Origin: Minisyncoccia bacterium
GTDB lineage: Bacteria > Patescibacteriota > Minisyncoccia > Phycocordibacterales > Phycocordibacteraceae
Length of the DNA: 64,000 nucleotides
Direction of reading: 5' to 3'
NCBI GenBank assembly: GCA_038912545.1
Contig: JBCLFD010000001.1
Span: forward strand, 18,956-82,955
Part shown: positions 1-64,000 of the stretch, one piece after another
How the letters are laid out: every line of letters begins with the position of its first letter
Position numbering within the stretch: position 1 is the first letter of the stretch
Program-made: the position numbers and the translations under genes
The notes under the pieces: model-generated
Told to the model about the DNA's origin: nothing
Databases searched by the model: none
Seen by the model: the letters and a program-made list of their open reading frames with translations, nothing else

Positions 1-1
1 C

Positions 2-1120
2 GACGAGCTCTCCTCGTTCAAACCTCACCACATCGAGTGGAAAGAGGTGAAAGACGAGAAAGACCTCGACGGCGTTCCGGAGAAGTTCGTCAAGAAAGTC
101 GGCAAGGCGACGCACTACGTCGTGAAAGTGCCGAACGTCTACGACGGCTTAGCCTCTGGCGACACCGTTGCCATGGTGCTCGGCGGCTCGGGCGATTGCT
201 TGGCATACGCCCTTGCCAATCGTGGCGAAGAGCTCGGCGCGCGGGTTCTGCGTCTGCCGCCCTTCGTGCTTTCGAAAAAACGCGATGAGCGGCGTGCGGT
301 GCTTAGCGTAAAGGGGGAAGAGTCGAAAAAGAAAGACGACGACGCCACCTTGCTCGCTGAGCTCGCCTCCGGTCAGCCCCATCTGTTTTACACGGTGGAG
401 CAGGCCGACCGCGATCTTATCTGGCTTCGCGAGTGCCTTCGGGCACGGACGGACGCCATGAAGGCGCGCATCGCCTGCGAGCAACGGCTCCGCCAGCGGG
501 TTATCGGCTCGGTGTTCTGCACCGAAGCCGGAAAATTTCCCGCCGGCGGCATCGAGAAGTTTTTCGACGAGAAGAAAGCAAGCGATGTGATTCTCGTGGC
601 GCTCGAAAAAGAAGAAGCATCTGCCGAACGCTCACTTGCGAAGGCGACCGAAAAACTCGCCATCTACAGCGAAGTACTCGGCAAGGTCGAAGGCTGTGGA
701 GTGATGATTGCCTCGCGCATCATCGCCTCGGTCATCGACATCCGGCGTTTCGAAACGGATGCGAAGCTGAAGGCCTTCATGGGCGCCCACGTGCAGGAAG
801 ATGGCCGTTTCCCGCGCAAGCGCACAGGGACTGTCGCCAACTGGCACAACGACGCGCGGCAGGCGCTCTATCTCATCGGAGATCAGTTCAACAAGCGCCC
901 GAATTCGTACTGGGGAAAATACCAGCGTGCGATGAAGGCAAACTTGCGTGGCCGCCATCCGGAAGTGGTCGTCGAGAACGGCAAGAAACGTTACACCGAC
1001 GCGCACATCCTCAAAATGGCCAGCTGGCGGACGCTTACGCGTTTCATCGAATGGCTTTTCAAAGAGTGGTGGGCGCTGGAGCGGGCGCGTTCCGCGATTC
1101 CGCTTCGCAAGGCGGCGTAA
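2..1120 (+). CDS. IS110-family transposase (5'-partial; the frame is open to the window start)
   Basis: C-terminal region CGVMIASRIIASVIDIRRFETDAKLKAFMGAHVQEDGRF...RQALYLIGDQF matches the IS110/Piv transposase_20 domain pattern. There is no stop between base 2 and the listed Met at 47. Confidence 0.7.
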   Translation, partial: DELSSFKPHHIEWKEVKDEKDLDGVPEKFVKKVGKATHYVVKVPNVYDGLASGDTVAMVLGGSGDCLAYALANRGEELGARVLRLPPFVLSKKRDERRAVLSVKGEESKKKDDDATLLAELASGQPHLFYTVEQADRDLIWLRECLRARTDAMKARIACEQRLRQRVIGSVFCTEAGKFPAGGIEKFFDEKKASDVILVALEKEEASAERSLAKATEKLAIYSEVLGKVEGCGVMIASRIIASVIDIRRFETDAKLKAFMGAHVQEDGRFPRKRTGTVANWHNDARQALYLIGDQFNKRPNSYWGKYQRAMKANLRGRHPEVVVENGKKRYTDAHILKMASWRTLTRFIEWLFKEWWALERARSAIPLRKAA

Positions 1121-1254
1121 GGAAATAGGTTTGGAGCGGGACGATGCCGCAATTGCTTGCAAAAAGCGATCTCTCTACTGTCCCGCCCCACCTTTTTAAT
1201 TAACAGACGATACTGGCGCTGTTACCTCAACGAAAAGTTCTTTGTCTGTTAATT

Positions 1255-1287
1255 GCCCCGCTAGCGATAGCGGGGTTTATTTTTGTA
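1255..1287 (+). terminator. Rho-independent terminator-like hairpin (CCCCGCTAGCGATAGCGGGG + TTTATTTTT)
   Basis: GC stem with a GCGA loop followed by a T-run, downstream of the transposase gene. Confidence 0.45.
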
Positions 1288-1310
1288 ATGTTATAGTTAT
1301 TTCCAATAAC

Positions 1311-2462
1311 ATGCGTACCGTTCGCGATATACGAGTGCTTGAGAATATTCCCGTATTGGTGCGCACGGCATTGAACGTGCCGGTAGAGAATGCGGGCGTC
1401 ATAAATGATTATCGTCTGCGCCGTGCCGTACCGACCATTCAATTTCTTGCGAATAAGGGTGCGCGCGTGGTGCTTATAAGCCACATCGGCGAGCGTGGCA
1501 CCGAGACGCTTGCTCCAGTTGTTGAAGTGCTCAAACGACTCGTGCCAAATGTGTCCTTCTGTCCTGAAACGGTCGGTGAAGGTGCACGCAAAGCGGTGCG
1601 CGAACTGGCACCAGGTTCTATCCTCGTCCTAGAAAATCTCCGGCGACACGCGGGGGAACGAGCAAATGATTCTGCCTTCGCGCGCGAACTCGCCGAGCTC
1701 GCCGACGTATTTGTTCAAGATTCTTTCGATACGTGCCACCGTTCTCACGCATCAATCATCGGCGTCCCTCAATTGCTCCCCTCATATGCTGGCTTTCTGC
1801 TTGAAGAAGAAGTCACCGCGCTCCAAGGAGCTCTCACTCCGCCCACGCCGTCGCTCGCGATTATCGGCGGAGCGAAATCTAGTACGAAAGAAGTCCTGCT
1901 CGCACAACTCATTACGATTTATACGCATGTATTCGTGGGTGGTGCGCTCGCGCATGATTTTTTAAAAGCAGATGGTCAAGAAGTGGGGAAGTCCCTTGTC
2001 TCCAGCACCGACTTTTCACCGCTTACGGCACTTCTTAAGAACAAGAAGCTCATACTCCCTATTGATTCAATAGTCATCCCCGCATCTGCGGAAGGCAAGG
2101 CGGATGCCCGCGGACAGGCGCGCGTGCGCGGACAAGGCGAAGTACAGCCGGACGAAATCATTTTGGACCACGGTCCCGCCACGCGCGCTCTGCTCGTCGA
2201 CTTTGTGAAGAAGTCAAAAGGCATTCTCTGGAACGGCCCGTTAGGGAATTATGAAAATGGATTCATTGATGCGACTGATGCGCTCGCGCGCGCCATCAGT
2301 GTGTCTGGCGCGCATTCGGTCGTCGGCGGGGGCGATACAGTCGCCTCAATTCAGAACCTCGGTCTTCTCTCGCACTTCTCTTTCGTCTCCACGGGCGGGG
2401 GTGCAATGCTTGAATTTCTCGCCAAAGGATCCCTCCCCGGCATTGAAGCATTAGGAAACTGA
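1311..2462 (+). CDS. pgk: phosphoglycerate kinase
   Basis: PGK-like throughout (VLISHIGERG, GGGDTVA, STGGGAMLEFL). Start trimmed to MRTVRDI. Confidence 0.9.
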   Translation: MRTVRDIRVLENIPVLVRTALNVPVENAGVINDYRLRRAVPTIQFLANKGARVVLISHIGERGTETLAPVVEVLKRLVPNVSFCPETVGEGARKAVRELAPGSILVLENLRRHAGERANDSAFARELAELADVFVQDSFDTCHRSHASIIGVPQLLPSYAGFLLEEEVTALQGALTPPTPSLAIIGGAKSSTKEVLLAQLITIYTHVFVGGALAHDFLKADGQEVGKSLVSSTDFSPLTALLKNKKLILPIDSIVIPASAEGKADARGQARVRGQGEVQPDEIILDHGPATRALLVDFVKKSKGILWNGPLGNYENGFIDATDALARAISVSGAHSVVGGGDTVASIQNLGLLSHFSFVSTGGGAMLEFLAKGSLPGIEALGN

Positions 2463-2780
2463 TGTGTCGTTGAACTTCCTTGGAATGAGATGCATATGCA
2501 CGTGCGGGACATCTTTCCCTACAATGGAGAGTTGTACGTAATCGGCATTCATTTTTTCCTTCAATTCCGCTGCGAGTTTTCGTGCGACTTTAAAAAGATC
2601 GTTCGCAACATCGTCAGGCAATTCCCAGAACCACGTATAGTGTGCCGCTGGAACCACAAGTGTATGGCCCGGCCACACCGGATGATAATCGGGAAACGAA
2701 ACAATCTTGTCGTCCTCGTGATGCGCTTTTTCACTTGGAACTTCACCCGCAATTATCTTGCAAAAGATGCATTCTTTCAT
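2451..2780 (-). CDS. HIT-family (histidine triad) hydrolase
   Basis: MKECIFCKII...HVHMHLIP histidine-triad motif. Start trimmed from the long ORF to MKECIFCK. Confidence 0.8.
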   Translation of the reverse strand: MKECIFCKIIAGEVPSEKAHHEDDKIVSFPDYHPVWPGHTLVVPAAHYTWFWELPDDVANDLFKVARKLAAELKEKMNADYVQLSIVGKDVPHVHMHLIPRKFNDTSVS

Positions 2781-2806
2781 TACTAAACAGTATACAATGG
2801 CGTGAC

Positions 2807-4531
2807 ATGTTTCCGTTACACGACTCACTTGATGAAAAGATACGAAAAGAACTGGGCGCATATGACGATCTGACTGCCGCATTACTGTCGCGGCGCGGAG
2901 TGGTGACGAAAGCAGATGCGCAAATGTATTTACAACCGTCATACGATTTGCATCTGCACGATCCACTTATGATGACGGACATGCCGAAAGCCGCCGAGCG
3001 GCTTTCCCGTGCAATTCTTTCAGGAGAAAAAATTGCGGTGTGGAGCGACTACGACTGCGACGGCATTCCGGGCGCGGTCCTGCTCCACGATTTTTTGAAA
3101 AAAGTCGGTGCACAATTTGAAAATTATATTCCGCATCGACACTTAGAAGGGTACGGAATGAATGTGGCCGGCGTGGAGAAGCTGGCAAAAAATGGCGTCA
3201 CATTAATTGTGACGGTTGACTCGGGCATTACCGATGTCGCGCCAGTGACTCGTGCGAATGAGCTTGGTATAGAAGTCATCGTCACTGACCATCACTTGCC
3301 AGGTGAAACATTGCCACCCGCATACGCCGTGGTGAATCCAAATGCTCGCCCCGATGAAAAATATTTGTACAAAAGTTTGTGCGGTTCGGGCGTCGCATGG
3401 AAGCTCGTCTGCGCCGTGCTCGCTACCAATCCGATAGTGCGTGAACGGGTTCCTGTCGGCTGGGAGAAATGGTTGCTGGACATGGTCGGGCTCGCGACTA
3501 TTGCGGACATGGTGCCTCTCACTGGCGAAAACCGTTTACTTGCTACGTATGGACTGCTCGTTATGCGAAAGTCACCGCGGCTCGGTCTACAGAAACTCTG
3601 TCGCGGAGCGCGCGTTGAACAACGAAACATATCAGAAGACGACGTTGGCTTTATGATTGCACCTCGGGTGAATGCTGCGAGCCGTATGGGGGATGCGCGC
3701 GACGTCTTCACGCTCTTCACGACTACCAATGAATCAGAGGCCGACGAGCTTGTTAAAAAATTAGAGAAAGCGAACAGAGAGAGAAAAGCATCTGCTGGTG
3801 CTATCACGCGCGCCGTGCATACGCGAATCAGGGAGAATGGCGCCGTTGCCGATATCATCGTACTCGGCGACCCCGAGTGGCGACCTGGACTGCTCGGCCT
3901 CGTCGCGAACACGATTGCCGAGGAATATGAGCGTCCTGTTTTTCTCTGGGGACGTGAAGGGAATATGAGCATAAAGGGGTCGGTGCGGAGCGGAGAAGTG
4001 CATGCGCTCCACCTTATGCGTTCGGCCGGTGATGTGTTTGTTGAATTCGGCGGACATGCCGCGGCGGGCGGTTTCACTGTGCGTGATGGCGCAGTTTTCT
4101 CTCTAGAAGAGCGCCTGATGAAAGCGCACGCAGAACTTCGCGCGAGGGTGGCAGACGAGGACCCGCTCGTCGCGCGTGCGGATGCGGAACTCAATCTTGA
4201 AGAAATTTCTCCATCGTTCTTTGAGAAGGTCTCTCTGCTCGCCCCCTTCGGCATGGAGAACCCAAAACCTTTGTTTCTGCTCCGCAACGTTGTTGTGAAC
4301 AATATTTCCACATTCGGAAAAGCGAATGAACATCTTAAATTGAATATTGGAACCGAAACGGGCAATCGGTCATTTGACGCCGTGACTTTTTTTGCAAAAG
4401 GAAACATTGCGCGTGTAGCAAAAATGCTGACCCGTGGAGGTCACGCGCATCTGCTCGCACACATAGAACGCGATTCTTTTTCCCGCGCACATCCGATTCG
4501 CCTGCGACTGATTGATATCCGCGCGGTATAA
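2807..4531 (+). CDS. recJ: single-stranded-DNA-specific exonuclease RecJ
   Basis: DHH/DHHA1 motifs (DYDCDG, VTVDSGITD, VTDHH). Start trimmed to MFPLHDSLDEK. Confidence 0.85.
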   Translation: MFPLHDSLDEKIRKELGAYDDLTAALLSRRGVVTKADAQMYLQPSYDLHLHDPLMMTDMPKAAERLSRAILSGEKIAVWSDYDCDGIPGAVLLHDFLKKVGAQFENYIPHRHLEGYGMNVAGVEKLAKNGVTLIVTVDSGITDVAPVTRANELGIEVIVTDHHLPGETLPPAYAVVNPNARPDEKYLYKSLCGSGVAWKLVCAVLATNPIVRERVPVGWEKWLLDMVGLATIADMVPLTGENRLLATYGLLVMRKSPRLGLQKLCRGARVEQRNISEDDVGFMIAPRVNAASRMGDARDVFTLFTTTNESEADELVKKLEKANRERKASAGAITRAVHTRIRENGAVADIIVLGDPEWRPGLLGLVANTIAEEYERPVFLWGREGNMSIKGSVRSGEVHALHLMRSAGDVFVEFGGHAAAGGFTVRDGAVFSLEERLMKAHAELRARVADEDPLVARADAELNLEEISPSFFEKVSLLAPFGMENPKPLFLLRNVVVNNISTFGKANEHLKLNIGTETGNRSFDAVTFFAKGNIARVAKMLTRGGHAHLLAHIERDSFSRAHPIRLRLIDIRAV

Positions 4532-4539
4532 TTCACCCG

Positions 4540-4959
4540 ATGAAATTCACCATCCATGCCGACGGGGGAGCGAGGGGGAATCCGGGGCCCTCCGGAGCGG
4601 GTGCGATGATACGCGATGAGCTCGGCAATTCGGTCAGAGCGGTCTCTGCCTACCTCGGACATCGCACTAATAACTATGCTGAATATGAAGCGGTCATTCG
4701 CGCATTTGATGAATTGCTTAAACTGGTGCCGGCAGGCAAACGTAACAAAACAGAAGTCGCAGTAAAAATGGACAGTGAATTGGTCGTGAAGCAAATGCGT
4801 GGAGAATATAAAGTGAAGCATCCGGTCTTGAAAGAACAGTACGCGCGACTCGTACACAACATCGGTGCATTCGGCAAAGTCACGTTTATGCACGTCTTCC
4901 GCGAAGAAAACTCTGACGCCGACGCCCTCGCGAACGCCGCGATGGATAGGGGAGCATGA
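4540..4959 (+). CDS. rnhA: ribonuclease HI
   Basis: ADGGARGNPGPSG...NNYAEYEA...SDADALAN is the RNase H fold signature. Confidence 0.8.
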   Translation: MKFTIHADGGARGNPGPSGAGAMIRDELGNSVRAVSAYLGHRTNNYAEYEAVIRAFDELLKLVPAGKRNKTEVAVKMDSELVVKQMRGEYKVKHPVLKEQYARLVHNIGAFGKVTFMHVFREENSDADALANAAMDRGA

Positions 4960-6509
4960 TCGGACTTGTTGCTATCGTTACGGGTTTTGCGAGCGGGATA
5001 TTTTCCCGCTCGTTGCTTTTTGAGAGTTGGTGGCCGATATTTTTTGCGCTCTTGCTCGCGCTTATATTTTTTGTCGCAAGTTTTCTAACGACGCGCCGAG
5101 CGTACACGCTCGGCGCGTTGTTTTGTATGTGCCTCGTGCTCGGCGGATTGCGTGCTGGGCTCGCCGAGTCGCCGTTACCGAGCACCTTTCTCGCCGACCT
5201 GAAGCATCGCGTCACGTATGAGGCGCTCGTCGTGGGCGATCCTGACCTGCGCGATACGAATCAGCGTGTCGCACTCTTGGTTACGAAAGGAGATGCAAAA
5301 GTAAAAATGCTCGCGGTCGCGTCGCGCACGTCGGAAGTGAAGGTGGGAGACACGGTCAACGTCTCCGGCACGCTCTCGGTCCCCGAATCGTTTGCTGACG
5401 ACAATGGTCGTATTTTTCGTTACGACAAATATCTGGAGCGCGACGGCATTCGCTTTATGCTGAATTTCGCCTATCTGCGTGTCGTGCAGACGGCTCCACG
5501 ATATTCCATACCTGCTGTGCTTGCGCGAATAAAACATTCATTCCTTGACGGACTCCAAGCATCCTTGCCGGAGCCATACGCATCGCTTGCAGGAGGAGTC
5601 GTGATAGGAGGAAAGTCCGGTCTTGGAAATGAACTGAAAGATGCGTTCACGCGCTCGGGGCTCGTGCATATCGTCGTGCTCTCGGGCCACAACGTAATGA
5701 TTGTTGCGAGTTGGGCGATTGCATTCTTTATTTTCTTCTTCGCCCGAGCCGAAACTATCTTTAGAGTTCGCATCCCGCGCGGTGCAAGCATCGTAGCCGG
5801 AGCACTTGCGCTCATTCTCTTCGTCGGCATCGCGGGATTCTCGGCGACGGCAATCCGCGCGGCGCTCATGGCTCTCATCGCGCTCTATGCTCGGGCGACC
5901 GGCCGGACCTATGCGGCCGGTCGCGCGCTCCTTGTTGTTATTTTTCTTATGCTCCTTTGGAATCCCCTCTATCTCGTTTTTGACCCAGGATTCGGTCTCT
6001 CAGTTGTCGCCACTGCAGGGCTCATCTGGCTTGCGCCTATCATTGATACGTTTTTGCCGATGAGAAATGCTTTCTTGAAAAATATATTGGCAACAGCGCT
6101 CGCGGCGCAAGTCGCCGTTCTCCCTCTTCTTTTGTACTTCACTGGCAATCTCTCACTCGTCGCCATTCCCGCAAATATTGTTGCCGCGCTCGTGGTTCCG
6201 TTTGCCATGGCGTTTTCTTATCTCGCCGGCTTCGGCGGAATACTCTTCGGTTCGACTGCGCTCACCGCAGGCGGCTCCTCTACAGCGTTTCTCGCCATCA
6301 TTCTTGGCATGCCCGCGTATGGTGCGGCGACGGCCCTCATTGAGCTCGCACGAGCGAGCGCAGCGCTTCCATTCGCCGCTGTTATGCTCCCGCCCTTCCC
6401 ATTTTGGCTCGTACTTCTCGCGTATACGGCGCTTATTTATTTCGTTGCGTCGTCGTATCGTTTCTCAACGACTGACCAATTAAGGTTCGCGAAAAATGCA
6501 TCCACGTAA
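4956..6509 (+). CDS. comEC: competence protein ComEC/Rec2 (DUF4131 + Competence domain, no MBL domain)
   Basis: Polytopic membrane protein. LAGGVVIGGKSGLGNELKDAFTRSGLVHIVVLSGHNVMIV matches the ComEC core. Confidence 0.75.
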   Translation: MIGLVAIVTGFASGIFSRSLLFESWWPIFFALLLALIFFVASFLTTRRAYTLGALFCMCLVLGGLRAGLAESPLPSTFLADLKHRVTYEALVVGDPDLRDTNQRVALLVTKGDAKVKMLAVASRTSEVKVGDTVNVSGTLSVPESFADDNGRIFRYDKYLERDGIRFMLNFAYLRVVQTAPRYSIPAVLARIKHSFLDGLQASLPEPYASLAGGVVIGGKSGLGNELKDAFTRSGLVHIVVLSGHNVMIVASWAIAFFIFFFARAETIFRVRIPRGASIVAGALALILFVGIAGFSATAIRAALMALIALYARATGRTYAAGRALLVVIFLMLLWNPLYLVFDPGFGLSVVATAGLIWLAPIIDTFLPMRNAFLKNILATALAAQVAVLPLLLYFTGNLSLVAIPANIVAALVVPFAMAFSYLAGFGGILFGSTALTAGGSSTAFLAIILGMPAYGAATALIELARASAALPFAAVMLPPFPFWLVLLAYTALIYFVASSYRFSTTDQLRFAKNAST

Positions 6510-7039
6510 TTCTTTTTATCTGCCGGCACATAATCAACCATAAAGGCGTGCTCCCACATATCCAGTGCGAGAAGTATCGGGAGCCCGGCAAGCTGGCCGA
6601 TCTCATGATCACCCACGAACACAGTATGTAATGTCTTGCCCACGGCATCGTAGTACACGATGACCCAACCGATACCGCGCGTCCCCGCAACTTCTTTCAC
6701 ATGTCCTTCTAACCCCGCGTCGCCATATTTTTCTTTCGCCATTTTTGCCAGACCGCCTTCTGCTTTCTGCATACTGCCTACTGTTTCTAGCTGTTCAAAA
6801 TAATATTCATGCATGCGCATACCGTCAAACTCAAAAGCGAAACGCCGGCGCAATTCGGCGACGGGGTATGGGTCAAGTTCAAGCGTCCCTGCTCGCACGG
6901 CTCCGAGTTTTTCTGCAATTAGATTCGCATGCTTCACATAGCCCTCATAGAGACCGAGATGCACTTTGATTTGTTTTTCTGAAAGTCCCGTCAGTACGGG
7001 GAGGTTAAATGCTTTTGGTTGGTAGGTCATGGGACGCAT
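6437..7039 (-). CDS. Fe/Mn superoxide dismutase
   Basis: LALDMWEHAFMVDY (DxWEHAYY motif) plus N-terminal PYxLP...HLxxH-like region. Confidence 0.9.
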   Translation of the reverse strand: MRPMTYQPKAFNLPVLTGLSEKQIKVHLGLYEGYVKHANLIAEKLGAVRAGTLELDPYPVAELRRRFAFEFDGMRMHEYYFEQLETVGSMQKAEGGLAKMAKEKYGDAGLEGHVKEVAGTRGIGWVIVYYDAVGKTLHTVFVGDHEIGQLAGLPILLALDMWEHAFMVDYVPADKKNYVDAFFANLNWSVVEKRYDDATK

Positions 7040-7051
7040 TATACTAGAATT

Positions 7052-7642
7052 ATGATTCGCTCGCTCTCGCGAACTATTCTCGTCTTGGTCATTATCGGAT
7101 TGACTGCAATAAATGCGTTGGTGTGGCGCACCGCACTTGCACCGCGCGTTTTGACTGTGACGATATTTGAAACGGGGAAGGGGAAGGCCGTTCTCGCGAC
7201 AACTCCTTCTGGTCGTACGTTGCTAATTGATAACAATTCTGACGCGAGCATTCTGCGTTCTCTCGGTAGTACACTCCCGCCTTGGCGCCGCTCGCTTGAT
7301 GTCGTCATTCCCCTCAAAGTTGGCGCGGGTCTCTCTGAAGTCCAAAATCGCTATCACATCACACGTCTTATGCGCTCGCTCACTCGCGGACAACGCATCA
7401 ACTTTCACGACGGCACTTTCATAGATGTCCTGTGGCCCCCGAACAAAGTGGGCGAGGCTCCAGTATTCCTCTTGTCTTACGGCACCACCTCTTTCCTCAT
7501 CAAGCCGCTTATATCAGCGCGTACCGAAAAATATCTCGCTTCTATTTCTTCATCTCTCCCTTCGCCCTCTTTTGTTATCTCCTCCAGCACCCCTGCTGGC
7601 GTTTTCATCTCAAACGGCGTCACGGTCTCAACCAACAAATAA
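7052..7642 (+). CDS. ComEC-C-terminal-like MBL-fold protein (degenerate, HxHxDH motif absent)
   Basis: VTIFETGKGKAVLATTPSGRTLLIDNNSD resembles the ComEC lactamase_B segment, but the metal-binding His are missing. TM at the N-terminus. Confidence 0.4.
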   Translation: MIRSLSRTILVLVIIGLTAINALVWRTALAPRVLTVTIFETGKGKAVLATTPSGRTLLIDNNSDASILRSLGSTLPPWRRSLDVVIPLKVGAGLSEVQNRYHITRLMRSLTRGQRINFHDGTFIDVLWPPNKVGEAPVFLLSYGTTSFLIKPLISARTEKYLASISSSLPSPSFVISSSTPAGVFISNGVTVSTNK

Positions 7643-7751
7643 ACATATCCCAAATAATCCACGGTCGTAGCATTTATGGGATATATCTCGTGTACCTTAA
7701 TTCACGCTATAGCGTAAATTAAGGTTATGTGGAGTTTGATATAATGGTTTT

Positions 7752-8426
7752 ATGGGAATGGAAGGCGAAAAGATAAATTTGAATCGTAGGGAATTTCTTA
7801 AAGTTCTTGGTGCCACGGCCGTTACTGGGATGTTGCCTATAGAAGATGCTGGAGCCGTTGAAAAAAAGAAACCGATATCACCGAGCTTGAGAGGTTCACC
7901 TGAATCACAGAGGAGACAGAACGAGAAAGCCGACAAAGTGAACCTCTCTCGTATCAAGGATGATGCTCAACTGGAAAAGTTTAAGGAATTGAAATTGCTT
8001 GTTCCAATTCCGCAGAACGAGACAGTTCAGATTGATCCTCGACTAGCAGAAAAGTGGCGCTGGGTTCGTCCGTGGACAACAAAATTTCTCAAAGATATCG
8101 GGCGAGAATACTATAGCCAATTCAAAAAACCGATACAGGTAAATTCTGCGGTGCGAACAGTGGAGCGCCAGAACGAACTGCGGGGTACAAACAGAAATGC
8201 GGCGTCAACTGAAGGAGATAAAAAATCATCCCATCTGACTGGTGCGGCTATTGATATTGCGAAGATAGGAATGTCACCCACAGAGCTTGTGTGGATGCGT
8301 AATCGATTGCTCGCTCTTGAGAAACGCGCATTAATTGAAGCAACCGAGGAGAGAAGGCAGCTTGTTTTTCATATCATGGTGTTCAAAAACTACTCCCGTG
8401 TGGGGAGTGTTTCGAAAACTAAATAA
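7752..8426 (+). CDS. Tat-signal secreted peptidase M15-like / DUF5715-like protein
   Basis: RREFLK twin-arginine motif. SSHLTGAAIDIA fits the SxHxxGxAxD zinc D,D-peptidase motif. Confidence 0.5.
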   Translation: MGMEGEKINLNRREFLKVLGATAVTGMLPIEDAGAVEKKKPISPSLRGSPESQRRQNEKADKVNLSRIKDDAQLEKFKELKLLVPIPQNETVQIDPRLAEKWRWVRPWTTKFLKDIGREYYSQFKKPIQVNSAVRTVERQNELRGTNRNAASTEGDKKSSHLTGAAIDIAKIGMSPTELVWMRNRLLALEKRALIEATEERRQLVFHIMVFKNYSRVGSVSKTK

Positions 8427-8458
8427 CCCCGACTTTTGAGAGCGCGGCAAAGGCACCG

Positions 8459-8740
8459 TTAACGGCGTTTTTCCATCTCTTGGTACACGACAGAACGGTG
8501 AAGAATGGCGAAAATGAGAACTTTGCTAGATTGAATACGAAAAACAACTCGGTAGTCGCCGACACGGAGCTTGCGATATCCCTTCAGAGAACGGCGCAAT
8601 GGTCTGCCAAAGAAGTCAGGGCTCGTGGTGAGCTTTTCATCAATCGCGTCGCGAATCTTTTCTCGCCATGCTGGCGCGAGGTGGGGGATGTCGAACTTAA
8701 CGACGATGTCGCGATAAACAACTTCAAACATTAGCGCCAT
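8459..8740 (-). CDS. RelE/ParE-family type II toxin
   Basis: KLRVGDYRVVFRIQSSKVLIFAILHR matches RelE/StbE. It overlaps the upstream antitoxin gene by 10 nt. Confidence 0.75.
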   Translation of the reverse strand: MALMFEVVYRDIVVKFDIPHLAPAWREKIRDAIDEKLTTSPDFFGRPLRRSLKGYRKLRVGDYRVVFRIQSSKVLIFAILHRSVVYQEMEKRR

Positions 8741-8952
8741 GCCTCTTCGTGAGAAATGAATGTGGCGCCCTTCGTATCACGACTCATTGCAACGAAATTC
8801 AGCACTTCGTCCTCTTCAAGCTCAAGTGCCTTTATCAACAGGTGTTCGGCTTTCGTCGCTTGAGGCATCTGATCGCGTTTCGCGAGCCGTCCAAGCATAG
8901 TATCGAGCTCGCGAGAGACACTGATATTAATACGTTTCTTGGTAGTAGCCAT
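8731..8952 (-). CDS. RHH/RelB-type antitoxin
   Basis: 73 aa, ribbon-helix-helix-like N-terminus (RINISVSRELDTMLGRLA), immediately upstream of and overlapping the toxin. Confidence 0.65.
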   Translation of the reverse strand: MATTKKRINISVSRELDTMLGRLAKRDQMPQATKAEHLLIKALELEEDEVLNFVAMSRDTKGATFISHEEAWR

Positions 8953-8959
8953 ATACTAA

Positions 8960-9018
8960 AGTGTATCAGAAGTGTATCACCTGTGCAACTTCTTCCCTGT
9001 GGACACTAAGTGTCCACA
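8960..9018 (-). promoter_or_regulatory. putative TA operator: tandem direct repeats AGTGTATCA x2 (8960-8979) plus a perfect 10-bp inverted repeat TGTGGACACT-a-AGTGTCCACA (8998-9018)
   Basis: Repeats sit immediately 5' of the antitoxin start on the minus strand, typical of RHH autoregulation. The palindrome could alternatively terminate rpmB. Confidence 0.4.
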
Positions 9019-9021
9019 AAA

Positions 9022-9264
9022 TTAAATACGACCGGCTTTTTTGAGAGCAGCGAAGGCGCCGTTCTTTTTTATCGTTTTAAGGCCGTTCGCCGAGACGTCA
9101 ATGATAATCGTCTTGCCGAGCTCTGGCACATAGATGCGACGGCGCTGAAGATTCGCCTTACGACGCACCTTGCCGGTGGGGTTAAACTGCGTCGCACGAG
9201 TACGGTTAGAATACCGCCCGCCGACTTGCGTGCTCTTACCAGTTATTTCACAAGCGCGTGCCAT
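9022..9264 (-). CDS. rpmB: 50S ribosomal protein L28
   Basis: MARACEITGK...VSANGLKTI matches the L28 family. Confidence 0.85.
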   Translation of the reverse strand: MARACEITGKSTQVGGRYSNRTRATQFNPTGKVRRKANLQRRRIYVPELGKTIIIDVSANGLKTIKKNGAFAALKKAGRI

Positions 9265-9302
9265 AGTCGCAACATGGTAGCATGGGATTCAAAACGAGCA
9301 AA

Positions 9303-9935
9303 ATGACTTTACTTCTCGCCCTCATCGTTCTCATTCTCTCCATTATCCTCCACGAGGTGGCGCACGGCTACGCTGCCGACTCGCTCGGCGACCCGACCGC
9401 GCGTCTCGCCGGTCGCCTGACTCTTAATCCGGTCCCACATATTGATCTTATGGGTTCCATCGTACTTCCGGCATTACTGGTATTCACTCAATCGCCGATT
9501 CTCTTCGGTTGGGCGAAGCCGGTTCCCTATAATCCCTATAATCTGCGCAATAAGCGCTGGGGGGAGGCGCTCGTCGCTGTTGCGGGCTCGGCAACGAACA
9601 TTCTGCTCGCCATTATCTTTGGTCTCATTGTGCGCTATGGGGCGGGGCTTGGCTTTGATGCCACCGCACTTTCTCTGGCTTCCACGATTGCATTCGTCAA
9701 TCTCTTTTTAGGACTCTTTAATCTCATCCCGATACCCCCTTTAGACGGCTTCACGACTCTGCGCGCGCTCCTGCCATGGAATCTCGCCCAGAGTCTTATT
9801 CGTTTTGAAAATCAAATCCGCGCTGGAGGTGCTCTCTCACTCATCCTCTTCCTCCTCATTTTCTACTACGTTCTTGCTGTCCCTTTCTTCAAGCTTGTTA
9901 TGTATCTCTTCGGTCTCCTTATTGGTGGCGTGTAG
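9303..9935 (+). CDS. site-2 protease family (M50) zinc metalloprotease
   Basis: HEVAHG HExxH motif in TM1, LNPxxHxD, multiple TM segments. Start trimmed to MTLLLAL. Confidence 0.7.
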   Translation: MTLLLALIVLILSIILHEVAHGYAADSLGDPTARLAGRLTLNPVPHIDLMGSIVLPALLVFTQSPILFGWAKPVPYNPYNLRNKRWGEALVAVAGSATNILLAIIFGLIVRYGAGLGFDATALSLASTIAFVNLFLGLFNLIPIPPLDGFTTLRALLPWNLAQSLIRFENQIRAGGALSLILFLLIFYYVLAVPFFKLVMYLFGLLIGGV

Positions 9936-9974
9936 TCGTACAGAGAGGCGCGGGCGACTGTTATAATAAAACCG

Positions 9975-10418
9975 ATGGAGTACCAAGTTCCGCAGTTTAT
10001 TGAAGTGGAGGATAAGGTCGTTGGACCACTGACGCTCCGACAATTTATCTATCTCGCCGGCTCTGGCGGTATCTGTGTCATCCTCATCGCCTACCTGCCA
10101 CTCGTTTTCGCGATTCTGCTCTGCATCCCCGTTGTTGCGCTCGGTGCCGCGCTTTCTTTTTATAAAGTAAACGGTAAATCGTTTATAGAAATTCTTGAAG
10201 CGGGCTTCAATTATTACACTGGAGCAAAGATGTTTCTCTGGAAGCGGGAAGCGCCGAAAGCAGAGAAGCCCGGCGCTGCAGCGGCTGCTGCCGCAGCCGC
10301 TGAGGCCGCGCTTCATCCAAAACACGCTCCGCGTCTCACAAGCGGAAAGCTCACCGAGCTCGCGTGGTCGTTAGATATTCAGAAACCAGACACTAACATC
10401 CTAGAGCCAAAATCCTAA
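9975..10418 (+). CDS. PrgI/VirB3-like small membrane protein (T4SS-associated)
   Basis: Two adjacent TM helices after a short N-terminus, poly-Ala/Lys tail, position directly 5' of the VirB4 ATPase. Confidence 0.55.
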   Translation: MEYQVPQFIEVEDKVVGPLTLRQFIYLAGSGGICVILIAYLPLVFAILLCIPVVALGAALSFYKVNGKSFIEILEAGFNYYTGAKMFLWKREAPKAEKPGAAAAAAAAAEAALHPKHAPRLTSGKLTELAWSLDIQKPDTNILEPKS

Positions 10419-10423
10419 TTTGT

Positions 10424-11062
10424 ATGTCTACTCCAACCATCGGCGCCACACAGCATTTCGTTCCCGTTAAAGAGATCCGGAACGGTACCATTATCCTGAA
10501 TGATGGCGGGTATCGCGGTATCCTTATGTGCTCCTCTATCAACTTCGGTCTCAAGTCGGCCGACGAACAGCACGCCATCACGCTTGGATTCCAAAACTTC
10601 TTGAATATGCTTGATTTCTCTATTCAAATCGTTATCAACTCGCGCAAAATGGACCTGCGTCCCTATCTCGCACTCTTAGAGGGGAAATCCGCCGACCAAA
10701 AGACCGAACTAATGCGCATTCAACTGCGTGAATATGTGGAATTCGTCCGTTCGTTCGCCGATCAGGCGAATATTATGACGAAAATGTTTTATATCGTTGT
10801 GCCGTACGCGCCGAGAGCGAGCGTGGCAAATGTTCTGCATACAATCAGCTTTCTCGGCGGGAAGAAAGAAACTCAAGCGGTTCGTGACAGCTCTTTTGAA
10901 GAAGACCGTATCCAGCTTGAACAGCGCCTCTCGCTCGTTGCAGGAGGACTTGAAGGCACCGGCGTGCGCGCGGTCCCTCTCGGCACCGAAGAAGTGATTG
11001 AGCTCCTCTATCGGGCGTTCAATCCGGGCGAGCTGGAGAATCCGATTCGTCTTGATGCATGA
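10424..11062 (+). CDS. VirB4/TraC-type ATPase, N-terminal domain fragment (separate ORF)
   Basis: VPVKEIRNGTIILNDGGYRGILMCSSINFGLKSADEQ matches the start of the CagE_TrbE_VirB N-domain. Ends 36 nt before the ATPase ORF. Confidence 0.6.
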   Translation: MSTPTIGATQHFVPVKEIRNGTIILNDGGYRGILMCSSINFGLKSADEQHAITLGFQNFLNMLDFSIQIVINSRKMDLRPYLALLEGKSADQKTELMRIQLREYVEFVRSFADQANIMTKMFYIVVPYAPRASVANVLHTISFLGGKKETQAVRDSSFEEDRIQLEQRLSLVAGGLEGTGVRAVPLGTEEVIELLYRAFNPGELENPIRLDA

Positions 11063-11098
11063 TTATGATGTGTAAACTTTTAAATATTTAAATATTTT

Positions 11099-12913
11099 AT
11101 GTCCTTACTCGACTTTCTCAACAAAAAGAATCAAGAAACGCCGGAGATTGTGCCGGTCCTGCCGAAAGACATCTACCGACAGGGGACACTGAATCTCGTT
11201 GATACGATAGCGCCAACCGCGCTGAAGATCGGCTCGCGCGAGCTGGAGCTCGGAGAGAAGTTCGTCCGTGCATTTTATACAATCTCCTATCCGCGTTTTC
11301 TAGCGGACAGCTGGTTCTCGCCAGTGGTGAATCTGGATAAAGTGCTGGATGTCTCAATCTTCATCCACCCGATAGACACCGAGCAGGCGCTCCGCAATTT
11401 CCAGAAAAAGGTCGCCGAGGTGGAGAGCCAGATTAATGAACGCGAGACGAAGGGCCTTGTGCGCGATCCGATGCTTGATACCTCCCACCAGGACCTTGAG
11501 TCGCTCCGCAACAATCTCCAACAGGCGCAGGAAAAACTTTTTGATGTCGGTCTTTACCTTGCGCTTTACGGCGACTCCCGAGAAGAAATTGACAAAACCG
11601 AGGGCGATATCCGCGGGATTCTTGATGCGAAGCTCGTTTACACCAAGCCCGCGCTCTTCCAACAGGAACAAGGATTCCGCTCCTGCCTCCCACTCGGCAC
11701 CGATGAACTCTTGGTTAATTCTAAACTGAATTCGTCGCCCCTCTCGTCGTTCTTCCCCTTCGTTTCGTTTGACCTCACGAGCGATCGCGGGATTCTCTAC
11801 GGGATAAATAGGCATAATTCATCCCTCATCCTCTTTGACCGCTTCTCGCTGGAGAATTACAACTCGGTCGTCTTCGCAAAGTCTGGCTCGGGCAAGAGTT
11901 ATGCGACGAAGCTGGAGGTACTTCGTTCGCTTATGTTCGGCACCGACGTCATCGTCATTGACCCAGAGCGCGAATATGAACAGCTCGCCGAGGCCACCGG
12001 CGGTCGTTCCTTCAATATCTCGCTCTCATCCGAACATCACATCAACCCTTTTGACCTCCCTCCGGTAAAGGAGGATGAGGACCCTCGCGATATCCTGCGC
12101 TCTAACATTATCAATCTCGTCGGGCTTTTCCGCCTTATGCTCGGCGGGCTCTCGCCAACCGAGGACGCGATTATTGACCGTGCCATCAGCGAGACGTATG
12201 CACTTAAAGACATCACCGGCGACGCAGACTTCACCGGTGCGGAACCGCCCTTGCTCTCCGACTTTGAACAAGTGCTCTCTGGCATGGAGGGAAGCGAATC
12301 CCTCGTGGAGCGACTCTCCAAATATACACGCGGGACGTGGTCGGGGTTCCTCAACCAGCCGACGAATATCAATATCAATCAGCAGTTCGTCGTCTTCTCG
12401 GTACGTGATATGGAGGATGAGTTGAAACCGATTGCGATGTATATCACGACGCACTACATCTGGAACGCGATACGTCACGAACTGAAGAAACGCCTGCTCA
12501 TTATTGACGAGGCATGGTGGATGATGAAGAGCGAAGACACAGCGAGCTTCCTCTACAGTATGGCAAAGCGCGGACGCAAATATTATCTCGGCGTCTGCAC
12601 CATCACGCAGGACGTGGAGGACTTCTTAAAGAGCCCGTACGGGAGGCCGATTCTCACAAACTCTTCACTTCAGCTCCTCTTGAAACAATCACCGACGACA
12701 ATTGATGTGCTCCAGCAGACATTTAATCTCACCGACGAAGAAAAATATCTCCTGCTGGAAGCGGGTGTGGGGGAGGGGCTCTTCTTCGCAGGGCTGAAGC
12801 ACGTCGCGATAAAGGTCGTCGCGAGCTATACCGAGGATCAAATCATCACCTCCGATCCTTCCCAGCTCATTGCGATTAAACAAGAGAAGGATCGCCATGC
12901 CGCGCAACAATAG
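11099..12913 (+). CDS. VirB4/TraC-type conjugal-transfer ATPase (core)
   Basis: FVRAFYTISYPRF N-domain continuation. Walker A AKSGSGKSY, Walker B LLIIDEAWWMM. Confidence 0.8.
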   Translation: MSLLDFLNKKNQETPEIVPVLPKDIYRQGTLNLVDTIAPTALKIGSRELELGEKFVRAFYTISYPRFLADSWFSPVVNLDKVLDVSIFIHPIDTEQALRNFQKKVAEVESQINERETKGLVRDPMLDTSHQDLESLRNNLQQAQEKLFDVGLYLALYGDSREEIDKTEGDIRGILDAKLVYTKPALFQQEQGFRSCLPLGTDELLVNSKLNSSPLSSFFPFVSFDLTSDRGILYGINRHNSSLILFDRFSLENYNSVVFAKSGSGKSYATKLEVLRSLMFGTDVIVIDPEREYEQLAEATGGRSFNISLSSEHHINPFDLPPVKEDEDPRDILRSNIINLVGLFRLMLGGLSPTEDAIIDRAISETYALKDITGDADFTGAEPPLLSDFEQVLSGMEGSESLVERLSKYTRGTWSGFLNQPTNININQQFVVFSVRDMEDELKPIAMYITTHYIWNAIRHELKKRLLIIDEAWWMMKSEDTASFLYSMAKRGRKYYLGVCTITQDVEDFLKSPYGRPILTNSSLQLLLKQSPTTIDVLQQTFNLTDEEKYLLLEAGVGEGLFFAGLKHVAIKVVASYTEDQIITSDPSQLIAIKQEKDRHAAQQ

Positions 12914-13523
12914 TAGTCCGCCACCACCGCCCGTGATGACGTGGGGCAAAGCATCTCCGATTCTCATCGTCTCCGGCATTTTTGATGCTCTTCGTTATAT
13001 GTTTTTGATGTTTTGGTTTTTCGGACCGGCTCTGGCAGCCCTCTACTGCACCGTCAAAACTAGCGCGGTGGTCGGGACGACTATAGGAGGGTTCGCGTGT
13101 ACAACAGGAGCTGCGGTGGTTGGTTTCTACGGGGCGCCCATCTTTGCCGCCTTTGGTACTATCATGGCGATGGCGACTGCGCTCGCTGGATTCCTCACCG
13201 TATTCCTTCTTCTCGCCATTATGAATAGTCGTGTATTCAAAGAGCCAACGACAATTTTGTGGGCATTGTTCGGCCTTACTATCAGCATCACCGTCACGGT
13301 GTGGCGGCTCTACAGCGCGCAGATTAAAACCGAAAAGGCTGCCTATAAAAAATGGGAAAAGGAAACTGCAGATGCGCGTGCGCGCGAACAACAACAGCGC
13401 GCTCTACAAGCTCAGCAAGCCCAACAAGCCCAGCAGATGCAACAGACGCAAGCGGAGCAAATTGCTGAACAAGAAGAAACACAACAAGAGGAACAAAAGA
13501 GTCGCGCGGAGGCGTTATACTAG
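12897..13523 (+). CDS. polytopic membrane protein with Gln/Glu-rich C-terminal coiled tail (T4SS-cluster protein)
   Basis: 3-4 TM helices, then QQQRALQAQQAQQAQQMQQTQAEQ. ATG at 12897 overlaps the VirB4 stop; an alternative start is at 12936. Confidence 0.5.
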   Translation: MPRNNSSPPPPPVMTWGKASPILIVSGIFDALRYMFLMFWFFGPALAALYCTVKTSAVVGTTIGGFACTTGAAVVGFYGAPIFAAFGTIMAMATALAGFLTVFLLLAIMNSRVFKEPTTILWALFGLTISITVTVWRLYSAQIKTEKAAYKKWEKETADARAREQQQRALQAQQAQQAQQMQQTQAEQIAEQEETQQEEQKSRAEALY

Positions 13524-13527
13524 AGAC

Positions 13528-14505
13528 ATGCGATATGCGCTTCTGATAGGACTTATGCTCGTGGCGCCGATGATGGTGTCGGCGCAGTATATGACGAGTA
13601 CGGATCCATTCAACCTCACGGTCACGCCTCAGTATCCCGTACCGAATAGTTCTGTCACTCTCACCGCACTCTCTGCGGGCATTGATCTCGCGAACGCGAC
13701 AATGGATGTTTCTGCGAACGGTACGTCGGTCTACAAGGGCTCGGTACGCGCGGTTGATGTCCCAGTCCTAGGCGCCGGCGTGCTCATTAATATACGAGTA
13801 GTGATAACGAGCAATGGCGCGAGCGCGAGCCAGACGGTTTCTGTCCGCCCGCAGGACCTCGTGCTTATAACTGAACCGCTCGCGACCGCACCACCGCTCT
13901 ATCTCGGCAAAGCACTTCCGCCTCTCGGCGGGAGTGTGCGCATTGTCGCCGTAGCAGGATTTAAAAATGGAAGCGGTACCGCGCTTGACCCCGCGAAACT
14001 CTCGTATGCGTGGAAGGTGGACGACGCTCTCCAGGCGAATATGTCGGGTATCGGTAAGAGCGCGATTATCGTCGCGACACCGCTTCAATATCGCAATCGC
14101 AGTGTGTCGGTGGTCGTCCAGAGCCAAGACGGCTCTCTCGTGACCGGCGCATCGCTCTCGCTCGCCCCTCACGAACCGACCGTTCGTATTTATGAAAATG
14201 ACCCCCTGCTCGGCATCCGCTTTGACCGCGCACTATCGTCTTCATACTCCATCACTGATGCAGAATCCTCGCTCTATGCTGGCCTCTATTCATTCCCGAC
14301 TGGAGCGGGCACATCCGCGATTAATTGGTATCTAAATGGTGCACTCGCACAGAGCGGTACAACGATAACACTCCGTCCCACGGGGCTAGGGAAGGGGAAT
14401 GCCTCTCTTTCGCTCGTCGCGGCAATAGGCGACCTTGTGAGCGCAACACAATCGCTTCAAATATTATTCGGGGCGAAGCCCACATCTAATTTCTTCGGCT
14501 TATGA
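13528..14505 (+). CDS. secreted protein (signal peptide, Ala/Ser/Val-rich, beta-rich)
   Basis: MRYALLIGLMLVAPMMVSAQ signal peptide. The listed N-terminal extension is basic read-through, so the start is trimmed. Confidence 0.5.
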   Translation: MRYALLIGLMLVAPMMVSAQYMTSTDPFNLTVTPQYPVPNSSVTLTALSAGIDLANATMDVSANGTSVYKGSVRAVDVPVLGAGVLINIRVVITSNGASASQTVSVRPQDLVLITEPLATAPPLYLGKALPPLGGSVRIVAVAGFKNGSGTALDPAKLSYAWKVDDALQANMSGIGKSAIIVATPLQYRNRSVSVVVQSQDGSLVTGASLSLAPHEPTVRIYENDPLLGIRFDRALSSSYSITDAESSLYAGLYSFPTGAGTSAINWYLNGALAQSGTTITLRPTGLGKGNASLSLVAAIGDLVSATQSLQILFGAKPTSNFFGL

Positions 14506-15458
14506 TGAGAAAAACTTTTATAACTTTGTCGCTCTTCGCCATCGCATTTGTGGCAACGTCCGCGCACGCTCAAGAATTCATCCCGCTCGCGCCCATTCCG
14601 GGCCTCACCACAGGAATAACAGCAGATCAGGCGGGTCTCGCGAACTTTTTAAATAATCTTTACAAATATCTCATTGGTCTTGCTGCTGTTATCGCGGTGG
14701 TAGAGATTATCTGGGGCGGTCTCCTCTATTCCACACAGGATGTGCCGGGATCGAAAACGAATGGAAAAGAAAAAATCCAGAATGCACTCCTCGGCCTCGT
14801 CCTCGTCCTCTCCCCCGTCCTTGTCTTCTCCATCATCAATCCAAGCATCCTGAATCTCTCCATCAATCTCCCGGAGCTCGACACAAAATCCGGCGCTCCG
14901 AATCAAACAGGGGGTACGGGAGGAACTGGGACTCAAACTGTTGATGCTACAACTAACTGTACTGTGACGGGCACGATTGGCATCCTCCAGATTGCGACTT
15001 GTCCAACAGAGTCTGCATCAAAAACATGGGGGGCGACGTGTACGTGGGGTAATTTGTCGTCAATTGAACCCCTCACGATTAGTGCTGGTGGTGCCGTTGC
15101 ACAAAATACAATTTCCTGCTCTAACAAAAACAGTTATGTATTCATAGAGACGATAGGTGTAGTAAGCTTTTCGAAAGCAATAAATACTCTTCGTCCATTA
15201 GCCCAGACTGTCGACAATTCCGAGAATGCATCATCTGCAATTTCGTTTGCGAATATTTGTAATGCAGCAGGACGAAAAACATGCATAAGTGACATCCCTA
15301 AGGTTACTTTTTCCGTTGAGTGTTTACCAAAACCAATGACACAAATTCCTGCCTCATCCGGAGGAAGCGGCAAATGCTATAAAGAGACACTTACTTGTGA
15401 AAATGTAAGCGGAAATACAAAGTGTGTTGCAACTCCTGATTGGACACCATTCCAATAA
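14502..15458 (+). CDS. TrbC/VirB2-like pilin-fold protein with Cys-rich C-terminal extracellular domain
   Basis: Signal peptide, two hydrophobic helices (YLIGLAAVIAVVEIIWGGLLY; ALLGLVLVLSPVLVF), then a ~190-aa domain with 12 Cys. Confidence 0.5.
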   Translation: MMRKTFITLSLFAIAFVATSAHAQEFIPLAPIPGLTTGITADQAGLANFLNNLYKYLIGLAAVIAVVEIIWGGLLYSTQDVPGSKTNGKEKIQNALLGLVLVLSPVLVFSIINPSILNLSINLPELDTKSGAPNQTGGTGGTGTQTVDATTNCTVTGTIGILQIATCPTESASKTWGATCTWGNLSSIEPLTISAGGAVAQNTISCSNKNSYVFIETIGVVSFSKAINTLRPLAQTVDNSENASSAISFANICNAAGRKTCISDIPKVTFSVECLPKPMTQIPASSGGSGKCYKETLTCENVSGNTKCVATPDWTPFQ

Positions 15459-15460
15459 AT

Positions 15461-17095
15461 ATGCGACGGACACTTACCATCATCGCAGTTGTGATAGTCC
15501 TCGGAGGACTTGTGGTGTGGGCGTATTTCTCATTCTTCGCAAATCAGGCGGGCATTACGGTCGCGCCAACGGGTACGACGAGCTTGCCGGGAGCAGGGCA
15601 GGCGACTACCCCCACTCAGGGCGAGACGGCGTCTCCGGCGACGACTGCGGTCACTACAGCGGCTGGTGCACGGTTGGTGAAGATAAGTGCGGGGCCGGTG
15701 GTGCCGAGCCCTATTGTTTACAGAAGCACGTCAACAACAACACCAGGATTCTTTGTAAACTACATTGAGCGACAGAGCGGAAACGTTTTCTCCTATTCGT
15801 CTGTCACCCGTTCATCCACGAGAATAAGCAACAAAACCGTTCCGGGAATCCAGTTGGCAGTGTGGCTTCCGAGTGCCCAGACGGCGTTTGTGCGCTATCT
15901 ATCGGGCACTGATTCTACAACTATCAATACGTACGCTCTGAACGCGGACGGTTCCGACGGTTTCTTTTTGGAACAAAATCTCGCTGATATCGCCGTTTCT
16001 TCAACCAGTATTTTGACTCTCGCGTCTGGCGTAACCGGCTCGGTCGCGTCCACCCGCCGCACCGATGGGACGCGCTCGGTTGAAGTGTTTTCTTCGCCAC
16101 TCTCCTCTCTCCGAGTCGCCCTCGCCGGTAAGAATCGTTATTTCGCCTTTACCAATCCTTCGTCATCTCTCGGTGGAGCGGTATTTCTTGTTGATGGTGC
16201 TGGTCGGCTCTCTCGCATCGCCGGTCCTCTAAACGGACTCGTCGCTCTCCCGAGCCCTTCGGGCGCGACCGTGCTCGTGAGCTATGTGGTCGGCGGCGCG
16301 ATGCAGATGGAGCTTGTGAACACCGCGACCGGCGCCGTGACTCAACTCCCGGTCGCTACTATCGCCGACAAATGTGTCTGGGCTGCTGACAACTTGGCGG
16401 TCTATTGTGGTATCCCAATGAACCCTCCGGCGAACTACACCTACCCAGACGACTGGTACCAGAGCGCAATTTCATTCTCTGATCGTATCTGGAAGATTAA
16501 TGTCGCCGGACGCTATGCTGAATTGGTCCTTGATTTCTCAAAAGAAAATGATATCGCTCTTGATGCTGTGGCTCTTTCTATTGATTCTGCCGGAACGGCA
16601 CTCTCCTTCATCAATAAAATAGACGGCTCTCTCTGGGTATATTCACCACAAATATCGTATCAAGAAGCATCGCAAACATCGCCAGCCCCAACCATTCAAG
16701 TGCCAGTTTCACAAAAAACACCATCAATCAATCAAAATACACCCTCCTCAACAAACAATTCAGAAGTAAATACCCCTCCCGTTTCAACAGGAGCACAAAC
16801 TAACAATCAACTAACGCCAAATCCAACAACATCCGTACCGTCAAGCGTTTCTGTAAACATACAAGGTTTTGCGTTTAATCCCTCAACACTGACAATTAAA
16901 AAAGACACAAAGGTTACGTGGACTAATAATGACAGTGTAATTCATACTGTAACTTCTGATTCCGGTAATCTTCTAAATTCGCCAACACTTTCTCCTGGAA
17001 CATCTTTCAGTTTTACTTTCGCCAACACTGGTTCACTAACCTATCATTGTGCTGTTCACCCGACTATGAAAAGCACAATTATTGTTGAAAACTAA
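15461..17095 (+). CDS. membrane-anchored protein with C-terminal amicyanin/plastocyanin-like cupredoxin domain
   Basis: N-terminal TM, Thr/Ser-rich linker. C-terminus KVTWTNNDSVIHTV...YHCAVHPTM carries type-1 Cu ligands His, Cys-x2-His-x2-Met. Confidence 0.65.
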   Translation: MRRTLTIIAVVIVLGGLVVWAYFSFFANQAGITVAPTGTTSLPGAGQATTPTQGETASPATTAVTTAAGARLVKISAGPVVPSPIVYRSTSTTTPGFFVNYIERQSGNVFSYSSVTRSSTRISNKTVPGIQLAVWLPSAQTAFVRYLSGTDSTTINTYALNADGSDGFFLEQNLADIAVSSTSILTLASGVTGSVASTRRTDGTRSVEVFSSPLSSLRVALAGKNRYFAFTNPSSSLGGAVFLVDGAGRLSRIAGPLNGLVALPSPSGATVLVSYVVGGAMQMELVNTATGAVTQLPVATIADKCVWAADNLAVYCGIPMNPPANYTYPDDWYQSAISFSDRIWKINVAGRYAELVLDFSKENDIALDAVALSIDSAGTALSFINKIDGSLWVYSPQISYQEASQTSPAPTIQVPVSQKTPSINQNTPSSTNNSEVNTPPVSTGAQTNNQLTPNPTTSVPSSVSVNIQGFAFNPSTLTIKKDTKVTWTNNDSVIHTVTSDSGNLLNSPTLSPGTSFSFTFANTGSLTYHCAVHPTMKSTIIVEN

Positions 17096-17187
17096 CCTAA
17101 TTGTTTCGCTCTAAATTCCGATTGTCTCATTATTTCTACGGTCGTAAGTAAGTTGTGCTGATTAACATGTTTGGTCTGTTGGGTTGT

Positions 17188-17940
17188 TTACTCGGGAATG
17201 GTAAGAGATTTTGAGGCAGAACCCTTGGCGAGAGAGCGGCGCATATGCAATTCTTGGAGAGATCCGACGAGGTTTGTGGTGATGAAGTACAAAGCGAGGG
17301 CACTTGAAGTTGTATAGGAAATAATGCCAATAAGGAAGGGAAATACATATTTGAGCTGGAGGCCCATAATCTTTTGAAAGTCACCCTGCATACCGCCCGT
17401 GCTGGAGGGTTTCATCGTTCCTGCGAGAGAGAGATGTGCTTGAAGATATTGTGTGAGCCCTGCAAGTACTGCGAGCACAATACTCTTGCCCGTTACCGCA
17501 ATAATACCAAGTAGATTGAGCGATACCTCATCAGGAACTGGAGTAAATGAATATAAAAGTGCCGTATTTGCTCCCGAAAACGGTTCATAAAAGAATACCC
17601 AATAGAGAGCGAGAAGAACAGGGATTTGAATAAACACCATTAAGATACTGGCAAAAGGATTCACTTTTGCCTCTTTATAAAGAGAGAGTGTCGCTAGTGC
17701 TTCTTTTTCTTTATTCCCTTTGTGGATTTCCTTGAGCTCTTTTAGTTTCGGTTCCAAGTCTCTCATAGCGTGCTGTGTGCGCGCTGCAGCGAGAGAGAAT
17801 GGAAGAAGAATAAGCCGAATGACTATCGTGAGGAGGATAACGGCGATGCCGATGTCCGAACCTGGTACAAGCGCCACAAGCGCCACAAGCGCATTGTAGA
17901 TTGGATCATAAAAAACGGCGTGGAAAAATGCAGATATCAT
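17188..17940 (-). CDS. yidC: membrane protein insertase YidC (short form)
   Basis: YidC/Oxa1 core TM pattern, plus synteny with rnpA-rpmH-dnaA. Confidence 0.85.
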   Translation of the reverse strand: MISAFFHAVFYDPIYNALVALVALVPGSDIGIAVILLTIVIRLILLPFSLAAARTQHAMRDLEPKLKELKEIHKGNKEKEALATLSLYKEAKVNPFASILMVFIQIPVLLALYWVFFYEPFSGANTALLYSFTPVPDEVSLNLLGIIAVTGKSIVLAVLAGLTQYLQAHLSLAGTMKPSSTGGMQGDFQKIMGLQLKYVFPFLIGIISYTTSSALALYFITTNLVGSLQELHMRRSLAKGSASKSLTIPE

Positions 17941-17950
17941 GTGGTAAGAA

Positions 17951-18250
17951 TCACGAAATAAGTTTAGTAAGTTCTAATTGCATTTCATCATACCTCATGT
18001 CCTTAACTCCCGCTCGCGGAAAGACAATTAGGCCCTTAGGGAGAGGAAGTGTCCGAAGAACTTCCAGTATTCGCCGTTTGATACGGTGGCGCGTCACTGC
18101 GAGGCGGGCTATCTTCTTCGACACGACGACGGCATAACCGGATTCTGTTTCGGACCGAACGATGGAAAAATGTGTAGAGGAATGGCGTTTGCCTGATTTT
18201 AATGTAGTCTCAAAAACCGTGCGAGAGAGCCGATTTCGGCGCTTAAACAC
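17951..18250 (-). CDS. rnpA: ribonuclease P protein component
   Basis: HFSIV...GYAVVVSKKIARLAVTRHRIKRR. GTG start chosen 7 nt after the rpmH stop; the longer listed ORF runs through rpmH. Confidence 0.7.
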   Translation of the reverse strand: MFKRRNRLSRTVFETTLKSGKRHSSTHFSIVRSETESGYAVVVSKKIARLAVTRHRIKRRILEVLRTLPLPKGLIVFPRAGVKDMRYDEMQLELTKLIS

Positions 18251-18257
18251 AGGACAT

Positions 18258-18395
18258 TCAGGCGGTGAGCTGGGTACGGCTGGCGCGACGCCGGCGGCGT
18301 ACAATCTTACGCCCAGAACTCGTCTTCGCACGCACCCGAAATCCGTGGGTCTTCGCGCGTTTTCTCTTTTTTGGTTGATAGGTTCGTTTAGCCAT
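18258..18395 (-). CDS. rpmH: 50S ribosomal protein L34 (not in the ORF track, under 60 aa)
   Basis: Manual translation of the minus strand gives [45 protein letters not shown]. Confidence 0.8.
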
Positions 18396-18486
18396 GATGA
18401 AATATAGTTATACACACCATACTAACAGGTTCTCCCCAAAACGCTAGAGTGCTTGTCTTTTTGAGAAGCGTATAATCAAGAACACT

Positions 18487-19839
18487 ATGGATAAAAGAAA
18501 TACGAAGGAGCTCTGGGAATATATCCTCGCCCAGGTTGAGCTCTCTGTTTCTCCTGCCAACTTCAATACCTGGTTCCACAACAGTTTTATCGTTAAAATC
18601 GGCGATGATGGAGTCGTCCATCTTGGGGTGCCAAGTCAGTTCTTCAAAGATTGGTACACAAAAAAATTTCATTCGCTCTTGCTCAAAATCCTGCGCGACA
18701 TTTCTTATGAATTCCGAAACATAGAGTATGTAATCATTAAGGATGAGCGCCGAAAGGCGTCCAGGGAGGTTAAGAATACGTGGGGGGCGCTTGAGCTTCC
18801 GCTAGATGAGTTCTATATCAACCGAGCAGATAATTTAAATCCGCGATACACCTTTGACACGTTCGTCGTGGGCGACTTTAACAGTCTCGCGCACGCGGCG
18901 TCTCAGGCGGTGATTAATCGTCCGGGTATTACCTACAATCCTCTTTTTGTGTACGGCGACACCGGCAGAGGGAAGACCCATCTCATACAGGCGATCGGGA
19001 ATCAATTTAAAAAACAGTATCCGGGCCGAAAAGTATTTTATCTCACTTCGGAAAAATTTACCGTTGATTACACCGACTCGGTGCAGGCGGGGACCGCTAA
19101 CCGTTTTAAAGATAAGTATCGACAGTACGATCTTCTTATTATGGACGATGTTCAGTTCTTATCAAAAAAAGAAAAAACTGAGGAGGAACTATTTCATCTC
19201 TTCAATGCGCTTCATGATGCAAATAAACAGATAATTTTCTCTTCGGATCGCCCCCCAATCGCAATCCCCGATATCGCCGAACGGCTGAAGGGGCGCTTGG
19301 CGAGCGGAATGTCAGTAGATATTGGCGAACCGGATTCTGAAAGCCGTATGGCGATCGCACGGAAGAAGGCCGCCTCGCATGGAGTTATGCTTTCCGACGA
19401 AGTAATAGAGTACGTCGCGGTCTCTCTTTCGGGCTCAATACGTGAATTGGAGGGTTTGGTGAATAATCTTATTTGTAGTGCTCAAGTCAAGGGTGTTGCT
19501 CCGGATATTGCGGAGGTGCGTAAATCACTCCGTTCGTTCACTCGTCCGCAGAAAAACATCTCTGTAAAAAATATTGTGGATAAGGTTGCGGAGTTCTATG
19601 GTATTAATGAAGAGAGTATTTATGAAAAAACCCGTAGAAGGGAGGTGGTGCGCCCTCGCCAAGTTATTATGTATCTTCTAAGGGAAGATTTTAATATTTC
19701 ATATCCAACTATTGGTTCAAAAATCGGCGGTCGCGACCACACAACAGTTATCCACTCATGTGAGAAGATAAAGCGTGAGGTGCTTGTGGATAACGTCTTA
19801 GCAAAAGAGATTCAGAATATACGAAGTCTTCTTGTATGA
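18487..19839 (+). CDS. dnaA: chromosomal replication initiator DnaA
   Basis: AAA+ GDTGRGKTHL, and C-terminal DNA-binding domain (RDHTTVIHSCEKI). Confidence 0.95.
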   Translation: MDKRNTKELWEYILAQVELSVSPANFNTWFHNSFIVKIGDDGVVHLGVPSQFFKDWYTKKFHSLLLKILRDISYEFRNIEYVIIKDERRKASREVKNTWGALELPLDEFYINRADNLNPRYTFDTFVVGDFNSLAHAASQAVINRPGITYNPLFVYGDTGRGKTHLIQAIGNQFKKQYPGRKVFYLTSEKFTVDYTDSVQAGTANRFKDKYRQYDLLIMDDVQFLSKKEKTEEELFHLFNALHDANKQIIFSSDRPPIAIPDIAERLKGRLASGMSVDIGEPDSESRMAIARKKAASHGVMLSDEVIEYVAVSLSGSIRELEGLVNNLICSAQVKGVAPDIAEVRKSLRSFTRPQKNISVKNIVDKVAEFYGINEESIYEKTRRREVVRPRQVIMYLLREDFNISYPTIGSKIGGRDHTTVIHSCEKIKREVLVDNVLAKEIQNIRSLLV

Positions 19840-19951
19840 AAACTTCTCATTCTCTTATCCACACAATGTGTTTGGTATATACTAAAAAATATCCTTATAA
19901 CCATTCGTATATTAAGTTTTTCCACTTATACACAGGACTAATAGCATCTAT
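19840..19951 (+). promoter_or_regulatory. candidate oriC / DnaA-box region (TTATCCACA at about 19855-19863; TTATACACA at about 19926-19934; AT-rich stretch between them)
   Basis: A perfect consensus DnaA box and a one-mismatch box in the dnaA-dnaN spacer. Another TTATACACA lies upstream of dnaA (about 18404-18412). Confidence 0.5.
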
Positions 19952-21052
19952 ATGAATATTTCAATAGAAAAAAAGAAATTTATAGAGTCTGTGCATATCG
20001 TCGCGCGATTTGCACAACGCAAGGAGGGGACGCTCGCTGCACTTTCGTCCATTCTCATTATCGCCAGTGATGATGGAATTAAAATGCGCGCCACTAATCT
20101 TGAGACCGGTATTGATCTCACTTTAGAAGGGAAACATACAACAAATGGCGCAGTAGCGATCCCCGCAACCATTCTCGGACAAATTGCACACTCTATTTCT
20201 GGAGAAGGATTCATTACACTTGAACACATTGGCGACGTCGCCACTCTTAAAAGCGGAACTGGAAAAAGCTCTATTAAAACAGTCCCGTACGAGGATTTTC
20301 CATCTATTCCTTTCCCCGAGAATCCAAAAAACAGGATTGTTATTTCAGGAACTCTCCTTAAAAATCTTTTTAGTTCCATAGCACCTTGTGCATCCACATC
20401 AACCATTCGTCCAGAATTGGCGAGTGTGTATCTCTCTATTGAGGGCGGAATACTCACTATCGCCGCAACTGACTCTTTTCGTCTTGCTGAGAAAAGGGTC
20501 CCATTAAGCAACAATGGAATACAAGGAAAATTTCTCATCCCAGCAAAAAACGCACTTGATATATCACAGGCGCTCCCAGATGAAGATATTATTATGTCGT
20601 TTGACGAGCATCAATGCGCTTTTATTTCGCCAAGCAGTATGATCGTCTCTCGTCTTACAAGCTCTGTATATCCAGACTATCACCAAATTATTCCAAAAGA
20701 ATCAATCGTTGATGCTGTCATTCTACGCAAAGATTTTGAATCGGCATTGAAGTGCACATCCATCTTCTCCGATACGTATCAGAAGGTGCGCATAAATTTT
20801 GATCCAAAAAAGAATCAATTCAGTATTTATGCACACAATACCAATATTGGAGAATCACTAGAAACACTCTCAGCACAAACACACGGCAGTCCTCTAGACC
20901 TTTCGTTTAATCACCGCTACCTATCAACAATACTCTCACTCACTTCTGCAGAGAGTATTTCGTTCACCGCTGCTGGTATAGGCCGACCACTTATAATTAA
21001 AGGTGTCGGCGACGCCTCACTCCTCTATCTCGTCTCACCAATGAATCAGTAA
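19952..21052 (+). CDS. dnaN: DNA polymerase III beta sliding clamp
   Basis: Three-domain beta-clamp pattern, position after dnaA. Confidence 0.9.
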   Translation: MNISIEKKKFIESVHIVARFAQRKEGTLAALSSILIIASDDGIKMRATNLETGIDLTLEGKHTTNGAVAIPATILGQIAHSISGEGFITLEHIGDVATLKSGTGKSSIKTVPYEDFPSIPFPENPKNRIVISGTLLKNLFSSIAPCASTSTIRPELASVYLSIEGGILTIAATDSFRLAEKRVPLSNNGIQGKFLIPAKNALDISQALPDEDIIMSFDEHQCAFISPSSMIVSRLTSSVYPDYHQIIPKESIVDAVILRKDFESALKCTSIFSDTYQKVRINFDPKKNQFSIYAHNTNIGESLETLSAQTHGSPLDLSFNHRYLSTILSLTSAESISFTAAGIGRPLIIKGVGDASLLYLVSPMNQ

Positions 21053-22056
21053 CGGATAATGGTAGATGTTGAGACTGGTTGCTGTGGAGCTTCACTAAGC
21101 TCGTTGTAGGATATGTTTTTAGTATACAACTCTGTCGCAAGAGGTATGCCAAAATAACGCCAATGCCATGGTTCATATATATATTCATTAGCACTTCCGG
21201 ATTGAAATGTTGCTGGATATGAGAGATTGAAACCATAACGCCACGCATTCTGAGTGAGCCACACAGACTCTAGAGTTGAAGCGAAATTATCAGTGGAACA
21301 ACTATACTCAACCGACGATCCAGTAAGATCAATCGCCGTACCAATCTGATGTTCGGAGTGGTAAGGCTGTGCCACCTCATTAAATGCCAATGTTCCTTTT
21401 ATAGCTAACCACTGATTTAAAACATAATTCTGTATATTGGGACCACGGTATCCTGAACAGACTCTCAAAGAAATGCCATCTGTGCGAGCGGCACGAAAGA
21501 GGTTGACTAATGCATCTGCGGTAGACTGCTGAACACAAATGATTCCACTCGTCCTCACTAATGCAGAGATATCTACCAAGCCAGTTGGGATATAGGACTG
21601 TGGCAGACCGTTCTTGCGCGTAACATGTATAAGCGAGAGATCGGGCGACGAAGTATCCGCAACAGGACAGAGTTGTTGATAAAACAACCGGTTCAAAATT
21701 TCACGTGTCGCCGCATCAAATATTCCTGTTTGAGCGAGCTGATACTCATTTTGGAAACGGAGGAAAGCGCTTTGGGTAAACGAACCCCAATAACCACTCA
21801 CAATTCCTTGGGGATAGATACTGGGGTCAGTTGCGAATGAACGCTGCACAAGACTTACATCAGTTCCACTTGAACCGCCGACCAACGTTCTGACAAACCC
21901 TCCCAGGCTCTGCCATAGCCGAAGCGTTGGAATATCAATCTGGCCGATAGCCGCTCCAAGAAACCGCAATGGGGTTAATAATTCTTTTGGAAATAGTAAT
22001 CCGAGTCCGAGAATAAGAAAGACGACTCCTCCAAGTGCGAGCGACCACATCTTCAT
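21046..22056 (-). CDS. D-alanyl-D-alanine carboxypeptidase (peptidase M15B/VanY) with peptidoglycan-binding domain
   Basis: PG_binding_1-like LRFQNEYQLAQTGIFDAATREIL. VanY motifs SGYRG, HSEHQIGTAIDL, EPWHWRY. Confidence 0.75.
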   Translation of the reverse strand: MKMWSLALGGVVFLILGLGLLFPKELLTPLRFLGAAIGQIDIPTLRLWQSLGGFVRTLVGGSSGTDVSLVQRSFATDPSIYPQGIVSGYWGSFTQSAFLRFQNEYQLAQTGIFDAATREILNRLFYQQLCPVADTSSPDLSLIHVTRKNGLPQSYIPTGLVDISALVRTSGIICVQQSTADALVNLFRAARTDGISLRVCSGYRGPNIQNYVLNQWLAIKGTLAFNEVAQPYHSEHQIGTAIDLTGSSVEYSCSTDNFASTLESVWLTQNAWRYGFNLSYPATFQSGSANEYIYEPWHWRYFGIPLATELYTKNISYNELSEAPQQPVSTSTIIRY

Positions 22057-22078
22057 AAGAATATAATACCAGTTTTAG

Positions 22079-24268
22079 TTAGGTAGAGGTCGCAATGGGC
22101 TCAGTTGGTACAGGAACAGAAAGTGGAACAGGAAGCATCACTCCGCCGGAGAAAAGTTCCGGACGAGAGGAGTACAACGCACTGACGCCATATTCCCAAG
22201 CGGCGAACTGGGGATCTTGTTCGGGATTCGCCAGTGGCGGGCCTTGTGGATTATTTTTATCTGTCCAATATAAAAGACTATGTGGAATGATTTGGCCGGA
22301 CGCATCAATGATACGCCAATTCCCCTGAAGAATTGGTGGTACCGACGAGAATATAGGACTCGGCTGACTGAAATATGTCCGCGGATACTTAGAGAGAGCA
22401 TATGCCATCGACTCATTCCACATCGGTGCGGCAATAAGTCCCGCGGTCGATTTTGCTGGTGTATTCTCGTTATTGCCGACCCAAACACCAAGCGCGATGG
22501 ATGGGGCGTAGCCGATCGTCCACGCATCCCGAGAATTATCTGTCGTACCAGTTTTGACCGCCACATCGTATCCCGGAATAGTGAGAATACCATTAAGAGG
22601 ATATTCAGGAACACGCGCGGGATCGTCGGAGAGCATTGCTGATATATCACGCGCGATATTTTCAGGAAGTACACGCGATGGATTATTGGTGAATGATTGA
22701 AGGACGCTTCCTTGTGCATCGGCAACTTCTAGGATGCCGGTGGGGATGTTCTTCACACCATCATTCGCGAAAGCCGCATACGCGCCGACCATATCAAGTA
22801 GACGCACCTCGCCACCTCCAAGGACGACCGTGAGACCATATTGCGAAGCGCTCCCAAGAGTAGTGAGACCCATAGACTTCGCCAGATCAATCGCTTTTTG
22901 TATGCCGACGAGGTAGAGAACTTTGACGGCGGGTACGTTAACAGATTGTGCAAGCGCAGTCTCAAACGTCATTGGACCGCGATATTTATTATCATAATTC
23001 CTTGGTGCATAGCAGGGTGCCGTTCTATTGAAGGTGTCGGAGGGTTGGCAGCTGGTGGAGAATTGTGTGGGAACATCAAAGATGACGGTGTTGCGCGTAT
23101 ATCCACTCATTAATGCGAGAGAATAGATAAACGGCTTCATGGTGGAGCCCGGTTGGCGAAGTGCGAGCGCCGCATTATATTGACCATCAATTTTTTTATC
23201 AAAAAAATCGCGTGAGCCGACCATCGCCAAAATCTGTCCAGTCGCAGGATCAATAGCGACAAGGGATCCATTCTTTGCCCCACCACCCGCTTCGTTTTTA
23301 AGTGCATACTTATTTACAATAGATTCAGCTTTCACTTCCAGGTCTGCATCAAGCGTCGTCGTCACTTTCAATCCAGAGACGAGCGCGCTCGTGCCATACT
23401 TCATTTCAAGTTGACTTAAGATGTAGAACACGAAGTGTGGCGCTACAATGGTGTTCCGGCCGGTCGGCGCAAAGGAGACCTTCTTAGTCTTCGCTGTCGC
23501 GTAATCGTCGTCACTGATGAATCCGAGCATGCGCATACGTTCCAGTACGAGATTCTTGCGCGCGTCCAACTCATCGCGGTTAGGGCCATAGGGAGAGAGG
23601 CGACTCGGCGCCTGGATCATCGCCGCGAGGTACGACGACTCCGCGACCGGTAGGTCTTTCGCTGACATGCCGAAGTGTGACTCGGCCGCCGCCTCAATGC
23701 CGTAAAGAGTACCACCATATGGAGCACTATTTAGATAGGTCTCAAGAATTTGGTCTTTTGAATACACTTGTTCCAATTTGATAGCGAGTATGAGCTCGTG
23801 AATTTTCCGGATGATGCTTTTTTTGCTCGTAAGAAGAGTGTTTTTCACTATCTGCTGGGTGATGGTTGATCCACCTTGTGCCAAGGACCCGCCGAGGGCG
23901 TCGGCGAGCATTGCGCGGATGATGGAAGTGATACGGATGCCACCATGCCCGTAGAAACTGGAATCCTCTATAGCAATAGTTGCGTTAATCGCGCTTGGCG
24001 ACACAGCAGCAAGCGGCACCACTTCGCGCCTACTGTCACGATTGTAGTCGTAGAGCAATACCTGGCCGGTGCGGTCGTAGATCTTGGTGGACTGATTCAC
24101 TTGGCGATTGGCAAACGATCCAATACTCGGCACGGGCGTAATTGCAACAGTAATGAGAAGCGCCCCAGCGAGAAAGAATCCGACGCCAAGGAGAGTAAAA
24201 ACCACAATAAGAATAATATGGTGCGTTGGTCCGCGCCGGCGGGGGAACATTAGAGCGTATGCTACCAC
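22079..24268 (-). CDS. class A penicillin-binding protein (transglycosylase/transpeptidase, PBP1A)
   Basis: GT51 motifs (EDSSFYGHGGI), transpeptidase SxxK/SxN/KTG (STMKP, KTGTT), N-terminal TM. Confidence 0.85.
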   Translation of the reverse strand: MVAYALMFPRRRGPTHHIILIVVFTLLGVGFFLAGALLITVAITPVPSIGSFANRQVNQSTKIYDRTGQVLLYDYNRDSRREVVPLAAVSPSAINATIAIEDSSFYGHGGIRITSIIRAMLADALGGSLAQGGSTITQQIVKNTLLTSKKSIIRKIHELILAIKLEQVYSKDQILETYLNSAPYGGTLYGIEAAAESHFGMSAKDLPVAESSYLAAMIQAPSRLSPYGPNRDELDARKNLVLERMRMLGFISDDDYATAKTKKVSFAPTGRNTIVAPHFVFYILSQLEMKYGTSALVSGLKVTTTLDADLEVKAESIVNKYALKNEAGGGAKNGSLVAIDPATGQILAMVGSRDFFDKKIDGQYNAALALRQPGSTMKPFIYSLALMSGYTRNTVIFDVPTQFSTSCQPSDTFNRTAPCYAPRNYDNKYRGPMTFETALAQSVNVPAVKVLYLVGIQKAIDLAKSMGLTTLGSASQYGLTVVLGGGEVRLLDMVGAYAAFANDGVKNIPTGILEVADAQGSVLQSFTNNPSRVLPENIARDISAMLSDDPARVPEYPLNGILTIPGYDVAVKTGTTDNSRDAWTIGYAPSIALGVWVGNNENTPAKSTAGLIAAPMWNESMAYALSKYPRTYFSQPSPIFSSVPPILQGNWRIIDASGQIIPHSLLYWTDKNNPQGPPLANPEQDPQFAAWEYGVSALYSSRPELFSGGVMLPVPLSVPVPTEPIATST

Positions 24269-24277
24269 GCATCCTGC

Positions 24278-24754
24278 TTATGAGTGGGGAAGGCTGATGG
24301 AGAGGCCGGCGATGCCCACCGCGATAGCATCTAACTCATCATCCATCCGCTTCTTTTTTGATAGAGCGACAAGATGCGGAATCATTCGGGCGATAGCTTT
24401 TTTATCCGCTCCACCGTGGCCGGTGACGGCAAGCTTCACTTGTTGGGGCGAGCATTCAATGATGGGGATTTTTTTGCTACCCACTGCAGCGAGAATGGCA
24501 CCGCGAGCTTCAGCAACACCAAGAGCGGTACGTACATTCGTACTAAAAAAGAGTGTCTCTATGGCGAGAGCATCAGGAGAATATTTCTTAATAGCTTTTA
24601 CCACCGCTTCATACACGCACGCGAGGCGTGCCTCGCGTGCGCCCGAGGGAGGTTGAATACAGTCGCTCATAACAACCGTCGGCCGCGACGGATCTCCTTC
24701 AACCACCGCCACTCCAAGCCGGTCGTATCCCGGGTCAATCGCCAGTATTCTCAT
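24278..24754 (-). CDS. ruvC: Holliday junction resolvase RuvC
   Basis: MRILAIDPGYDRLGVAVV. Start trimmed from the longer ORF. Confidence 0.85.
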   Translation of the reverse strand: MRILAIDPGYDRLGVAVVEGDPSRPTVVMSDCIQPPSGAREARLACVYEAVVKAIKKYSPDALAIETLFFSTNVRTALGVAEARGAILAAVGSKKIPIIECSPQQVKLAVTGHGGADKKAIARMIPHLVALSKKKRMDDELDAIAVGIAGLSISLPHS

Positions 24755-25292
24755 ATCCACGCGCATTGGTGTAGACGCACTGCACCTCGTCGTGTTCATC
24801 AAGTGCATTCAGAATCATTCCCAATTTTTCGCCGTCCTCGTCAGAGAGATCCATAAGTGGCTCGTTCGGCTCATAGGCGCCTTCGTAATCCTTCGTGAAT
24901 GCCCAGCTCGCGGCACCTGGATTCGCGAGCTCCACGCCGTTTAAAACAAGGAGGTGTTTTATTTCTTGGGTCGTACGGTTTTTGTTATCAGTGAAAGCAT
25001 CCACAATAAACGCGGTGCCACCTGGGCCGTATGCTTCATAGATAACTTGTTCTAGAGTGCCCGCGTCCTTTGACGTGCCTTTCGCGACCGCGCGTTCAAT
25101 GTTGTTTTTAGGCATATTCGCGGCCTTCGCGCGCGCGATAACTGCTGAGAGGCCGGGTGAGGTCAATATTCCATTCGCTTTTTTAGACTCAACAGTGATG
25201 GTGCGCGCGAAGCGCGCGAAGATACGGCTCTTCGCCGCATCAGTGACGCCCTTCTGGCGCTTAATCTGTGACCATTTGTTGTGTCCGGACAT
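24735..25292 (-). CDS. YebC/PmpR-family transcriptional regulator (short form)
   Basis: MSGHNKWSQIKRQKG...YEAYGPGGTAFIV. The long upstream extension was rejected. Confidence 0.8.
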   Translation of the reverse strand: MSGHNKWSQIKRQKGVTDAAKSRIFARFARTITVESKKANGILTSPGLSAVIARAKAANMPKNNIERAVAKGTSKDAGTLEQVIYEAYGPGGTAFIVDAFTDNKNRTTQEIKHLLVLNGVELANPGAASWAFTKDYEGAYEPNEPLMDLSDEDGEKLGMILNALDEHDEVQCVYTNARGYENTGD

Positions 25293-25347
25293 AAGATAGT
25301 AAGAAGTAAGCAGTAAGCAGTTTGCAGTAGGCAAAGAGTAAATGCAA

Positions 25348-26367
25348 TCAGAATAATTCTGTTGACTCACCCTGAAGATATTCGCGGCCTTTTGAAGTGA
25401 GGATGCGTCCGCGCGAGGAACGTTCAATGAATCCAAGGCGAAGCAGGTACGGCTCGTAGACGTATTCAATTGTGTCGGGGTCTTCGTGGAGCGCGGCCGC
25501 GAGCGCGCGGATGCCCGCCGGCCCGCCACGGAAGCTCTTTTGGAGCGTCTCCAGATAGCGCCGATCGTCTTTCGTGAACCCAAGCGCGTCAATGCCAAAG
25601 AGTTCGCACGCTTCGTCGCAGAGTTCTGCCGAGAGCGGGCGATTATGAACCTCGGAAAAGTCGCGGACGCGCTTCAGGAGTGAGTTGGCAACGCGCGGAG
25701 TAGCACGGCTCCGCGCAGCGACTCGCTCAATGACCTCTTCGGGCGCCTTAAGCTTCAGGAGTTTCGCAGATCGCCGTAGGATGTCGCGAATGTCGGCGTC
25801 TTCATAAAAATCCAGTTGGAAGATACCACCGCCGAAGCGCGAACGGAGAGGGCCGGATAGATCTGCGACGCGCGTCGTCGCGCCAACGAGCGTGAAGGGT
25901 GGGAGTGCGAGTTCCACTGTTCGCGCCGACGGGCCCTTCCCGAGGATGAGGTCCAAATGAGAACTCTCCAGCGCGGGATACAGAAGTTCTTCAATCTTAT
26001 GCGACAGCCGATGGATTTCATCTATAAAAAGTACGGTTCCCGGTTCTAGATTGGTGAGAATAGCGGCGAGGTCGCCCGCGCGTTCAATAGCGACACCTGA
26101 GGTGCTCTTCAGTGGGGTGCCGAGCGTTACGGCGACCAAGTACGCAAGCGTCGTCTTACCAACCCCTGGTGGTCCATAAAAAAGAATGTGTTCGGGCATC
26201 CCTCCGCGCTTCTTAGCGGCATCAATAGCGATGCGGACATTCGCCTTTACCTGCTTCTGTCCGACATATTCGTCCCAGTGCGATGGGCGTAGGGCGGCGT
26301 CCAAGTTTTGTGGCGAAACATAAGAGACGGAGGGGCCTTGGCCCGAGCTTTGTCGAGGGGTTGACAT
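25348..26367 (-). CDS. ruvB: Holliday junction branch-migration ATPase RuvB
   Basis: GPPGVGKTTLA Walker A, RuvB sensor regions. Confidence 0.9.
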   Translation of the reverse strand: MSTPRQSSGQGPSVSYVSPQNLDAALRPSHWDEYVGQKQVKANVRIAIDAAKKRGGMPEHILFYGPPGVGKTTLAYLVAVTLGTPLKSTSGVAIERAGDLAAILTNLEPGTVLFIDEIHRLSHKIEELLYPALESSHLDLILGKGPSARTVELALPPFTLVGATTRVADLSGPLRSRFGGGIFQLDFYEDADIRDILRRSAKLLKLKAPEEVIERVAARSRATPRVANSLLKRVRDFSEVHNRPLSAELCDEACELFGIDALGFTKDDRRYLETLQKSFRGGPAGIRALAAALHEDPDTIEYVYEPYLLRLGFIERSSRGRILTSKGREYLQGESTELF

Positions 26368-26570
26368 AAAATGTGACTATGCTAGCATTCTATCATAGAT
26401 TTTTGATCCTGTTCATACTCCTCTAGGCAAGGCTTGACGGCTTCGGGCGTTTCCCCAAGGACTTTCTGGTCCGCTCCTTGAGAGCGGCAGCTGGAATCAT
26501 CCTCAGGTGATTCGTTCACCCCACTTCATTGTGGGTTATTGCCTTGAGGACTATGGACGGGATTTTGTAT

Positions 26571-28223
26571 TTAATGGGGGAGGTCAACCGTAGAGGCGAC
26601 TTCGGAGAGGGAGGTGATGCCGGCGAGGGCTTTGACGATGCCGTCCTGCGCCATCGTGAGATACCCCTGTTTCGCTGCCATTTTTGCGATGTCATTTGAA
26701 GAGGGATTGTCGCGGAGGAATTGTGCGAGCTCATCGTCCATAAATATCGCTTCGTAGAGGCCGACACGGCCTTTGTAACCCGTTTCGTCTGCACTCGCGG
26801 GGGCTGGTTCCCACACCGTTTCTATTTTTTCTGGTATCAAACTCTTATCGGCAAGTGGTTCAAAAACTTTTGCAATCATTTTTTTCTCTTCGTCGGTAAG
26901 CGGGCGTTCTTTTTTCTGTTCCGGATGCAGGCGGCGCACAAGTCGCTGTGCCATAGAGACCGTGATGGAGGAGCCGAAGGATTTCGGGTCCGCGCCGAGG
27001 TCTGCGAGGCGCGGATAGGTGCCTGAGGCATCATTAGTGTGGAGCGTAGAGAAGACGAAGTGCCCCGTAAGCGCGGCTTGAATAGCGATGTTCGCGGTCT
27101 CGCCGTCGCGGATTTCTCCGACCATAATCACATCCGGGTCCTGGCGCACTATTGAGCGGAGCCCTTCGGCGAAGGTATATTTCTTAGCATCCACCTGCGT
27201 CTGCACAATGCCGTCCAAGTGATATTCAATCGGATCTTCTATTGTAATCACTTTTATTTCGGGCGATTGAATCTCGCGAAGGAAAGAATAGAGAGTGGTT
27301 GTCTTACCGCTTCCCGTAGGCCCCGTGGTGAGCAACATCCCGTTCGGTCGTCTAATCTCGGTCTCTAACCGCGCAAGGAGTTTCGCATTAATACCAAGCT
27401 CAGCATACGACACCTTAGTACTCTTAGGGTCCAAGATACGCAGGACGACCGACTCTCCGTAATTGCCTGGGATGAATGAGGAGCGCATTTCGATCTCAGT
27501 GTCGCCACGCGCGACAGAGAAGCGTCCGTCCTGCGCACGATTTGAAATGTTGAGCTTCACCCCGGATAGCAGTTTGATGCGCGAATTCAGTTGATGATAC
27601 ATAGCGGGCTCAAAAAAATAAATATCAGTGAGGAGACCGTCAATGCGCATCCGAAGACGCGTTTTATCTTCTTCGGGCTCAAAGTGGATGTCGGATGCGC
27701 GAAGCTCAAAAGCGCCGGCGAGCACGGTTTCTAGGATGTGAGTGACGCGGTCAAGCGACTTCAGTGCGGCGCCGGCCTCCAATTCTGCAACGAAGGCATT
27801 GCGAGACGCGAACGTTGTGTGTGGCAGGACGAAGACCCCCGGCTTTGATTCAACCGCGTGCGAGAGGTCGGCGTAGCGAGCGAAAGCGCGGTCCAGCGAC
27901 TTTTGCGAGACAAGAAATTCTTTAAGTACGAAACCGCGCACCACAAGGTCTTCACGGAGTTTCGCGAGCGCTTCGTTGTTCGGATTATGAATAGCAAGTG
28001 ACAACATCTTTGCGGTACGGGCGAATGCCACCACCTCTGCAGCGCGCGCGCCTGCTTCAGGGATAACGCGGATTGCTTCGGCGTCAATATCCGCCATAGA
28101 GAGATCGGCATACTCCATACCGTACTTCTCGGAGAGGATGTGCGCGACGTCTTCTTCTTCGCGTCCGCGCACTTCGTTCAACTTGCGATTTTCCGCGTCG
28201 GTATCAAAAAGTGGGTCTGCCAT
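26571..28223 (-). CDS. type II/IV secretion-system ATPase (PilB/GspE family)
   Basis: T2SSE_N-like N-terminus, Walker A TGPTGSGKTT, Asp/His boxes. Start chosen at MADPLFD. Confidence 0.8.
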   Translation of the reverse strand: MADPLFDTDAENRKLNEVRGREEEDVAHILSEKYGMEYADLSMADIDAEAIRVIPEAGARAAEVVAFARTAKMLSLAIHNPNNEALAKLREDLVVRGFVLKEFLVSQKSLDRAFARYADLSHAVESKPGVFVLPHTTFASRNAFVAELEAGAALKSLDRVTHILETVLAGAFELRASDIHFEPEEDKTRLRMRIDGLLTDIYFFEPAMYHQLNSRIKLLSGVKLNISNRAQDGRFSVARGDTEIEMRSSFIPGNYGESVVLRILDPKSTKVSYAELGINAKLLARLETEIRRPNGMLLTTGPTGSGKTTTLYSFLREIQSPEIKVITIEDPIEYHLDGIVQTQVDAKKYTFAEGLRSIVRQDPDVIMVGEIRDGETANIAIQAALTGHFVFSTLHTNDASGTYPRLADLGADPKSFGSSITVSMAQRLVRRLHPEQKKERPLTDEEKKMIAKVFEPLADKSLIPEKIETVWEPAPASADETGYKGRVGLYEAIFMDDELAQFLRDNPSSNDIAKMAAKQGYLTMAQDGIVKALAGITSLSEVASTVDLPH

Positions 28224-28247
28224 ATGCGCAAATGGTACCATGCACAC

Positions 28248-28697
28248 ATGCAGACGCTCACTACTCTTGCGGACCTTGTTGGCGAAGCAAAGCATTTTGT
28301 AGCGTCTCTCGTTCCGGCGCCCTCCGGCGCGACCCTCGTGACTCTCTCGGGCGAGCTCGGGGCCGGTAAGACGGCTTTCGTCCAAGAGGTCGCCCGCGCG
28401 CTCGGCGTTGAAGAAGTCGTAACAAGCCCTACTTTTGTATTAGAAAAAATCTACGCTCTTCCAAATTATGAACACCGTAAGTCCCTATTTGAACGATTGG
28501 TGCACATAGACGCGTATCGCCTTGAGTCCGGCAAAGAGCTTATCCCGCTCGGCTTTGACGAACTTATGGAAGATACCGACAACTTAATCCTGCTTGAATG
28601 GCCAGAAAAAGTTGCCGATATGCTTCCCGAGCCATCGGTACGTATTTCACTCAAAGCGTTCGTGGGCGGTTCACATTCTATTTCTTATGCGCGGTAA
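28248..28697 (+). CDS. tsaE: tRNA threonylcarbamoyladenosine biosynthesis protein TsaE
   Basis: LSGELGAGKTAFV, SPTFVL, HIDAYRL. Start trimmed to MQTLTT. Confidence 0.75.
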   Translation: MQTLTTLADLVGEAKHFVASLVPAPSGATLVTLSGELGAGKTAFVQEVARALGVEEVVTSPTFVLEKIYALPNYEHRKSLFERLVHIDAYRLESGKELIPLGFDELMEDTDNLILLEWPEKVADMLPEPSVRISLKAFVGGSHSISYAR

Positions 28698-31074
28698 ATT
28701 GGGTAAAAAGCGATTAGTGCTCTTGGACACGCACGCGATTATTCATCGCGCGTATCACGCGATACCCGATTTCACCAGCCCTTCGGGGGAGCCGACGGGC
28801 GCTCTTTATGGTCTCGTCTCTATGCTTCTTAAAATCATTGCCGATTTGAAACCCGATTATATCGCTGCTTGTTACGATTTGCCGGGACCAACGATGCGTC
28901 ACGAAGCGTATGCCGAATATAAAGGCACACGAGCAAAGACCGATGATGCATTGGTATCGCAAATTAAACGCTCGCCCAAAGTCTTTGAGGCATTCGGCAT
29001 CCCCACCTATGAACGCGAAGGATTTGAAGCCGACGACCTTCTCGGTACTATCGCGCACGAGATGGCGGTGGAAAAAAATATTGATGTGATTATTGCATCG
29101 GGTGATATGGACATGCTTCAGTGTGTTGACGATGCGCGCGTGCGCGTCTACACGCTGAAGAAAGGCATAAACGATACGATTTTGTACGACGAAAAGGCGG
29201 TAAAAGAGCGATTCGGCTTCGGACCCGAACTTATTCCCGACTACAAGGGCTTGCGCGGGGACCCCTCGGACAATATTAAGGGCGTGCCCGGCATTGGTGA
29301 AAAAACAGCGACCGAACTTATCACGAACTTCGGCTCTATTGAAAAGATGTACGACGCTCTTAAAAAGGATGAAAAGAAATTTGCAGAAAAAGGCATTAAA
29401 CCAAGAATCGTCGCTCTGCTAAAAGAGCACGAAGAAGATGCGCGATTCTCTAAAGCGCTCGCCACTATCCGCACCGATGCACCCATCGCATTTACTCTGC
29501 CAGAAAAAACGTGGAGTGAGAATGTGGATGCAGGGAAAGTATTCGCGCTCTTTGACGAATTCGGCTTCAGATCACTGCGGGAGCGGGCTCGGAGCGTCCT
29601 CATAAAGTCCTCGGGAAAAGAAGAATCTCTAGAAGTCCAGCAGGAACTTATTCCTGAAGAAGTCATTGACCCTACACGTTTAAGTGAGGCACAAGTAAAA
29701 CTGTGGTTGCTGGCTTCTGATTTCACAAATCCGACTCTAGATGACATCCTCGCATATACAAAGAAAACATCATTTGCCGAGGCAGACGCCGAGCTGACCA
29801 AGCTTATCCGCGCCGCGGAGCGAGTGAATAACGTGTATGAGCAGATAGAAAAACCGCTTATTCCCATCGTGCGCCTTATGGGAACGCATGGCGTACTCAT
29901 TGACTCAAAGCTGTTAGCCGGTCTCGCGAAGACCTATACTGCTGAGCTAAAGCAAATAGAAAAAAGTATTTATGCGCATGCGGGACGCGAGTTCAATGTC
30001 AGCTCGCCCAAACAGCTGGGCGAAGTGCTTTTTGACGAATTGCAGATTATTCCAGAACGACAGAAGAAGACCGCAGGCGGGGCTCGCTCTACGCGCGAGA
30101 GTGAGCTGGAAAAGATTCGCGACGCACATCCGATTGTGGCTGACATCTTAGAGTATCGCGAGTTGAAGAAACTTCTCGGCACCTATATTGAAAATCTCCC
30201 CCTAATGCTTGATAAAGAAAATCGCCTTCATGCAGAATTTCTCCAATCAGGCACGACCACCGGTCGCATGGCCTCACAGAATCCGAATCTGCAGAATATC
30301 CCCATTCAGTCAGAGCGCGGACGCGCTATTCGTCACGCCTTCATCGCCCCCCGTGGGTTTGAACTCGTTGCGTTGGATTATTCGCAGATAGAACTACGCA
30401 TCGCCGCAATACTCTCTGGCGACGAGAAACTCTGCGCCATTTTTAAGAATGGTAGGGACGTACATACCGAAGTGGCGGCGCAGGTATTTCATGTTGCGCC
30501 AGAGACAGTGGACTATGAAATGCGTCGGCGAGCAAAGGTTATTAACTTCGGCATCCTCTATGGTATGGGCATCAATGCCTTGCGCCAGCAACTCGGTACG
30601 ACAACTGCCGAGACACACGCCTTTTATGAAGAATACTTCGGACAGTTCAAGACGCTTTCTGAATATCTAGAAAAGACAAAAGGATTCGCACGCAAAAACG
30701 GCTACACCGAAACCCTTTTTGGCAGACGCAGACAGTTTCCAGAAATGAAGTCGGCACTCCCGTATGTTAGAGCACAGGCGGAGCGCATGGCGATTAATGC
30801 GCCGATACAGGGCACGCAGGCAGACATCATTAAGCTCGCTATGGTGCGCGTGGATGAAATGCTAACGAAAGAAGGCGCAAAAGATGACACACATTTGATT
30901 CTTCAAGTACACGATGAACTTGTGTATGAGATACGCGAATCGCGCGTGAAAGAACTCACCAGTAAGATTCAGCACATTATGGAAAATGTATTGCCGGAGA
31001 AAGAGAGAAGAGGTGTGCCGATTGTCGCAGTGCCAAAAGTAGGAAGTAACTGGGGAGAATTGAAACAGATATGA
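28687..31074 (+). CDS. polA: DNA polymerase I (5'-3' exonuclease + polymerase domains)
   Basis: 5' nuclease LLLDTHAIIHRAYHA. Polymerase motifs A (DYSQIELR), B (RRRAKVINFGILYG) and C (QVHDEL). Confidence 0.9.
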   Translation: MRGKLGKKRLVLLDTHAIIHRAYHAIPDFTSPSGEPTGALYGLVSMLLKIIADLKPDYIAACYDLPGPTMRHEAYAEYKGTRAKTDDALVSQIKRSPKVFEAFGIPTYEREGFEADDLLGTIAHEMAVEKNIDVIIASGDMDMLQCVDDARVRVYTLKKGINDTILYDEKAVKERFGFGPELIPDYKGLRGDPSDNIKGVPGIGEKTATELITNFGSIEKMYDALKKDEKKFAEKGIKPRIVALLKEHEEDARFSKALATIRTDAPIAFTLPEKTWSENVDAGKVFALFDEFGFRSLRERARSVLIKSSGKEESLEVQQELIPEEVIDPTRLSEAQVKLWLLASDFTNPTLDDILAYTKKTSFAEADAELTKLIRAAERVNNVYEQIEKPLIPIVRLMGTHGVLIDSKLLAGLAKTYTAELKQIEKSIYAHAGREFNVSSPKQLGEVLFDELQIIPERQKKTAGGARSTRESELEKIRDAHPIVADILEYRELKKLLGTYIENLPLMLDKENRLHAEFLQSGTTTGRMASQNPNLQNIPIQSERGRAIRHAFIAPRGFELVALDYSQIELRIAAILSGDEKLCAIFKNGRDVHTEVAAQVFHVAPETVDYEMRRRAKVINFGILYGMGINALRQQLGTTTAETHAFYEEYFGQFKTLSEYLEKTKGFARKNGYTETLFGRRRQFPEMKSALPYVRAQAERMAINAPIQGTQADIIKLAMVRVDEMLTKEGAKDDTHLILQVHDELVYEIRESRVKELTSKIQHIMENVLPEKERRGVPIVAVPKVGSNWGELKQI

Positions 31075-31787
31075 TTTACCTTTTTTACGGCAGTGACAGC
31101 GAGAAAGCGCGGCGTAAGGCGTTTGAGTGGGTGGCGAAAGCGAGAGAGAAAGAGCCGAATCTGACGTATGTGCGTCTCGCACGCGAAGATTTAAGCGCGG
31201 GTGCGCTTCTGGAAGCCGTGACCTCTAACAGTTTATTCGCGAAGCGCACGCTCACGCTCATTGACGACCCATATGTTGGACGTACGACGTCCCACAATGA
31301 AGAAATAGAAGGAGAGGGGAGCGAATCGCCATCGAGCTCGGTGCTGGACGATTATATAGATATGCTCGCAGAGTCAGAAAATGCAATCGTGATTCTCGCA
31401 CCTTCCGCCAGAGGCGGATCCGCCTCTGGCGGAAAACTAAAGAGGCTAGCGGACTTGGCTGAAAAAGTATATAAATTTGACGCGCCCGTCACGCAAGAAT
31501 TTAAGCGAGGTTTTAATTCAGGACTGGTGGATGCGCTCGGCGCGAAGAACCGTGAGAAACTCTGGCTCGAAGTCGTCCGCGCGCTCCGCGCCGGCGACGC
31601 GCCCGAGAAGCTCCATGGTCTCTTGCACTGGAAAGCGCGTGATTTAATGGATAAAGGTAGTCGCGCCTGGAAGCCGGAAGAATCGCGAGCTCTTTCTCTC
31701 AATCTCATCGGCCTCCTCCAATCCTCCCGCCGCAAGGGACTGGACCTCTCCGAATCTCTGGAGCGATTTGCGCTACATGTAACTTAG
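31071..31787 (+). CDS. DNA polymerase III delta-subunit-like protein
   Basis: MIYLFYGSD...LFAKRTLTLIDDP resembles the HolA N-terminus. Weak match. Confidence 0.4.
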   Translation: MIYLFYGSDSEKARRKAFEWVAKAREKEPNLTYVRLAREDLSAGALLEAVTSNSLFAKRTLTLIDDPYVGRTTSHNEEIEGEGSESPSSSVLDDYIDMLAESENAIVILAPSARGGSASGGKLKRLADLAEKVYKFDAPVTQEFKRGFNSGLVDALGAKNREKLWLEVVRALRAGDAPEKLHGLLHWKARDLMDKGSRAWKPEESRALSLNLIGLLQSSRRKGLDLSESLERFALHVT

Positions 31788-31814
31788 CAATTCTTAGGTA
31801 GGTTTAAGAAGTAA

Positions 31815-32237
31815 ATGAAAATCGGCTTGGTTTGTAGCGCGTTTGATATGCTTCATGCAGGTCATATGCTCATGTTGAAAGACGCAAAGGATCATTGTGA
31901 TGTTCTTATTGTAGGTCTGCAAGATGATCCATCGGTCACCCATGCTTCTTATCGGGGGAAAGTAAAAGAACAACCCATTTTATCTCTGGAGGAGAGAAGA
32001 ATTATCCTCGAAGGCACTCGGTACATCGATAAAATCTTCGAATACGATACCGAAGAGAATCTTTTTGAAATAATAAGGAATCTAGAGCCGCACATCAGGA
32101 TCTTAGGGAGCGATTGGCGAGGGAAGCATGCTACCGGGCAAGAGTTTGCACAAACTATGTATTACCATGAACGAACCCATGGTTATTCGACGACAGAAAT
32201 AAAAAGACGAATTCACGAACGCTACTCTAGCAAGTAA
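31815..32237 (+). CDS. adenylyl/cytidylyltransferase-family protein (HxGH nucleotidyltransferase)
   Basis: GLVCSAFDMLHAGHMLML is the (H/T)xGH motif of the cytidylyltransferase-like fold. Confidence 0.6.
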   Translation: MKIGLVCSAFDMLHAGHMLMLKDAKDHCDVLIVGLQDDPSVTHASYRGKVKEQPILSLEERRIILEGTRYIDKIFEYDTEENLFEIIRNLEPHIRILGSDWRGKHATGQEFAQTMYYHERTHGYSTTEIKRRIHERYSSK

Positions 32238-32270
32238 CTTACACACTGGGACGGTGGTACTCATTCACAT

Positions 32271-34094
32271 ATGTGTGGAATCGTCGGCTACATCGGTAAA
32301 AAAGATGCAACTCCATTTCTTATTGAAGGATTACGAGCGCTTGAGTACCGCGGGTATGATTCGGCAGGACTCTATGTTGTCGGTTCCGGTGTCATAAAAC
32401 GCGCTGGAAAAGTTGAAGTGCTTGCGTCAGTTATTCCGAAAGATTTTATTGGGCACGTCGGGATCGCACATACCCGATGGGCAACACACGGACCTCCCAC
32501 AGAAGCGAATGCTCATCCGCACAGCGACAGCACCGAAACTATTTGGTTGGTGCACAACGGCATTATAGAAAACTATGCCGAGATACGAGAGGCACTCATT
32601 CAAAAAGACATCACCTTTTCGTCGGACACAGATACTGAAGTTCTCGCAAAATTAATTGGAGAAAAATATAAAACTAATGTTCTTCTCGAACACGCCGTTG
32701 AAAAAGCGCTTGAAGAAGTGCGCGGTACCTATGGCATCGCGGTCGTCTCGACACGAGAACCCGAGAAAATAGTCGCGACCCGTATGGGGAGCCCACTGCT
32801 TATAGGAGTGGGCCCCGATGGTTATTATCTCGCCTCGGACGCGACTCCTATTCTCCCGCATACGCGTGACGTTATCTATTTAGATGATGGCGAAATAGCG
32901 ATCCTCACACCGACCACGTATAGCATTCGCATACGAGCTGGAGATCAGGTGCAGAAAACCATAGAGACCCTCGAGTGGGATTCTGAAGCGACCAAGAAAC
33001 AAGGATACGAGCATTTCATGCTGAAAGAAATCATGGAGGTGCCCGAGGTTATCCGAAACACGCTTCGCGGACGTCTGGACTCAAAAGAGGGAACCGCCGT
33101 ACTCGGTGGCCTTCGTGATGTAGCAAACCGCCTTGTTGATGTACGACGCATCATCATTACCGGATGCGGAAGTGCGTATTATGCCGGACTTGTGGGGCAG
33201 GAGCTTATTGAAGAATTCTCTAGTATCCCGGTTGAAGTAGAGGTGGCGTCAGAATTACGGTATCGGCGTTTTACCGCGGATCAGGAGCACACGATTCTTA
33301 TCGCGGTCTCACAGTCGGGTGAGACCGCAGACACGCTTGAAGCCATTCGTATCGCAAAAAAACACGGAATGCTCACTCTCGGAATCGTAAATGTCGTTGG
33401 ATCTTCGATCGCACGCGAGACCGACGCCGGAGTGTATAACCACGCTGGTCCAGAAATAGGCGTCGCCTCAACCAAAGCGTTTGTCTCGCAAGTTGTCGTC
33501 CTCTCCTTAATTGCACTTATTCTCGGCCGTACTCATGGAATGAAAAAAGAAGAAAGACTAAAAATAATACAGGCGCTCTCTAAACTTCCGGAGAAAGCAG
33601 AGTTGGTCCTCGGCTCGAGAGATTCCATCGCGGCTCTCGCAAAAAAATATTCGCATGTGCAGAACGCATTGTATATCGGACGGAAATATCAGTGCCCGGT
33701 TGCCTATGAAGGAGCTCTGAAGCTTAAAGAGATTTCCTATATCCACGCGGAGGGCTACGGAGCGGGCGAAATGAAGCACGGCCCCATTGCGCTTATTGAT
33801 CCATCGTTCCCCACCATCGCTCTGGCTCCCAGAGATTCGCTTTACGAAAAAATGTGCTCCAACATAGAAGAAATCAGAGCGCGTGGCGGGGAGGTGCTCG
33901 CGGTGACCACCGAAGGTAATGAAGACATCAAACGGCTTACCCAGGATGTTATGTATATACCCGAGACGCACGAAGCCCTCTTACCGGTACTCACCACGAT
34001 ACCGCTCCAGCTTTTTGCTTACTATGTGGCGAAAGAACGCGGGCTTCCTATCGACAAGCCACGCAATCTCGCAAAATCTGTCACAGTGGAATAA
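32271..34094 (+). CDS. glmS: glutamine--fructose-6-phosphate aminotransferase
   Basis: N-terminal MCGIVGYIG Ntn Cys, two SIS domains, C-terminal SVTVE. Confidence 0.95.
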   Translation: MCGIVGYIGKKDATPFLIEGLRALEYRGYDSAGLYVVGSGVIKRAGKVEVLASVIPKDFIGHVGIAHTRWATHGPPTEANAHPHSDSTETIWLVHNGIIENYAEIREALIQKDITFSSDTDTEVLAKLIGEKYKTNVLLEHAVEKALEEVRGTYGIAVVSTREPEKIVATRMGSPLLIGVGPDGYYLASDATPILPHTRDVIYLDDGEIAILTPTTYSIRIRAGDQVQKTIETLEWDSEATKKQGYEHFMLKEIMEVPEVIRNTLRGRLDSKEGTAVLGGLRDVANRLVDVRRIIITGCGSAYYAGLVGQELIEEFSSIPVEVEVASELRYRRFTADQEHTILIAVSQSGETADTLEAIRIAKKHGMLTLGIVNVVGSSIARETDAGVYNHAGPEIGVASTKAFVSQVVVLSLIALILGRTHGMKKEERLKIIQALSKLPEKAELVLGSRDSIAALAKKYSHVQNALYIGRKYQCPVAYEGALKLKEISYIHAEGYGAGEMKHGPIALIDPSFPTIALAPRDSLYEKMCSNIEEIRARGGEVLAVTTEGNEDIKRLTQDVMYIPETHEALLPVLTTIPLQLFAYYVAKERGLPIDKPRNLAKSVTVE

Positions 34095-34106
34095 TCTCTC
34101 CTTGAT

Positions 34107-35954
34107 CTACCGCCCTCTATTCTGATAATTGTTTTGAATTTTTTCTTTAACTTGATAACCATAATTATTTTCATTTTGTCTGCGTGATTCAGAATTACTT
34201 TCGGTATGATCAGAAGGCTTCCTGGTATACGGAAGAGTTATAGGTAATGTGATAGGTAGTATAATTGGTTTTATAATGGTTGGAATTGGGGAAAATGTTG
34301 GCAAAGGAAGTATTGTTGGTGCTGGCATTATGATGGGCGTAGGATCTGGAGATAAAACTGGCACAGTAGTTGTGGGTGTGGTTGTTATAGGAGTTGTTGT
34401 AACTGGTGCAATTGTGGTTGGTGGTGTTGTAGTAGCAACAGGCGTGGTAATTGGGGTTGGGTATAGTTGATTCGCCATAGTGATTGCTTTGTCAGCTTTA
34501 ACCAAACCATAACCGTGCCATTTATCATACCCAACTGTTCCAATATCTATGGCGGAACTATCAAGAATATTTCTAATTTCATCATTTATTCTTCCGTTAC
34601 CATTTGAGTCAGTGATGTTCATTCCCATAAGTAACGCTGCTACACCGGTAACATGAGGAGCTGCCATAGATGTTCCATTGTATAAAATATTACCTCCACC
34701 AAGTTTTGTTGAGTTAATATTTACTCCAGGTGCTGATAGTTCTATTTTATTACCCGTTGCGGAAAAACAGGGACGAGCATTTGATGAATCAATTGCAGCC
34801 ACAGCAATTACTGAAGAATACATCGCTGGATACTCTGTAGTATTTGTATCGCCAAGACAAGTTCCAGAATTACCAGCCGAGGCCACATTGATAATTCCCT
34901 TGGCTTCTAATGCGGTAAAAGCTGACTCAAGTCCATTGCCAGGATTGGTTGGTGTACCATAACTACTATTTGTAATTTGTATACCGTTATTGACTGACCA
35001 TTGTAACGCTGCAATAATATCACTCGTATATCCCTTTCCTTGAGCATCTAAAACTTTCAAAGCATAAATTTTTACATCAGGTGCTACACCAATAACACCA
35101 ACATTGTTTTTTATAGCCGCAATAGTTCCAGCAATGTGTGTACCATGCCCATTATCATCAAGTGGATCCGCTGTACCATTTACGAAATTAAACCCACCAG
35201 CATAATTTAAATTTAAATCCGTATGGTTGTAGTCAATACCAGTATCTAGGACTGCCACTTTAATTGTCTTTCCTGTTTGACCAGAAGCATGCGCAGAATC
35301 AGATCCAATGTGCAAAACACCCCAAGTATTTGTGTATTCTTGAACAGCACGAATGTAAACTAACTCGTCTATTTCAACAGAAGCAACATTAGGATCTTTA
35401 GAAAGATTTATTACTTCTGAATCAGAAACTTCTGCAGCAATAGCTGGAATAATGTTAAACGTGTGTTTTCTTTTTCCACCTCTAGAAAAAATAAAATCCT
35501 CGTCTGCTTTAATTGGGTTTCTTTTATAGTTAATGATGACTCTTTTTGTAGTTGTAGGTGTAGAGGACACTGCAACATTTGTGGTTTGAGAATTAATTGG
35601 GCGATTTTCTAAAAATGAAGGAGACTCTAATTTGGCAATGGGGTTAGCATTAGTAGATTTAGTTAACGTATTTAATATACTTAAAGTTTTTGGACCGACT
35701 ACACCAACGGTTTCAACGCCATATTTTTTTTGAAAAGCTGTAACAGCTTTTTTTGTTAGTAGGCCATAATAACCAGTAACCAGACCTTCTGGATATATAG
35801 AAATATCTGTAGACAAAAGTTTTTGTAAATTTGAAACATCTTCACCTCTAGATCCAAGAGTAAGATTTCTTGTAAAGGTTGCAGAATCTGCCAAAACTGA
35901 TGAGGTAAATAAAAATGGAACTACTAATAAAAATGGTAATAATTTTTTTTTCAT
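34107..35954 (-). CDS. subtilisin-family (S8) serine protease with N-terminal peptidoglycan-binding domain and Thr/Pro-rich C-terminal linker; the gene is AT-rich
   Basis: Signal peptide. PG_binding_1 (LQKLLSTDISIYPEGLVTGYYGLLTKKAVTAFQ). Asp/His/Ser triad (DTGIDYNH, HGTHIAG, GTSMAAPHV). TTPPTTIAPVTTTP repeats. Confidence 0.8.
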   Translation of the reverse strand: MKKKLLPFLLVVPFLFTSSVLADSATFTRNLTLGSRGEDVSNLQKLLSTDISIYPEGLVTGYYGLLTKKAVTAFQKKYGVETVGVVGPKTLSILNTLTKSTNANPIAKLESPSFLENRPINSQTTNVAVSSTPTTTKRVIINYKRNPIKADEDFIFSRGGKRKHTFNIIPAIAAEVSDSEVINLSKDPNVASVEIDELVYIRAVQEYTNTWGVLHIGSDSAHASGQTGKTIKVAVLDTGIDYNHTDLNLNYAGGFNFVNGTADPLDDNGHGTHIAGTIAAIKNNVGVIGVAPDVKIYALKVLDAQGKGYTSDIIAALQWSVNNGIQITNSSYGTPTNPGNGLESAFTALEAKGIINVASAGNSGTCLGDTNTTEYPAMYSSVIAVAAIDSSNARPCFSATGNKIELSAPGVNINSTKLGGGNILYNGTSMAAPHVTGVAALLMGMNITDSNGNGRINDEIRNILDSSAIDIGTVGYDKWHGYGLVKADKAITMANQLYPTPITTPVATTTPPTTIAPVTTTPITTTPTTTVPVLSPDPTPIIMPAPTILPLPTFSPIPTIIKPIILPITLPITLPYTRKPSDHTESNSESRRQNENNYGYQVKEKIQNNYQNRGR

Positions 35955-36076
35955 ATATTAATTATATCATACATTACTCCACTCCACGCGTCAGACCCGA
36001 ATGTCTTGCCTTGCCTCGAAAAAACGAATGAAGACATTCATTTGTTACTCGGCTCGTTAGGTAGTAGGGTGGCGGG

Positions 36077-37528
36077 ATGGGCAAAGAAGAAAGCGTTATA
36101 CGATTTGAAGGGGTTTCCTTCGGATACGGAGTGAATAAGCCGATATTGGATGCGGTGGATTTTCCTATTCGCAGAGGAATGAAGATAGCGGCGATGGGCC
36201 AGAATGGCGCGGGGAAGTCCACTCTCTTCGGTCTCATGACCGGCGAACTCTCGCCCGACGCTGGAGAGATACATCGCGCGACAGGACTCACAGTCGCAAC
36301 TGCTGTACAGACGATACCGCGTGGCGACTTGGAACTCACGGTTCGTGAATTCTTTGAGGAATGTTTTAAGGAGAAAGTGTATGACATTGATCCGAAGATA
36401 GATGCGGTGCTGGAGGCGGTGAACTTGAAGGCGCCCAACGACCGCACCGTGAAGAGTTTCTCGGGCGGCCAGCAAGCACGACTTCTCCTGGCCTCGGCGC
36501 TCATCCAGAATCCTGACCTGCTTCTCTTGGACGAGCCCACAAATAATTTGGATACCGCAGGCATTGAACACCTCACGAATTTTTTGATTGAATATCCGAA
36601 GTCAGTCATCGTTATCTCGCACGACGCAGACTTCTTAAATGCATTCACTTCGGGCGTGCTGTATCTGGATGTCTTTACACGGAAGATAGAGCAGTATTCA
36701 GGGAACTATACCGACGTGCAGGCGGATATTCTTGCGCGTATTGATCGTGAGAATAGAAAGAATGCGCAGTTAGAGAAAAAGATCCAAGAAAATAAAGATA
36801 AAGCGAACTTCTTCGCGCAGAAGGGCGGGAAGATGCGTCTCGTTGCGAAGAAAATGCGTACGGAGGTTGAAGAAATGGAAGAAGCGAAGGTGGATGTTCG
36901 GAAGGAGGACAGGACGATTCGACCATTTATTATTCCGGCACAGCCAGCATTGAGCGGTACGGTGCTTTCGCTTACGTCATATACCGTGCACAAGAATCAT
37001 AAGCCGGTCACGAAGAAGGCGAACATCTCACTACGAAAGAATCAACACCTGCTTTTGAAAGGTCCGAACGGCATCGGCAAGAGCACACTCTTGGAGCGCA
37101 TCGTGCTCGGAACACCGGAAGGGTCAAAGATTACGGCAGGAGTGAAGGTTGGTTATTATCGACAAGACTTCTCCACTCTGGACTTTGACGCCACCGTTTA
37201 CGACGCACTACGCAAGGCGATGGGGAAACCCGACGACGAGCGCATGCGCGCGACCGCTGCTGGATTTCTAATCACCGCAGATGTCATTCATACAAAAATC
37301 GGGAGTTTGTCAGAAGGGCAGAAGGGCTTGGTGGCCTTCTGCTCGCTCGTGCTAGAAAGGCCGGGACTTTTAATATTAGACGAGCCGACGAATCACATCA
37401 ACTTCCGTCACCTGCCCATCATCGCGAAGGCGCTCTCTGCGTATGAAGGCGCGATGATACTCGTTTCACACGTGCCTGAATTTGTGTCCAAAATCCGCAT
37501 CGACGACACGCTGGATCTCGGCGCTTAA
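36077..37528 (+). CDS. ABC-F family ATPase (tandem ABC domains, no TMD)
   Basis: Two Walker A sites (GQNGAGKST; GPNGIGKST), two signature motifs (FSGGQQ; LSEGQKG), inter-domain linker. Confidence 0.8.
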   Translation: MGKEESVIRFEGVSFGYGVNKPILDAVDFPIRRGMKIAAMGQNGAGKSTLFGLMTGELSPDAGEIHRATGLTVATAVQTIPRGDLELTVREFFEECFKEKVYDIDPKIDAVLEAVNLKAPNDRTVKSFSGGQQARLLLASALIQNPDLLLLDEPTNNLDTAGIEHLTNFLIEYPKSVIVISHDADFLNAFTSGVLYLDVFTRKIEQYSGNYTDVQADILARIDRENRKNAQLEKKIQENKDKANFFAQKGGKMRLVAKKMRTEVEEMEEAKVDVRKEDRTIRPFIIPAQPALSGTVLSLTSYTVHKNHKPVTKKANISLRKNQHLLLKGPNGIGKSTLLERIVLGTPEGSKITAGVKVGYYRQDFSTLDFDATVYDALRKAMGKPDDERMRATAAGFLITADVIHTKIGSLSEGQKGLVAFCSLVLERPGLLILDEPTNHINFRHLPIIAKALSAYEGAMILVSHVPEFVSKIRIDDTLDLGA

Positions 37529-37908
37529 ACATTCTTTCTTTTTTGTTCGCGGTCGCGGACTTCGTGCTCGTCCATGCCGAAGTGGTGCGCGAATTCGTGC
37601 CAAATCGTATCGGCGACTACGTCGCGCACGTCCTCGTCGTCCTCGCGCGCCGCCTCCTCAATCGGTTTCTGATAGAGCGTGATGGTGTCTGGTAGCGAGA
37701 GGTCGTCGCCATAATTGCGTGCAGTGAGTGGGACACCCTGATAGAGCCCGAGAAGGGTCTCGCCCTGCCCGAGCTGTTCCAGCTCGCGCACCTCTGCCGA
37801 CGGCTCGTCCTCGATGAGGATGGCGACATTCTTAATCTTCTCGCGGACCCAGTTGGGCAATCGCTTAACGCCCTCGCGAACTAGCTGTTCAAATTCTATA
37901 CGGTTCAT
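37525..37908 (-). CDS. metallopeptidase-family protein (Zincin_1-like, HEFAHH motif)
   Basis: NVAILIEDEP...LGLYQGVPL...TIWHEFAHHFG. The listed N-terminus is the translated tRNA-Lys and was trimmed. Confidence 0.6.
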   Translation of the reverse strand: MNRIEFEQLVREGVKRLPNWVREKIKNVAILIEDEPSAEVRELEQLGQGETLLGLYQGVPLTARNYGDDLSLPDTITLYQKPIEEAAREDDEDVRDVVADTIWHEFAHHFGMDEHEVRDREQKRKNV

Positions 37909-37919
37909 GTATCTTGTTG

Positions 37920-37992
37920 TGCGCCCGGTTGGGATCGGACCAACGACCTCATCCTTAAAAGGGATTTGCTCTACCAACTGAGCTACGGGCGC
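37920..37992 (-). tRNA. tRNA-Lys (anticodon TTT)
   Basis: Cloverleaf folded by hand. 7-bp acceptor, GTAGCTCAGTTGGTAGAGC D-arm, anticodon loop CTTTTAA, T-arm GTTGG/CCAAC. Confidence 0.85.
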
Positions 37993-38102
37993 GAAGTGAG
38001 GTCAGGAACATGATGTATTTAATCATATTCCTGCGCCGAACGAGCGGCCGTATGTAATCATACGGGCGCGTAGGTATAACTTACTCTATTTCTGTAGTTT
38101 AT

Positions 38103-39047
38103 CTAGTACGAGAATGCATCAACTGTGTTACCGAGCGTGTCCACAAGTTTTACGATTTCGTGCTTGGTGCGCCACATGCTCGTGGAGCGACCGAGATAAA
38201 TGCGCCACGTGTCGCCCATAAAGTCGACATCATTTTTGTGCGTTTCTACGCACCCGTTATAATTCAGATATTTAACGAGGAATGCTTGGCAGGAACCGCT
38301 TAACCCCACGGGCGGAGAGAGTGTGACCTGACAGCGCGAAAGCCTATTCACATACTCAATGCATGCCACATCGCGTATGTAATTGTTGCCGTAGAGCGCA
38401 GGAAGTTCGTCGGCTGGCACGGGACAGTTTTGTGGGAGAGACGGCGAGAATTTCTGGAACGTGCTGAAGTAGCCGATACATTTATTCTCGCGGAAGGAGG
38501 CACCGATGGGCGACTGACCGCTCACGATAATCGCGCGCTTGCCGGGCGCGAGCACAATGTCTTGTATCGCATTCACGACGCCCGAGGTCGGCACCTCGGT
38601 ACCTTTCGGTATGATTGAAGATGCACCGGTCGCTTCGCTCATAATCCTCCATCCTGAGATATTAATCGGAACTCTGGAGTTGTAGGAGGCCTGAAGTTCA
38701 ATCATTTCGTTTGCCGGATTGCTTGAGCCCGCGCTACTCACCGAACGGCTCATCGTGACGAGTCCGCGATATTCCGAAGGAGGACCGAAAACGCCTCCTA
38801 TAATCGTTGGGAGCGCTTGGTTTGGAACAGTCCCGCCACCGCTTGAGGAGTCGGACAGAGAAACATTAGAGCCACCAATAGTGAATGGCGCGCGCGGGAG
38901 CGAGAGATAAGTTCCACCACCGAGCACGCCAGGTTGAGCGAGCCGAGGACCGGTGAATGCGAGCGGATGAGTCGGACCGCCGGTTGCTATCCAAATGAGA
39001 AAGATGAAGGCGAATACTCCGACGAAGAACCACGCATCATGTTCCAT
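38103..39047 (-). CDS. membrane-anchored secreted protein (possible lamin-tail-like beta domain)
   Basis: N-terminal TM. Gly/Ser-rich. ISGWRIMSEATGASSIIPKG resembles LTD domains. Weak match. Confidence 0.4.
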   Translation of the reverse strand: MEHDAWFFVGVFAFIFLIWIATGGPTHPLAFTGPRLAQPGVLGGGTYLSLPRAPFTIGGSNVSLSDSSSGGGTVPNQALPTIIGGVFGPPSEYRGLVTMSRSVSSAGSSNPANEMIELQASYNSRVPINISGWRIMSEATGASSIIPKGTEVPTSGVVNAIQDIVLAPGKRAIIVSGQSPIGASFRENKCIGYFSTFQKFSPSLPQNCPVPADELPALYGNNYIRDVACIEYVNRLSRCQVTLSPPVGLSGSCQAFLVKYLNYNGCVETHKNDVDFMGDTWRIYLGRSTSMWRTKHEIVKLVDTLGNTVDAFSY

Positions 39048-39066
39048 ACTTTAAATAGTAGCAGTA

Positions 39067-39612
39067 TTAATTAGAGAGCGAGAGTGCCGCTTTCAGCCGT
39101 GCCTCCTTCCCGCGTGTGGAGGGAGGGAGTGCGGAGAGCGCGCGGCGCGCCTCGCGCTCGGTGTAGCCGAGCGCGACAAGTGTATCAAACACTTCACCGT
39201 CGGCATTGTCGTGTGCGGCGTCGCCCACCTTTTCAGAGAGTTCCACCAGCATCTTCTCGGCGCTCTTCTTGCCGAGCCCGACAACCTTGGTGAGATATTC
39301 CAAATCGCGCTTTCCAATCGCTCCCTCGAGCGCCTCGCGCGGCGCTCGGCGCAAGACCGAGAGCGCCGTCTTCGGTCCCACTCCCGAGACGGTGAGCATA
39401 AGCTCAAAGAAATCGCGGTCGGCGGTCGTGGTAAAGCCGTAGAGCTCCATACCGTCTTGGCGGACGACGAGGTGCGTCGCGAGCGTCGTCTCGTGTCCGA
39501 CGGTGAGGTCGTCGGTCGCGGTCATTCGCACTTCAAGACCGAGACCGGCGACTTCAATAACGGCGCTCGTCACTCCCGTCTCCAGCACCCTCCCACGTAT
39601 CTGCTGAATCAT
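39067..39612 (-). CDS. ruvA: Holliday junction DNA helicase RuvA
   Basis: MIQQIRGRVLE...LYGF...FELMLTVSGVGPKTAL. Start trimmed. Confidence 0.85.
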   Translation of the reverse strand: MIQQIRGRVLETGVTSAVIEVAGLGLEVRMTATDDLTVGHETTLATHLVVRQDGMELYGFTTTADRDFFELMLTVSGVGPKTALSVLRRAPREALEGAIGKRDLEYLTKVVGLGKKSAEKMLVELSEKVGDAAHDNADGEVFDTLVALGYTEREARRALSALPPSTRGKEARLKAALSLSN

Positions 39613-39666
39613 TCGCTTATGATACAGGTTTGCGAAGTTAGAACCAATACAGTAGTATGCGCTCAC

Positions 39667-39933
39667 ATGGCAATCACCAGTTCCGCGAAGAAGGCGATAC
39701 GCTCCTCGGCAAGGAAGCACGTCTTCAACCTGCGCCGTAAGAACGTGCTCACTGACACGACCAAGGCGTTTATGAAGGCACTTGTAGCGAAAGACATCGC
39801 TGGTGCGACGAAGATTCTCCCCACGGCGTATAAGGCAATAGATAAAGCCATGAAGACCGGAGTTATTAAAAAGAATACGGCGGCGCGCAAGAAGTCCCGC
39901 CTCGCCCTCTCCCTCAAACGCGCTCGCGCATAA
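39667..39933 (+). CDS. rpsT: 30S ribosomal protein S20
   Basis: MAITSSAKKAIRSSARKHVFNLRRK. Start trimmed from the long antisense-of-ruvA ORF. Confidence 0.85.
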   Translation: MAITSSAKKAIRSSARKHVFNLRRKNVLTDTTKAFMKALVAKDIAGATKILPTAYKAIDKAMKTGVIKKNTAARKKSRLALSLKRARA

Positions 39934-40036
39934 CTTTTTCCAGAACGCAAAACGTCAATCGCCCGTAAGGGCGATTGACGTTACTGTGCGTCAGGCATAG
40001 AGTGGCGGTTGGTTCTTTTATAGAAAGGGGTTCCAA

Positions 40037-40699
40037 GTGAAAAACGGACATTTCAAATCGTGTGTTACACCACATGACTGCTGGTGTGAGATGTGGCTGT
40101 ATGGAGGCGTACTTAGCCTCGGAGTTGGAGTCCTTATCGTACAGATTGTTGGAGGGCTTCTCTCGGGGAGTCTTGCCCTTCTTGCGGACTCCGGACATGT
40201 GGCGGTCGACAACCTCGTCCTCGTTGGTGTCCTCGTCATCGCCTACTTAGTGAAGAAGTACCGACACCAAGAGAAGATGATTAGGATGTGGGGTGGCTAT
40301 GCTAATGCGTTTCTTATGCTCGGCATCGGTGTGTGGGTGTTGGTAGAAGCCATCGACCGATGGCAGTACCCTCTGCCTATCCAGAGTCCAACACTCATTG
40401 TGTTCGCGACACTTGGAGGATTTGGTAACTGGTTACAGTACTCGCTACTTGCCACATTAGCATCCGCCCGGCATACGGTGACCAGCAAGAGCGCACGGCT
40501 ACACGTTCTGTCAGATCTGTGGCAAAGCGTAGCGGTAGTTATTGGCGGTGTGGTTGTGTATGTGACGGACTGGTCGAGGGTCGACACGGTACTGTCTTTC
40601 ATCATTAGTGCCGTCATGTTCTATTGGGCCGGCCAGATCTTCTGGTGGAGCAAGAAGGGAGTTCTTTCTGCGGGGCATCATGGGCACCATCACCACTAG
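40037..40699 (+). CDS. cation diffusion facilitator-family transporter (TMD only, His-rich tail)
   Basis: SLALLADSGH...D motif, 5-6 TM segments, natural HHGHHHH C-terminus. Confidence 0.7.
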   Translation: MKNGHFKSCVTPHDCWCEMWLYGGVLSLGVGVLIVQIVGGLLSGSLALLADSGHVAVDNLVLVGVLVIAYLVKKYRHQEKMIRMWGGYANAFLMLGIGVWVLVEAIDRWQYPLPIQSPTLIVFATLGGFGNWLQYSLLATLASARHTVTSKSARLHVLSDLWQSVAVVIGGVVVYVTDWSRVDTVLSFIISAVMFYWAGQIFWWSKKGVLSAGHHGHHHH

Positions 40700-40714
40700 C
40701 ACCTGTGTGCATTT

Positions 40715-40745
40715 GAGACCGGACTTGTTCCGGTCTCTTTTTATA
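40715..40745 (+). terminator. Rho-independent terminator (GAGACCGGA-cttgt-TCCGGTCTC + TTTTTAT)
   Basis: Perfect 9-bp GC stem plus a T-run right after the CDF gene. Confidence 0.6.
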
Positions 40746-40784
40746 CTACTTTTGTACGCGCACTACGAAGCTTTAGCGAAGTAG

Positions 40785-40856
40785 TGCTCTCGGTCAGAAT
40801 CGAACTGACATTGGCCCCTTCGGAGGGGGCTATCCTATCCGTTGAATGACGAGAGC
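40785..40856 (-). tRNA. tRNA-Arg (anticodon CCG)
   Basis: Hand fold. Acceptor GCTCTCG/CGAGAGC, anticodon stem GCCCC/GGGGC, loop CTCCGAA, T-arm GTCAG-TTCGATT-CTGAC. Confidence 0.8.
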
Positions 40857-40939
40857 ATTCTTTCTCCATATTACTCCTCATTAGATTTGGCACAGGCGGG
40901 GAGCCGCATTGGTGCTTGCCCCGTAGCTAACGCGAAGCG

Positions 40940-41488
40940 TTATGGTACTGGGGACAATGCATTCTTGATTTTTTCTTTAACTTGTATAGGAACGTCTTTA
41001 TCCTCAGCAAGTTTTGTGAAAAATGGATATAGGTAACGCCGATTATTTTTTGAGATTAGCAACTGAAAAAATTTATCTGTATAGAAATATGTGTCAGAAG
41101 CATCAAAATCATACATTACAAGTTTTGAAACATTGATATCATCGTAATCATTGATAGAAATCCAACCAATTTTACTCCCATATTTTATACCGGTCGCCCT
41201 GCTGAAAAAACAGCCCGCGGGGCAATCTCGAGCCTCGCCATAATTTATTTTAAAAACTTTCAGATTTTGTGTCGGAACATTGACAAGAATATTAACCCGT
41301 TGACTTTTGGGGAAATCAGCACTTTTAACAAAATTATTAATAACATCGTCGGAACCTATAGATGCTAGAAAATATGGCAAAATTATGTCTCCCTGTTTTT
41401 GTATAAAAATATAACCAACCACACCAAGAATGATAATGATTATTCCAATCAAAATTATATTCACAAATCCTTTTTGATTTATTTTCAT
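40940..41488 (-). CDS. membrane-anchored protein of unknown function (AT-rich gene)
   Basis: MKINQKGFVNIILIGIIIIILG TM anchor. The listed N-terminus overlaps tRNA-Arg(GCG) and was trimmed. C-terminus ...IQVKEKIKNALSPVP. Confidence 0.5.
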   Translation of the reverse strand: MKINQKGFVNIILIGIIIIILGVVGYIFIQKQGDIILPYFLASIGSDDVINNFVKSADFPKSQRVNILVNVPTQNLKVFKINYGEARDCPAGCFFSRATGIKYGSKIGWISINDYDDINVSKLVMYDFDASDTYFYTDKFFQLLISKNNRRYLYPFFTKLAEDKDVPIQVKEKIKNALSPVP

Positions 41489-41597
41489 AGATTTATTAGT
41501 TATAATTTTCGACTTTATGATTAAAAAATTTTCTTCCCCCAAAATTAAAATACGGTTCAAGCCGATGTTTCCCGAGCCTATTCTACCATATCCTATT

Positions 41598-41672
41598 TGG
41601 TGCTCTCGACAGGAATCGAACCTGTATTGGTAGCTCCGCAAGCTACTGTCCTATCCGTTGAACGACGAGAGC
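41598..41672 (-). tRNA. tRNA-Arg (anticodon GCG), CCA encoded
   Basis: Hand fold. Same acceptor/D-arm as the CCG isoacceptor, anticodon stem GTAGC/GCTAC, loop TTGCGGA, T-arm ACAGG-TTCGATT-CCTGT. Confidence 0.75.
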
Positions 41673-41705
41673 AATATCGTGACTCTACCGTGTCTGCTCA
41701 TTTTT

Positions 41706-42179
41706 TCAAAACCCGACCCACGCGGCGACGACGTCCGACATCGCGTGGTGGTGTTCGCCCTCATCTACTTTCTCTAAGAAGTATTCGTACACCGCGTCTG
41801 CGTCCACACCGTCAAGCGGTATCATCAAGTGTGGCGAGAGCCAGCTGTCAGTTTTGATAGAAAGAAGAGGAGGAAGCCGGTCCTCAATATCTTCAAGTGC
41901 TGAGAATGAGGTCATCCGCTCAAAAGGGTGGAGCTCTTCGCCAATCATCAATCCTTGTTCAATGATGCGAAAGGTGTGGGTCGGCGGATGCTTCGTGCTG
42001 TGAAGCGCGATAACGACCGTCGCGATGACGATGAGTACCGCGAAGAGATAGTTGCTGAATAAGATAGAAGCGATTGTCCCGGCGACCGCGATGATGCCGA
42101 GCGCCCAGTACCAGTCGGCGCTCTTCGGATTCGGGTCGTATTCTCTGCCTTCCCATTCAAAAAGGACCTTTTGAGCCAT
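41706..42179 (-). CDS. small two-TM membrane protein of unknown function
   Basis: MAQKVLFEWEGREYD...WYWALGIIAVAGTIASILF...LFAVLIVIATVVIAL. Upstream extension rejected because a sigma70 promoter for the opposite strand lies there. Confidence 0.45.
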   Translation of the reverse strand: MAQKVLFEWEGREYDPNPKSADWYWALGIIAVAGTIASILFSNYLFAVLIVIATVVIALHSTKHPPTHTFRIIEQGLMIGEELHPFERMTSFSALEDIEDRLPPLLSIKTDSWLSPHLMIPLDGVDADAVYEYFLEKVDEGEHHHAMSDVVAAWVGF

Positions 42180-42234
42180 GGAAAAATGATAGCATAAAGA
42201 CAGAACAGCTTGTTGTGACGTCTTGCACAAGTCC

Positions 42235-42263
42235 TTGACAAAACAAGATGTTGGGTGTATACT
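42235..42263 (+). promoter_or_regulatory. sigma70-type promoter (TTGACA - 17 nt - TATACT)
   Basis: Consensus -35, exact 17-nt spacer, near-consensus -10, about 55 nt upstream of the lipoprotein gene. Confidence 0.55.
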
Positions 42264-42320
42264 ATTCAAGTTAGCTTGTCCTTTTCACTCTGAATTACTT
42301 GGCTCAAGGAGGGCCCAAAT

Positions 42321-42752
42321 ATGTTCAAAACTATCATCGCTTTGTTGTTCGTCGCGTTTGTTGCGGCAGGTTGTGTGTCTGTGCCGGTCGATGATCGACC
42401 GGTGGTTGCGGGCTTGCATCTCGGCAAGAATATTTTGTCGAGACCACTTGCTGCTGATGCACGACTGCCTCGTGGCTGCACGTACGATAACGACGGGACA
42501 AAGTACGGTTCCGTGCTCTGCGAGCAGGCACGCGCACCGGTTCGACAATACGTCGAGACGCCCGTCTACGTAGCGCCGGTTTGCGGGCCGTATGGATGTC
42601 CCGTTGTGGCGCCCGCGTACTCGAGCGTACAGATCTGGCGCGGGGGATTTGCAGTTCAATCGGGGCCCATGTATGGGCCAATGTTCGGACCCGCATACGT
42701 TCCCGTTCGGCAGTGCAACATGTGGTGGCCGTACAACTGCTGGTACCGATAA
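42321..42752 (+). CDS. Cys/Pro/Tyr-rich lipoprotein
   Basis: Lipobox LLFVAFVAAGC, 9 Cys, repeated PxY(G)P motifs, terminator immediately after. Confidence 0.5.
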   Translation: MFKTIIALLFVAFVAAGCVSVPVDDRPVVAGLHLGKNILSRPLAADARLPRGCTYDNDGTKYGSVLCEQARAPVRQYVETPVYVAPVCGPYGCPVVAPAYSSVQIWRGGFAVQSGPMYGPMFGPAYVPVRQCNMWWPYNCWYR

Positions 42753-42778
42753 AACTATCGCCCTCCGATAGTTCGCAA

Positions 42779-42808
42779 CGCTAAAGGGCATCCGATGGAT
42801 GCCCTTTT
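42779..42808 (+). terminator. Rho-independent terminator (AAAGGGCATCC-gatg-GATGCCCTTT + TTC)
   Basis: Perfect 10-bp stem with flanking A/T runs; could act bidirectionally. Confidence 0.6.
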
Positions 42809-42921
42809 TCTATTGTAGGATTGTGGTTGCCATATTTGACTTATTATCTCAATAATATCATTTTTCAGCTCACTAAACCATTGCATTAATTTTATACCTT
42901 GTGTATACTATAGTTATCACT

Positions 42922-43614
42922 ATGAAATCAACACAGCAACAAAATATGTTCGGTTTATCTAATAAACAGACTGGTTATTCTGTTTATAACGAGGATGCAA
43001 AAAAACGAGCAAAGCAAAATACACTCTCGGAACTTTATCCTAAATTGCCGAACAAAAAATTTGATGTAATTTATGCTGATCCACCTTGGGATTATAATGG
43101 TAAGTTGCAATTTGATAAAAGTAGTACAAATGTAGAAAATCTGGATTTGTCGCGGAAGATATTTATCAGTTCGGCTTCATTTAAATATCCGACACTAAAA
43201 ACAACTGAACTAATGAAATTACCTGTTCAAGAAATTGCAAAAGGTGATTGCTTATTATTCATGTGGACATCAAATCCACATTTGGCTCAAGCGATAGAAC
43301 TTGGTAATGCCTGGGGTTTTGATTATAAAACTGTTGCTTTTGTTTGGGATAAAATGAATCACAATCCTGGGCAATACACACTTTCAAATTGTGAGATATG
43401 TCTAGTATTCAAAAGAGGCAAGATACCAAGACCACGCGGAGCAAGAAATATAAAACAGTTGGTTAGAAGTCCGAGAAAAAAACACAGCGAGAAACCAATG
43501 GAGGTAATTCAAGCAATAGAAAAAATGTTTCCTAATCAAGAACGCATCGAATTATTTGCAAGACGAAAAACGGACGGTTGGTCAGTTTGGGGATTAGATG
43601 TGTTTAACGAGTAA
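42922..43614 (+). CDS. MT-A70-family N6-adenine DNA methyltransferase (R-M system M subunit)
   Basis: DVIYADPPWDYNGK (DPPW motif IV), MT-A70-like fold order. AT-rich. ATG at 42922 preferred over the listed GTG at 42901. Confidence 0.75.
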   Translation: MKSTQQQNMFGLSNKQTGYSVYNEDAKKRAKQNTLSELYPKLPNKKFDVIYADPPWDYNGKLQFDKSSTNVENLDLSRKIFISSASFKYPTLKTTELMKLPVQEIAKGDCLLFMWTSNPHLAQAIELGNAWGFDYKTVAFVWDKMNHNPGQYTLSNCEICLVFKRGKIPRPRGARNIKQLVRSPRKKHSEKPMEVIQAIEKMFPNQERIELFARRKTDGWSVWGLDVFNE

Positions 43615-43624
43615 AACAAATAGT

Positions 43625-44236
43625 CTACATCAGCAAACGCTTCAATTTCTTATTGAAATGGTCAACTAGAGATTTTCCATTTAACGAATTACTCCACATA
43701 AAGAAATGGCCAGAATGGCCTGTATACCAACAGTGAATTTCTCTTACTCTTTTTGGATCTCTAGCAATATCACCTTGAAATACGACCCAAAAAGGTAAAA
43801 CATTCTGACCAAGTTTTCCTTGTTCTCTTAATATCTTCAATAGACCCGGGGTAAAAAACTTATTGGATCTTTCATGGGCATTTCCTCTACCAGCTTTTCT
43901 TGGCTTTCCTTCTACCCACCCGTCTTGTCTTTTAACTTCCACATAAAGAGTCTTTTTAGTCTTTAGATTATCAATAGCAAAATCTGGCACTACTCCATGA
44001 ACCCAAGTTTCGTTCGGATTATAAATTGCAGATAAAGTTTCTTTGCTGAGTTTTATTTTTGAATAGATATCTTTGAATTCTCGTGGTTTAGAACGAACTC
44101 TAAAATCGGTACCCTTGAATTCTTTTGAGAGTATTTCATAAAAATTTTTCTCAGCAATCCCAGCCTTACCTCCGCTAGCATTTTGCCAATTCTCTCTTTT
44201 TCGTAATGCTTTTGTTCCCATAAATTTATTTTTCAA
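43625..44236 (-). CDS. putative Type II restriction endonuclease (PD-(D/E)xK)
   Basis: VPDFAIDNL...YVEVKRQ fits PD...ExK. Convergent with the MTase, directly downstream of and overlapping a C-protein gene. Confidence 0.55.
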   Translation of the reverse strand: MKNKFMGTKALRKRENWQNASGGKAGIAEKNFYEILSKEFKGTDFRVRSKPREFKDIYSKIKLSKETLSAIYNPNETWVHGVVPDFAIDNLKTKKTLYVEVKRQDGWVEGKPRKAGRGNAHERSNKFFTPGLLKILREQGKLGQNVLPFWVVFQGDIARDPKRVREIHCWYTGHSGHFFMWSNSLNGKSLVDHFNKKLKRLLM

Positions 44237-44444
44237 AAATCATTAGTTTATCAAGTGAGATCTCAAGAGCTTTAGCAATTTTTTCTATGTTTTGGAGTGT
44301 GATATTTTTTTCTGCACGCTCAATCATTCCAACATAGGTTCGATGGACACCTGCTCGTGAAGCTAATTCTTCCTGAGACAAATCTAAGGATAATCGTTTT
44401 TCGCGTACTTTATTTCCAAACTTTACCAACACATCTTTTTTCAT
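44226..44444 (-). CDS. controller (C) protein, XRE-family HTH regulator
   Basis: 72-aa HTH_3 (LSQEELASRAGVHRTYVGMIERAEKNITLQNIEKIAKAL); overlaps the R gene start by 11 nt. Confidence 0.7.
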   Translation of the reverse strand: MKKDVLVKFGNKVREKRLSLDLSQEELASRAGVHRTYVGMIERAEKNITLQNIEKIAKALEISLDKLMIFEK

Positions 44445-44448
44445 AATG

Positions 44449-44462
44449 ATAACTATAGTATA
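44449..44462 (-). promoter_or_regulatory. C-box-like operator/promoter element TATACTATAGTTAT, 5 nt 5' of the C-protein ATG (second copy 42904-42917 5' of the M gene)
   Basis: Identical 14-mer (21-nt near-identity including ATGAAA) in the same orientation relative to both genes. Contains the palindrome ACTATAGT and a TATAGT/TAGTTAT -10-like hexamer. Confidence 0.45.
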
Positions 44463-44574
44463 TGCTCTTGCTAATTTAAGCTCTACATACTACAGTTAGC
44501 ATATATGTTAATCTAATTATTAGACGACGCTTCGCGCCGACCCCATTTCGGCTTCCAATTCCGATTTCCAATTT

Positions 44575-44661
44575 TGGCGGAAGGGGTGGGACTCGAACCC
44601 ACAAGGGCTTGTGACCCGCCAGTTTTCAAGACTGGTTCCTTACCATTCGGAGCACCCTTCC
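44575..44661 (-). tRNA. tRNA-Ser (anticodon TGA), class II, CCA encoded
   Basis: Hand fold. Acceptor GGAAGGG/CCCTTCC, anticodon stem CCAGT/ACTGG, loop CTTGAAA, long variable arm, T-arm GTGGG-TTCGAGT-CCCAC. Confidence 0.85.
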
Positions 44662-44690
44662 AAGTAGTAATTGTACGCTACACTTATACC

Positions 44691-45104
44691 ATGAGATATC
44701 TCGGTATTGACTATGGGAGCCAAAAAGTCGGCCTCGCGCTCTCGGACGAAACGGGAGTTATGGGCTTCCCGCACAGCATCGTCCCGAACACCCCTCGGCT
44801 TGTTGATGATGTGTGCAAGCTTATTGCTAAAGAGAATGTTGGCGCGGTAGTGATAGGGGAGTCACGAACGCTCGCGGGCGGAGAAAATGCGATTGCCAAA
44901 GACGCGGTCGCGTTCGGCGACCTACTCGCCGAACGCGCGGGCGTGCCGATTTTTTACGAATCAGAAGTATTCACGACGGCAGAAGCGCGTCGCCAGCATG
45001 AACCGAGCGGGAAAACGCGCGCACCTAAAAAACATGTAAACGTGGACGATTCCGCCGCCGCGCTTATTTTAACGAGTTATCTCGCGCGGGCGCGCTATAC
45101 TTAA
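44691..45104 (+). CDS. ruvX: Holliday-junction-resolvase-like nuclease YqgF/RuvX
   Basis: MRYLGIDYGSQKVGLALSD. The listed N-terminus is translated tRNA-Ser antisense and was trimmed. Confidence 0.8.
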   Translation: MRYLGIDYGSQKVGLALSDETGVMGFPHSIVPNTPRLVDDVCKLIAKENVGAVVIGESRTLAGGENAIAKDAVAFGDLLAERAGVPIFYESEVFTTAEARRQHEPSGKTRAPKKHVNVDDSAAALILTSYLARARYT

Positions 45105-45108
45105 ATGC

Positions 45109-46206
45109 ATGACCGTCGCTTTCGGTGAACTGATACGCACGGCGTTTGAGCCCCCGCGTTATTTGTCGTTCCCGTTTTCTGGAATTGACCTCTCAACGAG
45201 CGGGGTGAAAGTTGTGCGGTTGAAAGAAACGATGCATGGATTCATCCTCGCGAACTATGCGCAGACGCGCATGCCGGTAGGCGCATATGTGAACGGCGAC
45301 ATCGTTGACCACGCGGGTATTGTTGATGCGGTGAAAACGACATGCAAGAAGGCCGACGTCACAAAAGCGAATGCAACACTCCCTGAATCCAAGTCATATC
45401 TCTTTGAGACCGAGGCCGTCGGAACGGGGAAATCACAGTGGCGCATCGCCGTAGAACAGCACATTGATGAATTCGTACCTCTCCCGCCCCAAGAAATCGC
45501 TTTTGACATTGTCGACGTCGGACGAACGAAGGATGGCAATACGCAGATTGCGGGCGTTGGCTTCGCTCGCCGTGTAGTGGGGGACATCCTTTCAGTATTT
45601 GACGATGCTCGTATCTCCATACGCGCACTTGAGGGCGAGGTCTTCGCTATCGCGCGGGCGCTCCTGCCACCGGGCGATGACTCTACCGTGCTCATTATTG
45701 ATGTCGGGAAAACGACGACAAAGGTTTCAATTGTGGAACGGCGTATCCCGCGCTTCGCGACCACGGTCGGCATCGGTGGCCACGCGCTCACACTCGCCGT
45801 ACAGAAATATTTCGGTGTCACCGAGATTGAGGCGCGGAAGGTGAAGGTAGAACACGGTATCGTTCCCGCTCCGGGGAATGAAGAATATCTCGCTGCGATG
45901 CTTTCCTCAGTTTCTGCCATTCGCGATGAGATTGTACGCCGGCTTGAGTACTGGCAGAGTCGCGCTGCTCTCACCGGACTCCATAAGCCCATTGAACGGG
46001 CAATTCTTGTTGGTGGGAACGCGTCGGTGCGCGGGCTCCCAGAATATTTGGAAGGCGCGCTCCACATTCCGGTGATAACCGGTGATGTATTCACCAATCT
46101 TGCATCGCGCGATCGGTGGGTGCCGGAGCTTGATTATACCGAGTCACTCGCGTACGCGACTGCCATCGGTCTCGCGCTCTACGACCGCAACCAACCCTAT
46201 GCGTAA
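45109..46206 (+). CDS. pilM: type IV pilus assembly protein PilM (actin-like ATPase)
   Basis: FGIDLSTSGVKVV, paired actin-fold segments, followed by PilN/PilO-like genes. Confidence 0.75.
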   Translation: MTVAFGELIRTAFEPPRYLSFPFSGIDLSTSGVKVVRLKETMHGFILANYAQTRMPVGAYVNGDIVDHAGIVDAVKTTCKKADVTKANATLPESKSYLFETEAVGTGKSQWRIAVEQHIDEFVPLPPQEIAFDIVDVGRTKDGNTQIAGVGFARRVVGDILSVFDDARISIRALEGEVFAIARALLPPGDDSTVLIIDVGKTTTKVSIVERRIPRFATTVGIGGHALTLAVQKYFGVTEIEARKVKVEHGIVPAPGNEEYLAAMLSSVSAIRDEIVRRLEYWQSRAALTGLHKPIERAILVGGNASVRGLPEYLEGALHIPVITGDVFTNLASRDRWVPELDYTESLAYATAIGLALYDRNQPYA

Positions 46207-46753
46207 CGGACTCACCAATCTCGTTCCGATTGAACGCCAGCGCATATTCTCACGCGACTATCTCCTACGGCTCGGTGTCGTGAGTGTCGTACTCGCGAAT
46301 GTGCTCGTCGTCGTGGCGGGAATTCTTCTTATACCGACCTATGTATATCTGGTGGCAACCACTGACGCCAAGACGATTCGTCTGGCGAACATCGAGACGG
46401 TACTCGCTTCTGGAGATGAAAAACAACTTTCTGATAGGCTCGCTGTGCTCGCGAACGATGCAGACATTTTAATCACGCTTCAGACACTGCCCTCAGCGAG
46501 CGCTACCGCGCGCGCACTGCTCGGCATCTCGCGTCCGGGCATCACGCTCACGGGGATTACGTATGCGCCCGCCGACGAGACGAAGAAGTGGGTCCTCGCG
46601 ATTACCGGCATTGCCGTCACGCGTGACGCACTCCGAAATTATCAACTCGCTCTTACGAGTGCTTCATTTTCGCGCGGAGCCGATCTACCGATCTCGGTGT
46701 ATGCGAAAGATTCAAATATTCCGTTTACAATCACCGTCACTCTTGCGCCATGA
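46199..46753 (+). CDS. PilN-like pilus assembly protein
   Basis: Single N-terminal TM plus periplasmic domain. Overlaps the pilM stop by 8 nt. Confidence 0.5.
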   Translation: MRNGLTNLVPIERQRIFSRDYLLRLGVVSVVLANVLVVVAGILLIPTYVYLVATTDAKTIRLANIETVLASGDEKQLSDRLAVLANDADILITLQTLPSASATARALLGISRPGITLTGITYAPADETKKWVLAITGIAVTRDALRNYQLALTSASFSRGADLPISVYAKDSNIPFTITVTLAP

Positions 46754-47277
46754 AAACATCACTCATTCATTTCAGCATCGCATTAATTGTTTTCATCACG
46801 ACATTCTCGGTCTACGGATTCTGGTACTCAGCCATCGCGAAGAAGAGCACCACCGTCGCAATGATGGAAAGTCAGATTAAAACGAAAACGGAAACGGCGA
46901 GCCGTATTGCGGCGGCGCGCGTAGCACTCGCCGACATTTTAGGAAGCGAAACGAAGATGCAGAATTATTTCGTTTCTGAAAGCGAGATTGTCGCATTTAT
47001 CAATGATCTAGAAGCGCGCGGACGCGCACAGGGGACACGTGTGGCAGTGCTCTCGGTCTCTACCGCGAGCGAGGACGGGCATCCGACGCTCACGCTCACG
47101 CTCAAGGTGATAGGAACTTTTGAAGCGGTCATGCGTACGCTCGGGTCAATTGAATATGCTCCCTACTATCTGCGCGTAGGGACGCTCTCCCTCGGTCTTG
47201 AAACAAAAGATGAGTGGCATGCCGACCTGTCCATTGTGGTTGGATCCACAGCGCCTCTTGCAATCGCGGTCCCATAA
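46750..47277 (+). CDS. PilO-like pilus assembly protein
   Basis: N-terminal TM, coiled segment, ferredoxin-like C-domain; 4-nt overlap with the upstream gene. Confidence 0.5.
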   Translation: MKTSLIHFSIALIVFITTFSVYGFWYSAIAKKSTTVAMMESQIKTKTETASRIAAARVALADILGSETKMQNYFVSESEIVAFINDLEARGRAQGTRVAVLSVSTASEDGHPTLTLTLKVIGTFEAVMRTLGSIEYAPYYLRVGTLSLGLETKDEWHADLSIVVGSTAPLAIAVP

Positions 47278-47283
47278 CTATCT

Positions 47284-47589
47284 ATGACTTTTGATTCTTT
47301 AAAAATATATCTGAAGAAAATGTTCTCTGGCGTGCGACTTGATCCGATGCGTGATTGGCTTGTCCTCATCACTCTTTCTGCGATGGTGCTTGCGGGTATT
47401 ATTGTGTGGAATGTATGGGCCTTTGATACGGTGGCCGACGGTGGGGTTATCGGAGGACAAGCGGCAAGCTCGCCACCACTCCTCAGCCAATCGTCCATTG
47501 ACCGCATTCATACGATTTTTACGAATCGCGCCGAGGAAGAATTGAAGTATCAGACCGGTGTGTATCGCTTCAGCGACCCTTCGCTTTAA
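47284..47589 (+). CDS. small single-TM protein (pilus-cluster, unknown)
   Basis: LVLITLSAMVLAGIIVW TM, co-directional with pilMNO. Confidence 0.3.
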   Translation: MTFDSLKIYLKKMFSGVRLDPMRDWLVLITLSAMVLAGIIVWNVWAFDTVADGGVIGGQAASSPPLLSQSSIDRIHTIFTNRAEEELKYQTGVYRFSDPSL

Positions 47590-47617
47590 TCAGTTAAATG
47601 CGCTAGATTTTCAGTAC

Positions 47618-47692
47618 GCCCTCATAGCACAATGGATAGTGCAAGAGACTTCTAAGCTCTTGATGTAGGTTCGATTCCTGCTGGGGGCACCA
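47618..47692 (+). tRNA. tRNA-Arg (anticodon TCT), CCA encoded
   Basis: Hand fold. Acceptor GCCCTCA/TGGGGGC, D-arm GCAC/GTGC, loop CTTCTAA, T-arm GTAGG-TTCGATT-CCTGC. Confidence 0.8.
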
Positions 47693-47698
47693 AGTGTA

Positions 47699-47724
47699 AA
47701 AAGTGAACTGCTTCACTTTTTTAA
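47699..47724 (+). terminator. Rho-independent terminator (AAAAAGTGAA-ctgc-TTCACTTTTTT)
   Basis: Hairpin flanked by A-run and T-run, symmetric, so possibly bidirectional. A second perfect palindrome AATTCAATTGC-gacg-GCAATTGAATT at about 47839-47866 lies 3' of the response-regulator gene. Confidence 0.5.
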
Positions 47725-47890
47725 ACATTGGTGCCAGCCGCAGCGATGTTTTGTGAGCGACCAAAATCTCTTGAGCGAAGCGATTAGAGATTGGAAGTAC
47801 TCTTGTGGTGCAAGCAAAACTGCGAGGCGGGGTCGCGAAAATTCAATTGCGACGGCAATTGAATTATTCGTGACCACCAACGAGCGAATG

Positions 47891-48706
47891 TTAAATCCGA
47901 CCTTTCTTTTTTAACAAAGTATTTATTCTTTCGGCCACCTCTTTAAGGGTGACCTTGGCTTTGATGAAATAGTCGTCTGCTCCGAGTTTCTTGCCGTCTT
48001 CTATTTCGTTATCTTGACCAAGGTTTGAGAAAATGATAACCGATATGTCTTTGGTGCGTGGATCAGCCTTCATTTTCTTCAGCACTTCTAAACCGTTTAT
48101 ACCTGGCATCAAAATGTCCATAAGAACAACGTCAGGAATAGTACTCTCAAAAAATTTAAGAGCCTGCTCACCGTCTGATGCTAACGATACAGAGTACCCC
48201 TCCTTACTCAGGCGAGTAACGGCGATAGACGAAAGGAATGAGTCGTCCTCGACAATCAGTATTTTTACCCCGTTCAGCGACTTTTTAGTTTCTTCCTGAA
48301 CGATTGATTTATTCTTTAAGAACCTTCGCATCTTCTCGAGTACCTCTTCGGGGCTGAACTGGGCCTTGACGATATAGTCCTTGGCGCCCAGTTGCAGGAT
48401 TCTATCGATCTCCATTGTCTGTCCAGAGTTCGAAATAACGATAACGGGGATTTTCTTGAGCTCCTCATCTTTGTTCATTGTTTCTAAAACCTCGTATCCG
48501 TTCATTTTAGGCATCACGATGTCGAGCAAGACAATGTCTGGCTTCACCTTGCGCATTTTCGCGAGCCCTGCTTCACCATCTTTTTCCCAAAATGCATTGT
48601 AGCCCTCGGATGTTATCTTGCTCAACAGTATTTCCCCGAGGATATTCTCATCCTCAATTATGAGGACCGTCTCGCCGTCTAGGGGAATCACATTGTTATT
48701 GTTCAT
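47891..48706 (-). CDS. response regulator with two tandem receiver (REC) domains, no output domain
   Basis: Two copies of the D...D...K receiver pattern (LLDIVMPKMNG; LMDILMPGING). Confidence 0.8.
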   Translation of the reverse strand: MNNNNVIPLDGETVLIIEDENILGEILLSKITSEGYNAFWEKDGEAGLAKMRKVKPDIVLLDIVMPKMNGYEVLETMNKDEELKKIPVIVISNSGQTMEIDRILQLGAKDYIVKAQFSPEEVLEKMRRFLKNKSIVQEETKKSLNGVKILIVEDDSFLSSIAVTRLSKEGYSVSLASDGEQALKFFESTIPDVVLMDILMPGINGLEVLKKMKADPRTKDISVIIFSNLGQDNEIEDGKKLGADDYFIKAKVTLKEVAERINTLLKKKGRI

Positions 48707-48742
48707 GAAGACAGTGTATCAGATTAATGACATAGATATTCT

Positions 48743-50482
48743 CTATGGTATCACAGAAACCGGTACCGTGAAATGGAAAGTCGTCCCCACATGCTCGACG
48801 CTTTCGAACCACATAGCACCGCCGTGCTTCTCCACAATGCTCTTCGCGATGAAGAGCCCAAGTCCTGAACCGTTAGTTTGGATTTTCAGGGCGTTATCAG
48901 CACGGAAAAACTTATTGAAGATGCTTGTTTGCTGAAGCTTCGGTATCCCCACTCCATTGTCCTGTATTGCTACCTCAATCGTACCTGGAGTAAAGGAACA
49001 CGACACCGTTATTTCACCGCCGTCATTTGTATATAACATCGCGTTCTCCATCAGGTTTTGGATGACAGAACGTATTTTGTCAGGGTCCGCATACATAAAC
49101 GGCAGGGTAGGGGTCGGCTTATTGAAGACGAGTTTAATCTTGCGAGTCCCAGCCGGCCCAACGAAGTCCATGAGGGCGCTCTCTATGATGTCTTCGATGT
49201 GAACGGGAACTTTCTTGTATTCTACCTTGCCTGATTCTATGCGCGTCACCACCAGCATGTCATTAATGAGTCGAATGATGCGCTCATTGCTTTCATACCC
49301 CCTCATGAGTAAAGTACGCTGCTCGGTTGTGAGGTTTTCGATACTCTCTTTCTCCATAAGAATTGAGAGCGTCCATTTTATGGCAGAGAGCGGAGTACGG
49401 AGCTGGTGCGCAGCGACTGAAATGAAATCGGATTTTGCATTATCGAGCTGTTGCAACCGTTCGTTCGCCATTTTTAGATTATCGACAGTATGCGCTAATT
49501 CTTTCGTCCGTTTTGCTACGTCAGTCTCGAGCTTTTCCGTGTTGAACATAATGCGCTCAGCCATCTGATTGAAGACGGTTCCCAATTCGCCTATTTCATC
49601 TCTGCTATCAATGCTTGCGTGCATTGAAAAGTCACCCTCCGCAAGCCTGCGCGCGACGGTACGGAGCCGTGTGATTGGCCTAATAATGACATAGCGAGCG
49701 AAGAAAATGCTCACTAAGAGCGATAAGATGAAACCGACTAACATAATCGTACTGGTCGCAAAACGGACATCACTTTCGATCTTCTTGAGCGCACTCGTAG
49801 CTGCTTTCGTTTCGTCATTTGACGTAGCTACCATCTCACGCAGATTTACTATAACGAGATCTGCATAATAACGCGCGATAGTCATATGCTTCTTTGATTC
49901 GACCCTTGCGACTTCGGCCTGCTTTATATTTCCAGCACGTAAGGACGTAAGGTACTCTCTATGACTTTTGGTCGCCAGTGTAACATGATTGACGAACCCT
50001 TCATAATAGAGAGTTGCCTGAGCGGCGAAGTCGGTCTGTTTAGGCGACGACTCTCTCAGCACCAATGTGCCTTGGAGCGCGTTCTGTACCCATGCATCGT
50101 GATTCTGCCCACCACCGGATTTCTTGAATGCTTCTGTCTCGCTACCCCAAGTAATCGCCGACATAAACATTTTGAAGTGAACGGCCGAGGCATTGAAGTC
50201 GTTTTGGAGCGTATTCAGCTTGCCGATAAGTGCAGAATCGTCGATGTCGAGCGCTTGCTCTGCGGTAGATTGTCCAGTCACCATCAACGACAATGCCTCT
50301 TGAATGCTGCGGACCAGGGGCGTTTGTTCCAGCGTGATGATGTCAGAACTTTCTCCAATTCGTACCAATCCATAAAAAGATACTGCGGCGATTGCAATCA
50401 AGAAACATGACACAAACGCCAGCAGAAGAGTCATCTTCCACTGTATCCCGAAACGTAACAAAGAAGGTGCAGATGGCTTCAC
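48743..50482 (-). CDS. sensor histidine kinase (TM-periplasmic-TM, HAMP, HisKA, HATPase_c)
   Basis: H-box SVAAHQLRTPL; N, G1 and G2 boxes (NLMENAMLYT, QDNGVGI, GSGLGL). Confidence 0.8.
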   Translation of the reverse strand: MKPSAPSLLRFGIQWKMTLLLAFVSCFLIAIAAVSFYGLVRIGESSDIITLEQTPLVRSIQEALSLMVTGQSTAEQALDIDDSALIGKLNTLQNDFNASAVHFKMFMSAITWGSETEAFKKSGGGQNHDAWVQNALQGTLVLRESSPKQTDFAAQATLYYEGFVNHVTLATKSHREYLTSLRAGNIKQAEVARVESKKHMTIARYYADLVIVNLREMVATSNDETKAATSALKKIESDVRFATSTIMLVGFILSLLVSIFFARYVIIRPITRLRTVARRLAEGDFSMHASIDSRDEIGELGTVFNQMAERIMFNTEKLETDVAKRTKELAHTVDNLKMANERLQQLDNAKSDFISVAAHQLRTPLSAIKWTLSILMEKESIENLTTEQRTLLMRGYESNERIIRLINDMLVVTRIESGKVEYKKVPVHIEDIIESALMDFVGPAGTRKIKLVFNKPTPTLPFMYADPDKIRSVIQNLMENAMLYTNDGGEITVSCSFTPGTIEVAIQDNGVGIPKLQQTSIFNKFFRADNALKIQTNGSGLGLFIAKSIVEKHGGAMWFESVEHVGTTFHFTVPVSVIP

Positions 50483-50505
50483 GTCAGTACATTCGTCACG
50501 AGCGA

Positions 50506-51204
50506 TTACAGCTCGCTCTTTATCGAAGACACGTCAAACACTCCCTTCAAGACACCGATGACATTCTGCGTGGAGGGATCAATAATCGGGAGATAGATGG
50601 ATATTGCTTCTGTCTGAGAGCTCTTGTCAAACTCGATGTTCCCGTGGAACGTCATCCCGACGCCACCATTAAAACTATTTACCCACCAAGCTTCGTCCGC
50701 TTGGTAGTAGTCACTGGTCTTACCGGTCTGTCCCACATTCAGTCCGTAGATGTCTGTCACAAAGAGCTCGTTCAATCCTGGGGTGCTCTTTTTGTATGCA
50801 TTTAACTCGCTAGAAATTTTATTATTAAGGATTTTCTCAATAAAAGGCGTTATGCTTTTTGAAGCTATCCAAGCATCGTCGAGAACGGTAATGTCAGACA
50901 TCGATAGATTTTTATTCGTTTCATTGACAGCCAGAATCTCAGACGGCGCTGCCGAAGCAGATAAGAACTTCGTCAGCCCCTCCATTTTCTTTGCGAGAAT
51001 TCGTTCCACCTCTGGAGCGAGCGGTATCTCTTTGACCTTGGCTGCTTGCTCTCGAGTCATCGGCTGTCTCGGAGTGAGTCGAATCTCATTCATTGCCTTT
51101 TCCGAAACAGCAGACGGGGCTGAGACCGGCGTCCGACTTATATAGTAATAGAATCCCACACCAACGATAATCAAGACCGAGACAAAAAGTAATAATTTGT
51201 TCAT
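50506..51204 (-). CDS. membrane-anchored periplasmic protein (Cache/PAS-like sensor fold, unknown)
   Basis: N-terminal TM. Co-directional and 24 nt upstream of the kinase gene. Confidence 0.35.
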   Translation of the reverse strand: MNKLLLFVSVLIIVGVGFYYYISRTPVSAPSAVSEKAMNEIRLTPRQPMTREQAAKVKEIPLAPEVERILAKKMEGLTKFLSASAAPSEILAVNETNKNLSMSDITVLDDAWIASKSITPFIEKILNNKISSELNAYKKSTPGLNELFVTDIYGLNVGQTGKTSDYYQADEAWWVNSFNGGVGMTFHGNIEFDKSSQTEAISIYLPIIDPSTQNVIGVLKGVFDVSSIKSEL

Positions 51205-51436
51205 AAATTTAGGTGAGTGCGTATTAAGACCCGCAGTGAGTCAAGTTAATTATACACAATAGTACCGAAGGGAGCCGTTCCCTCTGTGGATATTCGCAAA
51301 ACATAAGAACGACCACAAATCAAACCCCAGACCGAAAGGCTTCAATCTGGTATGCTGAAACTCGCCAGAAGGCCTTTATGGGGCCTTCCACGGACCGAGC
51401 CGTGGCACAGCTGGCATGAGGCGAGCGTAGTAATAT

Positions 51437-51520
51437 GGGCATGTGGCGGAACGGTATACGCGCACGGTTCAGAACCGTGTCCCGAAAGGGTTGGAGGTTC
51501 AAATCCTCTCATGCCCACCA
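51437..51520 (+). tRNA. tRNA-Leu (anticodon CAG), class II, CCA encoded
   Basis: Hand fold. Acceptor GGGCATG/CATGCCC, loop TTCAGAA, long variable arm, T-arm GGAGG-TTCAAAT-CCTCT. Confidence 0.85.
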
Positions 51521-51521
51521 C

Positions 51522-51594
51522 GCGCGGTTAGCTCAGCTGGTAGAGCGCTTCGTTTACACCGAAGATGTCGCAGGTTCGAGTCCTGCACCGCGCA
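51522..51594 (+). tRNA. tRNA-Val (anticodon TAC)
   Basis: Hand fold. GCGCGGT/ACCGCGC acceptor, GCTCAGCTGGTAGAGC D-arm, loop TTTACAC, T-arm GCAGG-TTCGAGT-CCTGC. Confidence 0.85.
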
Positions 51595-51633
51595 CTTGAA
51601 ACCAAAAGTCATGGTATACCAGTTGATACGTAT

Positions 51634-52332
51634 ATGAATGAACGCGCAGACAACGTGATACCGGCTTGCGTCGGCATCATTATGGACGGCAATCGCCGTT
51701 GGGCGAAGGCGAAGGGTCTGCCAACATTAGAAGGACATACTGCCGGTTTCGCGAAAGCGAAAGAAATCGTTCAACACGCATTTGACCGTGGTGTGCAGAC
51801 CGTTGTCGTCTATGCCTTCTCTACCGAGAACTGGAATCGCGCGGCTGAAGAAGTTGGCTATCTGATGGACTTGTTCGCAAAGGCACTTGAGCGAGAGCTC
51901 GCTGAGCTCTCACGCGAAGGAGTTCGCGTACATTTTATTGGGGATCTTTCATATCTTCCCGAAAAACTGCGCAGTGCGGTAGAAAAGTTTGAAAAAGAAT
52001 GCGCGCAGAATGCGCGCGGTAAAACACTTGGTGTCGCGCTCTCCTACGGCGGCCGCGCCGAGATCGTTGCCGCGACAAACAAACTACTCCACGCGGGGAA
52101 GGAGGAGGTGAATAAAGAAGAGGTACATGCGGCGCTCTGGAGCGCAGACGTACCGGAGTTCGACCTCATCGTCCGCACCGGAGGCGCGAGACGTCTCTCC
52201 AACTTCTTCCCTTGGCAATCGGCATATAGCGAACTCTTTTTTGTTGATAAATACTGGCCTGATTTCACAACCGAAGATTTTGACACCATCCTCGCCGAAT
52301 ATGCCGAACGCGAACGACGTAATGGAAAATAA
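51634..52332 (+). CDS. uppS: undecaprenyl-diphosphate synthase
   Basis: IIMDGNRRWA, YAFSTENWNR. The listed N-terminus overlaps tRNA-Val and was trimmed. Confidence 0.85.
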   Translation: MNERADNVIPACVGIIMDGNRRWAKAKGLPTLEGHTAGFAKAKEIVQHAFDRGVQTVVVYAFSTENWNRAAEEVGYLMDLFAKALERELAELSREGVRVHFIGDLSYLPEKLRSAVEKFEKECAQNARGKTLGVALSYGGRAEIVAATNKLLHAGKEEVNKEEVHAALWSADVPEFDLIVRTGGARRLSNFFPWQSAYSELFFVDKYWPDFTTEDFDTILAEYAERERRNGK

Positions 52333-52969
52333 TCTTCCGATTCTATACGAAGACGCAGATGTAATCGCAATAGCGAAGCCATCTGGTATTCTCACAACCG
52401 AACTTCACTACGGTGTTGGGTACGTCCATCGGCTTGATCGCGACACTTCGGGCGTGCTCGTCTTCGCGAAGAATCAGATCGCGTATGACTATTTGCGAAA
52501 AGCATTTCACGACCGGGACGTGAAGAAAACGTATCTCGCATTCGTATATGGCGTACCGAAGGAGAAGAAAGGGACGATTGATTTCGATATCGGCCGTTCA
52601 CGCAAGGACTTCCGTCTCCGTTCGGCACAGCCGAAGGCGAAAGGGCGCCTGCGCGACGCGCTCACACGCTACGAAGTAATCGGGAAGACTCCGGACTTCG
52701 CCTTACTTAAAATGAACCCCGAAACAGGACGGACGCACCAGATTCGTGTACACCTAAAGGCGATTCACCACCCGATTGTATGCGATCCTCTCTACGCCCC
52801 GAACCAGAAACCAGCTCTCGGCATCTCGCGCCTCGGCCTCCATGCGTATCAATTAGATCTTCCACTCCCATCAGGCGGGCGCACGGATATCACGGCTCCC
52901 ATCCCCACCGACCTCGCCACAGCATTCGTTCACTTTACCGATTTGAAAGAAAAATTTGCTCTCGCATAG
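52322..52969 (+). CDS. RluA-family pseudouridine synthase
   Basis: HRLDRDTSGVLVFAK catalytic-Asp motif, TYLAFVYG, HQIRVHL. Start trimmed to MENNLPIL. Confidence 0.8.
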   Translation: MENNLPILYEDADVIAIAKPSGILTTELHYGVGYVHRLDRDTSGVLVFAKNQIAYDYLRKAFHDRDVKKTYLAFVYGVPKEKKGTIDFDIGRSRKDFRLRSAQPKAKGRLRDALTRYEVIGKTPDFALLKMNPETGRTHQIRVHLKAIHHPIVCDPLYAPNQKPALGISRLGLHAYQLDLPLPSGGRTDITAPIPTDLATAFVHFTDLKEKFALA

Positions 52970-52994
52970 TAGAGATGCTACAGTGCGCCGATAT

Positions 52995-53498
52995 ATGCAA
53001 AAGGTTAAACAGATGATAATGACGTCAGTAAATGTGGACGGGCGCGCGAATCTCGGCATTCGCGCGGGTGATACCGTGCGCGTCATCCAGAACATCGTTG
53101 AGCTCAAGAAGGGTCGCGGGACCGATAAGAAGGAGAAGACGATTAAGAATGCGCGCAAACAGACCTTTGAAGGTCTTGTCATATCTATGAAGCACGGCAG
53201 GGAGGCGGGCGCGACCTTCACGGTCCGTACGACGCTTTCCGGAATTGGCGTAGAGAAGACCTTTCCACTCTACTCGCCGATGATTGACTCTATTGAAATA
53301 GTGAAGCGCTCCAAGGTTCGTCGCGCGAAGCTCTACTTCATCCGCGAGAAGGCGACCAAGGCAGTGCGCCGCCAGCTACGCAATGCGCGTATGATGAATC
53401 AGAAGAGTGACGAAACGCTCCCCGTCGCGGCAGTTCCTGAAGAAGAGGACGCCGGTGAGGCTCCAGTAACAGAGACGAAAGAAGCGGTCGCAGTGTAG
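52995..53498 (+). CDS. rplS: 50S ribosomal protein L19
   Basis: GDTVRV...FEGLVIS...TFTVR...GVEKTFPLYSP...VRRAKLYFIR. Confidence 0.85.
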   Translation: MQKVKQMIMTSVNVDGRANLGIRAGDTVRVIQNIVELKKGRGTDKKEKTIKNARKQTFEGLVISMKHGREAGATFTVRTTLSGIGVEKTFPLYSPMIDSIEIVKRSKVRRAKLYFIREKATKAVRRQLRNARMMNQKSDETLPVAAVPEEEDAGEAPVTETKEAVAV

Positions 53499-53532
53499 AC
53501 ACTAGTTTGTTATAGTTTCCGAGTGCGCATCT

Positions 53533-53617
53533 GCCCGGGTGGCGAAATTGGTAGACGTATCACCTTGAGGTGGTGACGCCTGTAATGGGCATGGAGGTTC
53601 AAGTCCTCTCCCGGGCA
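53533..53617 (+). tRNA. tRNA-Leu (anticodon GAG), class II
   Basis: Hand fold. GCCCGGG/CCCGGGC acceptor, loop TTGAGGT, long variable arm, T-arm GGAGG-TTCAAGT-CCTCT. Confidence 0.85.
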
Positions 53618-53650
53618 CAAAAAGAACGCCGAAAGGCGTTTTCTTTTTGT
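53618..53650 (+). terminator. Rho-independent terminator (GAACGCC-gaaa-GGCGTT + TTCTTTTT)
   Basis: GNRA-loop hairpin plus T-run directly after the tRNA-Leu. Confidence 0.55.
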
Positions 53651-53708
53651 GCTGTAATTTAGCTTGTCATGAGCGAAGTCGAAATCGGAATTAAAACTGC
53701 TATAGTAA

Positions 53709-54086
53709 TTGCATATGGAAACAAATAAAAACAATGTACTTATTATTGGTCTTCTTACCCTCATGCTCGGTCTCGTCATCGGATACTTTGTCGGTACAAG
53801 TCGTCCTAATGGAATGATGGGTTACAACACCAACGCTCCGACTACTATGCACGGTGCAATGGGTGGAATGATGGCTGGCTTGGAGGGCAAGACGGGAGAC
53901 GCTCTTGGTTTAGCATTCCTTGATGGAATGATTATTCACCACGAAGGAGCAGTGGAGATGGCAACCGTAATTCTTCAAGACACAAAACGACCAGAACTTT
54001 TCAAGCTCGCCAACGACATTATCACTGCTCAAACGCAAGAGATTGGAATGATGGAACAGTGGCGTAAGGATTGGTTCAACAAATAA
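53709..54086 (+). CDS. DUF305-domain protein (metal/copper-resistance-associated)
   Basis: N-terminal TM; HHEGAVEMA and later Q..EI..M motifs typical of DUF305. Confidence 0.65.
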   Translation: MHMETNKNNVLIIGLLTLMLGLVIGYFVGTSRPNGMMGYNTNAPTTMHGAMGGMMAGLEGKTGDALGLAFLDGMIIHHEGAVEMATVILQDTKRPELFKLANDIITAQTQEIGMMEQWRKDWFNK

Positions 54087-54107
54087 TTCTATGCAGAAAA
54101 ACTACTT

Positions 54108-54497
54108 ATGAACAATTCAAAAATCATAGAATGGGTTTTGCGAATCGCCGTATTCGGTACATTTTTTGGACACGGCGTATTTGCGTTACAGGGAAAAGAA
54201 AAGTGGATTCAGTGGATAATGGACTTTGGTGGCTGGGACATAGTTCTAGCTACACAGCTTTTGTTTGCCGTTGGACTTCTTGATGTAGTGGTTGGTCTGA
54301 TTGTGCTCTTTAGGCCAATTCGTGCAGTTTTGCTTTGGGCTATAATATGGGCATCTTGGACCGCATTTATGCGTGTTCTACCTTTTATTGGAGATCCCGT
54401 CTGGGATTTCGTGGAACGATGGGCAAATATAGGCGCGCCATTGGCCCTACTCCTTCTTCTTGGTTGGCCAAAAAACTGGAGAGAATGGTTCAAATAA
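54108..54497 (+). CDS. DoxX-family membrane protein
   Basis: 4 TM segments, RIAVFGTFFGHGVFAL N-terminal helix characteristic of DoxX. Confidence 0.6.
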   Translation: MNNSKIIEWVLRIAVFGTFFGHGVFALQGKEKWIQWIMDFGGWDIVLATQLLFAVGLLDVVVGLIVLFRPIRAVLLWAIIWASWTAFMRVLPFIGDPVWDFVERWANIGAPLALLLLLGWPKNWREWFK

Positions 54498-54570
54498 GAA
54501 ATAACGGCACATATATTAAGGGCTCGAAACGCATAGCGTTTCGAGCCCTTGCCGACCCCAAATCTTGGGG

Positions 54571-54741
54571 TCAACGGAGTCCGAAGACCCAGTTCCAATC
54601 AATGTTGATGTAGAGAGTGGCGAGAACGATGCCCACTACGACCAACATCAAGTCATTTCGGGTCATCCTCCCCAGGCATGGGACCTTCTGGTCCCACCAG
54701 TTCTGACGGAACTGGTTTTCACGATAGTCTCTCATATCCAT
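54571..54741 (-). CDS. small (56 aa) membrane protein not in the ORF track
   Basis: Manual minus-strand translation gives MDMRDYRENQFRQNWWDQKVPCLGRMTRNDLMLVVVGIVLATLYINIDWNWVFGLR. GGAGGAG RBS 4 nt upstream; hairpin terminator downstream. Confidence 0.4.
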   Translation of the reverse strand: MDMRDYRENQFRQNWWDQKVPCLGRMTRNDLMLVVVGIVLATLYINIDWNWVFGLR

Positions 54742-54834
54742 AACTCCTCCAAATGTTGAACCAGAAGTTATATGATAGCACTATCCGTATAAGAAGTCAA
54801 TAGCACCTAAAAACGAGGTGTATACTAGGGTTCT

Positions 54835-55371
54835 ATGGCTTTATTTACTGGCAAAGGCGATGGAGGTACGACAAAGGTTTTTGGCTGTAACCAACAGAGG
54901 ATTTCTAAATCGTCAGAATTACCCGAGGCGCTCGGCGCGTTGGATGAGTTGAATACCTATCTTGGATTTGTAAAAATGCGTGCAACGGGGTCGCTACACA
55001 TTGCAAAAGAAGTTCGCGCGGTGCAAGAAAATCTTTTTATCATCCAAGCGCAAACGGCGGGCGCGGATAAAAAATTAGCACCCACGATAGTGGGGGAGAT
55101 GGAAAAGTTTATTGGAGACATAGAAAAAGAAATTCCGCCGATTACCGGTTTCTCTATTGCCGGCGGTACCGAACTCTCTGCGATTCTAGACGTTGCGCGC
55201 ACTATTTCTCGACGCGCTGAACGCCGACTCATCGCGGTAGAAGAGAGCGGGTTGCGCACTATGCCACCCGAGACCAAAGCATATATGAACCGCCTTTCCT
55301 CACTCCTCTTCGCACTCGCCCGCCTCGCGAATCACGAGCAGGGCGTGAAAGAGGAAAACCCGCGGTATTAG
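54835..55371 (+). CDS. PduO-type ATP:cob(I)alamin adenosyltransferase
   Basis: MALFTGKGDGGTTKVFG...ALDELNTYLGF matches Cob_adeno_trans. Confidence 0.8.
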   Translation: MALFTGKGDGGTTKVFGCNQQRISKSSELPEALGALDELNTYLGFVKMRATGSLHIAKEVRAVQENLFIIQAQTAGADKKLAPTIVGEMEKFIGDIEKEIPPITGFSIAGGTELSAILDVARTISRRAERRLIAVEESGLRTMPPETKAYMNRLSSLLFALARLANHEQGVKEENPRY

Positions 55372-56084
55372 TGATTCGTGTGCTCCGCGTGCAAGCCGAT
55401 TTCGTGGATAGAACGGTTGCGATGCACTAACTCATCGTTACGAACCGAACAGAAGAATTCATATTCGGAACGTGGGTGTCGCCCGTACCACGCGAGGAAT
55501 TCGCTCGTGATAGAACGTTCTCGTAACGTGTGTTCATTTTCCTTAAGGAAGCGCGAATATTGATCAAAAGCATGCTGCTCAAAGAGATAGTTCGTTTCAA
55601 GCGACCAGCGCGGACAGACGAGGTAAAGCAGGTACGAAATCCAGAAATAGAAGAACGCAAAGAACATCGGAACGAAGGTATAACGGAAGAACCCAGTGCG
55701 CGAGTGTGTGCGGGCGAGTGCAGATATTACCACCACATGCATCGTCTCGTTGTCGCCAGCGAAACGGACGAAACGCGAAACGGTTGAAAGTCGTAGTGCC
55801 CGCGTCTCGTCCGCGTAAAAGAGTGTAAGCAAGGTAAAGATTGCTGAGTCCCACGAGTGGTAGGGGACACGCGCAATCACCTCTATGGCACGAAACTTCA
55901 GATACGAGGGTTTGTTACCATAGAAAATATTTCCGCACGCTATAAGGAATCCGCCGAACAGGCGCGGGAAGAGTGCGGGATGATAATTATCATACGGCGC
56001 TGCATAGTCGGCGCGTGCCGTATCGTCGTTGAGCGACTCTACAAGCTGTTCGAAATCGGCCTGTTCATGAAGCATCAGATGCAC
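55368..56084 (-). CDS. alternative-oxidase-like di-iron carboxylate protein (AOX/PTOX family)
   Basis: Four-helix ExxH-type ligands: IEVIARVPYH, GDNETMHVVV (compare NERMHL), LETNYLFEQHAFDQY, LHAEHTNH. Confidence 0.55.
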   Translation of the reverse strand: MHLMLHEQADFEQLVESLNDDTARADYAAPYDNYHPALFPRLFGGFLIACGNIFYGNKPSYLKFRAIEVIARVPYHSWDSAIFTLLTLFYADETRALRLSTVSRFVRFAGDNETMHVVVISALARTHSRTGFFRYTFVPMFFAFFYFWISYLLYLVCPRWSLETNYLFEQHAFDQYSRFLKENEHTLRERSITSEFLAWYGRHPRSEYEFFCSVRNDELVHRNRSIHEIGLHAEHTNH

Positions 56085-56157
56085 AATACCACGGAACGAG
56101 AGCGTAATCGTAGTATTCGTGTTATAAAAATTGAGTCTGCCAGCTGGCGGATAACAT

Positions 56158-56230
56158 GGCGGCTATGGTGTAACGGTTAACACTGGAGCTTGTGGAGCTC
56201 TCAATTCGGGTTCAATTCCCGATAGCCGCC
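56158..56230 (+). tRNA. tRNA-His (anticodon GTG) with encoded G-1
   Basis: Hand fold. Extra 5' G pairs with discriminator C73; loop TTGTGGA; T-arm TCGGG-TTCAATT-CCCGA. Confidence 0.85.
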
Positions 56231-56271
56231 CTAAACGTTTGTGTTAGCATAGCGCTACAATGCTTTCGCAT

Positions 56272-56913
56272 ATGAAAACACTTTTTTACGGCACTCTGCT
56301 TATTATTCTCATCGGATTCGGCGGGTTCATGTACCGCAACGCCGTGGAGCGCTCTTCACAACCGATTGCCTGTCCGATGGATGCAAAAAAGTGTCCAGAC
56401 GGCACTGAGGTCGCACGCATCGGTCTTTCCTGTACGTTCTCTGCATGCCAGCCGCCGAATGTAACACTGCCGGACGTTGGCATTTCTTATGCCATACCCG
56501 AAGGATTCGTGCTGACGACACTGTCGGACGGCGCGAGCGTTGTTGAGTACGAAATGCCCGGCCAGACTCCAGAGGAACCGTCCGGCATCGTGGTCCGCCG
56601 ATACGCGATTCCCGCATCGTCAACGGCACTCGCGACTATCCAACAAACCGCAATCGGGGGCGCCTCCGGCGAGCCAGTACCAGCCACGTTATTCTCGTCA
56701 TCAATCATAGATGGACGCCGCTTCACCGTTGTTTCTATAGAGCGGTTTGAAGGAGTGATTACCACATCCTATTATCTTGCGCGCGGAACCGACGTACTCC
56801 GCTTTGACGCGATTGATCGCGGTACCGATTGGACCAATCCGCAATTGGATATTTCAACGCTCCCCGCGCACAAGGCACTGGTGAAGCTACTTGGTGGACT
56901 GCAAGGCATATAG
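56272..56913 (+). CDS. membrane-anchored protein of unknown function
   Basis: MKTLFYGTLLIILIGFGGFMY TM anchor, Cys-containing extracytoplasmic domain. Confidence 0.4.
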   Translation: MKTLFYGTLLIILIGFGGFMYRNAVERSSQPIACPMDAKKCPDGTEVARIGLSCTFSACQPPNVTLPDVGISYAIPEGFVLTTLSDGASVVEYEMPGQTPEEPSGIVVRRYAIPASSTALATIQQTAIGGASGEPVPATLFSSSIIDGRRFTVVSIERFEGVITTSYYLARGTDVLRFDAIDRGTDWTNPQLDISTLPAHKALVKLLGGLQGI

Positions 56914-56933
56914 GGAAGTGGTATGATGACCTT

Positions 56934-57716
56934 ATGCATGACTTCTTCGGTAATAACGGCGCCCGCATCGCCATCGTCGGCACGCTCGCTATCCTCTCGC
57001 TCTTTCTTCTTGCGCAGACGGTGAATATCGCGCAGACCTTCGGTCGTCCTGGTGTGCCTGCCACCGATACGATTACGGTGACCGGACAGGGCGAGGCAAC
57101 CTTGGCGCCAGACGTCGCGCGCGTCTCCTTCTCGGTAGAGAACACTGCCGAAACCGTCTCTGACGCACAGACGGCGACGACTAAGCAGGCGAATTCCGCG
57201 ATTGACCTCGTGAAAAAGCAGGGCGTCGCGGATAAGGACGTGAAGACGCTCTCGTATAACATCTCGCCACAGTATTCATATTCAGATTGTCCTTCGGGCG
57301 CATATTGCCCAACACGCTCGCCGAAAGTGACGGGCTACACGGTGTCCGAGACAGTGCAGGTGACGGTGCGCGACTTGACGAAAGTCGGCGACCTCTTGGT
57401 AGGACTCGGGAAGCTGGAAGTGCAGAACCTGAACGGCCCCGCATTCGCGCTTGATGATTCAAGCGTCGGTTACGACGCCGCGCGCGCCGACGCAATCGCG
57501 AAGGCGAAAGCGCAGGCAGGACTCCTCGCGAAACAACTCGGCGTGCGTCTCGGCAAGATTGTGAACTTCAGCGAATCCTCGGGCGGATATTCGTATCCGA
57601 TGATGTACGGCCTTGGCGCCAGTATGTCCGAAAAATCATCTGGACCAACACCAGACATCCAACCGGGCGAGAACACCTACAACGCTTCGGTCTCCATCAC
57701 CTACTCAATTCGTTAA
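56934..57716 (+). CDS. SIMPL-domain (DUF541) periplasmic protein
   Basis: TVTGQGEATLAPDVARVSFSVE...ADAIAKAKAQAGLLAKQLGVRLGKIVNFSES matches SIMPL. Confidence 0.7.
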   Translation: MHDFFGNNGARIAIVGTLAILSLFLLAQTVNIAQTFGRPGVPATDTITVTGQGEATLAPDVARVSFSVENTAETVSDAQTATTKQANSAIDLVKKQGVADKDVKTLSYNISPQYSYSDCPSGAYCPTRSPKVTGYTVSETVQVTVRDLTKVGDLLVGLGKLEVQNLNGPAFALDDSSVGYDAARADAIAKAKAQAGLLAKQLGVRLGKIVNFSESSGGYSYPMMYGLGASMSEKSSGPTPDIQPGENTYNASVSITYSIR

Positions 57717-57749
57717 AGTTAGGACATCCGATGTCCTAACTTTCAGCGC

Positions 57750-57808
57750 TTGACGTGCAGAGCAGGGCATACTATATTAGGGCTATTAGAGCCCGCAGGG
57801 GCTTTTTA
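57750..57808 (+). promoter_or_regulatory. candidate sigma70 promoter (TTGACG-17-TATATT) immediately followed by GGGCT/AGCCC/GGGCT alternative hairpins + U-run, upstream of secE
   Basis: -35/-10 spacing exact. The three 5-nt elements allow mutually exclusive stems, the 3' one followed by TTTTTATTT. Confidence 0.35.
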
Positions 57809-57827
57809 TTTACCAACATACTTCAAT

Positions 57828-58013
57828 ATGACCTCACCTTTCACCTACTTGAAGCACGTTCGCGAAGAGTTCACCCACATCGTGTGGCCTTCTAATCGCA
57901 CGGCCACAGGGCACACACTCGTCGTCATCTTCATTGCGATTGTTATCGCGATTATAGTCGGTCTCTTGGACTATGTGTTCAGCTCTCTGGTGAGCCGTAT
58001 CGCGGGCGGATAA
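57828..58013 (+). CDS. secE: preprotein translocase subunit SecE
   Basis: 61 aa; VREEFTHIVWPS + single TM; immediately 5' of nusG. Confidence 0.8.
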   Translation: MTSPFTYLKHVREEFTHIVWPSNRTATGHTLVVIFIAIVIAIIVGLLDYVFSSLVSRIAGG

Positions 58014-58017
58014 TAGT

Positions 58018-58629
58018 ATGGACGAAAACCAAGATGAAATGGGCATGGCAGATATCGCGCCGTCTGTCATTAAAGAAGTGCGTGACGAAACAGCGCCGAA
58101 AGAAGAAGATGCTCGCTGGTACACCATTCACACGTACGCCGGCTATGAGAATGCGGTGGAGCGCAATTTGAAACAGCGTATTGAATCGCTTGGTATGGAG
58201 AATAAGATTTTTGATGTCATCGTCCCGACCGAGAAGAAAATCCGCGTGAAGGGCGGGAAGCGCTTTGTTGAGGAGGAGAAGATTTATCCGGGCTACATCC
58301 TCGTGCGGATGATAGTGGATGACGATTCGTGGTTCGTGGTGCGCAATACGCCAAGAGTTACCGGATTCGTCGGGAGCGGTAACACGCCGGTGCCGATGGA
58401 GGAGGGCGAGGTCGCGACACTCACGAAACGCATGCATGCAGAGGCACCGAAGCACCGCATTGATCTTGTGAAGGACGATCCTGTCGTCATTGCCGACGGC
58501 CCGTTTAAAGATCTTGAGGGTAAAGTTGGAGAGATAGATGAGGACCGCGGGAAGGTGAAGGTTATGGTCTCTATGTTCGGTCGCGAAACTCCCGTTGAAT
58601 TAGACTTTTTGCAAATTAGGAAACTCTAG
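58018..58629 (+). CDS. nusG: transcription termination/antitermination factor NusG
   Basis: WYTIHTYAGYENAV NGN domain, C-terminal KOW (GPFKDLEGKVGEIDEDRGKVKVMVSMFGRETPVEL). Confidence 0.9.
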   Translation: MDENQDEMGMADIAPSVIKEVRDETAPKEEDARWYTIHTYAGYENAVERNLKQRIESLGMENKIFDVIVPTEKKIRVKGGKRFVEEEKIYPGYILVRMIVDDDSWFVVRNTPRVTGFVGSGNTPVPMEEGEVATLTKRMHAEAPKHRIDLVKDDPVVIADGPFKDLEGKVGEIDEDRGKVKVMVSMFGRETPVELDFLQIRKL

Positions 58630-58647
58630 CGTAAAGTCACATTCATC

Positions 58648-59064
58648 ATGGCAACTGTAGTAAAAAAGATTAAACTCCAAATCCCCGGTGGGAAGGCGAC
58701 GCCTGCGCCTCCTGTCGGTACCGTTCTCGGACCCGCCGGCGTGAACATCGGTCAGTTCGTGAGCCAGTTCAATGAACAAACCAAAGATAAGCAGGGAATG
58801 ATTATCCCCGTAGACCTCTCGGTCTATGACGACCGCTCGTTCACTTTCGTTCTCAAGAATCCGCCGGCGTCGCGTCTCATATTGAAGGCAGTCGGTATTG
58901 AAAAGGGTTCGGGCAAGGCACCGTCAAAGGTGGGCGAGATTACCAAGGCGCAGATATCGGCGATTGTGGACGAGAAGATTCCGGACATGAATGCCTCGTC
59001 AAAAGAAGCAGCCGCGCGCACCATCGCGGGCACCGCGCGAAGCATGGGCGTGGAAGTGAAATAA
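58648..59064 (+). CDS. rplK: 50S ribosomal protein L11
   Basis: [28 protein letters not shown] matches L11. Confidence 0.9.
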
Positions 59065-59095
59065 ATAAATAATTAAGTTTAATATAAAAGGGAAT

Positions 59096-59125
59096 CGCGA
59101 CGACCGGTGGTCGTCGCGATTTTCA
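59096..59125. terminator. bidirectional terminator hairpin (ATCGCGACGACC-ggtg-GTCGTCGCGAT) between rplK(+) and folA(-)
   Basis: 12-bp perfect stem flanked by A/T-rich runs on both sides. Confidence 0.45.
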
Positions 59126-59623
59126 TTTCCGCTCCAGCGTTACAAAGCGATGTGACGGGTCGCCCACGCCAATCTCGTCAGAGATTATTTTGAAATCGTT
59201 TTCATACGGCGGAAAAAATACATCACCATCAGCATTGTCATCAACAAGGGTAAGGTACAGGCGGTCTGCGAAGGGGAGAGCGACGGCGTAGATCTCACCT
59301 CCGCCGATGACAAAGATTTCATCGGATCCTTCCGCATGCGCCGCAACGGTGAATGCGTCTGACAGCGAACGTGCGAGCGTAGTGCCTTGCGTCGTGTAAT
59401 CCTTCTGACTCGAGACAACGATATTTGTCCTCCCCGTGAGCGGGCGGAATCGTTCAGGGATAGATTCCCACGTTTTGCGCCCCATGATGACCGGGTGGCT
59501 CATAGTCAGTGCCTTGAATCTCTGCATGTCGTCCGGCAGATGCCAGAGCAGCTTCCCGCCCTTCCCGAGAGCATAGTTTTCTCGTCCCAGTACGGCGATG
59601 ATTGAAACGATTGAGTTGTTCAT
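59123..59623 (-). CDS. folA: dihydrofolate reductase
   Basis: IIAVLGRENYALGKGGKLLWHLPDDMQRFKALTMSHPVIMGRKTWES. Confidence 0.85.
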   Translation of the reverse strand: MNNSIVSIIAVLGRENYALGKGGKLLWHLPDDMQRFKALTMSHPVIMGRKTWESIPERFRPLTGRTNIVVSSQKDYTTQGTTLARSLSDAFTVAAHAEGSDEIFVIGGGEIYAVALPFADRLYLTLVDDNADGDVFFPPYENDFKIISDEIGVGDPSHRFVTLERK

Positions 59624-59749
59624 AATTTCTCCTAAAGATCACGGCAAATTGCCGCCTGTATGAAACACTACACCATCGGTTTGCTTTTTGCTTATTCGGC
59701 GCGTACAGTTCGTCTGGGTTAGAAGTTCTCTGGCAGTTTAATTTTATCA

Positions 59750-60685
59750 ATGGAGGCAGTGATGTCTAAGAAAATCGTAGTGGTAGTAGGAAAGTGGGTC
59801 AATAACCCAAATGAGGCGCAATATCTCGAAGCCCTTTACGACACTCTCGTGTATGGCGATGTTCGGAAGACACGAAACGGAAATACCCGAGCAATATTTG
59901 CTCGGCACATGCGTTTCAATCTCCCCGATGGATTTCCTGCTCCTTCGACGAAACAACTTGCGTTCAACTCAGTGTTGGCGGAACTCATATGGTTTATTGA
60001 GGGCGGGAAAGATTCTCCCACCCCATCCCGTCTTTCGATTGGTCGGCTCAATCAGCTGATGGGGCTTCCCGAAGACGCGCACAACCCTATGTGGTCTCAC
60101 GATCAACAACGATTTGTCGCGAGCGGTAAGGCACAGTTCCCGGGCGACTGCGGCGTAATTTACGGTTCGCAATGGCGCAACTTCAACGGTAAGGGTGTTG
60201 ACCAGCTCACAACGGTGATTGAAGCGCTCAAAAAAGATCCGTTCAGCCGGTATCATGTCATCACCGCGTGGAATCCGCTCGAGATGGGGAACATGTGCCT
60301 GCCTCCGTGCCATATGAAGATGCAGTTCTTCGTGCGACACTCACGTCGCAAAGACGGGAAGAAGTATCTCTGCGTAGCGATGGATCAGCGGTCATGTGAC
60401 ATGTTCCTTGGCGTGCCATTCAACATCGCTTCGTATGCGATATTGGTGCATATCATCGCGCAATGTGTGGGGATGCTTCCGGGCGAGCTCATCATAACCC
60501 TGAACGATTGCCACATTTACAGTTCGCACCTGAAGCAGGTGCGGAAGCAGTTGGAGCGCGACACGTATGTAGCTCCGAAGCTGTGGGTCAATCCCGAGAT
60601 CAAGTGTATTGATGATTTCGGAATGAACGACGTCAAATTGATTGACTACAAACACCAAGGACGTATTCAGGCGAAATTGCAGTGA
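59750..60685 (+). CDS. thyA: thymidylate synthase (ThyA type, with N-terminal extension)
   Basis: RTGTGT-like NGNTRAIF, LPPCHMKMQFFV active-site Cys, DMFLGVPFNIASYA. Confidence 0.9.
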   Translation: MEAVMSKKIVVVVGKWVNNPNEAQYLEALYDTLVYGDVRKTRNGNTRAIFARHMRFNLPDGFPAPSTKQLAFNSVLAELIWFIEGGKDSPTPSRLSIGRLNQLMGLPEDAHNPMWSHDQQRFVASGKAQFPGDCGVIYGSQWRNFNGKGVDQLTTVIEALKKDPFSRYHVITAWNPLEMGNMCLPPCHMKMQFFVRHSRRKDGKKYLCVAMDQRSCDMFLGVPFNIASYAILVHIIAQCVGMLPGELIITLNDCHIYSSHLKQVRKQLERDTYVAPKLWVNPEIKCIDDFGMNDVKLIDYKHQGRIQAKLQ

Positions 60686-60813
60686 GACATCGGAAGAAGG
60701 TTCATTTGCGACGGTTTCGGCCGTCGCTTTATTTTTGTTAACGCAATTTGCTTTTTATATTGTACGCGCGTAGCATTCTTACTGGAACAACAACCAAACG
60801 AAAGGGGCACATT

Positions 60814-61419
60814 ATGCCATTTATGATCTTTGAAGGTGGGGAAGGGTCTGGGAAGGATACCCAGATTGATTTACTCAAACAGAAACTCAATCCTAAACAT
60901 ACTGTTTTTACCCGTGAGCCGGGCGGAACGGATGTCGGCGAGAAGTTGCGCAGTATTGTTCTCGGTACGCAGATGGAACCCGAGACCGAATTACTTGTCT
61001 TTCTCGCGGCGCGTGCCGAGCTCGTACGAACGGTCATACGGCCGGCGCTTGAAGCGAGGAAACTGGTGATCTCAAACCGTTTTGGACTTTCCACGATTGC
61101 GTATCAGATTTACGGTCGCAATCGTCCGCACCTTCTGCCTTTTCTCATGGATATATCCAAACAGGTTTTTGGCGACATCGAATCGCCCTACTGCCTCCTG
61201 CTTGATATCCCTCCTGAAATTGGGTTGGAACGCGTCAAAAGACGTGGCGATGGCAAAACGCGCTTTGATGCAGAGAAGCTCGCCCTTCATCGCCGCGTTC
61301 GTCAAGGATATCTTAATCACCACAATGACGACGGCCGCGGAGAGTGTATTAATGCTCTCGCTAGTAAAGAGCATGTCACTCTTGCAATCGCGAGTCAGAT
61401 GAAACGGTGGAACTTGTAA
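60814..61419 (+). CDS. tmk: thymidylate kinase
   Basis: MPFMIFEGGEGSGKDTQ P-loop, TREPGGT. Start trimmed. Confidence 0.85.
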   Translation: MPFMIFEGGEGSGKDTQIDLLKQKLNPKHTVFTREPGGTDVGEKLRSIVLGTQMEPETELLVFLAARAELVRTVIRPALEARKLVISNRFGLSTIAYQIYGRNRPHLLPFLMDISKQVFGDIESPYCLLLDIPPEIGLERVKRRGDGKTRFDAEKLALHRRVRQGYLNHHNDDGRGECINALASKEHVTLAIASQMKRWNL

Positions 61420-61447
61420 TTCTCGCGACGGCTCCGGTCGTCGCTTT

Positions 61448-62122
61448 TTATTTCTTAATATCTCGATCAAGATACAAGCGCGGAAGCATTTGTTCGGGTC
61501 GCCACTCTTTCTTTAATTTCTTCATGTCCTGCGTTGATTGATATTTCCCAGAAACAGCGTAATCGCTATCAAGAATTGGTCCAGTTTCAAAAAAAACGAT
61601 TTGTGCGATACGACGACCGACCACGAGTGGAATGAGATAATTTTTAGAATTATTCGTTATTTCCATTGTCCAACGGTTCATGTAGCCGACATCGCCCCAG
61701 CCGGCGCATTTGCAGACTTCAATAAAATTTCGCCCGAGCGACGAGCGCGCCTTCATCATCGTGGTGATGTGATCTCTTCCGCCGATGAATTCATTCGTAT
61801 GCGCAAGAATCGTTTCGCCTGGTCGAAGTAGAATTACTTTGTCTCTCGGACTGATACCGTCCCATTCAAAATTGTACTTTTCAAACGCTTTTTTTGCTGA
61901 CACTGCTCGTTCCGGTCTCTTAGCACCCCAGACATGCTCTACGTGCGCTTTGCTCCAAATATTGTACAAGCCGTGGTTGTAGTTCGGTGACTGTTCGCGA
62001 AAGTACCACTCGCCGAGTGTTACGTCATAGCTGGACGTCGCGAGATTCTTCTTATTGAAAGGATCAATGACGATAGATCCTTTTTTCATTTCTTCCAGGA
62101 TTCGCCGGTCGGAGAGTGCCAT
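61448..62122 (-). CDS. dcd: dCTP deaminase (dUTPase superfamily)
   Basis: MALSDRRILEEMKKGSIVIDPF; trimeric dUTPase-fold motifs. Confidence 0.75.
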   Translation of the reverse strand: MALSDRRILEEMKKGSIVIDPFNKKNLATSSYDVTLGEWYFREQSPNYNHGLYNIWSKAHVEHVWGAKRPERAVSAKKAFEKYNFEWDGISPRDKVILLRPGETILAHTNEFIGGRDHITTMMKARSSLGRNFIEVCKCAGWGDVGYMNRWTMEITNNSKNYLIPLVVGRRIAQIVFFETGPILDSDYAVSGKYQSTQDMKKLKKEWRPEQMLPRLYLDRDIKK

Positions 62123-62164
62123 AGGTGGTGTGAATGGTAGCACAAGTGATGCTACACTCGTTTT

Positions 62165-63781
62165 GTGGAAGAGAAGATTACAGAGGCGATACAGAGCGCG
62201 CTTGAGGGAGCGGGCGTGATGGGAGCGACCGTTGCCCTGAAGCGGCCGCCAGATCCCGCCTTCGGCGATTATGCGGTCTTTATCGGGATGGAACAGGCGC
62301 CGGTGATTGCCGAAAAAATTAAAGAAACACTAAAAGGAACTGTTTTTAGTGTTGATGTAGTTAAGCCAGGATTTCTTAACATTAAGCTCTCGCAGGGGGC
62401 TGTAGCGTCTGTCGTTGCCGAAGCAGATGTGAAAGGTGATGAATGGGGGAAGAGCATTACAGAAGAAGGCAAGCGCGTGATGATTGAATATTCAAACCCG
62501 AACGCTTTTAAGGAGATGCATATCGGGCACCTCGTCGGCACTATTATTGGGGAATCTCTAGCACGACTTATTGAAAATGAGGGCGCAACGGTTGTGCGCG
62601 ATACCTTCGGCGGGGACGTCGGACCGAACGTCGCAAAAGCGCTCTGGGGATTACAGAGTGCCGGCATTACCGAGCCGACGAGTTCGAAAGAAATCGGCGA
62701 GGCGTATGCCGAAGGCGCTCGAATGTATGAGGAAGACGAAAAAGTAAAAGCTGAGATAGATGCGCTCAATCAGCAGGTGTATGCAGGAATTGACACGGTA
62801 CTTATGAACCTATGGCGTACGGGCCGGGAAATTTCTATGAAAGAGTTTCGCCGGATTTGGAAATTGCTCGGCACGCATTTTGATTATGAATTTTTTGACA
62901 GTGACACTGTTGAAAACGGCATGCGACTCGTCCGCGATGGATTGGAAAAAGGAATATTCAAAAAGAGCGATGGCGCAATTATTTATGACGGCGAGAGTAA
63001 AGGCGTGCACACGATGGTCTTCATCACCTCACACGATACACCGACGTATGAGGCAAAAGACATCGGCCTCGCATTCCTGCGCGAAGAGCGGTGGCCCTCC
63101 GATCAAGTGATTATCATTACAGGGAATGAACAAACAGGGCGTTTCAAGACGATTCTCGCGGCGCTCGCGGAGCTCGCCCCGCATCTGGCAAAGAAAACAT
63201 CGCACGTCGCGACCGGATTTCTAAAACTAACGACAGGCAAGATGTCATCGCGCGAAGGGTATGTCATTACCGCCGCAGAATTTATTACGGACATCATCAC
63301 GAAAGCGATGGAGAAAAATTCTGACCCCTTAATTGCTGAACAGGTCGCTATTGGGGCGATTAAATATATGGTGCTGCGACAGGCGCCCGGACAGGACATC
63401 CTTTTTGACCCGGAGAAATCGTTATCGCTTGAAGGCGATTCGGGTTCGTATCTGCAGTATGCGCTCGTACGTGCGCGCAAAATTCTCACGTATGGAGCGA
63501 CGGGTGAGGGCGGCACTGAGACACCACCTACGCCTTACACTATCGAACGACTCATTATCCATTTCCCCGCAGTCGTCGCGCGCGCAACGCGTACGCAGAC
63601 ACCGAGCACGCTCGTGACCTATTTGACTGAGCTCGCCGCCGAGTGGAATTCTTTTTATGCGAGAGAACAGATTCTCGGCAGTCCTGAAGAAGCGTACAAA
63701 CAGCGTGTCGCACGCGCCTTCGCGAACACAATGAGCAACGGCCTTCGCCTTCTCGGCATTCCTGCACCTGAGAAAATGTGA
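62165..63781 (+). CDS. argS: arginine--tRNA ligase
   Basis: Class I HIGH (EMHIGHLVG), anticodon-binding DALR-type C-terminus. Confidence 0.9.
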   Translation: MEEKITEAIQSALEGAGVMGATVALKRPPDPAFGDYAVFIGMEQAPVIAEKIKETLKGTVFSVDVVKPGFLNIKLSQGAVASVVAEADVKGDEWGKSITEEGKRVMIEYSNPNAFKEMHIGHLVGTIIGESLARLIENEGATVVRDTFGGDVGPNVAKALWGLQSAGITEPTSSKEIGEAYAEGARMYEEDEKVKAEIDALNQQVYAGIDTVLMNLWRTGREISMKEFRRIWKLLGTHFDYEFFDSDTVENGMRLVRDGLEKGIFKKSDGAIIYDGESKGVHTMVFITSHDTPTYEAKDIGLAFLREERWPSDQVIIITGNEQTGRFKTILAALAELAPHLAKKTSHVATGFLKLTTGKMSSREGYVITAAEFITDIITKAMEKNSDPLIAEQVAIGAIKYMVLRQAPGQDILFDPEKSLSLEGDSGSYLQYALVRARKILTYGATGEGGTETPPTPYTIERLIIHFPAVVARATRTQTPSTLVTYLTELAAEWNSFYAREQILGSPEEAYKQRVARAFANTMSNGLRLLGIPAPEKM

Positions 63782-63804
63782 CGAAAATGTTAGAATAGGA
63801 AGAT

Positions 63805-64000
63805 ATGGCAGAAAAGTCAGAGGCAGCAAAAAGGGAAGAGAAGATTCTTGAATTCTGGGAGCGCGAACGCATCTTTGAGAAGTCGCTCGCGAAACATTCT
63901 CCGAAAGGCGAGTTCGTGTTTTATGAGGGTCCGCCGACGGCTAATGGCAAGCCGGGTATCCATCATCTTGCCTCGCGAGCATTCAAGGATGCTATTCCGC
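63805..64000 (+). CDS. class I aminoacyl-tRNA synthetase, probably isoleucine--tRNA ligase (3'-partial)
   Basis: Manual translation gives [27 protein letters not shown]...[26 protein letters not shown] (PxxANG..HxGH); the frame runs off the window. Confidence 0.5.

Follow-up and report, generated by a model that had tools for sequence, protein, structure and literature searches.

A 64-kb stretch of a Minisyncoccia bacterium genome (64,000 nt; hereafter the window) carries seven genes that resemble parts of a type IV secretion system (T4SS), and the question they raise is whether they serve conjugation, DNA uptake or interaction with a host. We assign the locus, with a probability of about 0.85, to the vertically inherited, origin-proximal T4SS of the Patescibacteria clade, here in a Kaiserbacteria-like (class Paceibacteria) genome, and not to a mobile conjugative element. 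The seven plus-strand open reading frames (ORFs) of the preliminary description were confirmed, boundaries included (Table 1). Gaps from g1 to g7 measured +5, +36, -17, +4, -4 and +2 nt, in agreement with the range of -17 to +36 nt given previously for seven co-directional genes, and this spacing, together with the synteny described below, suggests that they form one operon. The start of g4 is an ATG at 12897, within a TTG ORF opening at 12870, and agrees with the start called in the related locus L081; Met8 of the TTG ORF of g7 (15440) is invariant in 65 homologues.

Table 1. Features of the module and of neighbouring genes, in window coordinates.
Feature	Position	Strand	Description
g1	9975..10418	+	PrgI/VirB3-like 2-TM protein, 147 aa
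g2	10424..11062	+	TrsD-like, stand-alone VirB4 N-terminal domain, 212 aa
g3	11099..12913	+	VirB4 ATPase body, 604 aa, Walker A and Walker B
g4	12897..13523	+	small 4-TM membrane protein, cytoplasmic Q/E-rich tail, 208 aa
g5	13528..14505	+	secreted, signal peptide, three predicted tandem Ig-like beta-sandwich domains, 325 aa
g6, whole	14502-15458	+	VirB2-like pilin and Cys-rich extension
g6, N-terminal part	14502..14894	+	signal peptide and VirB2-like T4SS pilin domain, residues 1-131
g6, C-terminal part	14895..15458	+	hypervariable head domain, 10 Cys, residues 132-318
g7, whole	15461-17095	+	start at Met8 of TTG ORF
g7, core	15461..16645	+	N-terminal TM helix, disordered linker, 7-bladed beta-propeller ectodomain, residues 8-402 of 551-aa ORF
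g7, tail	16646..17095	+	S/T/P/N/Q-rich linker 16646-16843, type-1 copper cupredoxin domain 16844-17095
IS110 transposase	47-1120		
ComEC	4956-6509		3.5 kb upstream of module
729-aa ORF	22079-24268	-	PBP (Transgly/Transpeptidase), through annotated L081 orthologue only
PilB-like ATPase	26571-28385	-	T2SSE
PilM	45109-46206		
proposed pilN/pilO ORFs	46082-47277		no Pfam match

The earlier view of a T4SS-type module centred on VirB4 was borne out by matches to PrgI, VirB4 and T4SS_pilin models, all of which, like Copper-bind, exceeded their curated cutoffs in the profile-HMM searches that had been proposed. The PrgI/VirB3-like assignment of g1 holds, with PF12666 (PrgI) matched at 6.3e-11 and 43.1 bits (cutoff 27), and its orthologue lies directly 5' of g2 in 76 of 80 related loci. 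Failure of the ATPase to match VirB4 models had been named as grounds for rejection; instead, g3 passed NF045971 ("VirB4-like conjugal transfer ATPase, CD1110 family") at 5.6e-114 and 382 bits (cutoff 325), covering model positions 183-733, and also matched PF19044 (2.3e-25), the VirB4 C-terminal domain 4AG5 in the PDB (6e-45) and TrwK. Its Walker A (AKSGSGKSY) and Walker B (LLIIDEAWW) motifs are both intact. The upstream ORF, g2, aligns with positions 2-162 of NF045971 and 104-233 of NF045975; all 31 of its orthologues that were scanned matched VirB4 N-terminal models and 28 matched NF041427 (TrsD/TraD), and the L081 orthologue has a precomputed Pfam assignment to PF26593 (TraC-like). The 36-nt spacer between g2 and g3 is AT-rich and contains three in-frame stops, and the split is retained in 78-80 loci. 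As had been proposed, two ORFs genuinely make up VirB4, one for a TrsD-like N-domain and the other for the ATPase.

The composition of the module had been held to match no known system. This does not stand, since the same architecture is already catalogued in Patescibacteria: PrgI, TrsD-like, VirB4 and VirB2-like pilin genes, without a relaxase and beside dnaA, were reported in 2,407 assemblies, Kaiserbacteria included, with TrsD, PrgI and VirB2-like pilins near virB4 and the cluster near dnaA/dnaN/rnpA (PMC12102498). The Patescibacteria VirB4 clade nests in MPF-FATA, and these systems are derived from monoderm MPF-FATA (PMC12102498); identities of 73-95% to Patescibacteria proteins would place the present VirB4 in that clade. 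Such a system has thus been described before (Microb Genom 2025; Cell 2023), and the present copy is unusual in a few details only. The functionally tested example, from Saccharibacteria, is Ca. Southlakia epibionticum SEML1_0006-0019 (Wang et al. 2023, PMC10633639), whose T4SS genes, the pilin array included, are essential for epibiotic growth. Common to our locus, to Southlakia and to the Patescibacteria-clade T4SS (Quinonero-Coronel et al. 2025, PMC12102498) are PrgI, TrsD-like and VirB4 (~605-612 aa) proteins in the same order, one or more PF18895 VirB2-like pilins in the cluster, the lack of a relaxase or coupling protein (T4CP) nearby and a chromosomal position, in Paceibacteria adjoining dnaA/dnaN/rnpA. 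In contrast to the Southlakia array of 6 short pilins, there is one pilin here with a large, variable Cys-rich head, and whereas Southlakia has SEML1_0011-0013 and downstream hydrolases, the present cluster is without VirB6-like, NTF2/VirB8-like and peptidoglycan-hydrolase genes. Added relative to the Patescibacteria-clade T4SS are the secreted protein with three Ig-like domains, a TM-anchored beta-propeller and a strain-specific cupredoxin tail; the main text of PMC12102498 makes no mention of a propeller or a cupredoxin.

With the monoderm MPF-FATA systems used for comparison (pGO1 TrsC/TrsD/TrsE, pCF10 PrgI/PrgJ, C. difficile CTn2 (CD1110) and ICEBs1 ConD/ConE), the locus shares a VirB4 above the CD1110-family cutoff, the VirB3-like PrgI, the absence of outer-membrane core components and, as in pGO1, a separate TrsD-like N-domain protein. 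Unlike these systems, it is chromosomally fixed and vertically inherited; no relaxase, oriT or T4CP was found, and VirB1-like hydrolase, VirB6 and VirB8 homologues were not detectable in the 64-kb window. It also encodes a VirB2-like pilin, which Gram-positive systems are without (PMC12857230).

A synteny comparison, likewise proposed earlier, was scored for g1-g7, yidC, rnpA, dnaA and dnaN over 80 loci and revealed conservation of order and position across dozens of species. The module adjoins yidC-rnpA-dnaA, and this gene order is kept in ~60-80 species-level relatives; orthologues were present for g1 in 76 loci, g2 in 79, g3 in 80, g5 in 77, g6 in 62, g7 in 67, yidC in 67 and dnaA in 62, and in some loci the order of g6 and g7 is reversed with linkage retained. 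VirB4 (g3) is 73-92% identical to the 80 species-level relatives and 85-92% identical throughout the close clade, and in each of the 58 genomes compared it is better conserved than DnaA. The nearest homologues are all from Patescibacteria (Kaiserbacteria, Paceibacterota and Minisyncoccota).

The statement that no VirB6 accompanies the module is true of the window but not of the wider family: 47 of the 80 related genomes carry, immediately 5' of PrgI, an extended VirB6/TrbL-like gene together with partner genes. Sister Paceibacteria clusters (for example L020, Kaiserbacteria RIFCSPHIGHO2_12_FULL_56_13, and L025) have the same g1-g3 and g5-g7, mostly a g4-like ORF, VirB4 proteins 85-88% identical to g3 and, wherever the contig extends far enough, the yidC-rnpA-dnaA flank. 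Upstream of PrgI they carry ksgA, a ~350-aa TM protein, a ~450-800-aa secreted protein, the extended VirB6/TrbL-like protein of 760-950 aa (PF04610, 31.5 bits vs 25.9; PF19597, 29 bits vs 27) and a small protein, none of which lies in the window. The VirB6/TrbL-like gene and three partner families were matched neither in the 64-kb window nor in the 21 close-clade loci whose upstream sequence extends to 4 kb or more. This block, which would supply a channel protein, is missing at the locus in the window's subclade, having moved elsewhere or been lost. As 47 of the 80 relatives carry it ahead of PrgI, the seven genes probably fall short of a complete machine, and what was called a "compact seven-gene module" is likely to be one half of a bigger assembly.

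The remaining genes encode envelope proteins. The pilin fold proposed for g6 was supported (PF18895 T4SS_pilin, 8.5e-10, 39 bits, cutoff 26.6; TrbC/VirB2, 3.8e-5), but its extension holds 10 Cys (positions 153-308), not 12. By BLASTP, residues 1-131 are identical to those of strain L082, whereas the head is only ~20% identical to that of this otherwise ~97% identical strain and 42-50% identical to those of the more distant L083 and L007; by blastn the head did not align to L081 or L082. Such a pattern indicates that the head is swapped cassette-like between strains ~97% identical. For g4, described before as a polytopic membrane protein, sequence and hydropathy confirmed 4 TM segments and a Q/E-rich tail, and neither it nor 10 orthologues gave a VirB6/TrbL Pfam match. 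Most loci have an ORF of 120-280 aa and 3-4 TM segments after virB4; about 15 have none. The secreted nature and signal peptide of g5 were likewise confirmed, and of the structure predictions suggested earlier, that for g5 was run with AF2: the model (mean pLDDT 77) predicts three Ig-like domains (~28-117, 137-212 and 218-314), for which Foldseek returned generic Ig-repeat, adhesin and complement matches only. A weak BiPBP_C match was found in 41 of 67 g5 homologues. Finally, g7, previously described as a membrane-anchored amicyanin-like cupredoxin protein, does have the TM anchor and a Copper-bind domain (PF00127, 33.6 bits, cutoff 21.2), but is chiefly a beta-propeller protein, the cupredoxin being its final ~83 residues only; the conserved part of g7 is a membrane-anchored 7-bladed beta-propeller.

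We weighed two other identities for the machine. A conventional integrative conjugative element, with relaxase, coupling protein, VirB6/VirB8 and oriT just beyond the window, would fit a VirB4 that falls in the CD1110 (conjugative transposon CTn2) family model, the IS110 transposase and the fact that only 10 kb upstream of the module is visible in the window. It is nevertheless extremely unlikely, as no fewer than 58 species-level genomes have the module at this position next to yidC-rnpA-dnaA, its genes diverge in parallel with DnaA (Spearman 0.78-0.88), and its GC content is without anomaly across g1-g7 save for the cupredoxin tail. The reported absence of relaxase and VirD4 held: no T4CP, relaxase or integrase was found within -10 kb/+47 kb of the module in the window, nor in the 10 kb annotated on either side of it in L081 and L083, where the genes are housekeeping (ComEC, SOD, L28, M50 protease, DnaA/N, PBP, RuvABC). 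Housekeeping or cell-envelope functions account for the 24 other window ORFs scanned against Pfam, a set that takes in all those >450 aa apart from the 729-aa ORF. A survey of 3,035 Patescibacteria genomes counted just 15 relaxases in the vicinity of virB4 (PMC12102498). A DNA-import machine, competence-type or Ced-like, acting together with ComEC and the type IV pilus genes close by is unlikely, although several observations point that way. ComEC, PilB-like and PilM genes were confirmed, the proposed pilN/pilO ORFs being without Pfam support; VirB4 has weak local matches to CedB (1.3e-7) and CedD (2e-5); archaeal Ced (CedA/CedB) likewise combines a VirB4/HerA-type ATPase, used for something other than conjugative export, with co-occurring type IV pili; T4SS loci of class ABY1 co-localise with comF/recG/radA (PMC12102498); and the organism is presumably a nucleic-acid scavenger, an RNA-feeding model having been proposed for a relative. 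However, the CedB match reaches 30.7 bits against a cutoff of 700 and spans ~70 residues around the P-loop, and no CedA-like component was identified here. The L28 and M50-protease genes between comEC and PrgI form a flank detectable only in the closest 23 of 80 loci, and in Southlakia a comEC deletion abolished competence but left the cells viable, while the T4SS is essential (PMC12857230), so that the two can be separated by function. For both reasons the proximity of comEC and type IV pilus genes is no evidence for DNA uptake. Of the earlier suggestion of host attachment or DNA uptake in place of conjugation, what stands is a non-conjugative, host-interaction role, as the literature proposes for Patescibacteria T4SS (PMC12102498, PMC10633639, PMC12857230).

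Two further alternatives concern the state and extent of the module. If it were a decaying remnant, the seven genes without VirB6 and its partners would form no working channel and would yield an adhesion pilus only, or be pseudogenising. In addition to the unmatched upstream block, g4 has lost ~400 C-terminal residues relative to the 604-aa L081 version (L081 carries 1.35 kb extra at window 13398-13511), and g7 is fragmented in L083. Yet all seven ORFs are intact, the ATPase is conserved as described, and the missing genes may reside at another site, the usual arrangement for T4CP genes in this phylum (PMC12102498), making decay very improbable. It is equally doubtful that the cupredoxin, treated previously as a component of the module, is an integral redox subunit, for example exchanging electrons at the host interface. 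The open, in-frame fusion has a full type-1 copper ligand set, its His/Cys/His/Met residues aligning to those of amicyanins and of the C-terminal NirK cupredoxin (9cck, 1.4e-17); its final 57 nt and the downstream junction also occur in another assembly, L082 (99.4% identity); and cupredoxins alongside NirK are reported for Kaiserbacteria (PMC5581439). Against this, the tail was absent from all 183 orthologues examined (63 at the locus and 120 from databases, one of them 91% identical), its GC content is 36-41% compared to 55% in the g7 core, and its closest relatives (<=55% identity) are small stand-alone secreted cupredoxins from diverse organisms. The ~590 bp at 16637-17227 correspond to just 36 bp in L081. 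From these comparisons the tail is a low-GC, strain-specific C-terminal acquisition outside the conserved module, most likely a linker and blue-copper domain of foreign origin that was captured in frame recently and has no part in the conserved mechanism.

Taken together, PrgI, a split VirB4 and a VirB2-like pilin are encoded as one set with three lineage-specific envelope proteins (4-TM, Ig-repeat and propeller). VirB4 is known from VirB2-pilus systems to extract and polymerise pilin; here a VirB4 hexamer, anchored at the membrane through PrgI and the N-domain subunit, would draw out the pilin and polymerise it into a tube or pilus. By analogy with the termini of F and VirB2 pilins, the C-terminal disulfide-rich head may be displayed on the filament exterior as a fast-evolving, recombination-swapped host-recognition surface. 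Any roles for g4, g5 and g7 are guessed from their fold and position; wall-spanning or adhesive accessories could describe the Ig-repeat protein and the propeller. For the present system, known here from its genes, essentiality and the pilus idea would carry over from Saccharimonadia and from one preprint, in which a cultivated Minisyncoccota parasite forms tubular structures reaching its host, possibly T4SS pili (bioRxiv 10.64898/2026.06.21.733656). The apparatus may mediate contact-dependent exchange of macromolecules with a host, through effector export or the import of host material, and not plasmid transfer.

All seven co-directional ORFs named in the preliminary description of this type IV secretion system (T4SS)-like module were present. 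With gene starts picked by homologue support (that of g7 is invariant in 65 homologues), the intergenic gaps were +5, +36, −17, +4, −4 and +2 nt, in agreement with the spacing of −17 to +36 nt reported initially. A promoter and terminator scan of 9200-17400 yielded counts at or below shuffled expectation and is therefore of no use for operon boundaries; judged from spacing and synteny only, g1-g7 probably form one operon. In profile searches, curated cutoffs were passed by PrgI (g1; PF12666, 43.1 bits, cutoff 27), VirB4 (g3; NF045971, the CD1110-family VirB4 model, 382 bits, cutoff 325), T4SS_pilin (g6; PF18895, 39 bits, cutoff 26.6) and Copper-bind (tail of g7). The g3 ATPase, which contains both the Walker A and the Walker B motif quoted for it, also matched the VirB4 C-terminal domain 4AG5 among PDB sequences at 6e-45, as well as TrwK. 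The T4SS-type features comprise a monoderm-type VirB4, an adjacent TrsD-like protein, a PrgI/VirB3 homologue and a VirB2-like pilin near virB4.

The division of VirB4 into two ORFs is real, with g2 covering model positions 2-162 and g3 positions 183-733 of NF045971. In-frame stop recoding or a sequencing error was excluded by the AT-rich 36-nt spacer between g2 and g3, which holds three in-frame stops, and by conservation of the split in all relatives. VirB4 N-terminal models were matched by 31/31 g2 orthologues and the TrsD/TraD family NF041427 by 28/31. A profile of these 31 orthologues found no match among PDB sequences at E≤1, so it is the NCBIfam models that tie g2 to VirB4.

For g5, an AlphaFold2 model (67 homologues, mean pLDDT 77) showed a signal peptide followed by three tandem Ig-like beta-sandwiches; Foldseek searches with this model returned generic Ig-repeat proteins only, and 41/67 homologues weakly matched BiPBP_C. 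The AlphaFold2 alignments were shallow, with members at least 52% identical to the query. The four-transmembrane (4-TM) protein g4 has a K/R-rich and then Q/E-rich tail that is presumably cytoplasmic. A Pfam scan of g4 and 10 orthologues, including long forms of 426-604 aa, detected neither VirB6/TrbL nor any other credible family, and the identification of g4 as VirB6 was set aside on this basis, without being disproved.

Coordinates of the module, its neighbours and the compared segments (window positions unless a relative's locus is named)
Feature	Position	Strand	Remarks
g1	9975-10418	+	PrgI
g2	10424-11062	+	TrsD-like, VirB4 N-domain
g3	11099-12913	+	VirB4 ATPase
g4	12897-13523	+	4-TM protein; start is the called start in a relative
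g5	13528-14505	+	secreted, three Ig-like domains
g6	14502-15458	+	VirB2-like pilin with Cys-rich head
g7	15461-17095	+	start is Met8 of a TTG ORF at 15440
yidC	17188-17940	-	directly 3' of module
rnpA	17951-18415	-	3' of module
dnaA	18487-19839		3' of module
dnaN	19952-21052		3' of module
g6 head (residues 132-318)	14895-15458 vs L082:3598-4140		unrelated head types in a ~97% identical strain
Upstream block, examples	L020:2439-8906; L025:4390-8018		co-directional with PrgI
DUF5715/M15-like peptidase with TAT signal	7752-8426		in 7619-9022 insertion
ParE toxin	8459-8740	-	in 7619-9022 insertion
Small antitoxin-like ORF	8731-8952	-	in 7619-9022 insertion
VanY D-Ala-D-Ala carboxypeptidase with peptidoglycan-binding domain	21046-22056	-	in 21052-22118 insertion
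Subtilase S8 with peptidoglycan-binding domain	34107-35954	-	in 34000-36000 patch

Machines of this kind have already been described. A survey of 3,035 Patescibacteria genomes found VirB4 in 2,417; almost all fall into one Patescibacteria clade within the monoderm MPF-FATA class, and TrsD (homologous to the N-terminus of VirB4), PrgI/VirB3 and VirB2-like pilins, more rarely also VirB6, are encoded near virB4 (Quinonero-Coronel et al. 2025, PMC12102498). In the same survey a VirB6-like polytopic channel protein was frequent but not universal (480 homologues in the 3,035 genomes), relaxases were almost absent near virB4 (15), T4CPs were rarely adjacent, the Paceibacteria cluster lay near dnaA, dnaN and rnpA, and the available part of the genome table holds 58 mentions of Kaiserbacteria (PMC12102498). 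The window matches this system in its dnaA/dnaN/rnpA location without a relaxase or T4CP nearby, but a VirB6-like channel protein was not found in it. Judged from its score and its identity to Patescibacteria proteins, the window's VirB4 probably belongs to the Patescibacteria clade of MPF-FATA. The locus is very probably a member of the published Patescibacteria-clade T4SS. The original observation is confirmed and its first interpretation partly right: a T4SS-like machine other than a conjugation system is correct, but was already published for Patescibacteria.

For the synteny comparison, genome loci surrounding relatives of VirB4 were retrieved from 80 genomes at species level, and every window protein was placed on these loci. 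The relatives shared the same gene order, with orthologues of g1 in 76 loci, g2 in 79, g3 in 80, g5 in 77, g6 in 62, g7 in 67, yidC in 67 and dnaA in 62; g6 and g7 were swapped in a few loci with their linkage kept. Only 24 loci had a g4 recognisable by sequence; an ORF of 120-280 aa with 3-4 TM segments followed virB4 in most loci, and about 15 had none. The best 120 database matches and the 80 genome loci of VirB4 all came from Patescibacteria metagenome-assembled genomes (MAGs; 73-95% identity), the top homologues (88-95% identical, ~605 aa) being from Candidatus Kaiserbacteria, Paceibacterota and Minisyncoccota MAGs. The organism itself belongs to the CPR/Patescibacteria, class Paceibacteria. 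Median identity in the 58 loci with the full set was 79% for VirB4, 73% for DnaA, 50% for DnaN and 45% for YidC, and VirB4 was more conserved than DnaA in 58/58 genomes. The divergence of each module gene correlated with that of DnaA (Spearman 0.78-0.88), the chromosomal position was fixed in at least 58 species and module GC resembled that of the flanks. For the module we found neither patchy spread nor foreign composition. Its conservation and DnaA-tracking divergence indicate a vertically inherited, strongly constrained chromosomal system and not a mobile element.

Since yidC, rnpA, dnaA and dnaN follow immediately 3', the module adjoins the replication origin. A Pfam scan covered 24 window ORFs besides the module, among them some of the small ORFs and all but one of those above 450 aa; the exception, a 729-aa ORF at 22079-24268(-), has an orthologue in L081, the closest long relative, that is annotated as PBP. 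The scanned ORFs encode housekeeping or envelope proteins (PolA, GlmS, ArgRS, PGK, RecJ, ComEC, a PilB-like ATPase, PilM, a histidine kinase, a subtilase, VanY, an ABC ATPase and an IS110 transposase). No relaxase, T4CP or integrase domain was present among them, which bears out the claimed absence of a relaxase and coupling protein, and no relaxase or T4CP was found in the annotated ±10 kb flanks of L081 and the more distant relative L083. Unlike monoderm conjugative T4SSs and integrative conjugative elements (ICEs; pCF10, pGO1, CTn2, ICEBs1), the window therefore has no relaxase or VirD4/TcpA-type coupling protein among its scanned ORFs. The reported comEC and type IV pilus genes held up for ComEC, the PilB-like ATPase and PilM but not for pilN and pilO: the two ORFs so called, at 46082-47277 after pilM, have no Pfam match and were assigned by position only.

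Elsewhere in the window, an IS110-family transposase lies at 47-1120, at the window edge and 9 kb from the module. Relative to L081 there is a 1.4-kb insertion at 7619-9022 (68 bp in L081) and an insertion of ~1 kb at 21052-22118, between dnaN and the PBP gene. Low-GC patches at 34000-36000 (0.37) and 42000-45000 (about 0.40, against about 0.50 overall) may be acquired islands.

Seven genes are probably not the full extent of the module: in 47 of the 80 loci (L020 and L024-L080) extra same-strand genes lie directly upstream of PrgI, encoding KsgA, a ~350-aa TM protein, a ~450-800-aa secreted protein, a 760-950-aa polytopic protein and a small protein. The polytopic protein is a predicted extended VirB6/TrbL-like protein, matching PF04610 TrbL/VirB6 in L025 (31.5 bits, cutoff 25.9) and PF19597 TrbL_4 in L020 (29 bits, cutoff 27). 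The statement that VirB6 is missing thus stands for the window but not for these 47 relatives. Using tblastn, we found none of the upstream-block families in the 64-kb window, in L081-L083 or in 21 close-clade loci with at least 4 kb upstream; in the close clade, genes for ribosomal protein L28 and an M50 protease occupy the place before PrgI. L020, whose VirB4 is 88% identical, still has the long form; most likely, therefore, the half with VirB6 was either lost or split off in the subclade of the window.

Presumed surface parts of the module are variable. The pilin part of g6 (residues 1-131) is identical between the window and the near-identical strain L082, whereas the ~187-residue Cys-rich head, which has 10 cysteines rather than the 12 first counted, is only about 20% identical and its DNA is not alignable. 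The window head type also occurs in the more distant L083 and L007 (42-50% identity) and further in L008 and L017; the L082 type occurs in L011 and L004. How closely the genomes are related thus does not predict the head type, and this indicates recombinational exchange. Among 62 g6 orthologues the head ranges from 140 to 580 aa with 0-19 Cys, and no silent pilin-head cassette was found in the window. In addition, g4 is 208 aa long here and 604 aa in L081, where it gains a Pro-rich linker and a ~250-aa C-terminal domain without a Pfam match; comparison of window 13398-13511 with L081:6921-8274 suggests that the window copy lost 1.35 kb.

We also examined the cupredoxin tail of g7, which consists of an S/T/P/N/Q-rich linker and an 83-residue cupredoxin matching PF00127 (33.6 bits, cutoff 21.2) and PF13473 (32.5 bits, cutoff 27). 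Its His/Cys/His/Met ligands, in the segments VIHTV and YHCAVHPTM, align with those of the NirK C-terminal cupredoxin 9cck (1.4e-17), the Nitrosopumilus-type blue copper protein 5fc9 and amicyanins, and the domain is a predicted type-1 blue copper domain with a full ligand set. The label amicyanin-like fits its short cupredoxin and C-x2-H-x2-M loop, but TIGR02657 reached only 41.4 bits (cutoff 110.2). The cupredoxin part of the g7 AlphaFold2 model was poor (pLDDT 27-66). Cupredoxins have been noted in Kaiserbacteria with NirK (PMC5581439); within the window we found no link of the tail to a NirK pathway and no second cupredoxin.

All 63 g7 orthologues from the genome loci and the best 120 database homologues, one of them 91% identical, stop near residue 402. 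In place of window 16637-17227, L081 (GCA_038912675.1; 86-94% nucleotide identity) has 36 bp, and GC is 36-41% in the extension against 55% in the g7 core. The nearest metagenomic relatives of the cupredoxin (at most 55% identity), from varied organisms, are mostly small stand-alone proteins with a signal or TM segment, a low-complexity linker and a cupredoxin; on the simplest account, g7 captured the linker and domain of such a gene in frame. Fusion of a neighbouring cupredoxin gene by stop-codon loss was considered and rejected, as g7 abuts or overlaps yidC in relatives, where such a gene would not fit. The final 57 nt of the cupredoxin, together with the junction towards yidC, reappear with 99.4% identity at a contig end of L082 (GCA_038912405.1), and the tail is hence not private to one assembly. 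At this end of the 5.4-kb contig, L082:5109-5435 matches window 17036-17362 in inverted orientation, the joint being at window 16431 with 8 nt of overlap; an assembly chimera is more likely here than an inversion disrupting g7 and yidC.

In the mechanism we propose from homology to characterised T4SSs, a VirB4 hexamer would be held at the membrane and completed by the PrgI/VirB3-like protein together with the TrsD-like subunit, and would power the extraction of the VirB2-like pilin and its assembly into a polymer. Because the termini of F and VirB2 pilins face outward, the C-terminal head of g6 would lie on the outer face of the filament, and the Ig-repeat protein and the g7 propeller are candidate wall-spanning or adhesive parts. 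Studies of relatives bear on its role. Transposon sequencing showed the cluster of Ca. Southlakia epibionticum (Saccharibacteria), comprising PrgI, a 293-aa hypothetical protein, a 612-aa VirB4, VirB6-like and NTF2-like proteins and a pilin array, to be essential for epibiotic growth (Wang et al. 2023, PMC10633639). Since comEC is dispensable in Southlakia, this essentiality is not explained by competence, and a 2025 review singled out Patescibacteria T4SSs (PMC12857230). A 2026 preprint reports tubular structures, possibly T4SS pili, that a cultivated Minisyncoccota parasite extends to its host, with a proposal that host RNA is taken up (bioRxiv 10.64898/2026.06.21.733656).

We favour a host-contact apparatus with fast-evolving specificity, given the strong purifying selection on the motor, the rapid evolution and cassette exchange of the head, the essentiality in Saccharibacteria and the tubular contacts in a cultivated relative. 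A hidden ICE is very unlikely in view of the fixed position, the co-divergence with DnaA and the housekeeping flanks. A dedicated role in DNA uptake is possible but unsupported: the match of VirB4 to the CedB equivalog NF041017 of the Ced DNA-import system, confined to residues 439-509, scored only 30.7 bits (cutoff 700), the L28/M50 flank between comEC and PrgI is linked in the closest 23 loci only, and comEC and T4SS functions are genetically separable in Southlakia. Intact ORFs and an extremely conserved VirB4 contradict a decaying remnant, and restriction of the cupredoxin to one strain lineage contradicts an integral redox role for it. A more far-reaching version of the host-contact reading, in which Kaiserbacteria-type Paceibacteria use an architecturally distinct form of the Patescibacteria T4SS, has only an outside chance of being right. 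A single VirB2-like pilin with a swappable disulfide-rich head would decorate the filament and set host specificity; two lineage-specific extracytoplasmic proteins, the 3xIg protein and the membrane-anchored 7-bladed propeller, would take over the missing functions of VirB8, VirB1 and an adhesin; the genes for the VirB6-like channel would lie apart from those for the ATPase; and the copper domain captured by the propeller in this strain could bring a redox-active centre to the point of host contact in an organism that lacks a respiratory chain.

The interest attaches to the published family rather than to this locus: the Patescibacteria T4SS is the first for which essentiality to the cell that carries it was demonstrated, and it is a monoderm system with pilins. 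The window copy adds modest detail, namely, for the Paceibacteria version, three uncharacterised envelope proteins conserved as a defined set, a VirB6-containing half that is unlinked or lost in one subclade, and a one-off blue-copper fusion. In addition, the exchange of pilin heads between near-identical strains makes the head a candidate host-range determinant. While opening no new question, these results are useful for target choice in the few cultivable Paceibacteria.

Follow-up and report, generated by a model that had tools for sequence, protein, structure and literature searches.

ORF1 and ORF2 are very probably two separate, functional genes that jointly encode one VirB4-type ATPase of a type IV secretion system (T4SS). 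Both lie on the plus strand of the window, the stretch of 64,000 nucleotides from a Minisyncoccia bacterium that we analysed. ORF1 (10424..11062, ATG to TGA) encodes a TrsD-like, or 'TraC-like' (PF26593), protein of 212 aa, and ORF2 (11099..12913, ATG start) encodes the remainder of VirB4 in 604 aa. The two share a reading frame, stand 36 nt apart and add up to 816 aa when translated. From the end of ORF1 to the start of ORF2 this frame contains three stops (TGA at 11060, TGA at 11066 and TAA at 11081). Coordinates, lengths and the TGA stop of ORF1 are those given in an earlier note on this DNA. A two-gene VirB4 is already published for Patescibacteria, where it is the standard form. What we add to the available text of that study (Quinonero-Coronel et al. 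2025, Microb Genom, PMC12102498) is to show that the partner VirB4 lacks exactly the TrsD part, and that the breakpoint is the one found in pSK41.

The relation between the two proteins is clearest on the CD1110 VirB4 profile (NCBIfam NF045971, 752 positions), where ORF1 matches positions 2-162 and ORF2 positions 183-733. The matches do not overlap and ORF1 and ORF2 are therefore complementary pieces, which bears out the earlier reading that ORF1 begins the VirB4 N-domain and that ORF2 continues it into the ATPase core. The score of ORF2 against this profile (382 bits, E 5.6e-114) passes the curated cut-off of 325 bits. It comprises the remaining half of the N-terminal domain (around residues 29-230) and, after it, a C-terminal P-loop ATPase domain (around 230-585). 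A match to the VirB4 C-terminal domain of PDB entry 4ag5 (E 6e-45) spans residues 230-585, and Pfam assigns P-loop_TraG (2.3e-25) and AAA_10 to the protein. Both Walker motifs are intact, as placed by translation and by alignment with a fused relative: Walker A (AKSGSGKS) at 11876..11899 on the plus strand (ORF2 residues 260-267), and Walker B (LLIIDE) at 12494..12511 on the same strand (residues 466-471). On the other hand, the ORF2 polypeptide does not contain a complete N-terminal domain, the beginning of which sits on ORF1. Indeed, ORF1 is the first half of this domain (about 200 residues), encoded separately, and taken as a pair the two are, as judged from their sequences, a complete VirB4.

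Structure prediction points in the same direction. The AF2 model of ORF1 (pLDDT 88) found its only significant fold matches in the PDB with TrwK, the VirB4 of R388 (top 14, probability 0.99-1.00), and the predicted structure shows a VirB4 N-terminal-domain fold. ORF1 has 6660 homologues, the best 120 of which are all 209-225 aa long, and among the best 150 representatives of 50%-identity clusters 149 are standalone proteins. Precomputed annotation places PF26593 'TraC-like' on ORF1 and on all its close homologues, while an hmmscan of ORF1 against our Pfam-A copy, which may not contain this model, returned no family at E <= 1. No match at E <= 1 was obtained either between ORF1 and the NCBIfam TrsD/TraD model NF041427 (cut-off 200 bits), a model that gives 228 bits to the TrsD of pSK41 and just 32 bits (E 8.5e-8) to the N-domain of P0237, a fused relative. 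Aligned with hhalign, the ORF1 family and pSK41 TrsD are collinear over 173 columns, although the match is weak (probability 43%, E 2.5e-4), with an identity of 14% between ORF1 and TrsD. Some members of the family (P0161, P0198 and P0199) bear long disordered C-terminal tails, which in the family can reach about 230 residues.

Related Parcubacteria encode fused VirB4 proteins of about 790 aa, which form a sizeable sister clade of Colwellbacteria type. Against the fused relative P0237, residues 9-205 of ORF1 align with residues 8-213 and residues 29-598 of ORF2 with residues 226-796, leaving a variable linker of 12 residues in between. The earlier note had proposed aligning both ORFs with full-length homologues, and this comparison reveals no missing residues. 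In the model of the fused protein the linker is visible as a dip (pLDDT 64-68) between confidently folded blocks and, with a global confidence that is moderate (pTM 0.61), the model aligns with TrwK from end to end (E 8e-26, TM 0.61). The existence of a fused sister clade implies that the split is not obligatory for function. A neighbour-joining tree gave this clade no definite position, and the fused N-domains did not even come out as monophyletic.

These comparisons also weigh on the possibility that ORF1 is an independent accessory paralogue, that is, a duplicated VirB4 N-domain with a role of its own and not the missing piece of ORF2. Such a role could be seen in the lack of an assigned function for TrsD in the available literature (PMC12102498), in the disordered C-terminal tails of P0161, P0198 and P0199, and in the extra N-terminal transmembrane helix of the Firmicute counterparts. 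However, what ORF1 supplies is absent from ORF2 (whose profile match begins at 183), fused relatives hold a single copy of each part in unchanged order, and the fused model superimposes on full-length TrwK. We consequently regard an accessory paralogue as improbable.

To describe the two-gene arrangement across genomes, relatives were gathered using the single ORF1 protein as query, which confined the 80 loci obtained to relatives with an identity of 71% or more; the species-level relatives compared number 83, with identities of 71-100%. The pair is split at the matching place in 83/83 of them. ORF1 measures 208-224 aa in these loci and ORF2 604-638 aa in the 72 where it is complete, and the order PrgI, ORF1, ORF2 is constant in all the relatives inspected. 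What separates both genes is, on the other hand, highly variable: the spacer measures 1-6 nt in most loci but varies from -14 (an overlap) to as much as 885 nt, frame offsets of 0, 1 and 2 are all present, and in six loci a 23S_rRNA_IVP gene cassette lies between the ORF1 and ORF2 genes. Variable spacers, all frame offsets and inserted cassettes together indicate that these are independent cistrons. Nucleotide identities at codon positions 1/2/3 are 0.83/0.90/0.45 for ORF1 (83 relatives) and 0.89/0.95/0.49 for ORF2 (72 complete orthologues), a pattern that indicates strong purifying selection on both genes. Furthermore, ORF2 has its own ATG and opens with a leader, M-S/A-L-L-D-F-L, that is conserved among relatives. 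Uniformly split orthologues had been named in the earlier note as the sign of a conserved two-gene architecture; this uniformity holds within the lineage of the window and does not extend to the sister clade of Colwellbacteria type.

A recent nonsense or frameshift lesion in a single, decaying virB4, or else an assembly or sequencing artefact, would agree with two ORFs lying in one frame only 36 nt apart, and with the presence of a fused form of about 790 aa in related Parcubacteria. Yet the 83 relatives that share the split come from independent assemblies and span 71-100% identity, neither half is shortened, purifying selection acts on each of them, ORF2 keeps its ATG and conserved leader, and no residues have been lost with respect to the fused form. 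Real lesions have another appearance: L091 has lost residues 90-192 of the N-domain, and L092 shows a change of frame within this domain. Since nothing is missing in comparison with the fused relative, and thousands of independent assemblies agree, we exclude this highly unlikely explanation. Programmed recoding, through read-through or frameshifting into a single VirB4 of 816-plus aa, is extremely improbable and is therefore excluded too, for although the frame is shared in the window, the ORF1 stop is a TGA and part of the relatives conserve the spacer, three in-frame stops (TGA, TGA, TAA) would have to be bypassed, the relatives combine all frame offsets with spacers mostly of 1-6 nt and insertions of up to 885 nt that include genes, the junction RNA has no predicted structure and folds less well than its shuffled controls do (z = +0.92), and in a Paceibacteria/Kaiserbacteria-like lineage a reassignment of TGA would still leave the TAA. 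Among the three options left by the earlier note, it is hence the two-subunit arrangement that stands, on the strength of the 83/83 split, the completeness of both halves, purifying selection and the pSK41 breakpoint, while recoding and lesion fall.

The spacer between the two genes (11063..11098) is an AT-rich intergenic sequence of 36 nt in which the shared frame is stopped at 11066 and again at 11081. TTAAATATT occurs there twice with a period of 8, at 11080-11088 and at 11088-11096, and a third, degenerate unit directly upstream completes a row of three tandem 8-nt units of TTTAAA type (11072-11096). The core AATATTTAAATATT (11083-11096) is a perfect palindrome with a single exact occurrence in the 64 kb; allowing up to 2 mismatches it has 4 matches against 0.26 expected, and 2 of these 4 are inside the spacer. 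This motif is found in the corresponding spacer of 12 of about 83 relatives, scattered in the tree, and the closest relative with a spacer of 2 nt lacks it. The motif is conserved far above synonymous sites, but patchily distributed. An apparent 5-nt direct repeat, TTATG, flanks the spacer of the window when compared with the relative L006, and no such repeat is seen at the other motif-bearing loci; it could mark an insertion or a microhomology deletion.

No GGAGG-like (Shine-Dalgarno) motif is present in the 36 nt, which agrees, as do the length, AT-richness and twofold direct repeat, with what the earlier note had described. Only 9 of the 58 putative genes of the window have a Shine-Dalgarno, so its absence at the junction is normal for this genome and not a peculiarity of the junction. 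A sigma-70 promoter scan gave no plus-strand match at the spacer, its lone consensus match being antisense (11121-11094), and a manual search for a -10 box gave a weak AATATT and nothing else. An internal promoter in the spacer is therefore unsupported.

The genetic context is that of a T4SS. A PrgI/TcpE-family (VirB3-like) small membrane protein (9975..10418, plus strand; Pfam PrgI 6.3e-11, TcpE 2.2e-5) is encoded directly upstream, its gene ending 5 nt before ORF1, and is presumed to be the membrane anchor of the VirB4 N-terminal domain. Downstream of ORF2, the co-oriented module includes a gene for a VirB2-like protein with a T4SS pilin domain (14502..15458, plus strand; Pfam T4SS_pilin 8.5e-10, TrbC 3.8e-5), and L006 has a pilin gene at the corresponding position. 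The adjacent ORFs of the module were found open, in line with the earlier statement that the downstream genes are intact. Further on come YidC (17188..17940, minus strand; Pfam 60KD_IMP 2.7e-37) and DnaA (18487..19839, plus strand; Bac_DnaA 1.3e-62), followed by DnaN (DNA_pol3_beta). The T4SS module is chromosomal and adjoins the replication origin region.

We propose that ORF1 and ORF2 are translated separately and that their non-covalent association would then rebuild the N-terminal domain. Translation of ORF2 would probably proceed by coupling, or by re-initiation from the AU-rich leader, which is unstructured; Shine-Dalgarno sequences are in any event seldom used in this genome. The ORF1 piece may dock on the adjacent PrgI/VirB3-like membrane protein, by analogy with R388, where the N-terminal domain of TrwK docks on TrwM, and the complex of both proteins would form the ATPase ring that powers pilus and channel assembly. 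It is conceivable, though rather doubtful, that having a separate N-terminal piece is exploited functionally: the VirB3-docking piece could be regulated in quantity or in time independently of the ATPase, the spacer could act as internal promoter, operator or translation signal in the sub-lineage of the window, and the free C-terminus of the small protein could accommodate lineage-specific appendages like the disordered tails mentioned above.

For the annotation of Patescibacteria genomes, our results mean that this split should be recorded neither as a pseudogene nor as a recoding site or assembly error, and that the 212-aa 'hypothetical protein' should be named N-terminal VirB4 subunit (TrsD-like). 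They also link TrsD, a protein of unknown function from the conjugative plasmids of Gram-positive bacteria, with a concrete structural role, as the first half of the VirB4 N-terminal domain, through a shared breakpoint. This role is testable in pSK41 or pIP501-type plasmids, or in Southlakia epibionticum. No new biological question is opened, and the residual interest, which is minor, lies in the patchily conserved TTTAAA-repeat spacer and in the fused sister clade.

The published record on Patescibacteria, in the text available, fits this arrangement. Using the CONJScan TrsD profile, 2,272 TrsD homologues were detected, 1,664 of them beside virB4, and TrsD homologues next to virB4 are reported as the commonest T4SS component in Patescibacteria; one TrsD homologue is essential in S. 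epibionticum ML1, and TrsD is described as a remote homologue of the VirB4 N-terminus to which no function is assigned (PMC12102498). The homology between TrsD and the VirB4 N-terminus is attributed there, by citation, to Guglielmini 2014, the main text of which makes no mention of TrsD. As far as described there, the T4SS of the Patescibacteria clade does not differ in substance from that of the window: it is likewise chromosomal and dnaA-proximal, has PrgI/VirB3-like, TrsD-like, VirB4 and VirB2-like pilin genes with the TrsD-like gene directly upstream of virB4, and belongs to a Paceibacteria/Kaiserbacteria-type lineage (PMC12102498).

Single-chain VirB4 proteins (TrwK of R388, the CD1110 family of Firmicute ICEs and the Colwellbacteria type) resemble the pair in fold, domain order and intact Walker motifs, but consist of one polypeptide instead of two. 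At the junction, split forms have about 30 extra residues, from the ORF1 tail and the ORF2 leader, where fused forms have the 12-residue linker. The SCO6880 family of Actinobacteria (NCBIfam NF042935) is also standalone and matches the VirB4 N-terminal region, with ORF1 residues 128-203 falling on model positions 217-290 and ORF2 residues 85-200 on 363-476. Judging by these HMM coordinates only, one protein of about 477 aa seems to contain the entire N-terminal domain in that family, which would place its break elsewhere than in the window.

A close parallel is the TrsD/TrsE pair of pSK41/pGO1 (TraD/TraE; MPF_FATA, pGO1 subclass), in which, as in the window, a VirB3-like gene is followed by the gene for a protein of some 220 aa and then by that for a VirB4 with a short N-terminus. 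On the CD1110 profile the ATPase starts at 183 in pSK41 TrsE, at 172 in Pontibacillus and at 176 in Bt407, compared with 183 in ORF2, and each of these three ATPases is preceded by a protein of 227-328 aa with a match to the TrsD model, to the VirB4 N-terminus or to both. By these alignments, the breakpoint of the window is the same as that of TrsD/TrsE in pSK41 and in the Bacillus/Pontibacillus megaplasmids. The sizes are also similar (227 + 672 aa in pSK41, 212 + 604 aa here), and the pSK41 ATPase shares an opening with a short hydrophobic, Lys-rich leader. In contrast, the Firmicute counterparts of ORF1 have an extra N-terminal transmembrane helix, and pSK41 has a conjugative system carried on a plasmid, complete with relaxase and coupling protein, whereas that of the window is chromosomal and, according to the published view, repurposed.

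The VirB4 of the window is distributed over two ORFs. ORF1 (10424-11062) runs from ATG to TGA and encodes 212 aa, ORF2 (11099-12913) starts with ATG and encodes 604 aa, and together they amount to 816 aa. They are separated by a 36-nt spacer, TTATGATGTGTAAACTTTTAAATATTTAAATATTTT, in which TTAAATATT is present at 11080-11088 and again at 11088-11096. An earlier note had already read these coordinates, lengths, the TGA end of ORF1 and the direct repeat in the spacer, all of which stand. On the CD1110 VirB4 profile of NCBIfam (752 positions) ORF1 occupies positions 2-162 and ORF2 positions 183-733, the latter scoring 382 bits for a cut-off of 325. ORF2 also carries the Pfam domains P-loop_TraG and AAA_10, its residues 230-585 match 4ag5, the crystallised VirB4 C-terminal domain, and both of its Walker motifs are intact (A, AKSGSGKS; B, LLIIDE). 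These matches, complementary along the profile, demonstrate that one VirB4 is indeed spread over two ORFs, as the note had proposed.

An AlphaFold2 model of ORF1 made from 50 family members was confident (pLDDT 88, pTM 0.78). Its only significant fold matches in the PDB were to 14 TrwK/VirB4 chains of the R388 T4SS (probability 0.99-1.00, query-normalised TM reaching 0.59, some 215 columns aligned). ORF2 residues 255-559 are the counterpart of residues 446-741 in TrwK. The model of a fused, one-chain relative aligned with TrwK from end to end (E 8e-26, TM 0.61), and its pLDDT falls to 64-68 over residues 211-230, exactly where the split forms are interrupted. The break therefore lies halfway through the VirB4 N-terminal domain, where a flexible linker joins two folded sub-domains.

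The split is conserved. ORF1 has 6660 homologues in a collection of 5.8 billion proteins, the best 120 of which are 75-100% identical and all 209-225 aa long. Among representatives of 50%-identity clusters there are 2287 matches, and the protein is standalone in 149 of the best 150; these 150 are mostly 200-250 aa, low-complexity C-terminal tails lengthening some to 440 aa. Three standalone homologues of 406-443 aa (P0161, P0198, P0199) bear Pro/Ala/Gln-rich tails of this kind of about 200 residues, an appendage that only a split gene permits. The gene order PrgI, ORF1 homologue, VirB4 (about 605 aa) does not vary in the NCBI, ENA and Logan contigs. The orthologue comparison suggested by the earlier note covered 80 species-representative loci (71-82% ORF1 identity) plus L002, L004 and L006, and ORF2 is a separate gene at every locus having downstream sequence. 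The sole locus without an ORF2 match is L041, where an inserted cassette extends to the contig end. ORF1 measures 208-224 aa across loci (83 copies, the window's own included) and ORF2 604-638 aa (72 complete copies). Both are under strong purifying selection with silent sites near saturation, mean pairwise nucleotide identity at codon positions 1/2/3 being 0.83/0.90/0.45 for ORF1 and 0.89/0.95/0.49 for ORF2.

Programmed recoding, another option of the note, would join both ORFs into one product, and they do share one frame. Nevertheless, three stops in that frame lie between them (TGA 11060, TGA 11066 and TAA 11081), and the junction RNA shows no more folding than shuffled controls (z = +0.92). 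Among relatives all three kinds of frame offset are seen, and the junction goes from a 14-nt overlap (1 locus) through spacers of 1-6 nt (61 loci), 8-14 nt (3 loci) and 24-33 nt, AT-rich as in the 36-nt spacer of the window (12 loci), to 113-885 nt (6 loci). Six loci, namely five complete junctions (L034:4131-4935, L037:4128-5006, L040, L052, L080) and L041, but not the window, hold a cassette exactly between both homologues. It contains a 23S_rRNA_IVP four-helix-bundle gene (PF05635, E 4e-36) and either DUF5680 or an unknown 130-aa ORF, flanked by inverted repeats of 16-21 nt made from tandem TAGGCNC units (perfect arms of 16-17 nt in L037), the first unit providing the TAG stop codon of ORF1. 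The cassette looks like a mobile insert of the rRNA-intervening-sequence type placed in an mRNA spacer; the 113-nt spacer of L085 contains no 23S_rRNA_IVP-type gene. Since spacer lengths, frame offsets and inserted cassettes vary in this way, ORF1 and ORF2 are independent cistrons, and recoding is refuted.

The remaining option, a pseudogene, recent lesion or assembly artefact, is refuted by the conservation of the split across the 80 + 3 loci with both genes under purifying selection, by the alignment to P0237, a naturally fused VirB4 of 797 aa, in which no residues are absent at the junction (ORF1 9-205 to P0237 8-213; ORF2 29-598 to 226-796), and by the different look of genuine lesions in two 600-aa relatives within the fused clade, one with N-domain residues 90-192 deleted (L091) and the other with a frame change inside the N-domain (L092). 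The two-subunit arrangement that the note had listed is the correct one, with conserved separate genes encoding complementary pieces.

The fused form (about 790 aa) is itself a real and sizeable clade, seen in P0237 (locus L090) and proteins P0271-P0389: 118 of the best 120 matches of P0237 are proteins of 775-807 aa with PF26593 and P-loop domains, 59-100% identical and named Colwellbacteria or Parcubacteria. Their genes share the context PrgI ... YidC, RnpA, DnaA. At the junction, the 12-residue linker of P0237 stands in place of the ORF1 tail plus the roughly 28-residue ORF2 leader of split forms. With some split representatives the P0237 N-domain shares 49% identity, while the median of split representatives among themselves is 38%, which places the fused clade within split-form diversity. 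One in-frame deletion of about 90 nt, taking the ORF1 tail, spacer and ORF2 leader, would yield the fused linker. As this single event suffices and the breakpoint is common to Firmicutes, secondary fusion from the split form would be the simpler reading.

The note was right that the junction has no Shine-Dalgarno, but this is nothing special, for only 9 of 58 putative genes in the window have an SD-like motif upstream, even a 4-mer, and its absence is normal in this genome. A -10-like hexamer lies 4-10 nt before the ATG in 27 of 53 genes, compared with 12.5% at random positions, which is typical of leaderless transcription. TATAAT-like boxes are commonly found 6-8 nt upstream of starts (for example ATGs 7752, 18487, 56934 and, on the minus strand, 21046, 34107, 39067 and 41706). 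With these boxes frequent and SD-like motifs rare, leaderless mRNAs seem to be the rule in this genome. The 1-6 nt spacers of most relatives suggest translational coupling. In the window (11063-11098) and 11 relatives (L002, L012, L033, L035, L045, L046, L053, L062, L075, L078, L079) the stop is always TGA, followed by three tandem 8-nt TTTAAA-type units (consensus TTTAAACTTTTAAATATTTAAATATTTCACC; palindrome AATATTTAAATATT). The motif is unique in the window and conserved far above silent sites, and in the ORF1+ORF2 tree its carriers do not group together (monophyletic in 0/100 bootstrap replicates). It is absent from L006, the closest fetched relative with an intact junction (92% identical), which has a 2-nt spacer. 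TTATG flanks the window spacer on both sides and is single in L006, which may be the trace of either an insertion or a microhomology deletion. The motif may be an ancestral element that was retained here and lost several times elsewhere, or it may serve in regulation or as an AU-rich region for initiation. A sigma-70 scan found no plus-strand promoter consensus at the spacer; on the minus strand a consensus match only (11121-11094; TTGAGA, 16 nt, TAAAAT, 10/12) is directed from the ORF2 start into ORF1, its -10 element lying within the AT-rich spacer.

Both ORFs belong to a chromosomal module of co-oriented genes. RecJ (2807-4531), ComEC (4956-6509), an Fe/Mn superoxide dismutase (6437-7039, minus strand), an M15-like peptidase (7752-8426), an M50 peptidase (9282-9935) and PrgI/VirB3-like (9975-10418) precede them, and unknown proteins, a VirB2-like pilin-domain protein (14502-15458), a cupredoxin-domain protein (15440-17095), YidC (17188-17940, minus strand), DnaA (18487-19839) and DnaN (19952-21052) follow. 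The nearest database proteins belong to metagenome-assembled genomes of Kaiserbacteria, Paceibacterota and Parcubacteria, and NCBI already holds a protein identical to ORF1. Elsewhere in the window, GC drops to 0.37 at 34001-36000 (about 0.50 in the rest), over a 615-aa minus-strand ORF (34107-35954), and this segment may be foreign DNA.

Our results establish two conserved genes for complementary pieces, ORF1 having the VirB4 N-terminal-domain fold and tight linkage to PrgI. In R388 structures (Mace et al. 2022, as related in PMC12857230) it is through its N-terminal domain that VirB4 associates with the membrane and contacts VirB3 and VirB8. By analogy with these contacts, the most likely partners of ORF1 are PrgI and the N-terminal sub-domain of ORF2, and their binding would restore a complete N-terminal domain without a covalent link; the ATPase ring of ORF2 would then power the building of pilus and channel, in a system on which the epibiotic growth of Patescibacteria depends.

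The same arrangement is found outside Patescibacteria, in Firmicutes, where ORF1 matches 340 plasmid records by tblastn. Pontibacillus has a 274-aa protein followed by a 621-aa VirB4, B. thuringiensis Bt407 has PrgI, a 328-aa protein and a 661-aa ATPase, and pSK41 has a VirB3-like protein, TrsD (227 aa) and TrsE (672 aa); their ATPases start at CD1110 positions 172, 176 and 183, the last identical to the ORF2 start. The split ATPases also begin alike, with a short leader that is hydrophobic and rich in Lys (MSLLDFLNKK in the window, MIMAFLKKKK in pSK41, MSFFKKKK in Bt407). The Firmicute counterparts of ORF1 (L007:5890-6711, L008:5878-6861) start with a hydrophobic, transmembrane-like segment that is missing from ORF1, and the Patescibacteria protein may hence rely wholly on PrgI for membrane attachment. 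At the sequence level the direct evidence tying ORF1 to TrsD is weak: the NCBIfam TrsD model does not match ORF1 and gives 32 bits (E 8.5e-8) for the N-domain of the fused relative, and hhalign of the ORF1 family against pSK41 TrsD is collinear with a probability of 43% (E 2.5e-4). ORF1 residues 128-203 and ORF2 residues 85-200 match consecutive parts of NF042935 (NCBIfam, SCO6880 family, 477 positions), suggesting that Actinobacteria use another breakpoint, with the whole VirB4 N-terminal domain in a separate protein. The split arrangement is already published and ordinary for the phylum, being described by Quinonero-Coronel et al. 2025 (PMC12102498), which employed CONJScan profiles and remarks on dnaA proximity and VirB2-like pilins. 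To this we make small additions: the explicit complementarity of both pieces, their structural placement and the identical breakpoint in pSK41.

Follow-up and report, generated by a model that had tools for sequence, protein, structure and literature searches.

The window, by which we mean the whole 64,000-nucleotide (64-kb) stretch of DNA that was analysed, contains a seven-gene T4SS operon on the + strand that adjoins yidC-dnaA-dnaN. This chromosomal, origin-proximal T4SS belongs to a CPR bacterium that is, judging by named homologues, of the Kaiserbacteria/Paceibacteria type. The operon begins with a PrgI/VirB3-like T4SS membrane protein (9975..10418; PF12666 PrgI, 43.1 bits), whose gene is syntenic in the related loci L001–L004 and L006. 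The following 212-residue TrsD/TraC-like protein (10424..11062) has orthologues with precomputed PF26593 TraC-like matches, and resembles the N-terminal part of VirB4, as NCBIfam matches fall in that region of the VirB4 models; TrsD is described in PMC12102498. The third gene encodes a 604-residue VirB4-family ATPase of the monoderm (CD1110/MPF-FATA) type (11099..12913), which matches PF19044, PF12846 and the NCBIfam model conju_CD1110 (382 bits against a cut-off of 325). Next is a syntenic polytopic membrane protein of about 208 residues with several hydrophobic segments and a Gln-rich tail (12897..13523); no Pfam or NCBIfam family scores above its cut-off, and the protein is a candidate VirB6 analogue, with a 604-residue orthologue in L004. 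The fifth gene, conserved directly upstream of the pilin gene, encodes a secreted 325-residue protein (13528..14505) with the signal-peptide-like start MRYALLIGLMLVAPMMVSAQ, which is 93–95% identical in L001 and L002 and has no Pfam, NCBIfam, PHROGs or PADLOC match. The pilin gene itself (14502..15458) is followed by the gene for a membrane-anchored 544-residue protein (15461..17095). The first ~394 residues of this last protein are conserved, at about 90% identity to 396-residue orthologues; the version in the window additionally has a low-complexity linker and a cupredoxin domain (PF00127, 33.6 bits at residues 469–550 of the 551-residue ORF), and the homology of its gene to the other loci ends at 16636.

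A comparison with related T4SS modules, as proposed in the preliminary description of the locus, reveals the same operon in six other loci: the seven-gene order recurs in L001, L002, L004, L006 and the distant L003, and partly in L005. The operon matches the published T4SS of the Patescibacteria (PMC12102498, PMC10633639, PMC12857230).

The complete pilin-fusion gene (14502..15458, + strand) encodes 318 residues plus the stop codon, exactly as originally delimited. Its ATG overlaps the stop codon of the upstream gene (ATGA), which suggests translational coupling between the two. Because 749 database proteins match the product, about 100 of them over the full length at 40–60% identity, a chance ORF can be dismissed, and we take this to be a real gene. 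All of the parts previously described are present: a signal peptide, two hydrophobic helices, a linker rich in Gly and Thr, and about 190 C-terminal residues that are rich in Cys. First, residues 1–23 (14502..14570; …ATSAHA|Q) read directly as a Sec-type signal peptide. This segment, MMRKTFITLSLFAIAFVATSAHA|QEF, has a basic n-region, a hydrophobic h-region and A-x-A at positions −3/−1, as judged by eye, and relatives contain the equivalent cleavage motif …HVFA|QGF; cleavage probably occurs after residue 23. Second, residues 24–128 (14571..14885) form a VirB2-like pilin core, with a conserved N-terminal FxPLAxIPGLT motif and an invariant INPSILNLS followed by a semi-conserved NLPxLDTxS stretch. 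Hydropathy, with peaks at residues 5–23, 49–78 and 90–121, places TM1 at residues ~56–76 (14667–14729) and TM2 at residues ~94–113 (14781–14840), and AF2, with helices at residues 43–77, 84–112 and 114–120, predicts a two-helix hairpin. The Lys-rich loop between the helices (residues 77–93), STQDVPGSKTNGKEK, contains three Lys residues. Third, a Gly/Thr-rich flexible linker (residues ~129–146; 14886..14939) varies in length and sequence among the aligned relatives, and the pLDDT falls below 50 at residues 117–141. Finally, residues 147–318 (14940..15455) constitute an alpha/beta domain, hereafter called the “Q-type” domain. The mature fusion would thus comprise about 295 residues including this 172-residue folded domain, while the core alone is of canonical pilin size.

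Is the core a conjugative pilin? This had been proposed from the topology, on the understanding that a pilin-family match should exist, and it does: PF18895 T4SS_pilin matches residues 45–104 at 39.0 bits, against a curated cut-off of 26.6 (Pfam profile HMM), the homologues likewise pass, and the gene lies within a T4SS operon with PrgI/VirB3 and VirB4. The TrbC family named at the outset fared less well, as PF04956 TrbC/VirB2 scores 24.2 bits, just under its cut-off of 27.9, and it is passed by some homologues (for example, P0059 at 30.2 bits). The fusion shares with VirB2-type pilins in general the Sec signal peptide, the two subsequent hydrophobic helices with a short basic loop, and the location inside a T4SS cluster with VirB4 and VirB3, but it exceeds their mature size of about 64–104 residues without an extra folded domain. 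A type IV (T4P) pilin was considered and rejected, since on direct reading the cleavage site, A-H-A|Q, is of the Sec type, and the prepilin-peptidase motif G-F-T-L-I-E of a class III signal peptide is absent; the T4P Pfam families do not match it at E values up to 10. A PDB single-sequence search with the core returned only noise.

The Cys-rich region was initially credited with 12 cysteines. We count 10, at positions 153, 167, 180, 206, 253, 261, 274, 292, 299 and 308, and the motifs listed at that time also sum to 10. Across 56 full-length relatives, eight of the 10 are invariant and the other two are kept in at least 90%; C261 and C308 are lost jointly, as are C206 and C274. The domain bears the C-terminal motif P-x-W-T-P-F-Q. 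The AlphaFold check that had been suggested yields a confident model of the isolated domain (AF2, pLDDT 90.1, pTM 0.83), and we regard it as a real, compact fold on the strength of this prediction. Searches of Pfam, PDB, BFVD, PHROGs and PADLOC return no match to the Q-type domain, and an exhaustive HMMER search of 1.84 billion proteins retrieved only 44 representative clusters. With the exception of four fragments and a single weak match that looks unrelated, it always occurs C-terminally in pilin-length fusions, behind this pilin core. When the C-domain by itself was used in a word-index homology search, there were no matches, which reflects a limit of the tool, as HMMER gave the 44 clusters. 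The idea of a disulfide-stabilised domain gains support from the related tails: the Cys count is even in all 68 tails longer than 60 residues, which argues for complete disulfide pairing, and the Q-type domain is probably locked by five disulfides. The 64-kb window encodes no Dsb- or VKOR-type oxidoreductase, and this counts against the disulfide model.

How common is the fusion? It is unusual beside the classical VirB2/TrbC pilins, as first noted. In this clade, in contrast, it is the norm, with tails longer than 60 residues in 68 of the 72 species-representative relatives. The 84 tails fall into at least about 29 sequence families. Members of a single core subfamily end bare or carry a tail that is P/T-rich, Cys-rich (about 100 residues), Q-type or composed of two modules, and N-terminal modules occur in it as well; the histories of core and tail are decoupled. 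Exactly one pilin core is found per locus in 79 of the 86 loci, the search pattern having failed on the other seven. Tandem pilin arrays, as in Saccharibacteria, were considered and occur in none of these 79 loci, and the window contains no second core. The “tip” location that the preliminary description had assigned to the tail is unlikely, because this is the sole pilin gene in the operon.

The tail is an exchangeable cassette (14891..15453, + strand), a segment without nucleotide homology to five otherwise syntenic genomes. The blastn breakpoints against these genomes lie at 14884–14893 on the 5′ side and at 15441–15460 on the 3′ side, so that homology is lost from codon ~130 and regained at or within about 15 nucleotides of the stop codon. 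The flanks in L005 are 96.9% and 97.9% identical in nucleotide sequence to those in the window, with no homology in the stretch between the two flanks, and the L001, L002, L004 and L006 flanks are 86–93% identical, with the same breakpoints as L005. The flanking proteins are 86–99% identical, yet the tails have no BLAST match between the loci. These alignments, in which all of the compared genomes are MAGs, show that the tail cassette is exchanged between near-identical genomes. The GC content is 0.442 in the cassette, as against 0.496 in the core and 0.514 in the operon.

The tail shared by L001 and L004 and that of L002 represent separate families. The L005 tail (P0023) might also be called unrelated; we rejected this reading, as BLAST connects it through intermediates to Q-domain members. 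P0023 matches L056 (E = 5e-17) and L057 (1.5e-11), each of which in turn matches the Q-domain HMM, and these links indicate that P0023 belongs, as a highly divergent member, to the 10-Cys superfamily of the Q-type domain; the direct profile-profile match to the Q-domain is weak (hhalign probability 26%, E = 7e-4). In the sequences searched, the tail swap comes without an immunity-like gene, a silent copy or a repeat: tblastn with alternative tails found no silent cassettes of the Neisseria pilE/pilS type in the 64-kb window, L001 or L002, and there are no direct or inverted repeats involving 14502–15458. A DGR target was rejected as well, since there is no template repeat, the alleles are wholly different rather than point-mutated copies, and the sole RVT_3 match (4540–4959) is an RNase H. 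A route for allelic replacement does exist, because the genome encodes ComEC and there is a demonstration of natural competence in CPR (PMC10633639).

What does the fusion do? We lean towards the explanation that the tail is a binding module, shuffled by recombination, which the single VirB2-like pilin of this T4SS displays outside the cell, and we infer polymerisation, surface display, ligand binding and the recombination mechanism as follows. The Sec pathway would insert the protein into the membrane, and signal peptidase would cut after residue 23. The two helices are expected to form a hairpin with an N-out/C-out topology and a cytoplasmic Lys-rich loop; because of this topology, the 172-residue C-terminal domain would fold outside the membrane on its flexible Gly/Thr linker, locked by the five putative disulfides. 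The VirB4/TrsD/PrgI machine would then extract the core from the membrane and assemble it into a T4SS conduit or pilus. As both termini face outwards in VirB2-type filaments, every subunit would show its tail on the fibre surface. There, the tail would bind to the surface of the host or of a partner cell. Homologous recombination, acting between the highly conserved pilin core on one side and the conserved gene downstream on the other, would swap in other disulfide-rich modules, and tail replacement would change the binding specificity between strains. An exchangeable, folded, disulfide-rich outer domain is thus a candidate host-recognition module. The adhesin role attributed to the tail in the preliminary description is putative. 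Counting against a binding role, the adhesin-family search drew a blank: no tail matches a ligand, lectin-like or adhesin family in Pfam, PDB, BFVD or PHROGs.

To our knowledge, none of the solved VirB2-type filaments bears a domain of about 19 kDa on each subunit. Such a domain could hinder filament packing; by a rough geometric estimate, a linker of about 25 residues would permit an outer shell of tail domains. A bolder version of the proposal, which we advance tentatively, holds that in Kaiserbacteria/Paceibacteria-type CPR bacteria a single, almost invariant pilin builds the fibre, that its termini display folded, disulfide-locked receptor-binding modules drawn from a large lineage-shared pool and swapped by natural transformation/recombination, and that the tail is the main determinant of the host or partner range.

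Alternatively, the hairpin might never polymerise, and might only anchor the protein or dock it at the T4SS channel, so that the Cys-rich domain works beside the secretion pore, rather like the surface adhesins of Gram-positive conjugation systems. We judge this possible and rather unlikely. The machinery is of the monoderm MPF-FATA type (PMC12102498), which normally lacks pili, and a large domain on each subunit is awkward in a tight helical fibre. VirB2-type pilins in general polymerise with phospholipid into an extracellular filament, but polymerisation is unproven here because no T4SS pilus has so far been observed in any Patescibacterium (PMC12857230). However, a simple anchor would not need anything like the conservation seen in the core, with 26 invariant columns in an alignment of 23 diverse cores and 80–100% identity among close relatives whose tails wholly differ. 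In addition, the core groups with a polymerising pilin family, bare pilins of canonical size occur in the same core subfamily, and VirB2-like pilins are essential in the sole CPR system tested (PMC10633639).

The C-terminal region might instead be a pro-domain that is cleaved at pilin maturation and plays no role on the mature structure, or is released as a soluble factor. P-type pilins are known to be processed at the C-terminus, as RP4 TrbC is (cited in PMC6536674); the NLPxLDTxS stretch before the linker, semi-conserved in every allele, could be a processing site, and the upstream region of close relatives has a syntenic gene for an M50 protease. We nevertheless find this improbable: a disposable propeptide would hardly keep 10 conserved cysteines and a confidently predicted compact fold, nor would it be expected to come as dozens of different folded modules that all keep strictly to Cys parity.

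The sharply bounded, unrelated C-terminal alleles behind a conserved N-terminus in near-identical strains also recall polymorphic toxins or effectors, in which an N-terminal delivery module carries variable C-terminal toxins, as in CdiA-CT or Rhs-CT. This explanation is very improbable. The swap ends so close to the stop codon, in front of a gene that is about 90% conserved whichever allele precedes it, that the tail cannot be moving together with a cognate immunity gene, and the toxin/immunity reading was rejected on the ground that no gene is exchanged along with the tail. The tails tested match no toxin, enzyme or defence family (Pfam, PHROGs, PADLOC), and small disulfide-rich modules suit extracellular binding rather than the cytoplasm of a target cell. 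Finally, an ORF fusion error (a lost stop codon or frameshift) or a chimeric MAG assembly behind the allele differences is scarcely credible, even though all of the genomes are metagenome-assembled and L005 has an odd inverted match at a contig end, as over 100 full-length homologues, independent of one another and drawn from different studies, share the same uninterrupted architecture, all alleles are in frame with an identical junction in the junction alignments, and each tail family recurs in other genomes.

If the bolder version of the proposal is correct, then no conjugative-type pilin was previously known to bear display domains, and the tail exchange would parallel, in bacteria, the shuffling of phage receptor-binding proteins. 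Host recognition and attachment are a central open question for the ultrasmall CPR/Patescibacteria, and the T4SS is essential in the only CPR system that has been genetically tested (PMC10633639). The tail domain is a candidate specificity determinant that is small, soluble, probably disulfide-stabilised, experimentally tractable and expressible alone, and near-identical strains differing only in the tail cassette provide a natural experiment. The fusion also raises the question of whether VirB2-type filaments can bear folded cargo on each subunit, which matters for T4SS structure and display technology. Furthermore, the tail variety explains the large number of structural clusters into which PF18895 proteins divide in freshwater metagenomes (bioRxiv 10.1101/2025.04.23.650224).

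The closest known relatives are the VirB2-like pilins of the Patescibacteria (CPR) T4SS (PMC10633639; PMC12102498), which belong to the same Pfam family, PF18895, and are encoded in the same monoderm-type operon (PrgI/VirB3, TrsD, VirB4) near dnaA, in a cluster without a relaxase or coupling protein. The variability of CPR pilins is thought to aid host adaptation (Wang et al. 2023, PMC10633639; Quinonero-Coronel et al. 2025, PMC12102498). The published CPR pilins are small, and vary through arrays of 2–11 divergent paralogues, mainly in Saccharimonadia and Microgenomatia (PMC10633639; PMC12102498); here, in contrast, there is one gene with a near-invariant core, and the variability resides in large, folded, Cys-rich C-terminal (sometimes N-terminal) cassettes. 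We found no description of cassette-swapped folded tails on a single CPR pilin in the searchable literature.

The VirB2 of the bacteria-killing X-T4SS of Xanthomonadales has a “highly variable C-terminal extension”, for which decoration of the pilus surface for species-specific binding and removal by processing have both been put forward (Sgro et al. 2019, PMC6536674). Those extensions measure some tens of residues, with no reported fold, on mature proteins of 80–104 residues, as compared to a 172-residue domain with five putative disulfides in about 295 residues here, and the X-T4SS organisms are diderm whereas the present one is monoderm. The classical pilins TraA (F), TrbC (RP4) and VirB2 (Ti) share the signal peptide, the hydrophobic two-helix hairpin, the basic loop and the VirB4-containing operon, and both termini lie outside in the assembled classical fibre (Costa et al. 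2016, as cited in PMC6536674). They differ in being 64–70 residues long when mature and in lacking an extra domain; cyclisation or C-terminal trimming occurs in some of them. The outer domains of flagellin and the receptor-binding-protein tips of phages likewise combine a conserved core, for polymerisation or attachment, with variable surface domains that recombination shuffles between strains; the analogy is purely functional, as neither has a sequence or fold relationship to the tails, and the variable region of flagellin is a central insertion. Lastly, the Mycoplasma ICE pilin-like protein (NF045849, Mbov_0395 family) resembles the fusion in being a two-helix protein of a monoderm T4SS. The NCBIfam model matches residues 49–113 weakly (E = 0.0084, 15.8 bits, far under the cut-off of 40), and its 80 positions are about the size of the core alone.

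The open reading frame at 14502–15458 (+) is confirmed by translation and encodes a protein of 318 residues, and its ATG start codon shares bases with the stop codon of the preceding gene (ATGA), as expected for genes inside an operon. Hydropathy analysis reveals three hydrophobic stretches, at residues 5–23, about 49–78, and about 90–121. By eye, the first of these closes with a standard cleavage site for signal peptidase I, A-H-A|Q. The AlphaFold2 model, built on an alignment of 56 sequences, contains a two-helix hairpin (residues 43–77 and 84–112) and a short helix (residues 114–120). The signal peptide and two hydrophobic helices of the preliminary description are thus borne out, and so is the pilin assignment in the profile search: the Pfam family T4SS_pilin (PF18895) matches residues 45–104 with 39.0 bits (curated cut-off, 26.6), while TrbC/VirB2 (PF04956) scores 24.2 bits, just below its cut-off of 27.9. 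Some homologues pass both cut-offs. The positive-inside rule and the analogy with VirB2 would place the Lys-rich loop STQDVPGSKTNGKEK in the cytoplasm and both pilin termini outside. Judging from its 749 matches in the database, about 100 of them full-length at 40–60% identity, the 318-residue protein is clearly real. Its named homologues suggest an affiliation with Kaiserbacteria/Paceibacterota.

The pilin fusion is encoded by the sixth gene of a conserved seven-gene operon. On the + strand, the operon encodes a PrgI/VirB3-like protein (9975–10418; PF12666), a TrsD/TraC-like protein of 212 residues (10424–11062), the VirB4 ATPase (11099–12913; NCBIfam conju_CD1110, 382 bits versus a cut-off of 325), a polytopic membrane protein (about 12897–13523), a secreted protein of 325 residues (13528–14505), the pilin fusion, and a membrane-anchored protein (15461–17095), followed by yidC, dnaA, and dnaN. 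This order is kept in five closely related loci from metagenome-assembled genomes (L001, L002, L004, L006, and, partially, L005) and also in the distant locus L003, in which the pilin is 48% identical to that of the window. The operon is the already described T4SS of Patescibacteria, which is MPF-FATA-like, relaxase-free, and located near dnaA, has VirB2-like pilins, and has proved essential in 'Ca. Southlakia epibionticum' (PMC12102498, PMC10633639, PMC12857230). The 64-kb window contains no second pilin core, and each of 79 related loci contains exactly one; the fusion is therefore the only pilin of its operon, which argues against a minor-pilin role and against the tip location suggested previously. 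Three species-representative genomes have two separate pilin-core loci each, with tails that differ within the genome: WY3.bin61 (L049, L082), WY5.bin169 (L052, L083), and P6-10 (L073, L086). Some lineages thus keep two pilin-fusion paralogues. An M50-family (site-2 protease-like) gene at 9282–9935 lies directly upstream of the PrgI gene, as in L001, L002, L004, and L006, while three other genes intervene in L003; a role of this protease in pilin processing is pure speculation.

Next to the core and its linker, the C-terminal domain (residues 147–318, hereafter called the "Q-type domain") contains ten cysteines, at positions 153, 167, 180, 206, 253, 261, 274, 292, 299, and 308, rather than the 12 counted initially. 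In the alignment of 56 full-length relatives, eight of them are invariant and two are conserved in at least 90%, and the C-terminal motif P-x-W-T-P-F-Q is conserved as well. A profile alignment of 140 Q-type domains retains all ten cysteines in 113, and the losses tend to be paired (C261 with C308, C206 with C274). The domain modeled separately adopts a confident alpha/beta fold (pLDDT 90.1, pTM 0.83). It has no match in Pfam, PDB sequence profiles, PHROGs, or PADLOC, and no Foldseek match in BFVD or the PDB (best E = 0.49). When 1.84 billion representative proteins are searched exhaustively with HMMER, the domain turns up in only 44 clusters, including four fragments and one weak, unrelated-looking match. 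In the other clusters, the domain is always C-terminal in proteins of pilin-fusion length, and a Pfam scan of six full-length matches of atypical length finds T4SS_pilin in every one.

How widespread are such tails? The relatives retrieved first include 13 in which a further Cys-rich module separates the core from the Q-type domain and eight with other tails, and a core-only search also finds bare pilins (tails of 3–8 residues) and short P/T-rich tails. In order to obtain an unbiased sample, we scanned species-representative genomes with the core-only alignment. Tails longer than 60 residues occur in 68 of the 72 complete genes, and the Q-type domain in 21 according to the HMM, or in 26 if transitive BLAST linkage is the criterion. 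Single-linkage clustering divides 84 tails into 29 sequence families. The pilin–tail fusion, previously considered unusual, is therefore the rule within this clade, and it is modular. Every one of the 68 tails longer than 60 residues has an even number of cysteines (0–16), a parity that hardly admits an explanation other than complete extracellular disulfide pairing. Modules also occur between the signal peptide and the core, as about 270 residues of repeats in the homologue P0136 and a Cys-rich module of ~40 residues in P0059. Several loci have N-terminal regions of 238–269 residues, and the relatives with N-terminal modules include L007, L046, L052, and L079. This placement fits the exposure of both termini on the same side.

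The tail-coding cassette (~14891–15453) is replaced between near-identical genomes. The operon is common to six genomes that belong to a single MAG series. When the window is compared with L001 or L002, the flanking proteins show 86–99% identity and the pilin cores 82–89%, while the tails (193, 109, and 99 residues) yield no BLAST alignment. The L005 DNA is 96.9% identical to the window at 11300–14893 and 97.9% at 15453–16431, with nothing between. In L001, L002, L004, and L006, the homology breaks at 14884–14890 and resumes at 15441–15460 (window coordinates). At the junction, identity extends up to …LPELDTKSG and is lost from the next codon; the alleles all diverge as far as the stop codon, beyond which they have the start of the next gene in common. 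Sequence comparison indicates that the histories of core and tail are decoupled. The cores closest to that of the window (92–100% identical) carry tails without a BLAST match to its tail, except for one Q-type tail that is only 42% identical, and the closest Q-type tails (62%) are on cores only 68–69% identical. The GC content of the cassette (0.442) is lower than those of the core (0.496) and the operon (0.514). We detected no immunity-like gene travelling with the cassette, no repeat or DGR signature at it, and no silent copy in the sequence examined. P0023, the tail found in L005, probably belongs as a very divergent member to the same 10-Cys superfamily, to which intermediates tie it, with a weak direct profile–profile signal; the L001/L004 tails and the L002 tail form distinct families. 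At its end, the L005 contig (5109–5435) is 99.4% identical, in inverted orientation, to 17036–17362 of the window, starting directly after the equivalent of position 16431, which reflects either a local inversion or a contig-end assembly artefact.

Two other genes of the operon vary at their 3′ ends. The product of the gene downstream of the pilin (15461–17095) has a window-specific C-terminal addition (16637–17227; GC 0.389) consisting of a Pro/Thr/Ser/Asn/Gln-rich linker and a cupredoxin (amicyanin/plastocyanin-like) domain, while its orthologues in L001, L002, L003, and L004 end at 396–398 residues. This is the second variable C-terminal module of the operon. The third is in the polytopic membrane protein, which has 604 residues in L004 (5153–6967) versus about 208 in the window (12897–13523) and the other loci; the L004 homology breaks at 13397–13512 of the window.

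The evidence best supports a VirB2-like pilin with an outward, disulfide-locked binding module that would be exchanged by recombination; its polymerisation, display, and binding are inferred. The conserved core would interact with the VirB4/TrsD/PrgI machinery. The outward-facing C-terminus would bear the disulfide-locked module on a flexible linker. Homologous recombination across the conserved flanks would exchange the module between strains. The window encodes ComEC (4956–6509), and a published study demonstrates competence in CPR bacteria (PMC10633639). Ranked by plausibility, the foremost rival is a non-polymerising, membrane-anchored surface protein, followed by a tail that acts as a cleaved pro-domain or released factor. 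A polymorphic toxin is disfavoured, as the tail matches no toxin family and a co-varying immunity gene is absent. An artefact can be dismissed in practice, since more than 100 independent homologues are likewise in frame.

Earlier publications already cover the pilin family, the operon, and the location of the latter close to the replication origin. In the searchable literature, we found neither the fusion of T4SS_pilin to large folded Cys-rich modules, nor the size of this repertoire, nor the replacement of cassettes between near-identical genomes. The closest precedent is VirB2 of the bacteria-killing T4SS of Xanthomonadales, with 'highly variable C-terminal extensions' on mature pilins of 80–104 residues; the authors of that study likewise consider both display and processing (PMC6536674). 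The pilin tail offers a candidate determinant of host specificity in CPR bacteria that can be put to the test.

Elsewhere in the window, a marked low-GC island (0.372 versus about 0.50 for the window) contains an S8-family subtilase that also has a peptidoglycan-binding domain (34107–35954, −) and may have been acquired horizontally. A MunI-type restriction enzyme (43625–44236) and an MT-A70 methyltransferase (42901–43614) occupy another low-GC stretch (0.42–0.46), near two 74-nt copies (40784–40857 and 41600–41673; 74% identical) that look tRNA-like. At the left edge, 47–1120 (+) weakly matches the IS110-family transposases (PF01548 under its cut-off, PF02371 barely over). Type IV pilus loci at 26571–28385 (−) and 45109–47277 (+) include a PilB-type ATPase and PilM, the latter followed by two small reading frames without a family match, possibly PilN/O. 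The organism thus has both type IV pilus genes and the T4SS pilin system.
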